A DNA stretch of 57,294 nucleotides, the filler included, from Platydemus manokwari (Eukaryota), in the NCBI GenBank assembly GCA_037951405.1. It is 5 parts of 5 records of this genome, joined end to end, with 100 filler letters (N's around TTAATTAATTAA, not from the genome) between each part and the next. Parts side by side here need not be neighbours in the genome. Positions count along the whole stretch, not along the records: positions 25,597 to 36,561 come from JBBMOY011014414.1; 4 more parts are not named here. One strand, 5' to 3'. The first letter of the stretch is position 1. Every line of letters begins with the position of its first letter. The notes under the pieces are model-generated. The model was not told where the DNA came from. It worked only from the letters and a program-made list of their open reading frames with translations, and made no database searches. Positions 1-57,294 of the stretch are shown here, piece after piece. The translations under genes were made by a program, and so were the position numbers.

Positions 1-39
1 TGTTGTAAGTAAATAAAATTTAAGAAAATCGTAATAATG

Positions 40-420
40 ACTTCTTTTGTTGAAACATCAATTGCAAGTGAAGTAGCATCATACTAACATACATTAAGAG
101 AAATAGTTATTCAAGAACGACTGCAAGGTTATCTGAAGCATTAAGTCAGTCAGTATAAAGATATATTTAGATATTGATAAAAATGAACTCACATTAAATA
201 CATATTTTGATGTGTTTTATCAACACGGTGTTTAATAGATAAGTGATGGATTAATCAAATCACTTTTACATGACCATCTTTTCTGGTAAACATTTCTTTC
301 ATTATCTAACCCACAAATATCGCAGGAATCAATTTTCTGTCCAAAGAAACAGAAAACGACAATGGCCAAAAGAATACGATGAGGTATAAGAAAATTGTCA
401 AAAAGAAATCCACGAAAACC
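40..420 (+). pseudogene. Degenerate fragment resembling the C-terminus of a P-element/THAP9-type transposase
   Basis: Broken translation gives SFVETSIA..., NDCKVI and SLLHDHLF. The DNA near 260-290 (catgaccatcttttc) resembles the minus-strand relic at 27397-27612 (SLMNDHLFGEE). The family call is from remembered similarity to the THAP9 'LNKHLFDGE' region and is weak. Confidence 0.3.
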
Positions 421-1388
421 GTTTTATATAGATAGATAGTGAGTATATCTGTCTTGGATTTATTATGAAAAAAGACTAAGTCAAATAAAATCTTCTGTGA
501 ACAAATATTTTCCTGAATATCACTAACTATCAGATTATTTGAGTGACATCTTCAGTTCATATCTGCTCGATTATTAATATAATTTTAATACTACAAAGGG
601 AAATAGCTTTATGAATGAATGGATATTTCGGAATACAGAATTGACCATTAAAAATCCAGATGCCAAACGGCAGATTCTCATTTCTTCAAAAAAATGATTA
701 TTTAGAATTTTCCAATTATAATTCTCGCATTGATTTTATTCGAACACGGATAATTTTTCATTAAAAATAAAGCCAAATTATAATATCATCATTTCTAATT
801 TCTTAAATCCCAAGTCTCCAAACTTTGTCAACACAAACACCATATTAGATGAATATTCATAAAAATGAGGATTAAAACACATTGATTTATTAACTAAACA
901 ACTCAGATATTGCTGGAGACCCATCTTCGAAACGTCTGAAATAAATTAGTGAAGTAGAACTTAATTTTTGTCACTTTTTTTCATATAATATTTAATAATA
1001 TATGATTTTAATAAAATGAAATGATAATTTAATTTATTAATATTTTTCGGCTCAGACCTTCAATCAACTTAATCGGATTAGAATTTATCATTCGATCGAA
1101 AGAATTTTCTATCCGCTTTCAATGAATTCAAAATGACTTTAAAATATAAAGAATATTTGGAATCAAATAAGAATTTAAAAATATTCATATAAATGAATTT
1201 AATTAATCGGTCATTCGACGAATAACTAATTATTTTATTAATAAATTTGATAAATCGAAGAGTTTTATTGGGTCATTTACGTCGACAATTGTTCTATTAA
1301 CAAAATTAACAGTCGAGTTATTTTTATGATTATAGAAGTAATTTTGATAATTATAAAATTAAATAAAAAGATATTCAAGCTTTATTTC

Positions 1389-2624
1389 ACACGCATATCA
1401 AATATAACTCGGAATTTTTAATTTAAAATTCGCCGACTCGTACAGACAATTTTCAAAGTTGCTAATGAACAGTATCAAATTTCGTGTCGATAATTTCGTT
1501 GATTAAAAAGTTGCATTGGTAATTATCAAAACAAAGATGTTTTATTTCCATTTTATAAAGTCCAATTTTATTGACCAATGAAGTTGCATTGAAATTGTTT
1601 GCTTAATGGAATTTCTGCAACGGAAACTCGGAAGATGTTACAGAAAACCTTCAATGATCAGTCCATGTTGAAAATTTGAGCAATATGTGCAAATGCTAAA
1701 TGGTTAATGATGATCGCAAACGCGATGAAGATAAACCACATCAGAGACGTCTATAAACATCAATTGATGCACAGCACGTCATGAAAATCCAAGATTCAGT
1801 GCTCGAAAATCGTATATTGACAATTAGAGACTTTGTTGATGCTGTACACATCAGTATAGATAATTTTCAAAGATATTTTAGGCCTCAGTCGTATAAAATA
1901 CATAAAAAAACTCTGTGTTTAGGAAAAACGAGGACGTGTTAATGTCTGTAAAACAATGATTTCTGACTACCCGGACGTTATGAAATGCATAATTGCTGTA
2001 GATGAAACTTGGACTTATGTCTACAACCCGGAAATACTGGAACAATCGAGCGAATAACATGTCAAAGGTGAGCCAATATCGATAAATTCAAAGTTTCACA
2101 AAAACCAAGGTCATGTTAACCGTTTTCTAATATAATCGTAGTGCAGTGCTCTACGAATTTCTTGAGACAATTCAAAGTGCTATCATTTGGGTGTAATTTA
2201 CCTCAAAAGGTAAGAATTACGGTCAGACCTATTTTCATTTTTGCTCAACGATAATGCAACATTTCACAATGCATTGGTTCTTTGGGACTTTTTCATCAAA
2301 ATTCGATTCAAAACATTCCACTTTCCATCGGAGTCACATGATTTAGCACCATGTGACTTCAGGCTATTCAGTAAACTCTAAAATCCAGTCCGGGGACACC
2401 GATAAAACTCGATTTAAAAGATAAAAGCAGAATCGAAGTAGGTGTTGGAAGCCATTCCGGAAATAGACTTTAACATTTGTTTAGAGAATTGGAAAAAGTG
2501 TATTGGCATGAAAGGGATTGTGTCAGAGGGGATTATTTTGAAGGCGATGAAATTGATTTGGAAGAATAAATAAAGACATTTCATTTTATTACAATATTCC
2601 CAGTCATATTTGATGGCAATAGTA
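1389..2624 (+). mobile_element. Mariner (Tc1/mariner, DD34D-type) transposon, full length but with stops and frameshifts
   Basis: Transposase motifs appear in order: HTH 'CLMEFLQ/ISATETRKMLQKTF' (~1597-1655), 'IIAVDETWTYVYNPE' (~1989-2035), 'LLNDNATFH' (~2241-2267), 'SHDLAPCDFRLFSKL' (~2333-2378). Imperfect TIRs: 5' catatcaaatataactcggaattttt (~1394) versus 3' aatattcccagtcatatttgatggcaatagta (~2593-2624). Length ~1.24 kb fits mariner. Confidence 0.92.
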
Positions 2625-3029
2625 AGATTTATTTATTAATCTGTCGAATTATTTATTTATTAAATTGTCGAATTTACGATTTTTGTTTAAATCGATGGAT
2701 TTGAGAAAAATCATTCGATCACAAAATACACAATGCAAAGTCTAAATGATTATTAATGTTTTATTGAAGATAAATAGATAAATGTTTTGTTTATTCATTC
2801 TTTATGATCATATCCAATTTCATTGACGTAGGTTACTATAAATATCAAAAGTTGGCATAAATCGAAATACAGAATTCGCCTTAAATAATTATTTAAACCT
2901 TATCTATATAAACTTCTTATCAAACAACTATTTCATGATCAGTCTATGAGTATAAATGGGGGAAATGTCTTTCAATTTTAGTTACAATGATTTATTTGTT
3001 AAATGATTTCGTAATATCGACAATTCTAG

Positions 3030-6000
3030 ATTCATTCCAAGGATATCCTATACCAAAAGATTATCACAATGATTCAAACAAATTATTTTTATGGATCGGA
3101 AATATTGGTCCATATGCGGGTTTCAACAATACCGAATATCAACCATTTAAAAGCCAAATGATTGGCTGCGTTGAAAATTTTTATATTGATTTTAAATCGA
3201 TAACTTTTGAAAATTTTGGTGATGATTTTTCACCGAAATGTATAAAGTCCCAAGAAAAAAGAATTTGTCAAGGGGAGGTCTGCAAAAATCATTTAATGGC
3301 AGAGCATGTGTTGGATTGTTCATTCTCGAGTATGAACGTTCAGAAATACTGTTATCGAGGTTAGAAAATTTTATTTATGCTTTGTCATTATTGCATTATC
3401 TTTATTATCATTATTTCATTATGAGAGATTATTGATCGAATCAATGACAATCTCAATATGTAGCCCAATGGTAAGTCGGTTTTGAAGATCTTTCAATTCA
3501 TCAGTATCTGTGTGGACATCGAATACAAGAGTTAATTATTTGCTTATTGATTTATTCGAATTCTACGCCTTTATCACTCGACATTAGGTTGTAGGTGCCT
3601 GTTGTGATTGCATTTTACCTCCAAATTTCTGTTTGATTCTTTAAATAATGTATGAAATCGATTTGAAACAACGTATCGAATTAGATTTATCTGAATATAC
3701 TGGCGAGATCAATTCCTATTCAAAAATTAATTATCGCGAACAGTCAATATGGTTAAAACTGGCTTGGGAACAAACTGTTTCTGGAAATTATTGTTTGATG
3801 GAGATAATATCTGGGTGAGTTGAGGACTGGGATATTTATTCTCATCAATACATTTACAGAAATGAAACATCGTTACTATTCTACATCAATGAACTGAACG
3901 AGATTGTTATGGTTAACGGCGGAAACCAATCGATAAATGGAACGGGAAGAATATTATCTGCAGTTATATTCGATAATATTTACGTTTTGTTTATCAATTT
4001 CGAATATCAGAGCTTATATATTAAAGTGATATCATAACAGAATGAATTCTTATTAGTTGATTGCATCTTCAGGTATCAGATAGTCGAGTTATTCAAACAT
4101 TTATTGAACCATTTTATGAGGATCCAAATGAAATTAATGTGAGATATTCAAAATTTTCCAAAAAATGCTCAAGCTTTAAAGGAAAAACTGGTTCTTATGT
4201 TTATAAAGGATTAATATTATCGATTAATTTATAAAATGCAGCTTTTCGATATGATGTATCACAATTGATGCCAATAGTGAGGTCGTGTAATCCTGTAATG
4301 GTATGATTTAATTTACTAGCAATACATGAATGTATGTGTGTATGTATGTGTGTATACAGTATAAATATGGAAGAGTCATACAAATATATTGACATACCTT
4401 ACTTTGAAATAATTTCTTATACTAGAAAGTGACCAATCACAATCCTAAAATATCACAAAACCCAATAAAATTTTTGGAAATATAATTTAAAAAATGAAGA
4501 TCAAACGCACGCTAAAAATGAGAACATTATAAGCATATCAAATCATAAATGATTTTGATTCCATGTGAACCTATGAATGACACCGATTCTGAAGTAATAC
4601 ATTACATTGTATAGATCATTTGGTTTTTTGCACACAACTATACATTTATGTGTTCGTCACTCTCTTATAACAGCTGGGTAGAAAAACTCGTGTTATCTGA
4701 AACTGTGTTAAACGAGAATGTACAAAAAGAGGGTCAAACATCTCGAAATGATTAAAATTAAATTCTATTAGGTGAGATTAGCTAATCATTTTCCAAGAAT
4801 TTAACCACTGTGTTATATGAGGGAACACCTGTATTATAAAATTTAAAAAAGTAAAATATAGATTGCAACATAATATATTGAATGCCACGAATATATCAGC
4901 TAAATAATAACTCTAACAGTTTATAATTATTCAATAAAGTTTTGTTTTGTAATTGTGTCGATTTATAATAAACTGAAACTTGAGCTTCAATGGCCACCAC
5001 GCACTTGGATTCGATTTTGAGAATGTCTATGACATGAAAGTACAGAAGAGAAGGAGGAATATATAGAAAAGATATAAATAAAATATAGTGAAGTTATATA
5101 AAAAATATAGAGAAGAAAAAGTAAAGATACAGAAAAGGTATAAAGAAGATATACAGATAATGTAAATTAAGAAATAGAGAAGATACAAAGTAAAGAAGAA
5201 ATAGACATTTTATATGGATAAATATCTAGAGAATTTGATACAGACATAATTAAGAATTCAGAGAAAATCAAAGATTTTATATGAAGGGAGTTTTGGGGAT
5301 TTATAATAAATTAAAATTTTCAAAATTATAAAAACAAATTTTTGTAAAATATTATTTTGTTTTAATTATTGTAACTAAAATATTATTTTGTATCATGACC
5401 TTTTCAGTTCGTTTTAAATGCGTGCCTTTCGGTAGTGAAATTTAATTTTTAAATTTAATTTTAAAACAAAAAATAAAAATCGATAAATTTTTATGAAAAA
5501 TAAATCAATATCGCAAGATTTATTTCTAATAAATTTACCCACAATTTGAATTACAAAATCACATGAGACTAACAAGATTTAATATTCGAACCAATAACTA
5601 ATATGTAATAATAGATTTTATGCCTTGATGTTCGATTCGTAGTGATTTTCCACATTGCAATGTGTCATGGTTGAATGATGATTTTACAAGTCACGTTATA
5701 CGAATCGGTTTCCACGATTTGGTATCGTATGATAATTGCTTGAAATATGTATATATTTTCAGATCAATTATCTGCTATTATCCATATCAATTATAATCAA
5801 CGGGTTACTGTTGATGATCATTCTCATTATTTGCTTATCCGGCAAACGACAGCCGCCTGCTATTGCATCGTATTTTATAAAATTTAATTCAATTCATTTT
5901 ATTAACAAAAACCATTCAGGAACCCCTATGAATTGGAACATGTCAATTTGCCACCGATTCCAATTGCTCGACGAACAGATCAATTCGTTTACGACATCGT

Positions 6001-6047
6001 CAAGATTTGAAGGCCATTTCAATACATGTCTATATAGCTGTAAATAA
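3030..6047 (+). CDS. 3' part of a single-pass membrane protein with laminin-G-like and Cys-rich/EGF-like modules (paralogue A)
   Basis: Phase-compatible GT-AG exons: 3030-3359 (LWIGNIGP...MIGCVENFY, then a Cys-rich module), ~3595-3630 (GACCDC), 3685-3814, 3860-4025, ~4073-4190, ~4242-4300, 5763-6047. The last exon encodes hydrophobic YLLLSISIIINGLLLMIILIICL, then GKR and a cytoplasmic tail. 5' exons were not located. Confidence 0.7.
4991..5437 (+). mobile_element. Internally deleted LTR-retrotransposon remnant (TGG leader, purine-rich body, PPT, LTR) in an intron of paralogue A
   Basis: Begins TGGCCACC. 5255-5320 matches the reverse complement of the PPT/LTR junction of the Gypsy at 44170-44235 (gagaaaatcaaagatttt...ggg(a)tttataat). 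5390-5437 matches the LTR end at 26700-26758 and 54037-54094. Confidence 0.6.
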
Positions 6048-8335
6048 CATTCATCAACATTTCTTTTTATTGTTCTCACATCACTCATACTACCGGGGGA
6101 ATCTAATTGTTGTCATAAATCAATGAAAATCTTTGTTTTATTATCGATTAAATCTATGAACATCAATATGAAAAATAAATTTTAGCTGTTATTTCCTGTT
6201 TACATTATCGTGCTGATGAAACAAAGTGTTATTTCAATCCTGGTAAATGCAGTTTGGTTTTCCGGTTTAGGAATTCCTAGAGTGTTATCAAATCGTTTTT
6301 TAAAATATTTTGATGACATCATTGAAAAAGCATGTTGAGAAAATATTATTTTGTTTCTCAAAATTTACCATTGGAAATATAGTAATGGACTACTTTTAAC
6401 AGTTGATATTTCATTATTGGAATTATATATTACTAGCTTTTATCGATTATGGTTATAATAAGTACAGAATTAGTGTGAATTATAAAGTGTGTTTTCGGTT
6501 AGAAAAATCAATAATTAATTAGATAAAATAAATGAAAAATCAAAAATATGTTCAACACAGTGAAAAGATGTTAATAATGAATGGGTTTTAAATAAATAAT
6601 TGAATGAAGACTGGAACTGAATGAAGATGTATTATGGAGAAATTTTGTATTGAATACAAAGTTCTGGGCTGAAACTTGAATTTTGTGAAAATGGTTCTAT
6701 CTTAATGTATGCGATAGTTATAATAAATACATTTGTGGTCGGAACCTCTAAGAATTTTTAAGTAGTTCGTAACCAAAATTAAAAGAGAAGTCGGTTGATA
6801 AGACATAGCCACATTATGGTGTATGACAGGTACCAGGTCTGACTATTTTATTCTAGTAATTATTATTCCTCTAACGTTAACTTGAATATATTCTTATAAC
6901 ATATGAATCAATCCTCAATGATATGGAAATCTAAAATTATTTAAAGCAAACAGTAAAATATTTTTCGTAATTTTTATTCCATTTTCTTTGAAAGCTAAAA
7001 TATTAGAATGCGATTAAGGTCAAAGGATTCAATCTATTATTTGACTTAAACAGATTGCAGCACTGCTAGAAATGTTATTCGGGTCTGTTGATAATTGGAT
7101 TTGAGTAATAATAGGACTCCATAAGAATCAAGTTAATAATGCCTTATCTTACATTTTTTGCGGAATATATGTTCTCACTTCATACCTTTGAAATAGAGCT
7201 ATCTGCATATTTATTCGATTCCCAACTATGACAAAGTTTACTCTTATCTTCGCAAATCCTATTTCTGTGATCAATAATCAATACTAATAAAACTCATTTA
7301 TATTATTTCCTCCTGATTGATTTGATCCAATAAAAAATCACGTAATCTACATATCACGTCTCAATTCAATCCTACAAAACCCCAAATTCCAATATCTTGT
7401 CTTAGGTGTGGGAACATAAAGGATAAAGTAAGCAAATCAATAAGCTTTATTAATTTTACTACAAAATTTACTTCCTTGATAAAACAGGAAATATACCGAT
7501 TAGAGGTATAACGGATATGCAGCTTAGATTTCTTTATAAACACTACTGCGCCAACTTACAAAAAGGCGATGAACAACATCAAAGGTGACTGTCTGCCAAG
7601 TGAAACGATTTTCAAATTCATTATAAAACAAAAACAAGAACAGAAACCTGTCTTTCATAACTGCACTGGTAATTGGTCTTTGGTAATTGGAATTGGTTTG
7701 TGGATCGATTTACTTGAGATTTTTCGTATATCTCTCTTGGCATTGGTCGTTATTTGGACTTGTTGTCGTTTGTAGGTATGTGCCTGTCAATTCTTAGCAT
7801 CTAAATATATATTAACATTAGAATGAATTTAATTGGTTAACGGCACGTGTGTTTATCGTGTTTGTGTGTATTGTGTGTATTGACCCTATTTAGGGTTTTT
7901 CTTTGGTTATTTTTCATTGGACCCTTTTGATTGATTTGTGATATATCAAAAAATTTGTTTAAATTGGATTACTATTTTATTATTATTTATATCGAATTCA
8001 CTATTCTCATGTTCTTTTGAAAATGTTGCCTACACTTTAAGCTTTATTTTTGCTGCAACAATTTTAGCTTGTTTTTCCACAATCGTTCTGCTCTAATAAA
8101 AGATTTTAAAAACTTTTATTTAAATAGCGGAATAAATTAATAAAAGATTCAAATTCTGGGAAATATTAGAAGTGAGGTAACATGTCTATGGTTGATATGT
8201 TCGAGAATATTGTATTTTATAGCATGAATTATTGGTGTTTTGTGAACCGGAAAATATAGTGTTTACATTAGATCAATATATTTGAATTATTTCTCAATTT
8301 AATTATTTGTTTTACTAATCATTAACAATAGCTCA

Positions 8336-8934
8336 GGTTCCGATTAACGTCTGTCAATAGATCGACTTCACAATAGCGATTTTAATAAAACAGAGGCTGT
8401 CACAATAGGGACCACATGATAGCGATTGTATTATAAGAGCTATTATCACAACAGCGACATCATAGCATCCACTGCATAAAACAGCATAAAAATTACAGGG
8501 CCCTATACTTCCCGTTGTTCGCCTAACAAAAAACTCACTACAACTGAAAATACGCACACAATAAACACTACGTAGCGTGTTCTCAGTAATAGAAAATTTA
8601 AACCCAAAGGAAATCTAAAACAACGTCTTATTTGGATTAGCTCCAGAAGCCACATGGTTTAAAATTTACGCAAATTTTTGAGTATATTTTATTTTAAAAT
8701 TATTTCCAAAAGTAATACAACTAAACACGTAGATAGCAACTGGAAAACACAAGCAATTGACACCTTGCGAGCATACATATCCCACTCTGTCGCTAATGTT
8801 ACAGTCACCATTCGAATACAGTCACCATTATGACAGTCGCTATTGTAATCAACACTGTTTTATTACAATCGAAATTGTAAAGTCGCTCTATTGATAGTCG
8901 ATCTATTCTTACAGTCACGATCCAATCGGAATCC
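8336..8934. mobile_element. Foldback/MITE-like non-autonomous DNA element with long modular TIRs
   Basis: The left end ggttccgatt...aatagatcgact...caatagcgattttaataaaacag is the inverse of the right end ctgttttattacaatcg...agtcgatctatt...aatcggaatcc. Both arms are built from (c)aatagcgac / gtcgctattg subrepeats. No coding capacity and no clear TSD. Confidence 0.8.
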
Positions 8935-10690
8935 CATCATCAGTATGAATACATAAAATTCATTTTTTTATATTATTATAAATAATATTAATAAAAATAT
9001 TTAAATATAATGTTTACTTGTAATGTCTATTTTTTAATTTATCGTAAACAAAAGACAGACAATAAAAATGTGATAAACAAATCACCATTTAGAAAAATAT
9101 TCTGAGAAATTGATTTTAATAACAGGTTACTGTTAGTTGTGAATCTATATATTAACTCGGTTCAAGTTACAATTTGATTACCAGATGTTAATACAACTTC
9201 AATACAAAATTGTCACTGATACTACTGACGTTCTATTATCAATAAAAATTTTGTTTGTTTTAATTACTATGAATTGTGGATAAGTGTGTAAATTAATATT
9301 TGTTTGTTTTATTGAAGCTGTTTGTTGGATTATTATTGAGTAATGTGAAGGACTTTGAAATTAATAAACGAACGGAAACTAAAGTGAACAAATCAAAATA
9401 CGGATAAAATATGGAATATATAATGAAATGCCAATGTTCGAGTAATAACTAGTGGAGAATATTAATGTAAATAACTTGTAGGTTCACATGCAGGTCATAT
9501 GAGCAAATCTTATTCATAGCATTAGCAAAAGTTTAGATATGTTATAAAATTTCTACCAGGTCATATATTATTATCAATTGCTATAATCTCATCCAATAAG
9601 AATGGAAAACCAATTAGAGATAGTCTATTCTTGAGCATGTTAGGTATATGTTTGTGTGCATGTATAAAGTGCCTTTAACAGGGCTTTTAATTTTACGATG
9701 ATCGTTATTTCCATGACAATCTTCCATATACAACAATATTAAATTCATCTCAAAATTATGACCAAATGAACATATTGATTCCCCAATCATTCGAATGTCG
9801 ATGTTTGTGTTTAAACAAAATTTATTTTGTCATTTTCGACATTATTTGTGACTGTACTTATTAATTTACAGATATCGGGTCTCATATTTTTGCAAAAATA
9901 TAAAATAATATCAAAGTAAAAATAATATTATTAAATATAATAATAATAAATATCAATATCACCTCATTATAATTAAAGAGAACTTTTGGTGCTTTAGTAA
10001 ATTATTCATGCAATATTTGACGAATCAAATTTATTGTGGAGAAGTTTAATAATGAGTACTTCAGGATCAGACAGCTAGAAAAAATTAATTTATGGATAAT
10101 TTAATTAAGAAAATGTCTGTTGGCGGTGCTTGAAACTCAATTAAGCCACATTTGCTCTAAATTATCACAGCCAATGCTACTCTTGTTCGATTGGAGATTA
10201 TAGATTGGCGGGCGTTGTCTCCATTGTGCGAAATGGTAATTATGATTTTCGTGATAGGAAAAATAAGTTTTTCTTTTATCAAGTCATATCATTCGAAAAT
10301 ATAAAACCTACATGAGGAATTATTGTTAAGATTGTCTGTAAAACTAAATCTGTTTTATTTGATGACTAATGTCGACTGAAGATCGAGAGCACTTAAAAAA
10401 CATATCCGCTATGGATAAAACCATTCAAATAATCAGAACCAACTAATAAAATTCTATTTTATACTTCTATAATAAATCTACCAATCACAGATTTCATCTT
10501 AGTTCTGATATAGTTTATCATTCAACACATTCATATAAACAAATAATTCACTTACAAACGATTTAAATTTTAATATTCCACTACTTTGGATCAATATTTA
10601 GAAAATGATTCATTATAGATGTTATCTGCTTTTGTTGGGTAATCAAATATATTATTTTGTAAACATTTTTTGTTTATGAAACATTTACAG

Positions 10691-13600
10691 TTCTTGTGAA
10701 TCTATTTCCAATATTCTACACATCGTATGCCTATGCAGAAATCAACAAAGTCTTCAAAAATGATATCCGAGTAACGTTCCTGATTTCATTCAAAGATTCC
10801 GTGGGGCTTATTTTGTATGCAATCGACACGAATCATAATCGATTATTCCTTAAAACAGGGGAAAAATTTTCTGTTGACAGAGAAGTTATTGGTAATTTTA
10901 ATGGGAAAATATTCAAACTCCAAGGTGAGTGATGATAGAATATCAACAATAATCAATGAGAACCCAATCAATATTATATTTCAGTTCAGAATAATTTTAA
11001 ACATTCGGTATTCCAATTGAAGCTCTTGCTGCAATTTAAAAGCGACAATCTCTATTTGAATGATTATAAGATTCGGATACCTGATGTATTTGTGCCCGAT
11101 CGCATTAACGAAGGTAAATGTATTTGGAATATATGGATTGATTGTTTTAATAATCATAATAAATGATATGATGATATCGATTATGAAAAATGCCATGATG
11201 TGAAATTCTGTGAGATGATGGTGAATGGTGGCCAATGTCAACGTGGAATGAAATCCTGAATTTGAATTTTTTATACAATATCGAATGATTAGACAAATCT
11301 AACAAATTGGTCAATCGCTGGAGCACTACATGTTTGAATTCAAAAGGTTCATTCAGAAAACCATCATAAGCCTTTTGATAATCAATGATAACAATCAAAA
11401 ATAATAATACACTTGATAATAATAATAAAGATAATAATAATTTAAAAGAAAATAATAATAATTATTATTATAATAATAGATTATAATGAAAAAGAGTTGG
11501 AGATCGATTTAATATAGATTTGATTGGATATTTTCCGAAGTTCAAATCTGATGAATTTATAAAAAATATTTGATGTAATTTGGTTACGGTGTTTAAATAT
11601 TTATCTATAAATAAATTTACGATAATATTGATTGATATAAGCCCGTTGGGGCAACATACGTAAATATATAAATATAAACACATCAATAATATATAAATCA
11701 AAATATAAAATGTTGAAATACAAAATTATGACTAATTTGAATTTTAAAAACACGTTTTTATGGTAATACCATAGAGACTTAATTTAAAATCCAAATCACC
11801 ATGGCAACATAAGAAATCACCATAGAAAACCAGGAATTCACAAATTAATCATCACGCTTACAATTTAGAAAACTTTATAAACCATCAGCTCAAAACCAAA
11901 AAATTCACAAATATTTCTCACATAAAAATTTTTGCTCAAAATCTCAGCACTATTATTTCTCGTCCAATCACACACATACTTATAAGCACCAGAACTCATT
12001 ACAATTATCCTATTCAAATTGGATCAATCAATTATCATTCACAAGCAGCAGACAATTACAAGTTCGCAGGCTGCATACAAATTATCTCTAAAGAATTATT
12101 ATTCGCCAAAGATTTCTTTATTCAATTTTATTTCAATCGTCAGACACCAAATAGTAAACATTATTTGTAATTGTGTCTTCAACATTTTTGCAGCAATCTC
12201 CGACAAAAGATTCGTTGTGAAACATTAATCCTACAAAGTCAATGCCAACGAGTTTGGCTCTAAAATCGCTACGCCTTATTTTTTCAATGTTCGCAGTATA
12301 GTTCCATTAGTTCTTCCCAGTGATTTTTATCATCTTCAGGACACCACAGCTTTGCTTCTATCAAGCTTATACATTACACATCTGTTAATATTATTATAAT
12401 ACATTTTATTATTATCAGAATTTGTTTATTATTATTATTATATTTATATTTTATGACACACAATCTATTAATCTGTTAGGAGCCAGATTTTTGGCGGAAT
12501 AGTCATCAAATATATCTTCTAACAACTCATACTAAATTACCGAATAGTCCATCGATATGTCATTGTCGAATTATTCTTAATCATCACCAAATCTCGAATT
12601 TATTCAGTGAATTTCCATCAATATCTACCTTTAATTTTGGCTTATATATATATGATAAACTAAATTGTTTAAGTGATACAGTAATAAATTCAAATCAGAA
12701 TCTGAGACTTCTTTATCAATATGCATTAAATCTTGAAAAAAAGTAAAAGCTTTATTATTGGTGTAATAGGTGAGAATAGCTAATGTGCCATTGGAATAAA
12801 TTTAATTTGCGAATAAGTTGGCCTGTGCTGCAGGTCGATAAGCGGAAACTGAACTGGTGTATACTAATAGCAATCGGTTTGAAAACAGTATGAAAGATTA
12901 GTTTGAATTTGACAATTGTAAAAGTATAATTATTCTTTTCTCTGGAGAATTCTTGGACTAATAACAAAGGCAAAAAAAATTTTCAATGTTTGGAATTGTA
13001 ATGGGATTGGAATGCAATGATGATGGATATGGGACACCTGAAATTAACGGGTTTCATAAAGATGTGAGGTGGTTTACGAATTAAACCGAGAAAGCAAAAG
13101 TAATCGAATCGTGTGATATTTAAGCTGATTTTTTAATTTCTCTCGAAAACTATAGTTGATTAACTCATGAGAGTTTGATTGATTAAACGTTGTATTATAT
13201 AAGTGAGAAATATTTTGACTGTTTCTTGTCTAGAATCTTTGTGTATTCATACCCGATTTTCATTCATTTGATTTCGAATTTATCTATTAACTGTCCCTGT
13301 ATTTTCTGAAAAATTCCTTGATTTAATCTGAAGTTGCTATGACAACTTTAGCTCATGTCATGACAACGTACATCATTAACTTATTTTTAGATTATTTTTT
13401 TAATAACTGATGATAATTTCGGATTTTTGTCATTTAGTTATATAAAATAGTTTTACGCATTGTCATCAAATTTATCATTTAATATTGTATCAGGTGCTTT
13501 CGACAAATATCCAATACCCGAGAATTTTAGAGAACAAACAAACAAAGTGTTCTTGTGGGTTGGAAATATTGGTCCATACAAAGGACTTAATAATTTTGTC

Positions 13601-13817
13601 TACAACCCATTCAAGGAACAACTGATGGGTTGCATTGATTATTTTTTTTTTGATTTCCTCGATGTAAACTTCATCACCTATGGAAATCAGATATCACAAC
13701 CCTGTAAGAAAAAATTTAATGAAACAATATGCACCGAAAGCCAATGTCAATCCATAATGGCAGAAGAACACCGTCTTAACTGTTCCGGAATGACGGCTCA
13801 GAAATTTTGCTTCAAAG
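10691..13817 (+). CDS. Internal exons of a second laminin-G/EGF-like gene (paralogue B)
   Basis: Phase-1 exons 10691-10924 (IRVTFLISFKDSVGLILYAID, LamG-like N-terminal strands), 10985-11113 and 13494-13817 splice in frame. The last exon aligns along its whole length with 3030-3359 (YPIP..., FLW[IV]GNIGPY.G.NN..Y.PFK.Q..GC, MAE.H.L.CS, QK.C..G). Gene ends are unresolved; a possible upstream exon lies at ~9526-9643. Confidence 0.7.
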
Positions 13818-14714
13818 GTAAACGAATTGATTTTAGAAATATTAAATTTCATAAATCATTGGATCTTGGTTAATATTGATTTATTCGATTATTAGCCTTT
13901 CCTATACTACTTATCATTTACCAATAATAAAATAAATCTCAATTAACACAATACTAAAATATTGAAGTGTTATTCAAGAACAGATGTTATATTAATGGGA
14001 TGAAGATTATTCATCAAAAATTTTACAACATATTTCGCTATATTGATTTTAATTTCTTTTTCTTTTTATATCTTGGCTTTCATCTTTATAACCAAATAAA
14101 TTAGTTTGCCAGTCAAAAGTTCGATTTATTCATTATCCAACTAAATGATAGATGCTTGAAAATCGTTGTGTGATGAAGAAAACATCCTGTCTGCAGTGTA
14201 TCTATTTCCCGTGTCCAATATTCTTCATTCATCAATGATTGGTTATAATAAATTTCATCTGTTGACAATCCCATTAACTTCAGTATTCTTGCGTTACAAT
14301 CATTACTACTATAATAGCCATAATAATACAACTCCGATTTGTGATTGAAACCATTATTGAGTAAAAATAGAAATAGTATATCCTAATATTAATCGACTCA
14401 TGAATAAAATATATCGATTAAATGAGGTATTTGGAAAAATATTATAAAAATGATGAACGAATGCTTGCTAATTATTTTAATCTGGGTCATCGAACTTTAA
14501 ACACTTCAAACCGAAATAGAGAAACCCTGGTTGATTTCGATTTAAAGTCGGTAATATAATCAATGAACTAATAAGGTAACTGTTTTCAAATTCTAAATTA
14601 ATCCTTTGCTATAAAACTAATCTTTTAATTCATTACCTGATATTTCTTATCTAATAAAATAATAAAAATCCCTTTTGTCTGGTATAATGGAATATTTTAA
14701 ATAAGGATTTTGAA

Positions 14715-15143
14715 TAATTTATCAGGACTCCGAATAGTCTGACTCAGAAAAAATGAACAACTACGACTTTACATAATAAAATTAAACTAACGGATATCGC
14801 TGAATAGTATGACTACCTCGAATAGTATGACTACCCGAATAGTATGACTAAATTTTCTAAAATTATAGTCATAGTATTTAATAATATGTCTACCCAAATA
14901 ATATGACCATCGATTAATTAAAAACAAAAATGTATTTTTAGCTTTAGTCATTTATATTGTGTTATTAAGATAATTATTTCATTTATCCCCATGAAAAAAC
15001 GTACATTTTCGATCGCATTTAAAAAAGAAGTGATCGTTTACATGGAGCAAGGCCATAGCTGTTATGGTGCCATGAAACATTTTGGCGAACGTGATAGATA
15101 CAACTACAGTCAATCTATGTTCCAACAATGGTTTTTGAATAGG
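14715..15143 (+). mobile_element. 5' end of a pogo-like DNA transposon: subterminal repeats plus an N-terminal HTH (Brinker-DBD-like) ORF, cut by the gap
   Basis: gaatagt(a/c)tgact repeats at ~14732, 14802, 14820 and 14837, with an inverted copy at ~14867. ORF at 14991 MKKRTFSIAFKKEVIVYMEQGHSCYGAMKHF...FQQW fits the 'R.SYT..FKL.V' HTH pattern. Confidence 0.6.
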
Positions 15144-15243
15144 NNNNNNNNNNNNNNNNNNNNNNNNNNNNNNNNNNNNNNNNNNNNTTAATTAATTAAN
15201 NNNNNNNNNNNNNNNNNNNNNNNNNNNNNNNNNNNNNNNNNNN
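15144..15243. other. Artificial contig spacer
   Basis: 44 N + TTAATTAATTAA (stop codons in all six frames) + 44 N. Confidence 0.98.
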
Positions 15244-16189
15244 ATTTCTGTTTAATTTTTTTGAAATTTCGTTAATGAAATATTAAGAAATTAATAAGAT
15301 TATTAAGGTGAAATGACCAAACAAATTCAGAATAATTTTTGAAATGCCAAAATGTCTATATTCAATTTCGAAATAAATAAAAAATAAACCGAATTATAAA
15401 ATTATCAGATTGGTCATTGTTAAACAAAACGGTAATTTGAATTTATTTTAAGTTCTAGGACAACGGAACCACACCATATTATATAAGAATACAACATAAA
15501 AATACTACCTATGAATGAGTGAAATAATCATATTTTAAAACTATCATTAATAAAAGCAAGTTTTTACAATATTTAGTCAAGCATGTTTGAGCTTTAACTT
15601 TTTGAGTAAATTGAGAAAATTGTGAAGTAGCTTCCAGTATTTTTAACACAGCACAGTTATTATAATCAGAGTCAGATCTAGGTCGGTAAATCAATTTTGT
15701 GCGTTTCGAACAATTAACATAGTTAATTATGATCATTTTGCAACTAGACTTTGTTAAGCTTTCTTAATTTCATACATAAAAGTTATGAAACTTCTAGTGG
15801 GATTCGGAATGGATAAGTAGTTAGATTAGTTAAAGAAGTACACCAGTAATTGCTATCAATTAGTATAGACGTAACAAGTTTATGTTATTTTACGATTACG
15901 ATTTTTACCAATACATTCAGATTATTTATTCAAATCTATTTGCTACTTTTGGGTCTGTTAGTGACTGTTATTATTATAGTAATTATTGATTCATTTTAGC
16001 AGTGTCTATGATTAATCAGTTCTCCAGAGTCCTAAAGACCCAAGGGCAGTAATTAACCCTAAGGTTCCTTATTTTATTCGACTCGATCACTTCCAATTCG
16101 AAATGAGCGACATTGAAATATGTATTTTATACTTTTTATTAAATACTTTAATACCACAATTACCCTTTACCCAAAGATAATGAGATAAT

Positions 16190-16640
16190 ATCGTTGGGGT
16201 TAATTTCTGAATAACCAAATAATTGCTGACTCCAAAAATCGAAGGTTGTAGGCTTTATTTCTAATTCACGTACAAATCAGTAAGATTCACGAAGTAACAC
16301 AAAATTACAATCAAAACTTGATTTTCAACTGGCAGATGTACTACTTAATACGTCTGTAAATTTCAATACAATGTCTCAAAAAATCGCAACTAAATCTTGG
16401 CTTCCAACTGGCAGTTGACCCTCTACATCGGTATTTATACTCGAGATCTATGTGCAATCTTTTATGTCATGTTTGTATCACATTTTGATTTATCTTTACC
16501 TTCTCATTTTTATACTGATGTTAAATAATTTTAGAAGTTCTTAAGGGGCTTCAATAACGGGAGTGAAGACCTCGCTATTGGTAAATTAAAAATTAGTATT
16601 ATCTAAAGGCCTTAATCAATTGATTATACCCAACACTGAT
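16190..16640 (-). repeat. Possible solo LTR
   Basis: The minus strand has TATAAATA (~16433-16440) and, ~180 nt downstream, AATAAAG (~16253-16259), the usual U3-R layout. Boundaries are uncertain. Confidence 0.3.
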
Positions 16641-18595
16641 CTCGAATGCTGTAATATTAGATTAGTAAATCACTCTCCTAAAGCCAATTGACCGATATGT
16701 AATAATATAATTTAAACTGTTACGACTTTAACGTTTATAAATAATTTTCTGCTATTATTAACTCAAATAAACACAATGGTTGTTTTTTGAGCAAATATAT
16801 TTTAAGAAATAAAACAAACAACTCAGAAGAAAAATTTAAACAAAAAAATATAATTCAAATAGCCGACACGTTGCCTCAGCAATTAGCCAGCAGAGTCCGA
16901 AGCGGACGGAGGAAAGATACTCAGAACAGAGATTGTTGGCGAATTTAATTTTACGATATCTCATACAAATTACCGATTATAATGGAATTATTATTTTACA
17001 AATTGATGGTTACTTAGATAAAAAAAGATAATAAACAATAAAATACTTCTTACTCCGATATAGAAACTAATCTTCTTAACGAATATGGCAACACAAATGA
17101 ATCCTGGTAAGAATTAGATTTTATAAGTTCCGCTCAAAGTCTCTTCTCTATTCGCAAGTTCGCTGGTCCGCTTCAATTTAATACGAAATTCTTCTGGTTT
17201 GTTCAACTTCGCTTTTTATGATTGTGATTATCGTGATTGTTGTGGCTGCCGGTTCTGTTTTCAGCTCAGCATATATGGTAACATTGTTACCGTCAACAAT
17301 TTATTTGCATTTGTCGACATTCTTCGAATATTTGTTCAGATTACAATGCACTTTTGTTAATATATTTTATTGTTTATTTGTTATAAATTAGTTATTTATT
17401 ATTGTTTATTAAATATCCATTTTTTTTATTCTTTATTTCTTTATAAATAATTAAATATTATGTTCATTATTTATTCTTGTTACTTTAATTTTATTATTAT
17501 TTATAATTTGCCACTCTCTCTCTTCCTTTCTTCCCCCGCTTGCCTACATTAATCAACGCAATAAAGATTATTATAAAGTTATTAAAGACTATTTTTCATT
17601 TACAAATAACACAAACACCAGAATAATATAATCAAATCAATGCTGTCACTATCAAATTAATGTTGCAAACATCAAGTCAATGTTGGATTTGGTTTTAGGA
17701 TTAGGATTCGATTAGCGCGTCCACAGTTAAAGGCTTTATTGTGCATGTTGCTTATATATATAATGTGCAAATGTTTTATATGTATTATTGGTGATTGTAT
17801 GTATTATTGATGATAAGTATTGGGTTTATTGATTTTCATATGTGGTGGATTAGTCAGTTCCTATGTGTGTTGTTGTGTGGCTATGTCACTTTTGCTAATT
17901 ATCATTTTTCATCTAATTCAGCGGTGATTGGTTGATTGAAATCCGTGTACGGGTGTGTAGACATGCAAATGCTTAAAGTGCTAAAACAAGGAATCAAAGG
18001 TTCAAATCCGTTTGTCTTTTGGAAGATTTCGTCTCACTCAACAATATTGAGTATAATTTTATTATAAAAAATAACAATTGTGCATATATTAATTGTGATA
18101 GGTAGGATTGAGTTGCTCGTAGATATTCTCTGCAATTATTATTTAATCCAGTAATTATATTTTGAAATTTCGTTAAAAACAAAATAAATAATTAAACTTT
18201 AAAAGTAAAAAATGCAATGGTCAGATAACTACTATTTGTCAGAAAATTTTAAATACACACGAATTTAGAATGAAAAATATCACATTAAATTTCGTAGAGA
18301 AATTGTAGAAATCAAATTACATTTTAATTCATCTTTACGGAAAGACAAGAGTGTATATAAGCACGAAAATTTATATAAAATTATAAAACATCTCTTATAG
18401 TAATTTCTGTTGAGTGCTCATATGTTGATATATCACACATTCATGTCAAAATCATTCGAATAATTCATTAAATATCTCAAGCCATATCATTGAAGCCAGA
18501 ATATTTATTATTAACAATATTTTGTTGTATTGAAAACCACACAAAAATATTCAATCATGAGATCAAATCAATAAATCAATCAATATAAAAATCAA

Positions 18596-21500
18596 TCATT
18601 TTCTATTATAAGCAGCATAAATGGATTTACTTTGAGCCAACCCGAATGGTCTAAAAAATCAATAATTAATCAATAATTGTCAACAATAATACTTGTTTGA
18701 TGTCAATTTAATTTTGGACAGCAATAATTGACATTCTTTCTCGTCATGACAACCATTATAAGCCTCCATTAACCTGAATGATGAATGGGCGAGATATGAT
18801 TAATATTGATTAATAAACAATAATCAAATCCCACAATCGCGGTACGGCATATTTATCGATCAATGCTCGCGATCGCTCAACCGTTATGCCGTGAATACAA
18901 TTGACATGTTTGGCGAACATTTCCGATATGCGAATTGGTTTTGTCTTCTGGCCAGATTCGGTAAATGAGGCGAACTCGATAGCAGAATATGGGCGAACAA
19001 TGGATGGATCGAATGGATTGAATGAATATTGATCATGGGGAATATCATTGTGATAAACATGAATTGATTTATCCTGAACAATGAATGAGCATGATAAAAT
19101 AATCGATATCATCAGGAAGCAGCTCAATCGAGCCCCCATAAATCATACAGAATAGATTTTACAGATTTTTTTATGAAGCGAGCTCAAATAAGCGATTGTG
19201 TCAGCTGCATTCTCAGTGATTTTGACATCGCAATGATCATGAATCTGGGATAAATAATCAATCAATTGTATATTATGGAATAATAAATGGGTTTCACTTG
19301 GCTGTTAATGATAGCCTGATGAAGAGTGTCAACACTGATGGCGAGATTCTTCATGCCTTTGCATTTCTCGATCAAATAAATGATTCTCGATATTCCTGAT
19401 CGCTTCATTCTCAACTAATGCCACACAACCACACACACACACACATACAGATGAAATATTAATCAATATCAATCGATAAATATCCATTTGATCTACCTTT
19501 TGATCTCTGAATCGATTATCAGTAATGCTTTTAGCGAGATCATCATATCGCTTTCGCTCGACAATCACATCAAGTACAGCCTCACGTCCAACTGAAATAA
19601 AAAAATATCGAAATGAAATCAATGCAGATTAACGAGTTCCCGCTCCCCTCCATAATGGTTAATATTTGATTTGGAACATTTCCACAATGAAACATAAATC
19701 CATTTAAAAGCAACAATTGATTTGGAATGATTTGATTGGATAATATTTGATAAATCATGCTGTGATCAATATCATGTTGTGATCAATATCAAATGAATCA
19801 CCTGTCAATCATATCGATCAAAAATAAATAAATCAGACACCCAATATTTGTCAACAGATTTATCGAAATAATTATTGATTGCACAACAAAATGGATCAAT
19901 ATTTGGCATTGATTGGTGGATAACAATAACGAGGATAATTCCAGTAAATATTGATTGATGGGATAAATTCCATGATGATTGGGACAAGATCATAAAATAT
20001 GCCAACTGATCTAGTGGAACACCACACGCTAAAAAATCTGGAACCAAATAGACGAAATGCTAAATCCGATTCTCGTCCGATTGACGATTATAATTAGCAA
20101 TTTTCTTGGAAAATGTCAAAAATTCTATCCATCGATCCAGCCCGTGTAAATCTCTCGACATTCACCACTGCAATCACAATTGACAGCTTGACACCTCGCC
20201 CAACCACCACATCACACTTTTCCAAATCATGTCACATCGAGAACAGTGCACTTTTATAAATGTATTCGTTTGCATCACATAATTAAAATCACTATAGCAA
20301 CAAATGAAGGTCATTAGCAGACAACTAAACTCGGTTCGTTGTTAAAGCGACACCATGCTCTACTTTAAAATAAAATCTAGTCACCACAGTGTGCAGTTCA
20401 AATCACGAATTATTGTGTAGTTGTGTGTGTATGAGTCACATAGTAACCAATCGATATTTGCATAGTTGGTAAATCGTAATAGAAACCATAATTCAGATCA
20501 AATCCTCACCATTATCCTTTGCTATCCACACGAAATCTCCGATTGGCAAAACACGTGTCTCAAGTTTGACAGCTTTCTTGATCAAATCAGAACACAGATG
20601 TTCCTTCAGTTTCCCCGTCCTGAATGAAATTGAAAAAATAGTTCATCGAGAAGAAACCATTTCAATCCAACCCATAATTCTCGCGATTATCAACGATTAA
20701 GATCACTTCGAATGATCCTGAAGGCATTGTGAATAGAATCTTTGATGATTCGTCGTTACATGAAGAAACTGCCTCGCTATGTATTCGTTGAGGTCGTTGT
20801 TTGAATGCTGATCTCAACTCGTTATCGCTACATCGATTGATCTGGCATTCATTTAATATCGTCAAATTGTCGTCGAGATCATTTGATGGATTTGTTATCT
20901 GTGTCGTTGTGATGTCAGATCTTTTTGACTTCTTCCTCACGATTGGATTGGCTTCGAGAGGTGAAGATCTTTCTGGTGAGAGATGATCCATTTTAATTTC
21001 CCATGGCAAAACGAGAACAATTTTTACTTGTTTCCTCTTGGACAAAGCAACCGAATTCAGGAGCATTCGTGTCGTGAAGAAATGCAAACATGAAATCATC
21101 ATTCAAAAGCCTAGAAATTGATACAAATATTGTATAACGAATGTATAAAATAAATGATTTGGTACAACAAGTGATATGCTGCCAAAATTGTGTGGAAAGT
21201 AGACGGAAAACGAGAAACACATGACATAAATCAAGACGAGTGATTGTTACAGGCAGAAGAACTTACAGAGCATCTAAATCGTGATGATAATCAACATTGG
21301 ACTGAATCAAATCGTCATATTTCACTTTGATTCGATAATATAATTTATGATCAATCATCTTGGATGCAGCATCACATTTTCGGTTGACCATTTCAAGTGT
21401 ATTTGGATCAAGAGATTTACAATAGAAAAATGACAGTCCGTGCGGTTTCATTTGCTTATTTGACTCATTTGTGATCCGATTGACTGCTTCTAGAGTTGTA

Positions 21501-22439
21501 GATGTTTTAACCTTTTCAATATCATGATCACAGGGAACATTGCATCTCTTTTGCAACAATTGATCACACAAGACTTTTCCATAGGATGACAGTCGATATC
21601 TGAAAATATCAAAAATATTTCCTGACTTAATACTTCAGATTACTTAATTCTTTTGAAATTTAATTAAAATTAATTTATAAAATAACCTCTGAAAAACTCA
21701 TTGAAAAATAATTATTTACCTGTTATCAATAACGACGACAATACCATTTTTAACAAGCTTTTTCATATCTTTCCACAATTTCTTTGGATTTGACTTTAAA
21801 ACCAATAATTAATAATCCCAAGAATCATAATAAAGATTACATCGGCTGCCATTTGATAGTATTTTAAAGCATTTGGAATAATATCTTCTTGCGAACCACC
21901 ATTTAGATCATTATTTTGGATCTTAAAAATAAGCATAAACTAATATGTTATTATTAATTGCATACATCATAGAGTCCGAGCATCAGAGAGTAACTTTCTG
22001 ACGATTCTTTAGGTAAGGCAGATCTTTTAGTATTCTAAGAGATTTTTATATTTTAAATATAAAACTACAACAACTTTTGGATTATTTGCAAACTGTTCAT
22101 TCCCTATTTTCAGTGCTTTAGAAACTGAAATTCCCTGATTTTTTGCTAAATCGCTTAGCATTTTATCCAATAAAGCACATGTTTTATCACCAAACCCTTC
22201 CAATATTAAAAAATCTTTACCACTTTTAACTGGAAGAGGGAACATTTTCATTGATTTCAAGGCCTATTATATAATCATAAGAAATATTTTATGCAGTAAT
22301 TTTATACTTTCTTATATGTAAAATAAGATTGGTCCTTATTTTTCTTAGCTTTTTTTGTAATTTCTTCCATCCATGATATAAACAATTTGTTAGGACAAGG
22401 ATCAACTTGTTTCTTTTTATAAATTATATTTTCATTCAT
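18596..22439 (-). CDS. MUS81: Crossover junction endonuclease MUS81, ~14 exons, apparently complete
   Basis: ATG at 22439; N-terminal PCPNKLFISWMEE...ALKSMKMFPLPVKSGKDFLILEGFGDK (HhH). Winged-helix exons at 22034-21966, 21921-21841 and 21793-21720. ERCC4 nuclease motifs VILIVDNRE, LPIGDFVWIA (~20513-20620), IVERKRYDDLAKSITDNRFRDQK (~19497-19592), IIYLIE and QAIINSQ. C-terminal HhH EMFAKHVNCIHGITVERS. Stop TGA at 18596-18598. Confidence 0.96.
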
Positions 22440-22861
22440 TTAAAATGTATCAAACAACCAATTATTTAAACAAAAAGATATAAAATGGAAAAATTTCACT
22501 ATAGCTATATTGATTTATCATTTTTTGATTGATGTATTTATGCAATCCAATGAAAAATTTAAAGTGTTAAAATTAAAAATAATTTAAACATTTCAAAAGG
22601 TGAAAATAAAGAAAATATATTTAAATAAAATTAATACACACTTATCTAAACAGTTCAGTATCTGTACACACAAACCAAATACACACTGACAACTAAGAAA
22701 TCTATTCGTTCATCAGTTTGCTATTGATTTTCGAACTTTATTGCCCACTATTTCGTAATGAATCATCATAGAATTACACAACATAACCAACATATCGAAT
22801 CAGCATGAATAAATTAGTTTTTCAACATAACTGAGCATTAATCTTTCAGTTGTGGCTTTCG
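22440..22861. promoter_or_regulatory. Putative bidirectional promoter between MUS81 and the TRIM gene
   Basis: Only 422 nt separate the two divergent predicted start codons. It contains CCAAT (~22547) and tcagtt Inr-like motifs. TSSs are not determined. Confidence 0.55.
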
Positions 22862-25400
22862 ATGACAGACGATTCTTCCACAAGAATATATCGCAGAAAA
22901 TATGGTAAATATATATCTTATTTTTAGCATGACTTCCTTGCATGTTCCTAAATTCATATTAAATAGCTTCCAATTTTTGGCCGTGCTTAATTTACCTTTA
23001 TACGAATGGTGCCTTTGAATGTAACTTAATTATCAGGACGATCTTCAGGAATGCACTTACCATACAATTCTATGGAAAGAAAGCATGAACGTCCATTGTC
23101 TTGGATACCCAGTAGTGATTTTTTGAAGAATATTGATGCAGGTAGGTTCTGACACCGATATATTCATTTATTATAATATGTACTTTAAATACCATAAAAT
23201 TGTACTAAATATTCAAACCACATTTCTAACTTTCAGATACACTACTTTATAATTCTGATAGTGTTGAGAAAGTAAAGTCAACTACAAAAAGTTCCGGTCA
23301 AGCAATTCAAAACGAGATGCTACAATCAGTTGGTGGAAAGCTTGCCCAAGAAATTCAAGATGAATTACTTATATGTAAAATATGCCTGGGTAATTATAAA
23401 CAACCAAAAAGTCTTAGTTGCCTTCATACTTTTTGTGCCGAATGTTTGGAAAATCATATTCAAGGTGAAGTTACTTATAAAAAATATAGCGACTACAGGG
23501 AATTTACCTGTCCTCTCTGTCGGAAGCGTACAACATTACCAATTGGAGGTGTGCGAAAATTGCCAGATAATTTTGTTGTTTCAAGTCTTTTTGAAATGAT
23601 CCAAAAAAGAAAATCCTCAACCTCCGATTCCAATGACTTCGAAACCAGAAGTAATTTCTTTTGCCAAATTTGTCACAAAATGGGTAATCGAAAAAGAGAA
23701 GCTCAAACAAAATGTATCGATTGCTCTAAACTATTATGTCGAAGTTGTACTGAAATTCATCGCCAAACTAAAGTTACTCAGCAGCATTCTTTATTTGATC
23801 TTAACATCGAAGATGATGTCATCTGCAAAGTTCATGCTGACGAGCCAGTTAGATTTTTCTGTAAACCTTGTCAAACGTGCATTTGCGTTTTATGTACATT
23901 CAATGAACATAGCGATCATGAAGTCACACAATTTACCGAAGCCGTTACAAAATACAAAACTGATATCGAATCACAATTAATTTCTTGTCAAAAGATTATT
24001 TCCGAATATGAAGATAAGATTTCTAAGATTAATAACGTGAAAACAATAATCGAAACTACAGAGAATCAAATAAGCGATTTAGCCAGTAAACTTGTCGGAG
24101 AGGTATAAATTTATTCATTATTTCTGTGATTATTATGTCGTAAATTTAGACCGTAATAATATTTTAAAATTTAATAATTAAGCAATATATTATTGATTAA
24201 TTGTTGACGAAATTATGCAGAATTCTATTTTTCGAAGCTTATACTATCGTTACATATATTTATATATTTAAAGGCGGTTACAACAACAATATCAAAATCA
24301 GAATAATTCATATGATTGATATGGAGTTTAGACAACATCAGTTGCGGTTTAAACTAAAGCTTTATCAAGTGATAATTTGTCGTTAGTTTTATGACATATC
24401 ATGTTTTGGTATTGATATATGATAATGGATGATTTGGATATATTAACTCATAATAAGTTATGATTAAAAGCAATCAGATTCGTTGATTTCCATTTATTCT
24501 GGACATTACGTCATATATCCTTCCACCTTAATGCTAACCCGACTAGATTTGCTCACTCTATTATCTAAAAATCTTTGAAATTTAATTGATTTAAATTGTG
24601 TTATTTCAGAAAATTCTAGTAAAGAGTGCGTTTGTAATCAAAATATCAACGTACTTATAAAATTACATCATCAATATTTACAAGAAATGATTACACAACT
24701 GGTCACTTAGGACATTTATATTTCTGAATGATTAATTTAAAAAAAACGAGTTTCAGTTTTATGTAATATGTAAATATATTTTAAGTTCGATCTTCAAATT
24801 AAATATTGAAAAGCAGCTTTTAATTCTAACAGTTAATTGGAAAGATGCATATATAGATTTTTGCTTAGCGTCACTAGCTGGTTGATATATGGCAATTGTA
24901 TATTTAGAATTTCTTGACATGCAGACTATTAAAAATCGGTATTGACATTAAAACTGATTATTTCATTTCGTTACCGGAATTTATGTTTGAAGTTATAATA
25001 TTTGCATAATTATTTGATATATGTTGAATAATTTTTACTATTATGATAGATCAAGCAAAAGAAAATTCTATTAATGGAAGAAATTAGAAATGTTTATGGG
25101 TGTGATTTGATAGAAATTGTTTCAAAAAAATCAACAATGGAAAATCAGTTATCGGAACTCAAAAATACATCCAACATGGCAGAGGTGATATTGCAAAGAA
25201 AAGACATCGAATTGCTTTTGTTAAAAAAAGAAATACAAAATAAATTGACAGAAGCGCAAAATTTACCTCAAACCGAATTGCCGATAACTGTTTCCAAGGA
25301 AGTCAAATTTATTCCTGGAATATTCGACTTTGGCAGTCTTCAAGACATGGACAGACCTATGTTGACGAAGCCAAAATGTTTTCGTAGTTTTATCGAGTAA
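22862..25400 (+). CDS. TRIM/RBCC E3 ubiquitin ligase (RING, B-box1, B-box2, coiled coil; TRIM2/3/56-like); 3' end lost at the gap
   Basis: In-frame exons 22862-22904, 23037-23141, 23237-24102 and 25050-~25390. RING CKIC...CLHTFCAEC...CPLC; B-box1 CQIC...CIDC...C..C...H; B-box2 CKVH...FFCKPCQTCICVLC...HSDH; heptad coiled coil follows. Confidence 0.92.
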
Positions 25401-25419
25401 TTTATTTTCGATTATCCCC

Positions 25420-25420
<1 letters not shown>

Positions 25421-25496
<76 letters not shown>
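25421..25496. repeat. (ATT)n microsatellite ending the contig
   Basis: About 25 near-perfect ATT units running into the gap. Confidence 0.95.
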
Positions 25497-25596
25497 NNNN
25501 NNNNNNNNNNNNNNNNNNNNNNNNNNNNNNNNNNNNNNNNTTAATTAATTAANNNNNNNNNNNNNNNNNNNNNNNNNNNNNNNNNNNNNNNNNNNN
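25497..25596. other. Artificial contig spacer
   Basis: 44 N + TTAATTAATTAA + 44 N. Confidence 0.98.
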
Positions 25597-26562
25597 TGTT
25601 ATCACCACTTGCAGAAATCAGATGCGGCATGTCCAGAGATGGATCACTTTGGAATTGACTTGAGGGAAGGATGTTGACATCGGCTCCAGTATCAATCAGG
25701 AAATCGATCTGATAGTTGTTCGATGTGGCAGGAATTGTGAATATTGACGAGATCCATATCGGCTTGCTTGTTCTAGTCTAATTGCCGACGTTACTGGGAG
25801 CCATGACCGTTTCCCTGTGATGTTTTTAGTTTCCAATCGCATGGTGGTCGACATTTCCGTGCATTTTTGCCATATGTCCTGTGGTAAAAACATGTTCTAA
25901 AGTTGTTGCTCTTTCTGCCGTCAGAATGATATTTGTTTCGAATGCTGAGAATCTCGGATTTCAGTTGATCGATGGCCGCCATCCATGGTGGTTGGTAATT
26001 TTCAGCCCATTAGATTGTTCGAGTTGGAGATATTTGTGCAACTCTGTCAGCTATTTGGTCTAGCTCTGTGATGGGTTTGTCTTCGTGTTGTTGGATGTGA
26101 AAAAGCATGCTTCCCTATGAACGCCGTTCGAAGAATATTGGAATTCACATCGACACCGGTTGGATCGATGGCTTTGTTATGTCTGAGAAGAATTTTTAAA
26201 TGGTCTGATGGGCGTCGATCTCAGATGTTTTCCTTGGACAAGAGTCCTTCGATGTGAACCGATGTCGAGAGGCTCCTGCTGTTGATAATGGCCGATCGAA
26301 TATTAGAGTAAGGAGTGGGTGATCCAGTTCGAAGAAGTTCGCGAAATTCTGAGAGGGTCTCGAAGAGAAGATTAGCAACAATGTGCAAGTATTTCGTTTC
26401 TTCTTTTGTGATCCCTGATATCCGGAAAATGGCGTCTGCTTGCTGGAGCCAGGTGTCGGGACGGTCAAAATACTGTGGAAATTTGACGACTACATAGTTG
26501 ATTTCTAGCAAGCCGCTTCTGACACCAATGTAGGATTCGACATTTTTATCTAAGTTGGGCAT
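25597..26562 (-). mobile_element. Ty3/Gypsy retrotransposon, CsRn1-like clade: frameshifted gag plus start of protease
   Basis: Gag N-terminus VVVKFPQYFDRPDTWLQQADAIFRISGITKEETKY; CHCC knuckle CFYHRTYGKNARKCRPPC; slippery heptamer G GGA AAC at 25815-25809; aspartic protease FLIDTGADVNILP at ~25665-25705. Confidence 0.9.
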
Positions 26563-26699
26563 AAAGAGAGAAGACGAGAAAGAAGGAGAGATTTACACTT
26601 TGAAAGCAATTTATTTTTTATTAACATTTGATTTAAACAAATGTGATTTTTAATTAAATATAATTATTATTATAATTAACTGTTACAAATAGATTTTTC

Positions 26700-26758
26700 G
26701 TGTCTTGACTTTTCAGTTCGTTTTTAATGTGTGGATTTTAAAATAGTAGCGGCTAACA
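26700..26758 (+). repeat. LTR 3' end of the dispersed LTR family also at 5390, 54037 and 54246
   Basis: gtgtcttgacttttcagttcg...aatgtgtggattttaaaatagtagcggctaaCA is nearly identical to 54037-54094 and 54246-54282. Confidence 0.7.
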
Positions 26759-27045
26759 ATAATAATGAAATTCATGCAAATATTGAAGTTACCCTGTTAA
26801 AGCAAGTAAAACACCCTGAAATAATTAAAGAAGAAATTGAAGAATGAAATAATTTTAATAATAAATTAAATGATAAACCAAAATTTAAAGTTTTAGATCC
26901 AGTAAGAATTTTTAGATACAAAAATAAATTTGAGAAAAACTATACCACAAAAAATTCAAAAGAAATATTTATTATTAAAGGAGCTTGTAAAACCAAAATA
27001 CTAGAAAATTTTATAGTAATGAGTTGATTAAAACAAAATTTAAGA
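26759..27045 (+). pseudogene. Polinton/Maverick-type integrase, C-terminal relic
   Basis: NNNEIHANIEVT..., DKPKFKVLDPVRIFRYKNKFEKNYTTKNSKEIFII (26872-26976) and, after a frameshift, KFYSNELIK. This matches the Polinton integrase pattern KPKFKVGDxVRISKYKxxFEKGYTPNWSxEIF...GxFYxxEL. Confidence 0.8.
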
Positions 27046-27329
27046 ATAGATAAAAAATATTATATTTTTTCATAATAACAAGAGTTTCACGTGTCAAGCT
27101 GATAATAATGATGAAAACAATAACATTGAAACAAATAAGATTAAAACAAATAAAATTAAATAATATTAAGACAAAAATATTTACTATTATCAAAATATGT
27201 AAAAACTAAACTAAACTAACGAATAAACTGTTTAGTCTATTAATTCCTTGTGATGTTTTTACAGGATCAGATTATGGGTTTAAAATTGGATAAACCCGAT
27301 TTTTCGTTCCTATTTCACCAATTTTTTAT

Positions 27330-27612
27330 TTCATATATTGCATTTCTTGCTTTTATTTGGTCATCTAACATTGATGACAGTCTGTTTCTTTTGCTTTCAT
27401 AATTTAACACATGTATCATCAGATCGTTTCGTATTCTCGCAAACTAAAATATAATAATCAACAATTATTTCAGAAATATATTGAGAGATAAAATTTAATT
27501 TCTCTTCACCAAAAAGATGGTCATTCATCAAAGAATTATTCAGAGTAAGAATAAATCCCATTATTTTCCCATCAAAAATATTGAATCTGTTTTCTAAATT
27601 GCTCTCTGTCAT
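27330..27612 (-). pseudogene. Degenerate ORF, possibly a P-element/THAP9-like transposase C-terminus
   Basis: NSLMNDHLFGEEKLNFISQYISEIIVDYYILVCENTKR; related to the relic at 40-420. Family assignment is tentative. Confidence 0.3.
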
Positions 27613-28658
27613 CTAAAATTAAATTTATAAATCAACACTGAATCATTTTCAAAATTAAATTGTCGACATTTATTTTAGTTGCTATAACAAATAAATATTT
27701 TGTTTATATTGCCATATATATTTAAAATTACTTTAGCAACTTATATTTTATAAAAATAAATTAATAAATTTTTACGATATTATTATTTACTCTGCTTTAT
27801 TATGATTTAATTGTATATATTTTCAATTTATCTCTCAACTATTAACAATAATAATTTAATTATAATTTCTCATTTATTTTCCATTTTTTTGATATCTATA
27901 TCATTAAAATCGTCCGAGTATATCAAAGGTTAATAATAATATTTGTTTTACCGAATCAATATTTTAATAAAAAATTCGAATAAACGATAACTTTTTTGTT
28001 TTGATTTTCTACCATGGCAATTTAGAAACCTTTACGATTATGAAAAATTAATGAGAAATAATAACATACAAACACAGTGAGTGAAATTTTAACATACCTA
28101 CTCAAAATTTCAATATAATTTCATTGTGTGTGATATTAGTTAAACATTTAATTGAACCAGCAAACTTCAAAGGGTTGGTTGACTACGTCAACATGTTGCA
28201 TGTGTAATGGCTTTTGAAGGATTATGTAACGCGGGATTTGTGGGGTTAGAGCCTGGTATTCGTAAATTTTGTGACTTTTGATCTACTGGACTGATTTTAA
28301 TAAATTAAATATCAATCTGGAGGAAATTTAATGGGAAATTTGAAATGAGAACTTATATGTATAAATTTTCAAATTCTCGTAAATTCCATTCGTCAATAAT
28401 ATTCTAACTTTTGTGGAAAATAATTTATAAATTTTGATAACTGGTTTTCAGTCATTTTATTCCGCTCAATTTAAATTTTTTAGTTTGAACCTATTTTTTG
28501 TAGTAATATATTCTTTTCAGAGATTCTCCATTATAATTTCAATTACTAATTAACAATATCCTCCTCAATAATGTATTTTAAAATATTATTAGTTGATTCT
28601 GAAATATATGGAATTATATTTTTATTTTCTGGAGTATATTTAATGAATTTAACAAACT

Positions 28659-28920
28659 TTATAAGATCACTTGTACTATCAGATAAAAAATCCCTTTGTT
28701 ATTAATTAACTCCCCTTCATTGTCTATAGTAGACAAACTTTGTTCGGTGTTTAAAACTGAGATGGGCGTTTTTGAAACTTCTTTATGTTTTGCAATATGC
28801 TTTTTATATTTTTCATGAGCTTTTAAAGCGTAAATGGATTTAAACGTTGAGTTGCAAATCGAACATTTATGCATATTCACTTTTTAAGATTTATTTTTTT
28901 ATGGGTTTTGATTTCATGAT
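28659..28920 (-). pseudogene. C2H2/U1-type zinc-finger ORF relic, probably TE (Polinton)-borne
   Basis: HKCSICNSTFKSIYALKAHEKYKKH; intronless, frameshifted at its start, and located among Polinton relics. Confidence 0.5.
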
Positions 28921-29169
28921 TTTTTAATTTTTGTAATTTTTTAGTTTTTCTAATTTCTGTAATTTCTAAATAATGTATTTTATTCAATATAAAATCATAC
29001 AGTAGTAATATAGATCATAAATCTATTACCTAGTATAAGGCAACGAATGTAACAGTGGGATACGGGGAGAGGCTAAAAAAGAACTTCCACTGAAAAACTC
29101 ACGTACCGAACATTTCATGAAATTCATACAATATCAAGGATAATCCGAAAAATGGAGGTGTTCTGAAAA

Positions 29170-29420
29170 AAGGTATAACTTATGTTGTGTAGCACATTTA
29201 AAGAGAAATTAATCATGGAAACGCAGATATGTTCTCAAGAAATTAATGTAATATATGTTTTAAAAATATGTTAACTAAACATGAAAATCAAAATACAGAG
29301 AGACTGAAGAAAAGATTATTAACAATAATGACAAATAACAATGTGAAAGAATGGCAAGTAAGCATTGAAGAAACAAAACAGGATAAAAGTGGTACAAGAC
29401 AAACACAGAGCGGCATTTAA
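29170..29420 (+). mobile_element. Gypsy pol fragment (RNase H to integrase linker)
   Basis: NHGNADMFSRN*CNIC...LTKHENQNTERLKKRLLTIMT is homologous to NHRNADMLSRNTCTTC...LTKHENQSTGKMKTRILAIMT at 45016-45507. Confidence 0.8.
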
Positions 29421-29429
29421 AAAGGCAAA

Positions 29430-31690
29430 TTTTTTATTTTACAAGAATAAATTATTTGTCAGCTTGAAGTGACTGAAGTGAAAAAATGAATAATTTAAAT
29501 TAAATTTAGAATGGTTATTGGAACAAACATTTTAAAATATTCAACTTTAAATATGATAAATTTAATTTTAAAATATTTTGAAATAATTGCTTGGAATTTT
29601 TTAATTTTTCCAGCTTATGGAAAGTCTTTTGCTTTTTGCCATTTTATTGTCGATTCCAAATTAACCTCTAAAATTTATCTCACTTTCAGTTTTGGTGTTA
29701 TTTTTTAAGTAACGAAACATATTTAAAAATTTATATTTTTTGTAATACGACCAATTTTTAATTTTGTAGGTGAGACGTTCAAACCATATAAATTGTTGGC
29801 ATCAATATATTAAAAAGATAATTTTTTGCACATATTTATTCATGCGTACATTCAACTCTGATTCATATTTAAAGGATCCTTGTTCAATTCCAGGTGTTAC
29901 AAAATTTATTTAAATACATTTTTTTTGGTTTTGTTGGATTGATTTTGCGGTGCTTGAGTCGAAAAGCTTCGATTCGTGAAGTCAGTGGCTAAGTGGAGGC
30001 ATAGACTGTTACAATTTTGCTTTATTCTTTTACTTATCTCTATATTATCATTAGTAAATTTTTGATTTGCTTATAAAAAACATATTTTTCAATTCTAATT
30101 GAAATTCGAAACTGATATTTCTGATACCCAAGTAAAGGATGGACAAAAAAACAATGTTTTGGACAAATATTTTTCTATATTTGTCTCTACTCTTTTCTCT
30201 TTAATCTATCACTGTAAGCATCTTCTTTTAAATACAAAGTTACGTAAACCAATGACGTTTGATAATTACATTTATTCCGATAATTTTGATCTTTTTTTTA
30301 TTTTCATTTGTTATAAAGCTTAACTTTTATCTAATTAGAGCAAGAGAATATTCATTTAATTTTTCAAAAGATGTTATACAATCTTATGCATAAACTCCGT
30401 TTTCATTTATCATTGTATAATTCATATCAAACACCTATTCAGTCAATTTTATCAAATCTTATTACTTCAAAATAAACTAACAAGATTAGGCCTTCTAATC
30501 TTAATGAATCAGTAAACGTTATATATCCATAAATAAATGAAATATGAATTTATTCGGTCAAAAACAATATTTCTATGAACTCATTTCTATGATAATAAGA
30601 AGAAAATCATATTTTGATTCATCATCGAAGTATCAGAAAATTCTTTTGATTTTCTGTCTAAAGTATTACATAATTTGAAAGCTGCACCCCAATGAGTAAT
30701 AGCTCCAGTAGGTAATAGCCATGGTCACAAAAATGTCCTTTATGTTCTGTAAAATTCGATTTATTCTTTAAAAGATTTATTTTTAAATCGGCTCAACGTG
30801 TTTGATATAGTAGTTGCTGTAGATTAACGCATTACAAGCTCTCATCATTTCAACGAATGTTTTTTAATTATTTGTTTTGTCTTGTTTTACTTTTTTTTAC
30901 TTGTTATATGTTTTGAACTATCTTTGGAAAGATTATGAATTGTCCATCATTTGAGATATTTCTAACTCGAACAATTCGAAAAAATGTTGATAATTTTCCA
31001 ATTTATGAAATAATTTATTGATGGCAGCGTTTTTTAGTATCTTGAATAAAGAAATTTAAAATTTCCTCTTTTAATTAGTTATTGTTAACAGTAAAATACT
31101 TCGTTAATTTGACAGCATTGAAACAATGGCGTCATAATAATATTTTAGCAATTTTTAATAAATATTAGAATTGTTTAGAGATTATATAATTAATAAGAAA
31201 ATTAAAAGATAATATATTTTCATATGACCCATTGAGGATATTTTCACGTTATGCAGGTTTTTAATTTTGTAATAAAAAAATGAAACATTAATGATAAATT
31301 CATGAGGATATTCAGTTATTTTCTAATGGCGCCAATACATAAAACACCATAATAATAATTATACAGCTATCCATTCTTAATTAAGCCTAATTATATTTCT
31401 CGAATGAAACTAAGAAAACAATATTATTGACTGTAATTCAAATATTGCACGTAAATATTTGTAATGTGGCTTTTTAATTGAAAGAAATGTTAGTTATCAT
31501 AATTATCCTTGTTGTTTTGTTAATCGAACAACAGCATAAGTAAAGATTAAGCATGAAAAATAGATAACATAATGACTACCAAAATCCTTCATTGATAAAT
31601 ACTGAAAAAGTGGAAACACATAGTTTACTTTAGTAGGATTATTAAACAATTGTAGATTTCACTGGCTACCTCATTGAATAAAAATAGATA
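29430..31690 (-). pseudogene. Polinton/Maverick protein-primed DNA polymerase B, heavily decayed
   Basis: Collinear motifs on the minus strand: GSHY (~31575), DHGYY..TG...WGAA (~30680-30726; cf. DHCHLTGKYRGAAH), YDFLLII, ITFTDSLRL (~30500-30522), NGVYA*DCITSFEKLNE (~30352-30402; cf. KGVYPYDYMDSFEKFNE), YVTLYLKED (~30218-30247), YIDANNLYGL (29780-29810; motif A), ILEVNLE and KDFP*A (~29610-29675). Confidence 0.85.
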
Positions 31691-31998
31691 CAAAGCACAT
31701 TTACGTACTTTTCGACAGATTCTTTGAAATAAATTTGAAAAATTGTTGATTGACAATTTAAAATGTTAAATGTACTGTAAATAAAGATTAATTAGGTCAC
31801 TAAATTGAGGATAAGAATGAACTTTTTGAACTAAAATTAAGTGAATAACTTATCGATCAATAGACAAAATTTATCAACTTTAATTATAAATACTCTATCA
31901 ACCAATAGAATAGTTTCTTTAAGGTATCAACATAAAAAAGCCACTTGAAAGCAAGAGTATATATGCTATTTTTCATTTCTCATTTACCATTATTTAAA

Positions 31999-32909
31999 AT
32001 GTCGAAAATATTTTTAATAATTCTCAATTTATCATTTATTCAATGCAAATTCAACTTTGTTGGCAAAATGGTTTGCGTATTTAATGAATACAGATCAGTG
32101 GAAGCGAGTGACCTTTTCAATTGTGTTATCCAATGTACCTCTAATAATTGTCCCATATTCTATTTTGATGAGGAAAAATTGAAATGTTATTTCTATAGAT
32201 TCAATCAGATTTGTGTATCGAAGAATATCTGTAACTATGTGAAAGCATATTTCAATGATAATTATACCCACGAGGTCTGCTAAATCTTCCTAATTTGTAT
32301 ATAAAACATTTGTATTTTTAGTTCAAGTCTCTAACTCATGCAAGAAATGAGTTATTTAAAGGAGTGGACTATATCATACAATTTAATAGAAGTTATCTAT
32401 TTACAGTCGCACGTGATAGAAAAACGAAAATACTTATAAAATCCAATTTAACTGAAGCACATGTGTTTGCAGGAGTAGGATATTTCAACAACAGCAAACT
32501 AATTGTGTGGTCTGAATATTCATTTATTTCAAAGATGAATAAGTACGACTCGAGTATTCAAATTTTAGCTAATAATTTTGCTTCATATTTAACAAATGGA
32601 AAGTGCACCAGTTATTTCAGTTGTTACCATCCCATAGGTGAGTTTGATAAATTCATCGGTATCGAATATCTCGTATTCGGAGCACTGCCATTGTCTCATT
32701 TTAATGTCTCTCGTTTTATGAAGAATGCCGTCAACCACAAGTGGGGAGCCATTGTTAGTTCAGGAACAATCCACATAATACCCACAAATGAAGTCAGAAT
32801 CCTAATAAGAGAATATGGGTATTGCATAAGTGACAAATTAGGAATAGGAGATTATAAACCATATTATAAGTGTGGCCGACATAAATTTCAAAACTTTACT
32901 TGCAACTGA
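31999..32909 (+). CDS. Secreted protein, ~287 aa: signal peptide, PAN/apple-like Cys module, unknown C-terminal domain; two exons
   Basis: Exon 1 31999-32274 (MSKIFLIILNLSFIQC signal; C...CVIQC...CPIFYFD..KLKCYFY). A 47-nt phase-0 GT-AG intron joins in frame to exon 2, 32322-32909. AATAAA follows at ~32961. No disruptions. Confidence 0.8.
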
Positions 32910-33839
32910 CATCGCTTAAATCAACAATGTAAATTTTCTAGATGTTCATCGCAATATCTTAATAAATTGTTTTGTAATGCCTTAACTGTGCATTTGATTG
33001 ATTCCGGATTTTATATTTTTTAAATTTTATAAAATGAAGCAGGCAATTTTCTCAAGTAGTGAGAATCAATTTTGTGATAAATAATTTTCTGTTTAATTTT
33101 GAGTATCAATAAATGATCAGATTTAAATATTATATAAAAGACTTAGTTAATAAATTATAATTCAAAAATTATATATAATCATTTATATTTCTGTACATCT
33201 TAATAATCTGAAATCATTGCACTAAGCTTAAATGCATTATGTATTTTTAATATAAACTTTTCCGAAATATTTTATTGATTTATTCGTTAATAAATTGTAC
33301 AAGCTACAGTAACATAATAATGCAATCACGAAAAGTTTGAAATAATGCAAGGAATTATTTTTTATTTTAATACCGAAAGCTTTCTATTAATGAGATTTTC
33401 ATAAAACAATTATAAATATATGAAAAAAGAGAACCATATAATGTTGCTATAAATTGCTTTGATATTGAAAAATTTAAACTTGAAAAGTATCGTCATTATT
33501 AGCATAATTTTACAAAGGCTGTCATTCAGCTATGAGGTAAATGATTTTATGTTAATAATTAGCTTTTAAATATGACACATTTTGACACACATACATATAT
33601 ATGGCATTAATAATATTGATAATGTCAATGTGCTATTTTCTATGGAATACACATATGGTGAAAAAATATCCAATGAATTGCAAGTCACAACTTGAATTAA
33701 TCATTAAAAGATGAATTTATGAATAAAGAATTTAACAGTGAAAATAAGATTTTAATAAAATTTAAAACAAAATTTATCTCCACATTTTATACACCAATGG
33801 AACTGTTTAATTATTAAAGTTTGATAAAATAGATCCTTA

Positions 33840-34075
33840 TTAATTGCTAAATATTTTCTTTAAAAGATCTTATTCTGTGAAAGTTTTCTTAAATATCGCT
33901 AATTCCTGAAGATTAGCTTTTACATGCTTATCAGCAATAATATTTTAAATTTCAAAATCTCAACACTATTTCTATAAACTACACAGTACATTTTCTTTGA
34001 ATTTTACTTATTTCGAAAATTTTATTAAATCCATAAATCAATAATCTTGGTTTTTTAGGTAATTCATTATTATTG
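33840..34075 (-). pseudogene. Degenerate repeated ORF of unknown function, homologous to 49722-49997
   Basis: PKKPRLLIYGFNK...IIADKHVKANLQELAIFK versus TTKPRLLIFEFYK...IFPDRPSKSNLLEIIRIE. Confidence 0.45.
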
Positions 34076-34076
34076 A

Positions 34077-34099
34077 TATAATAATAATAATAATAAAAA

Positions 34100-34141
<42 letters not shown>

Positions 34142-34150
34142 TAATAATAT
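34077..34150. repeat. (TAA)n microsatellite
   Basis: Direct inspection; it causes the poly-Tyr run in ORF 33979-34266. Confidence 0.9.
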
Positions 34151-34819
34151 TTCATTTCCATTAAAATATCAATGATAAAGCTTATTCCATTACATAGTAA
34201 TTTTTTACTAATATGATGAACTAAAAATGGAAAACTATAATTTTTGAAAGTGCTATCAATTAACATTTATATAGGTTTTTAATATATTTTTTTCAAAAGT
34301 AAAATTACCTTCAATAGCAGTGTTGGTTACTTAGATGTCATTATATTCCGATAAACAAAATCCATTAATATATTTCAATTTATCATTTATTTTTATATTA
34401 TTTAGCGCATCTTCACTATAAAATGTAGTTTGAGTTGAAAAATAAACACCCGTCATTTTGATTTTTCTCATTTTTCTCATGTTTTTCATTCATTTTTTTC
34501 TTCAATCGGTAATATTTAATTTATTGTTCATCTTTCATAATAGAATAAAAATTTATAAATCTCGTTTAACTTCTCATCGAATTTATTATCTATCTGTTCT
34601 CTTGACTGAATTCTAAAAGATAGAAACACGATCTCTATAAATTCAAGCTCTATCAATATTTTCCTTAGATTTTGTGATTGATGTTTGCTATTTTTAATTA
34701 ATTCAAATCTTTTATTAGATGAATAAAGAGGAATTCTAAAATTATATTAGTTTCAACGATTTCATTTTCTAAATACATTTCAAATCATTCCAGTTGTTTT
34801 CCAATAAATATTTCATGAT

Positions 34820-35086
34820 ATTGTACATTCATTTAATGATTTTTCTGTAACACGATCATCAAATATTTTTAGATTCTTTTTAGTTTTGTTTAAATCGGAA
34901 AAATTCACAATTTTCTCTCATTTACATTTAATAGCTACCGTAATAGTCTTATTACATTGTTGAGAAAATTTATATGAAAACATTTCACAAATTTCTCTAG
35001 TAGTTGACGATTCACCTGATGGGTTATCTTGGTAAACCATTTTCAAATAAATTATATATTCTTCTTTATGTTTTATTAATTTCATA
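34820..35086 (-). pseudogene. Probable Polinton packaging ATPase relic
   Basis: IVNFSDLNKTKKNLKIFDDRVTEKS (34841-34915) resembles the Walker-B region 'LDKxKKNLIIFDD' of Polinton A32-like ATPases. Walker A was not found. Confidence 0.5.
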
Positions 35087-35886
35087 ATCTAGTAAATTTG
35101 AGATAAACAACGCTGTAAAAATTAATTGAGTTTTTTCACGTCCAGATTTTCCTGCAATAATCATTCTGAAAGATCATTGAATACTTAGCTGATGAGTAAA
35201 TAATATTTTATTTTGATACCAAATATTAGTCGATTTTTAATGCCATAAATATGGAAATTTATTTTTGAAATTTGTGTTAGAAATAAAATTTCTAAATATA
35301 ATAAAGCTGAACATGGTAAAAGCAATAGTCGCTTTTTAAAAACTAGTAAGAATAATGGAATGAATAATATAAATCATTTAAATAAGGGTTTAGAGGTTTT
35401 AAAGGTAAATTCCCTTCTGAAGTCCAAAATTCTTTACTCAAAGGAGAAGACTCAAAGTAGCTATTTTTTGGAAGCAAAATACCAAAGCAATAACAAATGC
35501 TAAATTTTTAAAAAAATTTAAAGAAAGAAAATTATTTGATTAAGTTTAAAGATAACTTTTTGAGACCATTAAATGGTTACACAAAAAGTTCAAAAATCAC
35601 TTAATATGATTCCAATAAAGCTTAAACAACTTGTGGAAAGCAAATTTCAGATATTGAATTTTAAACAAAACACCGTGAAATTTGAGTTAATTTTAAAATA
35701 ATTTCTTCTAAACATTTCAATGTAAAATATTAATTAGATATTACTGTAAAAAGTAACTAAATGAGTTATTGATCAGAAGTTGCTCATTTCATTAATTGCA
35801 AAAGATATCATCATTAAATGATAACTTTTCAGTAATTATTTCAAAATATATTTAAAAAAATTTATTATAATGATAGTAAAATATTT

Positions 35887-36561
35887 TTAAATGTTTATTT
35901 GAAATGCTCTAACTGCTAATTTATTTAATGCCAATACATAAGCTCCTACTGACTCATTTTGGCCTTGAAATCTATTTCTAAATGCCTCGGTGTACATTGC
36001 CTGTAAATCTTCCTCCATAACAATTTCTCGTTTCATTGCCTCTTTAATTCCATTATACGGTAAAGGCTGTGCCTGATGGCCTCTTATTAAATTTTTGTAA
36101 ACATCTAACGCGTATCCTCTTAAATGAAAAGGTAATCTAGCCAGTCTCTGTATGTCATTCCATCCGTAGACTTCTGAAGTTGCCTCGTATTCATCAAAAA
36201 AGTCATCAAATTCCTCTGCTTTTCCGGAATATATTTCTATAGTTGGTAATTTAACAACGTTATTTAATCTATTATCTTCCATATTATTTCTATTATAGAC
36301 GTTCCTATTCCTTAATCTATAAATAATTCGATTTTCCAACGCGATTGATTTTAATTAATTATCAACGATTTTTCGCAACAAACAATACTTGTATATCACA
36401 AACGAATTCGAATTTAACGAATTGCACACACAAATTATTTATATTATTTGACGGTTGAGTCCTCACTCGGGGCACCAAATTTATATGTTGGGTTTTGGTA
36501 CTTATATGTTGTTATTCCCAACACCGGTGAGTTCTTTAGATTGATCTGATTTAAATTCAAA
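35887..36561 (-). mobile_element. 5' part of a Ty3/Gypsy element: LTR end, PBS and gag (truncated at 35887)
   Basis: Gag capsid-like YSGKAEEFDDFFDEYEATSEVYGWNDIQRLARLPFHLRGYALDVY...QGQNESVGAYVLALNKLAVRAF, downstream of an 18-nt PBS. Confidence 0.88.
36460..36477 (-). promoter_or_regulatory. Primer-binding site complementary to the 3' end of elongator tRNA-Met
   Basis: Minus strand TGGTGCCCCGAGTGAGGA. The plus strand TCCTCACTCGGGGCACCA differs by one base from the recalled metazoan tRNA-Met(e) 3' end TCCTCACACGGGGCACCA. Confidence 0.75.
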
Positions 36562-36661
36562 NNNNNNNNNNNNNNNNNNNNNNNNNNNNNNNNNNNNNNN
36601 NNNNNTTAATTAATTAANNNNNNNNNNNNNNNNNNNNNNNNNNNNNNNNNNNNNNNNNNNN
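36562..36661. other. Artificial contig spacer
   Basis: 44 N + TTAATTAATTAA + 44 N. Confidence 0.98.
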
Positions 36662-38379
36662 AAATCGATAATTCGATTTAGCTATTTAATTGATTATCTG
36701 AACTATCTTTATAGTTTAGAATCAAACATGAAATTTTATCGATTTTACTATATTGATTTAGAAATTTATTGGATAAAAATAATTTCAATGCGGACATTTA
36801 TTTTAATAAACTTTAAAATTATTTTCAAATTTTAAATAAGACTCATTAAATTATTTTTATCAATTAAATTCTAATTTTAATTAATTAATAATTATGATTT
36901 ACACTATCTATTGCTTATTTATTTGTGAAGACATTGAATCGTAATGATTTTATTTGTATAAATGATTCCTCACCATAAATAAATTTGGGTGTTGAATAGG
37001 TTAAAATTGATGTCCAGTATTTAAGATAACGAGTGACATTGATTTTAAAATACGAGATTTCTTATTGTTAATAATCAGTCCAGAATTATTTGTTTGTCAA
37101 TTGGCTTACTTTGAAACGTGAATATAACGTGTGAATGATTTCATCACGATTCATAATCGAAATACATATATATATGTTAATTTTCAGATAATTCGGAGGC
37201 TTTTGAATGATGAGTGATGGATGATTGTGAAAAATGTGTGTGTGTATGTCCATAGATATTTGATCAGTGACCTATGAATGTATTTTATTATATGTGTATA
37301 TTAATCAATCTGAATGATTGTTGCGTTGATAAATTACAATATATTACAAAATATTATCGATTAAATAAAATTGGCACAATTAAATCGTTTATATTTGTTT
37401 TAATTATAACCTATAAGATTAGTTTTTTATACAATCAAAAATATTTTAATACACAAATCACTATTTTCCAAACATTTTCATGCATAAGATTCCCTTTGAC
37501 GATGAAAGTTTTAATGTGACCACTGTTATGTTTCTGTCAATTTTGTTGGTGTGTTTTATTGGACAAATTTCTCATATCGAGGTAACATATATTTAAAAAT
37601 AGACATTATTTTATTTCTAACACAAGTCGTAATCGATATTTAGATTATATAATAACTACTGCAGAACGTGTTTGACATTAAATAAATCGTCACAAGTGGT
37701 AATAATAGTATTTCTAAAACAAAACTTAAATCAAACCGAAACGTCTTTTTTTACGTTTTGCTTTGATGTAGAAATTTTCTTGAATATGTGTTCGTCTCTT
37801 GAGGTACCAAAAATTTTCATAATTATCAATTGTTCATAATTTTATTGTTCGTTATGTTATGTTTTATCAAAATATTTTCATGTGTATTCGTTAATTTTTG
37901 TCTGGTTATGTAATATGTATGATTGTATTTGTGCGACTCCATAGAGATATTACTGTTCCACAGCGCAGGAGATAAAATTTATTTAATATAAACATAAAAA
38001 TCTTCACGATACAGTGGCACAAGTCCTCACGTCTTTTTATAAAATTGGTTAATCCTTAAAAAAAAAAACTAATATGATACATCTGGTAAGTTTGCTTGTT
38101 GGAGATTCTTAGAGAATTGCTCGCTGGTGTGGTTTGATTTAACTATCTAGATTCATACTCTTTCTCGTGTTCATCGACACTCGCGATAATTTGAATAATC
38201 TGATGCATTAATTATGTTGTTATTTGATGAGATGTTTCCAATCGATTTTTGTTTTGAGAAATAAATCATTAAATTTCAAATATTAATATTCCGTAATTAG
38301 AAATTTTAAAATTTTCGTTATTCTTTTGTCATTTCTATCAATTATTATTATTATTATTGTTTTTTATTTCATTTCTCAG

Positions 38380-40470
38380 TGATTATTTGACGAATAAATT
38401 AATACAAAGAACCGAAAAACTAGAAAAATTATCTCAACATTTCCATTCACTCTACAACCAAGAAATGACTCTCATGGTGAATAAAAGTTACACTAAAGGT
38501 ACCAAATCGTTTATATATTCTGCCAGCAGTCTGGTGAATGGACTTTTTAGTAAATCAGATTCGAAATCTTCAAGTAACACTAATTGAGTGATTGGATGTT
38601 TTGATTTTTATGAAGTAAATTTCGATTGGTGCTCTGTATTATTTCTGACACATAACAAATATTGATTTTCACAATTTCAAGCGCAGAAAAAAATCGGTTT
38701 GCTTATGCAGCTTAATCATTGTATTAATCATTTTTTCAAATAATTTGTAATCATTCTTTCAATCGCCAAGATCCATTTCTATGCAGATATTTATTTCTTA
38801 ATGTTCGTTACTACTGGCTTGCAATTGATCTTTTGAATCGCAAATCAATTTTTTCTTACATAACAAAAATTATTTTTTTTATTTTAGTTGTATTATTCTG
38901 ATTGGTTGATCGATTAGGAAAAAGTTATTTTATAAAATCGATATCTATGTTGTGACAATTGAATAGGATACAAGTGAAAAAGCAAATTTTCCAACTCTAT
39001 TGTTCGGTCGGTAATAATAAAAATACTAATACTACCGAATGTGAGTGTTTCTAATGTGTAATTGTTGGGTATTGATTGTGATTGGATTGTAAGTAGCGTT
39101 TGGTTTGTGGTATAGTTTTATAAACACAGTGGACGAAAATGACTTAATCAATCCAAGTTATTAGATTATTAAATTTGTTTAGATATTAGTATTTGAACTA
39201 TAATCGATATTAATGACAGAAGTTATTCACTTTTTTATTGTGAATTGAGTTATAATACAATGAGATTTATTTATTTATTTTAACTTAATAAAATTCCGAA
39301 ATATGATGATTTTATGCATGATGACCTAGATTGAGTTTTGTGTCTTTTTTTAATGTTGATTATTTATGTGAAATTTTCTTGAGGAGAAGGAGAAAATCTT
39401 TATTTTGAAGAATTGGAATATTGAATGGAAAATTTGGTTTAGAAATAACTATAACCAGTTATCGCATTTATTTAATTTAAAATATTTAACTAAATATTTT
39501 TGGTTCCAATAAATATTAGTTTTTATTTATAAAACAAATTCAGTGGCCAACACAAATTTTAAAATTATATCTTTAAACACATAATGAAATTATAAATCAA
39601 TAAGATAATCGGTTTAATAATTTGAAATATCATCGACTAAATATTTATAGCTAATAATAGTTCTCCGCCCAGATTTTTAATTTACATGATATAATAAATA
39701 TGATAAATTTCATTCGAATTTGTGACACACATAATAACAGTTTAAATATCGAAAGAGCATATGGCTATGAAACTTCATTACTTAATTATTTTTTAATTTA
39801 CTAATTCTATTTTCGAAATCTATTTTGTTATTTTTTCTATTTCCGTAATCAGATTTGAATTTTATCAAGTGGCGTAGTTGAAACAGTAACTCCATTCTCA
39901 AAGTTTATTTGTTTTATATTCTTTTTATCCTTCTTTTAAATTACGACAGATAATATCTTAGATGTTTGCTTAAATATTCAGAATTAGTTTTTGAATTAAT
40001 AAAAGTTATTCTTAGTGATAAGGACATCGAAATAAATTCGCTCACTCGAGCAATTCGAGAAGAAAGAAAATGTATTTTCTAATTTACTCGATAAAAACAC
40101 CAACATTTTTTGATAGCTCATCTCAGGGAACAGAGGAATGATTACAAATGACCAAAGATTTTGCATTTTTCAACTAGATGGAGTTAAAATTTGCATTCGA
40201 TATGGTATCATGGAAAGATGTTTAAGAATTTGGTTTACCAAAACTTTTTAAAATGTCAAATCGATCTGGGTAAAATGAAAGAATTGTCAACATTTAGATA
40301 ACAAATTGACGAGTCCATTATTTCGAAACCACAACGATCAATGAAGATGGTTATTACTAATTTTTATAATTCTTGCAGAGGAAATCTTACACCACCTGTT
40401 GAATTTTTTGAAATCTGGAGCTACGGAAAGATGGGACATCGAACGTTTGATTGCATATACGAACAAGTAG
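38380..40470 (+). CDS. Possible exons of a coiled-coil protein gene or pseudogene
   Basis: AG/GT-bounded open segments: 38380-38476 (DYLTNKLIQRTEKLEKLSQHFHSLYNQEMTLM), ~40016-40071 (DKDIEINSLTRAIREERK) and ~40379-40467 (EILHHLLNFLKSGATERWDIERLIAYTN). They could not be joined into one stop-free CDS. Confidence 0.3.
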
Positions 40471-42289
40471 AGTTATTTATATACGTGATGAAGAATATAT
40501 CCATTATTAAAGTGAAATAGAAGATTTTATGATTTATCATCTGAAGATGAGAAAAAATTCTTATCAATCTCATGTGTCTATCTCGTGAGTAGGGTTGAGT
40601 CAATAAAATATATAAATATTTTACAAAACTGAATTGATGAAAGTGGTGGAGAACACTTGTTTATTTGTTAATAAAATTTTATAATATTAGTTCTATAAAA
40701 TTTGTTAATGAACTATTATAATGTATGAAATGCAACTAGGAGGCGCACTGGTAAGCAAGAAATTGATTGTTATCATTGTAAAAGTCAGGACAGAGTAAAA
40801 TTTTGACTTTATATTGATCACTATAAAGTCAAATTAATTGATCTAACAAAGACCAATGTGGTCTGGATTTTTCTGATTTAAATCAATAAAATCCAGACCT
40901 ATACTAACTATTTGTATTGCTAAGGCAAATAAACGAAGTAAATAAATTAATAATGCATAAAAGGAACAAAGTACACAAGCAGATAAACAAGCAGTACACA
41001 AAATAGATAAAATACAATAGCATAGATATATAATTGATTGGAAAAATATTTTTTTCAGATTAAATTATCTTGTTACCAATTTAATTAATATGAAATTATT
41101 GTTAATAAATTATAATAAAATATTGTGAATATCTTATAGCTACTAAATCAGATCTAAAATCTTATTGTTGCTAAATTAGCGAAAGTTGTTTTATTGATCA
41201 AGTTGATTGCGGATTAAATTATTGTAATGTTCTATTTAATTGCCATAAACTAGCATTACAAATTGTTTCAACATTTAATTATTTTATTTGTGGTTTTTCA
41301 ACTCAAAATTTAATCAATTAATATTTTTAACGACATCGGAGCTTCTCTATCACTCAGTAAACTAGTCATTAGGAATTTGACAGACCCCAATATGTTTTTT
41401 CCAAGTAGATCTAGATTCTGGGGAACCATCATAATAAATTGCAGTTTATCACTGCAATGGCACATTATATTAATGATATTCATTAATAAGTAATGGAACA
41501 ATAAGGAACACTAGAGATTATTCAACGAAAAATGCACCAATAGCACAATTTAAATAGTTATAAAGACAACAAAAAGGTTACAGTATCGATGAAAAGATAA
41601 ATCCGTTGATTCGTTTATCCTATTCAGACCCGTGAATTTCGAAGAGCATTGACAGTACATTTCCTAACCTGATTATTAGAATCTAGCGATTAACCAGTTT
41701 TGTAGTGAATAACCTGAGTCAGCGAGTTCAACAAGAATAAAATGAATTTTAAACATCAAGCAAAAAATCAAATTAAAGAGTAATTTTAACTAAATCACTA
41801 TAATAAAATGTAAACAAAAGCATTATAAAATATTTTCTCTTTCAAAGGAAAAAAATAATAAAAAAAAATTTCAAAATTTAGTAATTAAACTCAAATTTAT
41901 TTAGAAAGTTTCAGAAAATGCGAAAGTTGTTCTGTTTATGGTAACTACGTAAATACCAAAAATAGACTGCCTTAATTTAGCGAAAATCGACAGCTAAAAT
42001 TGTGGATTGTTACTAAATTTATGCATGGCTTGTGAAACTTGCCATATACAGAGAGTGACATTATTAGGCACACAGATTAGAATAAACACTAGTGGAGACA
42101 CTTAACACAAAATTTCAAACAGACAATTGCACTGGCATTCTCTTTACATTTTTATTGTGAATTTATTGAATATTATAAAAAATTACAAAAAATAACGTTC
42201 ATTGGTGAGAAGCATTATTACCACACATTCGATTCAGTTTAAGTCTTTATATGAGGAACGACTTCGACGAGTTAACGCAAAACCTAGGT

Positions 42290-42600
42290 TAGTTGAAATT
42301 GGAAATGGGAGCAGTGAAAAAATTTAATTGAAAAGAGCAAACCAGGTGGATAATGAAAACAAAAAGAAATCAATTTGTGCTATCTGTAAGAGAAGGGGAC
42401 ACCTAACCAATGAATGTCAAGTCACCAGACAAGGACCTGTTGAAAATAAAATCACGACGATGTGGATAAATAGGATAGATTGCAAGGCCGCGTGTGATAA
42501 ACCGATCCACATCAGTCATGTCTGCTTAGATAAAAAAGGACCAAATGATACAAAGTGAAATTAAACAGAAAATTTAGATTATCGTAAAGTAAATGAGAAA
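42290..42600 (+). mobile_element. Gypsy gag zinc knuckle and protease start, relic
   Basis: CAICKRRGHLTNEC (CX2CX4HX4C), followed by MWINRIDCKAACD, resembling the approach to a protease DTG motif. Confidence 0.65.
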
Positions 42601-44099
42601 ACACGATTGGATAATTAACCTCTGTCATTAATAGATGAAATGATCAACAGAGTTTGTGGGATCCATTTATTCTCTATTTTCGATATACATGTTGCGGAAT
42701 CAGTACAACTGAAAATGATTTTCGTGGCAATATTGAAACATTTGATTCCATTTGAACAAAATCGAAACATATTTTGTAAAAATTTTATTATATGACGTAA
42801 CAATTATGCAGTAATTTATGTGAATGTTATGTGAAACAATTTTATGTTTTATTGGTGAATGAGTATAATTGTATCAATTAATTTTTACCATTTTTAGAGA
42901 ATTTCAGGACAGATAATTAATATAATAGTGATTATTGATTATGAACACGGTTTATAAAAAATGTAAGGAAAAATATTTATAACAAATATTCATAATAAGT
43001 TAATCAACTAAGAATTTAATAATATCGAATATGATATTAAATTTTGTTTTAATGAAGGTTAATAGATGATAGTTTTAGATGCTAATTTGAAGGTAGAAAT
43101 CTAATCAATAGAATTTTAAATGAAATCCCAATGGAATAAACCATAATGCGGGACGATTAAAATTCGCTTTCCAAAACGTATAAATAGAGATCCAAACATT
43201 AGAACCTGCCCCTAAATAAAATCAGGAAGCCACTAGTTATTCGTGTTACCAACAGACGTATTGCCATCGAAGAAGCCGTTGTTTTATGCTTTTGATTTTG
43301 TGAGTTTGATTTTTATTTAAACAACCGATCCGTATTATAGTCACCTTATAATTCATAATATCGAATTTATACTCGACGTCCTTAAAAAGTAAAGGTTTTT
43401 CTTCAAGAGAAGGAGTTTATAACCATATTCTTGTCCAGAAATTCGATAATGTTCATTTCGTATAATTATTAGTTGTATTTCGTATCAACAAAATCATTGT
43501 CATTTTTATATTCGGTGTTATTGTAATAATTGTTATATTGATAAATATTTGTACATCAAATTTGTCTGCTCATAGTGCCGAAGTAAAGTAATTCATAGGG
43601 ATAAAGGATAATTGAGACTCATAGCTTTAAAATCATCAAGATCATTGTTGCCACACATTTTATCTCCATCTAATATTGTGTGCGAGGTGAAAAAAACAAA
43701 CAAAAGGTTTAATAATTGGTACTTTGGGTTTGATTAAGACTCATAGAGACTGATCAAGACAACAATAATCTTAAAGAAAAAAGAGACTGATAATATAAGA
43801 ATTTAATAACAAGCCCCAAACCCAATATACAAGCCTAGTACAAAAATACATTAATGCACGAAGATTCAATACCCATCACGACATTCACAAATGGAAATGA
43901 TACAAGAACGAGCACAGAAGGTATGAATGGTGATATTACGAGTGTCAATTGCAAAAATTCTTCATTTTTCATGTTTAACTCAAAAGATATAATTTCACCG
44001 CACAAGTACTATATTTTTATAATACATCAATTTTAAACAAATATTCGATTATTTTCAACATTCTTTTTAGAGATTACAGTAATGTTTTGAGCAAGACCA

Positions 44100-45523
44100 C
44101 TTTATAAATACAAATAATAAATATGTTTTTATGTAATCATTTAAAAATATTTTTTTAAGTATAAATCATAATTTTATTTGAATTATAAACCCCGCATCCC
44201 CCTTTTTTAAAAATCTTTGATTTTCTCAATATTTCTTGTTATTACTGCTCCCTTTCCACTTTGTAATCGCTAGCTTCTCTCATGGTTCCTCCCAATCACT
44301 TCATATGGCCCTTCATATCTTCCCTGATCCTTATTCCTCATCTCTTTCTTTATTAGTACCTTATCTCCTTTGAATTTACGTTTAGTTGTTGCCTTTCCAA
44401 CGTTATTTTATTTTATTTTCATATTCTTCTCTAAATCGTCTCTGTCTATTCTACTATTCACTTGCCACTGTAATCTGTCTATCTTTTTTCCCGAATATGA
44501 TTTCTGCTTGACTAACCTTAATGGTTTTTGTATTGTCACATTCGTGTTTTGTCTTTCCTTTATCGTCGCGTTTATGTAATCCCTAATCGTTCGAAATTGT
44601 CATCCAATGATTTCATTAGTGCTGTGATGATAAGGGCTTGAGAATATCAACTACGTTCCTATTATGAAAGCCCTATTTTTTATTCTCTGTGATTCGAAAC
44701 ATTTTTCACAATCTTCATGTATTTTCTTCGTTGCTCCGTACTTTAATACCCATTGATTCTGAATCACTCTTTCTATTGTTTCCTCGTTTTGTTCATGTAT
44801 GGGTGCTAGTATTATGTATCTACTGAACTGGTCAATTATCCCAAGCATATATTTTTCTCCTCTATTTGTTTCTTTCAACGGCCCGCAAATGTTGCTATAC
44901 ATATTTTCTCGAATGGCTATCTCCGTTGCATTGACTTTGATTTTTCCTTCGTTTTTAGTTTTTTGGCATGCTTCACACAGACTTATAACGTCTTTGATTT
45001 TCTTTCCCATGCCTTTTATATAGAAATTTTTTTTATAAATTGTGTGACCTTTTCCCTTCCTACTTGACACAACAATTTGTGCGATTGTTTTTCATCTTTT
45101 CTCTGCTGGTGTCCAATTTCTTTAGTTTTTATCATGTCTCTGTCCAGCATGAAATTACTACTTCGCGTATGACATATTCCTCTTTTTATCATTTCTATCT
45201 CATCGTTGTTGATCTTCCATTCTTTTCCTTTGTTCTCTGTCATTATTGCTAATATTCTGGTCTTCATTTTTCCTGTACTCTGGTTCTCATGTTTCGTTAG
45301 ACGTTGGGAACATGTCGTACAGGTATTCCTTGAGAGCATATCTGCATTTCTATGATTAGCATCTTTTCTGAAGATCGTGTTTATGTCCAGGCTACTTAGA
45401 TAATTTAGCCATGTTTGGAATTGTGGAGCTTTGTCTTTAGCATGAATGTGTGTGAATCTTTTCCTGTGAAAATAGTCATTGAAATGCTGACAGAAGTAAT
45501 ATATCACTAGTAATTCCTTCCTG
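44100..45523 (-). mobile_element. Ty3/Gypsy pol 3' half (RNase H, integrase, GPY/F), PPT and start of the 3' LTR; frameshifted
   Basis: RKELLVIYYFCQHF; NADMLSR; zinc finger HKLLC...CEACQKTK; ICGPLKET...YMLGIIDQFSRY; SSPYHHSTN; EGPYEVIG (~44293-44316); PPT AAAAAAGGGGGA (44208-44197) followed by TG at 44196-44195. Confidence 0.92.
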
Positions 45524-46229
45524 ACGAGTTCACTAAAATTGGAAGTATTTATTACAATCTATTATAATAATTGTTATCAATGAACCATAACACTGGATCT
45601 TTCACAAAACGAACACGGGTAACTATTAAAATGATCAACTTACTATTAATTGATATTATTGCTCATATAATGACGTCATTAGTTATAACTTCGACTCGAT
45701 ATCGACTATTACAGCCTGTTTTATTGAAAAAAGTAAGGAAAGTTAAAGGTAGAAATCACATATTTAAGTAACCTCCAACTGTGTATGAGAAAGTTGAACC
45801 AGTACAATAAAGGAAACCACGAGTCAAGACCACCTAGTCAATTTATCAATTACCTCAAATTCAAGATTACTAGAATCGATTACGGATTCTGACTACCACT
45901 TTCATTATAAACACTGAAACCAAGGAAATGAAAGATCAAGTAAGAGTAAAGTTAATAGTCATTCACATCTATCTCATCTATTTCCACCACTTTTGTCTTG
46001 TTAATATTTTGCAAAAATTAATGACAGAAACGACTTGCAGGTAACAGTCCACCACCATGCATACCTTAAATGATTATTTATATTTATATTGTGGTAAACT
46101 TATTAATACTTTTTTACATATCATTATGCTGTTACAGCACTATATACATCTGTGCCCCCCAATTATAATTAATTTTTATTTTTTAAATAACCAAATATCC
46201 AATGTTCAGAATTATCTCAAATCCGAGAA

Positions 46230-46302
46230 TATTCTACCTCAGATTCGAACCTACCCTTAATGACCAATGCAGACACAGGCGACACTTATAAAACCAAACC
46301 AT
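46230..46302 (-). repeat. Possible tRNA-derived SINE head or tRNA pseudogene
   Basis: The minus strand has a B-box GGTTCGAATC (~46243-46252), with a weak A-box-like TGGTTTGG ~45 nt upstream. No cloverleaf can be drawn. Confidence 0.25.
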
Positions 46303-46529
46303 ATTTCGAAATAATTTGAAATTAAGAAATTCTACTCTAAGAGACTAAAACGATTGTCTATACCAGAAAGGCAAAAATGCACCGAGCACAATATCTTTTG
46401 GGCCTAAACAAGCAAATTTGAAGGAAGAAATTTATGTATGCACTATAAATTAGAGCCCGTTCATCTGGAGTCATGCACAATCATTGAAGCAAGCCCATGG
46501 AACTATAGCATTGAGCATGAACAAATTGA

Positions 46530-47100
46530 ATGTCCTCAAACACCCACTGTATTAATCATGGAGTTGAGATTCAATGACGTAATGAGAATTATTCGTACGC
46601 CAGTTACCTTGTAACACTATAATGTGACTGTAAATAATAGAAAAAGAAAACATAAGACAGGAAACCCTCTTTTTCTTTACAAAACCCGTAGACCTCAAGG
46701 AGCCTCACCAGCAGCGTAATCACGTCATCTATAGCAGTTATTACTATAATTGACTATCAAGGCAAGATTTATTTAAATTCGCGAGTCACGCACCGACAGT
46801 ATATTCAATATTATCGAAATGACAGCAAAGATCAACTTAAGAAGGTTGACTTGCTTAACCAATTGGACGAAATATATTTCATCAAGCAAATCTATAGAAT
46901 AGTATACCAACACATACTAGTAGGATACAAAATAGCAGACGCCTTGACAGTGCCACAAAATCTTACTTTTATTATTACTTCATTTCATTAAATTAGAACT
47001 GAATATAAACAACCTTCGTAGCATCGACGGATCTACCACTATATGAGTACGACTCAAATAAACTATCGCAAATATGTGTGGCTTAAAACCTTCACTCAGA
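46530..47100 (+). pseudogene. Decayed intronless DEDDh (REX4/ISG20-like) 3'-5' exonuclease
   Basis: AVITIIDYQGKIYLNSRV (46734-46787; cf. ARVSIVDYxGxVLYDxYV) and HILVGYKIADALTV (46911-46952; cf. KILVGHxLxNDLKVL) occur at plausible spacing. Frameshifts and stops are present. Confidence 0.55.
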
Positions 47101-47784
47101 ATAATCTAACTAAAACCATACACTTCAATGAATATCATTTTGGAATAATTAATCTCTCTGTTCGAATAGTGTGGCTTCTTTGCAAAGAGTTTGAAATAAA
47201 CCTTAGTTGCCTTTATTTATAGTGTCAAACTCCTTATTAGTCTTTCCAAAATTATGGAAAATGACTGAATTTACAATTACTTATGTAGCCCCGATTATAT
47301 TTTTTATGTTTTCATTAGATTCCTTCATTTAATGTTCAAATTATTTAATTAACTTGTTTTCGTTATTAATTGCATAATTTAAAGTTTTAACATAAATAAT
47401 TGGCAATATTATATAATTTTCCGAATTTAAAATTTGCATTTTTAACGTTTTTATTCTGCTTACTTTAAAACGCTTAGTTAAAAATATTCTATTTTTTGAT
47501 TTGCTATTTCATTTACAAATATTTATTGATAAAACACAGTTTTTAATAATACAAGTCAGACAGTGTCTGACACCATCACCACATAGTGGCAAAGCAAAAT
47601 ATCACAGGATTCTCTTCGTCTCACACACGTTTATTCTCGTCTATCCAAGTTTGCAGGACACTTCATCATCCTCAGAACCCGCATATTCGTCGTCCGAGAT
47701 GTCATTTGATCTGGTTCTTGTCCTCGATAGTAATATAGCTTTCCCTTGGTGGAATTGCCATTGCTGATATGCGGATTTGATGTT

Positions 47785-47884
47785 NNNNNNNNNNNNNNNN
47801 NNNNNNNNNNNNNNNNNNNNNNNNNNNNTTAATTAATTAANNNNNNNNNNNNNNNNNNNNNNNNNNNNNNNNNNNNNNNNNNNN
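47785..47884. other. Artificial contig spacer
   Basis: 44 N + TTAATTAATTAA + 44 N. Confidence 0.98.
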
Positions 47885-49705
47885 ACATTGAATGAAGCAA
47901 ATGGCTGGACAAAGGCATAACGATTTCAAAGGTTGTCAATGTATTTAAAATCATACGCGTTGCAAACATTTCAAGGATTGGATTTTAGTGAGATTAAAAG
48001 TTATGAGAATTTATTTCAAGAATTAGAAAACAAATTAGTTATGCAGGATGGTGTACATGTATTTTATGTAAAGCAATTTAATGATAGATATAAAATGTCT
48101 GGAGACAGTGTTAAAGAATATTCAGTGGTATTAACAGAATTGGTAATTAATGCTTATGGCAAATATGTATCTGCAGAGGGCTGAGAGCAAATGGTTATAG
48201 ATCAATTTAAAAGGGAAATTATACCCATATGAAGACGTCCGAGATCATTACCAGAAAATAAAAATTTTGATGGATTAGTGCAAAAAAGCAGGAGAGTCGA
48301 AATGATTTATGGATCAAATAATTTGTCAATTCATAATATAGGTTATGAGATACCAGGAAATTATCCATTAATTAGTGGGGTAACATTTAAGGAAGATACA
48401 AATGGGACATCGACTACCAGTAAAAATAATATAGTAACTAAAGATGATGAGAAAAGTCCAGATATGAATGTGACATGGGAACAATTAAATAAAGTATTAA
48501 CACAATTTCAAATTAAAGATGACAATGTTAAGCAAAGCAAAACATATGATAATGGGAATTACTTTGATAGGAATAGGAGTTATGATAATTACAATTATGG
48601 TCCACGAGGATTTGGTAGAGACAATAGAAATAATTTCAATACTACAGAAAATTTCAATATTTGAGGATTTTATAATATAAATAATGGTAGAGGATTTAAT
48701 AGTAGATTCAATCAAAATAGGGGATATGATAATATAATAATTACATAATAAAGAAAATATTAGAAGTAAAAGTCCATAAGACAGAAAAAAGAATAGTAGG
48801 GGATTTCGTGGAAAAAGCAGAAAGAGAACAACAAAAAGAATTAAATAAATTAGTAAAAGAAAAAGAAGAGTTACAAAAGAAATTAGAGGATTTAAGATAT
48901 AAATCGGAAGATTACAATGGGGAATCACGATAGAGAGAAGAAGATGACAATAGAGAATTAAGATATATAGAAATAGACCATGATTCTAGTAGAGAAATGG
49001 ATAATGATAAAATAAGGAGAACGGAGTAGAGAGATATTAGAAATGATGATCAATAATATAAAAGAAGAAATAAGAATAATAGAAATGATGATAGGGATAA
49101 TAGAAATAATGACCAATATAACAGAAGAGAAAATAAAGAGAAATAATGAGGATGAAGTAGAAAATATTAGACAGGTATTAAGAAGAAATTCATATGTTAA
49201 TCCAAGTGAAGAATAAGAAAATATGTTAATACAAGAATGCAGCTGTGGATTATACTCATGCAGTGAAATAATTGGACCATGTTTAATGGAAACAAAAATG
49301 GGGGGGGTGGGAAAGGAAAATTTTTGTACAAAGAAGGAGGGGAATAATATTAGTTGTTTTTAAATCAAAATCTGTTTTTAATGGTAATCCGCCCAAAAAT
49401 GTTCTAAAATAACTTGAGATAATTAATAATCTCTCTCTCTCTCTCTATATATATATATGATATAGTTTTGGGGAATTTTATAATAGTGAGAAGAATAATA
49501 TTGGGGTCGGTTGTAATTTTGCTTATGAATTTAAATTTCCTCGAGGGCCTGTGGACAATACACTGAGATTTAGTTTTATGTTTCTTGTTCAATATGTTAG
49601 TGGAAAAGGAAGTTGTATTGGAATAAAAAATAGGACAATTTTTCTGGATAATAATCATGGAACAGAATTTATATGTATTGATAGTTGTTTTTATCCTTAC
49701 CTACG
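47885..49705 (+). mobile_element. Gypsy-type gag with a long R/N/D/G-rich tail, then PPT and putative 3' LTR; no pol
   Basis: EANGWTKA*RFQRLSMYLKSYALQTF...GDSVKEYSVVLTELVINAY is homologous to the gag at 35887-36339. Low-complexity tail at 48560-49200; purine tract aagaaggaggggaa at ~49331-49344; LTR-like segment with (CT)n(AT)n and AATAAA to ~49705. Confidence 0.75.
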
Positions 49706-49721
49706 AAAGAAATGAAATTCA

Positions 49722-49997
49722 ATGACTACAAAGCCCAGATTATTAATTTTTGAGTTTTATAAAAAAAATTATGAAAAAAGTTTAACAAATCCAAAATATT
49801 GTATTTATTTAAATGTTAAATTGCTTAAAGAATTACGTAAACCATATGAAATTAATTTATTTATTGGTAATATATTTCCCGATAGACCATCAAAGAGTAA
49901 TCTCTTAGAAATTATAAGGATTGAAGGCACTATGAAATCAAAGAATTATTTGGAGAACATTATCCTGATTTGTTGTATTATTGAAAAATTCTATTGA
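49722..49997 (+). pseudogene. Repeated ORF of unknown function (second copy of 33840-34075)
   Basis: Shares the KPRLLI and D...K.NL.E motifs with the 33.9-kb copy. Confidence 0.45.
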
Positions 49998-51140
49998 ACA
50001 ATAAATTAAATTCTATTGAAAAAAAAATTCTATCAAAAATTCTATTAACAAAAATTATGAAATAATAAAATTTCATTTATAATTTCAGAAAATGGAAAAA
50101 ACTTCGTTCACTAAAAGTTTGGAGGATCAAAAACTTTATTAATCTCTTGTAAATTTTGAAGGAAAGAGAAGGAGATGGAGAAGAAACATCGTTCACTATG
50201 TTCTAATGAATTTCATCCAAGTTCATTAGGCGATCCAAGTGCTCCTATGTATGAAAATTATGGAATAAGTCATGAAAATGCTTTATGAAAAGTAAATATT
50301 AATAAACTTAGAATTGAGAACTTCTTAAATGAAAAAAAGAGTTTTAGAAGAATTATGAAGTCATTATAATAAGTTAAAAAATAAATAGACTAAAGTTGAT
50401 AGTAGCATGAAGTATTTTATTTTAACATCTGGTAGAGCTTTAACTATAAGTATTTTACCAGTTCTTTCGGGTTTTAGAATTTTACCATCAATTGCTTTAT
50501 ATTGTTGAGCTGGAGCAATTTTGGTAAACATTGGCGTGCTAAAGAAAATTCCAAAACCTGGCCACTGACTCCGCAATTGGCAACATTGAACGATCAGCAA
50601 AAATCTGGCATTTTCTCTTGACCGGTGTTTCGAGAGACTACATTTACAATTATATGATATCCCATTTATGCATGAAAAAAAATATTTTAGAAGAATTATT
50701 AAATAATTTTAAGAATTAAAAATAAATGGATTCAAGTGAAGAAACTTTAAAGATTAACAAATCTAATTTAAAATTACAAAATAAAATACAAAAAGAAGCG
50801 AAAAAGGTACCTTCTATTTTTGGAGTCAAATATATTTTCATTGTTAAAGGAGAACTAAACAAATACATTATGTTTTTAAGTGGAGTCAATCATAGTTTAT
50901 TGACTTATCTTTTCAAACGTTTACGTTGTTATAGCGATTCCTCTTTATTTTTATGTCAGATATATCAGAACGAAACGATAACAAATTGTGGGAAGTTTGG
51001 ACACTTAAAATCCTAAATTGAATCGATTATTGCTTTGTTTTCATCATCGCCAAATGTATACACCTATGAAATAATCTGACGCATTTACCAAATTCAAAGA
51101 GAACCCGATTATATGATGCCTATAAAACCAAAGGTGATTC

Positions 51141-51485
51141 AAGTATGAGAATTTATTTCAAATTTCTCTAGTAATCTCTTTTTATTTCCCTTTGAAAAGT
51201 TTCGGCATCTTTTAAGATGAAAAATATTGATTGGCAATTTTTACCATTCTGAGGTTTCAATTTTAAATTTTCATTTCCGTTTGGCTTATTAGTTATGGAT
51301 TTTAATTTCCAGTAACTCATTTGCCAAATCAAGATGCAATTAAAGTATGAGTATATATTTAAAATTTTTCTAATAATCTCTTTCTTATTTCAGTGCATCT
51401 CTTGATCTGAAAAAATATTGCTTGTTGATTTATACCATTTTGAGGTTTCACTTTTAAATTTGTATATTTAGTTTGACTTATTGTA
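51141..51485. repeat. Diverged tandem duplication with ~200-bp period
   Basis: aagtatgag...taatctcttt...aaaaatattg...taccatt(c/t)tgaggtttca.ttttaaattt...cttatt occurs at ~51141-51290 and ~51343-51482. Confidence 0.8.
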
Positions 51486-54036
51486 TATAGTTTTTATTTT
51501 GTTTGTCGGTTTTAGGGGCGATTATTAACATTTTTACAGACGAAACAAAGACAGTAAATATCTTATTTCAATTTTATATTCATTTAATTTTGTCATAAAT
51601 TTACTTATAATATTTTCAATGATTTTAAAATTTCAAGTTTGGTTTAGAAATACTTATTTTAATCTTTCTTGCACATAATTTTGCAATCAAAATTCTCAAT
51701 ATTTAGTCTCAAATCCCTAATCCATTCCCATATTTTTTCTTAAATATGTCATGTAAAACGGGGTTTCTTCACTTTCCTTTTAAAATAAATATTAATAAGC
51801 ATAGTAATATTTTATTAAATTCCGATTAGATAATTCCACAAGTTCAATTGTCTGAGGATTGTGTAGATAAGTTTTAAAAAAATGATACTAGAGATAAAAG
51901 ATAAGAAACAAAAATAATCTGAGAATAAAATGAAATGAATTCCAAATCATTTCAAAACAGCGATTCTTGATTCTGAAAAATTCACAAAGCATATTTAAAA
52001 CAATGTACATTTTTTTCGTGAATTTATCATCATATTCATCGAATTTATCTTATTTTATTTTTGACTAATCCCTTCAACTATATATATATTTCTGTGTGAT
52101 TTACTGTTGCACATGTGTTTCGTACGTAATATTTCCAATTTATAATCTATTAGAAATTTCAATGAAATATCCTAAATTTTTGTGTTTTGATATAGATTTC
52201 ATTGTATTTTTTTTACTCCAGGTTTCTCAATAAATTATAAAATCATAGTTGTTAATTTTTATCAGAGTAATTAATGATAACCCGGATTTTAATCAATGTC
52301 TAGCTTTTCATAAGTATCATTTCGGCATTCAAAAATAAACTCCAGTTTCGTTTGACATAACACGCATTAATAATAATATATGTTAAATATAAAATCATTG
52401 GAAATATAACCAAAGATATTTCCTGTATTTGAAAGATTGTCATACAAAGAACAATTCTTAATCAATTTGCAATTCTGATAAGCAATATTCATGTGCAACA
52501 CAATTTCATCATCTTCATCCCAAGTGAAATGAGAACATTATAAAATATTCGGTTTCCGCGCTTGTTAATTTTATATTAAAAGTTTTGTCTTAAAAGTTTC
52601 TTCGTACATTTTTTAAAAATTTATTTTCTATATTTTTTTCAATGAAATCACAAATCTTAAATCTGTCTACAATTATTAAGTCGGCATCGTTATCGAATGT
52701 CATATTTTTATATTCAATGTTAACAAAGTAAATAACTCTTTTTGCTTGAGGGCTACTGAATAATTGAGAATATGCTGAGTAAAATCAAACTAAATCCAAT
52801 ATAAAATATACGAATAATTCACGTTATTTGCAAAAATTCCTTTATTCTCGAGATTGAGACCAGAACACATGTCTAATTTTTAAACATATTTTAAAATTAA
52901 AAAAAAATTTAAATTAGATTTGTCTACATATTTATCAAAATTTAAATAATCCCACATTTACTTTATTATATCTTTTCTATTTGACCAAATTTCTATTTTA
53001 TTTTTAATAATTCTTATGTTGAGATTTTAACTGTGATCTGTCTATCATTTTCTTGTTTTTGTTCGACATATTTTGTCTAAATTTGAAAATAAAAATTTGA
53101 ATTTGGTAAATATAAATATCAAACGACACTTTGATTAGATAATGATGTCTGGCACTTTTATTTACACTTACTATTCTATTTGGATGAATGTCTCGCGCTG
53201 ATGAGCATTCGGTGTCTTATTGAAATACTTTTGTGATACAAATGTTTCTAAAACAACAGTTTCTTAAATCTAAAGTTGTTATTGTATTTTGGGAATAAAA
53301 ACAATAAAAGCCATCAGTATAAATTTGATTAAATATATTGACCGAAATTTTTTGTTACTTTGTGACGTTGATTTATATAATACATTATCATTTAGTACTT
53401 TTATTTGGGCGACATGAAAATATGTAATAAATTTAGAAACGAATTTCATATAATAATTATTATAAAGCGATTATAGACATGGCTGAATCATTAGTAATAA
53501 GTACAATCAATGTTTGATATTACTTATTTTGTTCAACAGATTCTAACAAAGGTTTATCAACTTCAGCAATTCGTGCATTTTATAAATTTGTTGAATGATG
53601 TTTTCCTTAAGCAGCAGAATGTAAATTATACGTTAAACTAATATTAAAATTAATATTATTAATATAAATAAAATATTTTTAAATTAAAAACAAGGTAACA
53701 TATACACCTATTATAGAAAAGTCTAAGCCTAGAGTTTTAGATGTATTTCATTACAAATATAATTTCGGAAAATTTTGGAAATGAATTTAAAAGAATATAG
53801 ATTTTTATTTAAAATAAGTAATTCAAAAAGTTTAAATTTTAATCCTGTTTGAAAGAATAAATTTGGATTTATATATGTGAGATGATTTATATGAATTAAA
53901 TTTCAATTTAATTCCAAACAATATTAATTCACATTTTTTCAAATTCTATTCAGATTTAATTTAATTTTATAAAATATTAAATTAATGTAAAATTAGAATT
54001 ATTTGTTTAAATATTTGGATTTAAGATAGATTGATT

Positions 54037-54282
54037 GTGTCTTGACTTTTTGTTTGATTTTAATGTGTGATTTTTAAAATAGTAGCGGTTAAGATGGAAA
54101 TCACACATCTGGAATCGAGACTGAAAAGATCAACGACTGTAAATTATAAAGAATATATAAGGAAAAGATAAAGAAGTTGTAGAAGAGATGTAAAAGAAAA
54201 TATGAAAGAAGATATAATGGATATGAAAAAGAAGTATTTAAAAGATTTTAATGTGTGGTTTTAAAAATAGTAGCGGCTAACA
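54037..54282 (+). mobile_element. LTR end, TGG leader, purine-rich spacer, second LTR end (miniature or deleted LTR element)
   Basis: Two copies of ttttaatgtgtg...aaaatagtagcgg(t/c)taa(g/c)a end at 54094 and 54282. The intervening sequence starts TGG and resembles 4991-5170. Confidence 0.65.
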
Positions 54283-55062
54283 TTGTGCATTTGTGAATGT
54301 CGATAAAAATTCAGTATATATTAATTTCTAATATATTTGACATGAGGCACTGTTACTTTGGAAAGGCATTAGTTTGAAAAACCAAATATGGTATATTGAA
54401 ATAGATTGAGCAACTATGACCTATAAGAACTTTGATAAAATAATCAGGAAAAGCCTCATTAGATCTTTTCAATGGTTATAAGTTAAAAGTTTAATACAAA
54501 ATTCTTTAGAGGGGAAGACCTTCGAAACCAATATATCCACTGTGAATGAAAAATTGCTAGATAAATTTAAAGAAATAATTCTAAATTGAAAGAAAACATT
54601 AATTATAAAGAGTTAAGTAATGATCAACAAGAATCAATGAGAAAATAAGTAGACATACAATAGATAGGCAATGGTTCTCCAAATAGACCAATTCACACGT
54701 AAAATCAGGTTTAATAACCAATATGTGAAAACAAACTTATATAAACGCATACTACCTGAAAAAGTGAAAAGCATGATTACAGCATCTTTAAATAATCATA
54801 AATTAGTAAAAAATTCAGCATTCCAAGCTCTTTTCAGTAGAAAACCAAGAATATTTATTAATGAGGCTAATTCATTTAAAAGGAAAAGTACGGAAACCTT
54901 TTTTTGAGATGACATAACATAACACACACAAATTTGATTTTATAGAGAAATACTTAAAAGAACACATCAAGTACAACATCATCAATGACAGCAATAAGTA
55001 AATATGATAGTGTTACGACACAAAACACAATTCCAAACACAATCTCTTAATTGATTGATATG

Positions 55063-55857
55063 TTAAAAGTAAATTATTGTATTAGAATTATATCTGCCAT
55101 GGAATTCAAGGTATTTTGCGCTTTTTCCGTCATAATAAAATTTGACCTCTTTTCTATTTGGATTGAACGCATAAAGAATATGAGGAGTTGTATTTGTTTT
55201 CATATTGTTAGGACAATAATCAAATCTATCAAAAATTGCTAAAATCCCGGCATCCTTATTGCAATCACCATAATAATAACTGATAAAAAACCTTCTTTGA
55301 TATTGACTGTGACCTGCAATTGAAAAATAATTAAATTTCTTTCTCAATAACCAGTCAATATTCCATGGATAGGTTTTTCGAAGATTAGTTCTAGCAAACC
55401 AGGATTTCAAGTCATCATTTTCTTTAACTACAAAACTTAACCACCCAACTATTGCATTGCTGTTATCTCTAATCGTTACATTCATTTCCACTGGTCGTAT
55501 CATAACCCATTCATTGAGGAGAACACTTCTAAAATTCTCTGAATAATTTCTTGCTTTATCATTCGCCTTTAATTGAGCATGATTTAATTGAGTATAAAAC
55601 TCATACGATGAAACATTGCTCCCAGTGACAATTCGAAATAATAGCACTTCTTTCATTTGTTTTTGATAAATTTTATCATAGAATTTGTTTGACATTATTG
55701 AATGTCGATATTGAGGCTCATAACACGAGTTATTCACAATTGCAAAATAATCTCTGCCTTCATTAACAGATTGGAATGCACATCCCAAATAATTTGATAA
55801 ATCACCATTAGCTAAATTGCTATATTGTAAATATATAAAAATATAAAGGATAAACAT
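55063..55857 (-). CDS. Single-exon secreted protein, 264 aa, with a conserved uncharacterised invertebrate extracellular domain
   Basis: Uninterrupted 795-nt ORF in very AT-rich DNA; signal-like N-terminus; short Cys segment YLGC...YFAIVNNSCY. Motifs LLFRIVTG, NFRSVLLNEW, SWF, FNYFSIAGH..RRFFISYYYGDCNKDAG..C...PHILYA match a domain recalled from mollusc, cnidarian and amphioxus hypothetical proteins (RRFFIxxxYGGCxxDxGW). Confidence 0.85.
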   Translation of the reverse strand: MFILYIFIYLQYSNLANGDLSNYLGCAFQSVNEGRDYFAIVNNSCYEPQYRHSIMSNKFYDKIYQKQMKEVLLFRIVTGSNVSSYEFYTQLNHAQLKANDKARNYSENFRSVLLNEWVMIRPVEMNVTIRDNSNAIVGWLSFVVKENDDLKSWFARTNLRKTYPWNIDWLLRKKFNYFSIAGHSQYQRRFFISYYYGDCNKDAGILAIFDRFDYCPNNMKTNTTPHILYAFNPNRKEVKFYYDGKSAKYLEFHGRYNSNTIIYF

Positions 55858-56299
55858 TGCTATTGGAAAATGAATGACATGTAAGATAAGATATTTTTAT
55901 ATGGAATGTTTGGTAACCATTGACATCGTCATATGATTCTATATTTGGTCAATAAAAAATAATGTGATGTTTGTAATGGCTTTTGATGGAAAGCAACAAA
56001 TATAATTTTAAACTTATTATTATTAACATGTTTAATTTTAGAATATATTTGGTATGGTGATTGCATAAAATATCTTGATGAATTGATGAGTCAAATATTT
56101 AAGACGATTGAAAAGTGATTTAAATGTTTGAGAAAGATTTATCTTGCTATTAATGATTTTCCAAATTCTTCAAGTAAAAATCATTTATTATTTTTAGTTA
56201 GTCATTTTCAATATTATTATCAAATTATTTACTAAAAAAGAAATTCAAGGTCTTTGATTTTATCTTTGTTTCAAGTTTCAATATTCTTTCATTTAGTTG

Positions 56300-56770
56300 T
56301 AGAACCTTAATAATTTTTGAATTAAATTTATAAATCTAAATTTCAGTTAGAAATAATTTAGAATAATTTCTTGATGTTGCCATGAAAACAATGAAAAATT
56401 TTTGTATTGTAATTAAAGTAAAGCCTGTATGTTGGTATGTCGTTCTTGTTTATCTAAGGCAACATCAATTTCATTTGTTAACGATTCTTGATATAAAAAC
56501 GGTTATATAGGACAATTGTAACATATCTAGTCTATGGCTTTTTGTACTTTGTCTTCATTTTCATTCTCATCAACATTAAAGGGCAAACCTATATTTAAAA
56601 TAATTAATCAAATAATGTTCATCAGTTCTACGTAGACTTTCAAACAATGAATCCATTGTTGTTGATTTTATGTTTCGCTACAGCCATTGTATAGAATCGT
56701 CAGAAAATATATTTGCGGTTGAATTAGATATACACAAATAATAGAAAAACTTAGCAGGATCTAATGAGAA
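56300..56770 (-). pseudogene. Possible Helitron/Helentron Rep relic
   Basis: Broken translation LDPAKFFY...VYVEL...GLPFNVDENENEDKVQKAID/RYVT...KQERHT loosely follows the order of Rep motifs. The catalytic HUH motif is not visible. Confidence 0.25.
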
Positions 56771-57294
56771 CAGAATACATAATAAAAATTTTATTTTAGT
56801 GCTGAATTAAATTCAAATATGATTTATTTTTAATTTAACACATTTTTCTTTGAGACAGTTCTTTTATTGAATAGGATTATTTATATTTTATTGCTATTTA
56901 TTATTTAAGATATTTTTTCTTTAATATGATTATTTTAGACAGTCATTGAGTTGTTTTCTTATTTCAGTTTTATAGTTGAAATACTTATTCTGTATGATGA
57001 TTAAATACTGACTTAAAACAAGTAGATGAATTGTGTTGTTTAATCAATAATGGTTACCACACTAAATGGCTTTCGACAGAAAGTATTCAGAGGATTTTAA
57101 GAAATTGGTTAAAAAGACATTTGAGATAATTGCTTAAATTTAATTTAAAAACAAAAACATTTTTTAAAATATTTATTTAATGAAATTCAATCAAAATATT
57201 TTCCATTTGCAGATATCACATTGGCCCATCTTTTAGGCAACGATTGAATTCCACGAAAAAAAATTCTTGATCTTTTGAAGAAATCCATCTATCA

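Follow-up and report, generated by a model that had tools for sequence, protein, structure and literature searches.

A 57,294-nucleotide window of the Platydemus manokwari genome (GenBank assembly GCA_037951405.1), made up of five contigs joined via 100-nt N linkers, contains an undisrupted two-exon gene for a predicted secreted PAN-domain protein amid decayed Polinton (Maverick) relics. A preliminary description of this DNA had drawn that contrast and placed all features on one contig (25597-36561), and both points are borne out here. The arrangement is best read as a DNA-level host paralogue lying in or against a dead Polinton, an account in which we place about even confidence. It adds little to transposon biology, where dead Polintons are common and so are host genes lying among decayed repeats. 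More solid as a new finding is the protein, which represents a predicted secreted animal family with 28 or more divergent members combining a PAN domain with a free-standing domain like the N-terminal region of the bacterial O-glycopeptidase IMPa. A literature search found no description of such a family.

Decayed Polinton genes among Gypsy pieces

The contig is a mobile-DNA graveyard (Table 1). Pfam and PHROGs scans of stop-read frames detected no Polinton gene because the relics are too broken, and one polymerase frame, searched against a protein database, returned no matches. Since these searches gave nothing, references were drawn from 68 genome-contig loci sharing a motif taken from the polymerase relic itself; the Polinton-like identity of these loci is backed by Pfam (Pox_A32, rve plus chromo, DJR).

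Table 1. Features of the contig, in window positions.
Positions	Strand	Feature	Remarks
25597..26528	-	Gypsy-type LTR retrotransposon: gag and protease start	runs off contig end; Pfam DUF7041, E 6.6e-11
26529..26758	-	Probable 5' LTR (TG...CA) of left Gypsy-type element	from sequence
26869..27041	+	Polinton integrase relic	C-terminal part only, broken
28659..28874	-	Open 71-codon ORF	one C2H2 finger
29202..29411	+	Gypsy pol fragment	between finger ORF and polymerase relic
29522..29591		Inverted pair, left arm	polymerase similarity ends 27 nt away
29618..30726	-	Group-1 protein-primed DNA polymerase B (pPolB) relic	middle third
30727..31800	-	Stretch claimed as polymerase 5' part	polymerase p 0.24-0.43
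31999..32274	+	Exon 1	signal-peptide-like start and PAN-like domain
32275..32321	+	Putative intron, 47 nt	GT..AG, phase 0
32322..32909	+	Exon 2	195-residue domain outside Pfam
34840..35191	-	Probable A32-like packaging ATPase relic	first half, broken
35831..35899		Inverted pair, right arm	outer end cuts Gypsy gag
35900..36561	-	Second Gypsy-type element: LTR end and truncated gag	Pfam Retrotrans_gag, E 5e-4, below cut-off

The polymerase relic, which carries about nine frameshifts and three stops (HMM iE 7.6e-5), consists of two collinear blocks, each of which beat 60/60 and 100/100 shuffles. Fifteen of 21 reference polymerases find their best match here, in register, and reference L055 reaches 49 bits against a null of 26; as the references were collected with the relic's own motif, independent support comes from the upstream block (30726-30128). 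This relic confirms part of the ~2.3 kb of polymerase previously claimed at 29.4-31.7 kb on the minus strand, while the remainder, about half of the claimed length, gained no support. The supposed 5' part (30.73-31.7 kb) does not rise above chance in either of two tests (p 0.26-0.92 in the second), the C-terminal third was not found left of 29.6 kb (p 0.62), and a search for the 5' end beyond the gene found nothing convincing (one test at p 0.03, with negligible effect). Because the 5' part is not above chance, the gene cannot be placed ~300 bp from the polymerase 5' end as had been proposed; verified similarity stops 1.27 kb before the gene's ATG.

The integrase relic reported on the plus strand at 26.8-27.0 kb was recovered by tblastn (E 2.2e-4), by HMM search (iE 0.0012) and with all three reference integrases, which score 40-43 bits where shuffles peak at 24-26 (z 8-12). 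It is limited to the part behind the catalytic core, the core itself being absent. The zinc-finger ORF is likewise present (Pfam zf-C2H2_6, E 9.2e-5, below the Pfam cut-off) but had wrongly been called disrupted, and it is not diagnostic of Polintons.

The ATPase proposed at 34.8-35.1 kb on the minus strand is, judged by similarity, probably the first half of a packaging ATPase, covering Walker A to just past Walker B. Four of six reference ATPases match best at this site (z 4.4, 2.8, 2.6 and 0.0), and its score was reached by 0/100 and 0/500 local shuffles; against this, it does not stand out from controls when profile tests cover the whole contig or the whole window, and neither Pfam nor PHROGs matches it. 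The second half was not found beside it (p 0.81). A weak second-half look-alike lies at 31800-31670 (minus strand), inside the claimed polymerase 5' stretch, where the window's best ATPase HMM match also falls (31798-31673, iE 0.12). The look-alike gave p 0.02 locally, 86/1000 in another shuffle test, and 0/300 and 5/300 shuffles for two of 11 references; its E value of 0.31 among 1524 pieces was similar to that of reversed controls, it was reached by 5-40 of 40 contig-wide shuffles, and no word is common to both sides of the candidate junction. A gene-bearing 3-kb insertion separating two ATPase halves is a lead only.

In their pPolB, integrase and probable A32-like ATPase, the relics match Polinton-like references of group-1 (pPolB1-type) animal Polintons. 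They differ from such elements in that no capsid, protease, TIR of at least 100 bp or TSD was detected and Gypsy pieces are interleaved with them. Recognisable Polinton coding relic totals only ~1.7 kb. Among 180 region tests for the protease and for major and minor capsid, seven exceeded 20 shuffles where ~8.6 are expected by chance, and PZ traces were likewise at chance level; the capsid and protease genes may be lost, decayed or beyond the contig. Likewise, no clear Polinton-type TIR (given as 100-1500 bp, with AG/AGT ends) or 5-8 bp TSD was detected on the contig, and the true Polinton ends may lie beyond the gaps. Animal Mavericks are mostly degraded fossils, according to the passages of PMC8097293 used here.

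Absent from the preliminary description are the Gypsy pieces that cut through the region (25597-26758, 29202-29411 and 35900-36561). The outer end of the probable LTR cuts the integrase relic; partial copies of this LTR occur at 53982-54092 and 54246-54282, the latter with the same end, and the repeat at 26650-26758 was rejected as a Polinton TIR, being the end of this LTR. The pol fragment is 74% identical over 145 nt to a Gypsy element at 45217-45358 (tblastx E 7e-15), and the gag of the right element matches that at 47.9-48.2 kb (E 5e-13). Presumed PBS-like motifs lie at 26527 and 36477 in the left and right elements, respectively. An Rfam search of the contig gave zero matches.

The intact gene and its protein family

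The gene comprises 287 codons over two exons. Its putative intron gives the longest open splice among 17 candidates, relative P0005 is collinear with both exons, and a 195-codon frame arises in 0/300 shuffles of the region. TATA-like and AATAAA words nearby were given no weight, as DNA this AT-rich is expected to contain them by chance.

Exon 1 opens with a hydrophobic, signal-peptide-like stretch (hydropathy 2.79 at residues 4-14). In cysteine pattern, predicted fold and language-model features it resembles small secreted PAN/apple proteins (PAN_1; HGF N domain, Sarcocystis lectin SML-2): the PAN cysteine pattern is present, an atlas of language-model features scores it 0.95 to PAN_1 clusters with 29/30 matches in the PAN_1 set, and PAN/apple structures top the Foldseek list, each weakly (best E 0.12) and for a model with a pLDDT of only 65. 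Pfam does not detect the domain, and the match of exon 1 to P0005 has E 2e-11. Its partner domain is unlike that of any PAN architecture in the libraries searched.

Exon 2, modelled with a pLDDT of 86, takes a predicted fold like that of the N-terminal region of Pseudomonas aeruginosa IMPa (5kdv, 7jtv; PF18650 region; Z 12.7-12.9 over 170-180 aligned residues). The best match, to residues 78-365 of 5kdv, has Z 12.9 and rmsd 3.9 over 180 residues, with the next at Z 3.6 among 48161 chains, and Foldseek gives E 9e-5 for the same region. Sequence searches do not recover this likeness: 0/21 family members match the PF18650 model at E 0.1, a profile has no matches among PDB sequences, and a word-based search with exon 2 was empty. 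An atlas lead to sialyltransferase clusters (0.87) was rejected, being below trust level and contradicted by the fold. Animal TCAF/FAM115 proteins probably have a comparable region at their N terminus. Identity to IMPa is only 7-8%, and unlike IMPa the protein is without the M60 domain and fused to PAN in an animal family; HExxH is absent from both exons and from all of P0001-P0029. The IMPa N-terminal region holds a glycopeptide exosite, as stated in the passages cited (10.1101/2021.09.09.459412, PMC10550946). Because the models combine two binding-type folds with no catalytic motif, the protein could tentatively be a secreted, non-enzymatic binder of O-glycosylated proteins, for example mucins in mucus or cuticle, although we hold this with somewhat less than even confidence.

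The family numbers 28 relatives: 23 of 24 exon-2 matches, after removal of P0021 (1324 aa, with repeats) as a chance match, and five new ones. None is more than 39% identical to the gene (best 24-39%), and in a tree excluding P0009, P0018 and P0029 (<110 aa) the gene's terminal branch measures 1.25 changes per site. Eighteen of 20 aligned relatives start at or past the exon-2 start while P0005 covers both exons, as expected if the intron is shared; judging from these alignments, it is apparently common to most relatives. No family member occurs in the 68 reference loci, 62 of which have the Polinton-like protein cluster in common, a weak test as these come from other hosts. The gene seems to belong to a host family that is old and divergent.

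Origin of the arrangement

A host copy inserted into the fossil was one of two origins offered in the preliminary description, and it is the one we prefer, although an insertion junction and a TSD were sought and neither was found. Under this account a group-1 Polinton would have inserted and then died, with the loss of most of its genes, after which Gypsy elements would have cut into the area. An intron-containing, DNA-level copy of a host gene would have landed between ATPase and polymerase remains that presumably belonged to one element, probably removing or displacing the polymerase 5' end. The gene, presumably spliced and expressed, would stay open through host selection or because it is far younger than the relics.

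Beyond the divergent family and its intron pattern, several findings argue for such a landing. The ATPase and polymerase relics flank the gene on the same strand, 4.1 kb apart, and only 1273 nt separate the polymerase relic from the ATG, where 17/19 reference polymerases need more; later deletion alone could, however, account for the short spacing. With breaks as dense as in the relic, the chance of an 864-nt frame remaining open is 8e-5; a cautious rate gives 3e-3. The absence of family members from the reference loci also fits. Against these points, the missing polymerase 5' end does not reappear beyond the gene, the sign of a split ATPase is not significant, the lack of close relatives may reflect only the genome's absence from protein sets, and an inverted pair brackets polymerase, gene and ATPase.

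The interleaving of at least three Gypsy pieces with the relics would also be expected had the gene been an old resident on both sides of which unrelated Polinton and Gypsy fragments accumulated. The integrase lies on the opposite strand, with a Gypsy fragment and a repeat arm between it and the polymerase; the best references, all distant, differ between genes (L055, L045 and L035 for the polymerase; L038, L056 and L005 for integrase and ATPase); and the gene's branch is long. We nevertheless consider this rather unlikely, with three Polinton core genes falling within 8.4 kb and none in the window's other 46 kb, and with ATPase and polymerase sharing a strand at plausible spacing.

The other origin put forward earlier, Polinton cargo, recalls nematode Mavericks, which carry wasp proteases and krma kinases as cargo, including documented intron-bearing secreted cargo in pseudogenised elements (Widen et al., 10.1101/2022.07.12.499685, in the passages cited here). 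As far as those passages go, the present case is similar in having an intron-bearing host-type gene less than 6 kb from core genes amid a pseudogenised element. Core-gene relics lie on both sides of the gene, and its coding GC is 29-33% against 20-26% in the flanks, though any coding DNA here shows that. In the same passages, however, the cargo slot, known from nematodes only, has the left TIR on one side and the integrase on the other, and cargo copies are near-identical and TIR-adjacent; here the gene is flanked by ATPase and polymerase relics and lies 5 kb away from the integrase, and no near-identical copy was found, in protein sets from which this genome and its relatives may be missing. 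A cargo gene kept by the host after the death of an active Polinton also gains no positive support from element ends, no Polinton-type TIR or TSD having been found, and in 17/19 references there would be no room for a whole polymerase. We regard it as improbable.

The inverted pair, missed earlier, is 70 nt long and 83% identical (68.9 bits, where 180 shuffles gave at most 47.3). It could form the ends of a 6.4-kb block (29522-35899) mobilised as a non-autonomous composite: the arms match far better than chance would give, their outer ends meet cut Gypsy sequences (gag similarity ends at the codon adjoining 35899), and polymerase similarity stops beside the left arm. This is very improbable in our judgement. 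No TSD was found around the pair in either polarity, and the arms fall short of Polinton TIRs, which are given as 100-1500 bp. The flanking Gypsy pieces cannot be one split target because they lie on opposite strands and derive from different genes. Only the inner arm ends (AGTAAT, AGCAAT) approach the Maverick-like end motif AGTAGT, so the gene would fall outside two separate element ends. Another inverted pair, 27864-27930/28274-28340, was rejected at 40 bits, within shuffle range.

It had been held that either origin would link a virus-like transposon to the spread of the family. This does not follow, because one insertion into a dead element tells nothing about spread. In the cited passages of 10.1101/2022.07.12.499685, family-wide Maverick association for WASP is 47/235. 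That a Polinton lineage captured an intron-bearing gene for the PAN and IMPa-N-like glycopeptide-binding protein, and that a shortened derivative bounded by the inverted pair spread copies through the genome and seeded part of a large host-kept family, strikes us as improbable. If true, cargo capture would take in both a new class of gene and a new position within the element, and nematode wasp and krma would be joined by a second example of a retained secreted family seeded by a virus-like transposon.

Elsewhere in the window, an orphan ORF at 55066-55866, likewise intact and apparently secreted, lies amid Gypsy relics without a Polinton trace, which speaks for the host-copy account; it was rejected as a paralogue of the PAN-domain gene (E 2.6).

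An intact two-exon gene and its relatives

The secreted PAN-domain gene at 32 kb, which the preliminary description held to be undisrupted, is indeed so: 287 codons remain open across two exons with a 47-nt GT..AG intron between them, and none of 300 shuffles produced a 195-codon frame. At the break density of the relic, the chance of the gene staying open is 8e-5 to 3e-3, and it is therefore either selected or much younger than the relics. Exon 1 encodes a hydrophobic N-terminal start and a PAN-like domain (model pLDDT 65) that lies below Pfam detection.

A search with exon 2 matched 24 proteins, seven at E <1e-10; dropping one repeat protein and adding five from a later search gave a family of 28 proteins, with identities to the gene of 24-39%. 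A 26-row tree joins the gene to relatives P0002 and P0004 (100/98) and gives it a terminal branch length of 1.25. Relatives with source data (n = 7) lie on contigs of 864-3150 nt. One relative, P0005, aligns to both exons in the same order, and, because 18/20 aligned relatives begin at or past the start of exon 2, the alignments suggest a common intron and duplication at the DNA level.

The exon-2 model (pLDDT 86) resembles residues 78-365 of IMPa, an O-glycopeptidase of Pseudomonas aeruginosa (Z 12.9, rmsd 3.9, 180 aligned), with the runner-up among 48161 chains searched at Z 3.6, and the likeness recurs in further structure comparisons. Two sources describe O-glycopeptide bound at an exosite of the IMPa N-terminal domain (10.1101/2021.09.09.459412, PMC10550946). 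No HExxH motif occurs in the gene or any family member. Tentatively, the modeled product could be a secreted protein that binds mucin-type glycoproteins without catalytic activity, but the shared fold comes with only 7% identity to IMPa and is by itself no proof of glycoprotein binding. The same fold is seen in a 983-residue viral protein model (BFVD A0A811A963, E 3e-5); that protein may be an M60-type peptidase sharing this N-terminal region. Among the papers listed by literature searches that covered few subscription journals, none described a PAN plus IMPa-N-like domain pair or linked PAN genes to Polintons; of 278 matches in one search, the 15 listed include no mention of a PAN or apple domain. 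On these searches the protein family appears to be undescribed.

Polinton relics on the third contig

Pfam detected no Polinton genes in six frames of the sequence. References were 68 loci from a scan of genome contigs with a motif of the polymerase relic, a choice that makes similarity at the motif itself partly circular; 62/68 share one Polinton-like protein cluster, that of the polymerase, and for two of the loci Pfam confirms genes for an ATPase, an integrase and a capsid. Contigs with Polinton-like genes occur in many bacterial or archaeal genome bins (L038:153-11275, L056:7073-18138, L005:139-11212 and others), some with the full set of polymerase, integrase, ATPase, capsids and protease; these probably reflect host or viral contamination.

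All Polinton relics lie with the gene on the third contig (25597-36561), and the window's four other contigs hold no Polinton traces. The top polymerase profile match in the window is at 29815-29570 (iE 7.6e-5), whereas no reversed control did better than iE 2.8. Frameshift-aware scoring recovered collinear blocks at 29809-29618 and 30726-30128, both exceeding 60/60 local shuffles and, under a second scoring scheme, 100/100; the selection motif is absent from the upstream block. For 15/21 single references the best match falls at the relic in register, the top one reaching 49 bits over 30546-29633, with shuffles peaking at 26 (three per reference). By frameshift-aware scoring against shuffles, similarity is at chance level over 30.73-32.0 kb and the C-terminal third of the polymerase was not found. 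Thus, half of the ~2.3-kb pPolB relic described earlier is upheld.

The integrase relic noted previously is solid, but covers only the portion behind the catalytic core. That of the ATPase, spanning Walker A to just beyond Walker B, is probably genuine: 4/6 references converge on the site with a score never reached by local shuffles, although wider tests (contig, window) leave it inseparable from controls. Its second half is absent beside the first (p 0.81); a look-alike across the gene at 31800-31670 (-), weak and not significant contig-wide, would if true mean that an insertion had split the ATPase. No capsid or protease trace was found (7/180 tests positive, ~8.6 expected by chance). Polymerase, integrase and ATPase are disrupted as described, but the zinc-finger ORF, which has no diagnostic value for Polintons, is open over 71 codons.

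Relation of the gene to the relics

According to one study (10.1101/2022.07.12.499685), nematode Maverick cargo occupies a 2-5 kb slot from left TIR to integrase, its identity between species can exceed 95%, and 47/235 genes for the protease WASP have Maverick genes no more than 6 kb away; other literature was also drawn on (10.1101/2023.08.22.554363, PMC8097293, PMC9118916). Whereas that cargo is TIR-side with near-identical copies, the 32-kb gene is internal and lacks a close relative (24-39% identity), which, by analogy with a slot described for nematodes, would argue against Polinton cargo. Moreover, 17/19 reference polymerases, extended from the verified block, would run into the gene, and the layout is therefore no undisturbed element. 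Deletion after the element's death could also give such short spacing, and the missing close relatives may reflect the genome's absence from protein sets. The earlier interpretation, cargo kept from a dead Polinton or a host copy inserted into the fossil, is thus supported in part: we consider cargo distinctly unlikely, and give a host gene copy in or against the fossil about an even chance.

The ATPase and polymerase relics share a strand on either side of the gene, an arrangement that would favor one element with something placed inside over unrelated scraps; a gene resident among separate Polinton/Gypsy pieces seems rather unlikely.

A 70-nt inverted pair (29522-29591/35831-35899), previously overlooked, encloses the polymerase relic, gene and ATPase relic. 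At 83% identity and 68.9 bits (maximum of 47.3 in 180 shuffles), it is a real feature. Its right outer end cuts a gag at the codon where likeness to another gag ends. No TSD was found in either polarity, and the Maverick end motif, as given in PMC8097293, is approached at the inner ends only. That the pair bounds a composite is very unlikely. Most likely, the gene's position next to Polinton relics is ordinary juxtaposition; the points worth following are the apparently undescribed family and the inverted pair.

Gypsy pieces and neighboring contigs

All three Gypsy pieces of the third contig were likewise overlooked before. The integrase relic begins where a Gypsy LTR stops (26758); the Gypsy therefore arrived later. 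The window is AT-rich, animal-type DNA (GC 20-38% per kb), and the neighboring contigs, which may not adjoin the third in the genome, carry host genes and many Gypsy relics.

Features of the window and their coordinates
Feature	Position	Strand	Remark
Exon 1, 32-kb gene	31999-32274	+	
Intron, 32-kb gene	32275-32321	+	predicted splice
Exon 2, 32-kb gene	32322-32909	+	
Gypsy pieces, third contig	25597-26758, 29202-29411, 35900-36561		
Partial copies of LTR end 26650-26758	53982-54092, 54246-54282, 5339-5424		77-95%
Gypsy pol and gag relics	44651-45558 (-), 47900-49300 (+), 51137-51500		
RING/B-box TRIM gene	23230-25400	+	multi-exon host gene; Pfam
Mus81-like nuclease gene (presumed)	18810-21634	-	multi-exon host gene; translation
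Two related exons	2939-3364, 13451-13873	+	70% identity over 118 nt
Inverted pair, 86 nt	8348-8432/8815-8900		76% identical, arms 380 nt apart
Assembly linkers, 100 nt	15144-15243, 25497-25596, 36562-36661, 47785-47884		N runs around six-frame stop word
Single-exon ORF	55066-55866	-	intact, ~267 codons, hydrophobic start

A 170-nt direct duplication accompanies the Gypsy pol and gag relics. We take the two related exons, by appearance, to be laminin-G-type repeats of one large gene; they have no Pfam match. The 86-nt inverted pair is possibly a small MITE. Long inverted and direct repeats at the four linker sites were rejected as linker artefacts. The single-exon ORF, with no Pfam match and no Polinton trace nearby, adjoins Gypsy relics and is unrelated to the 32-kb gene.
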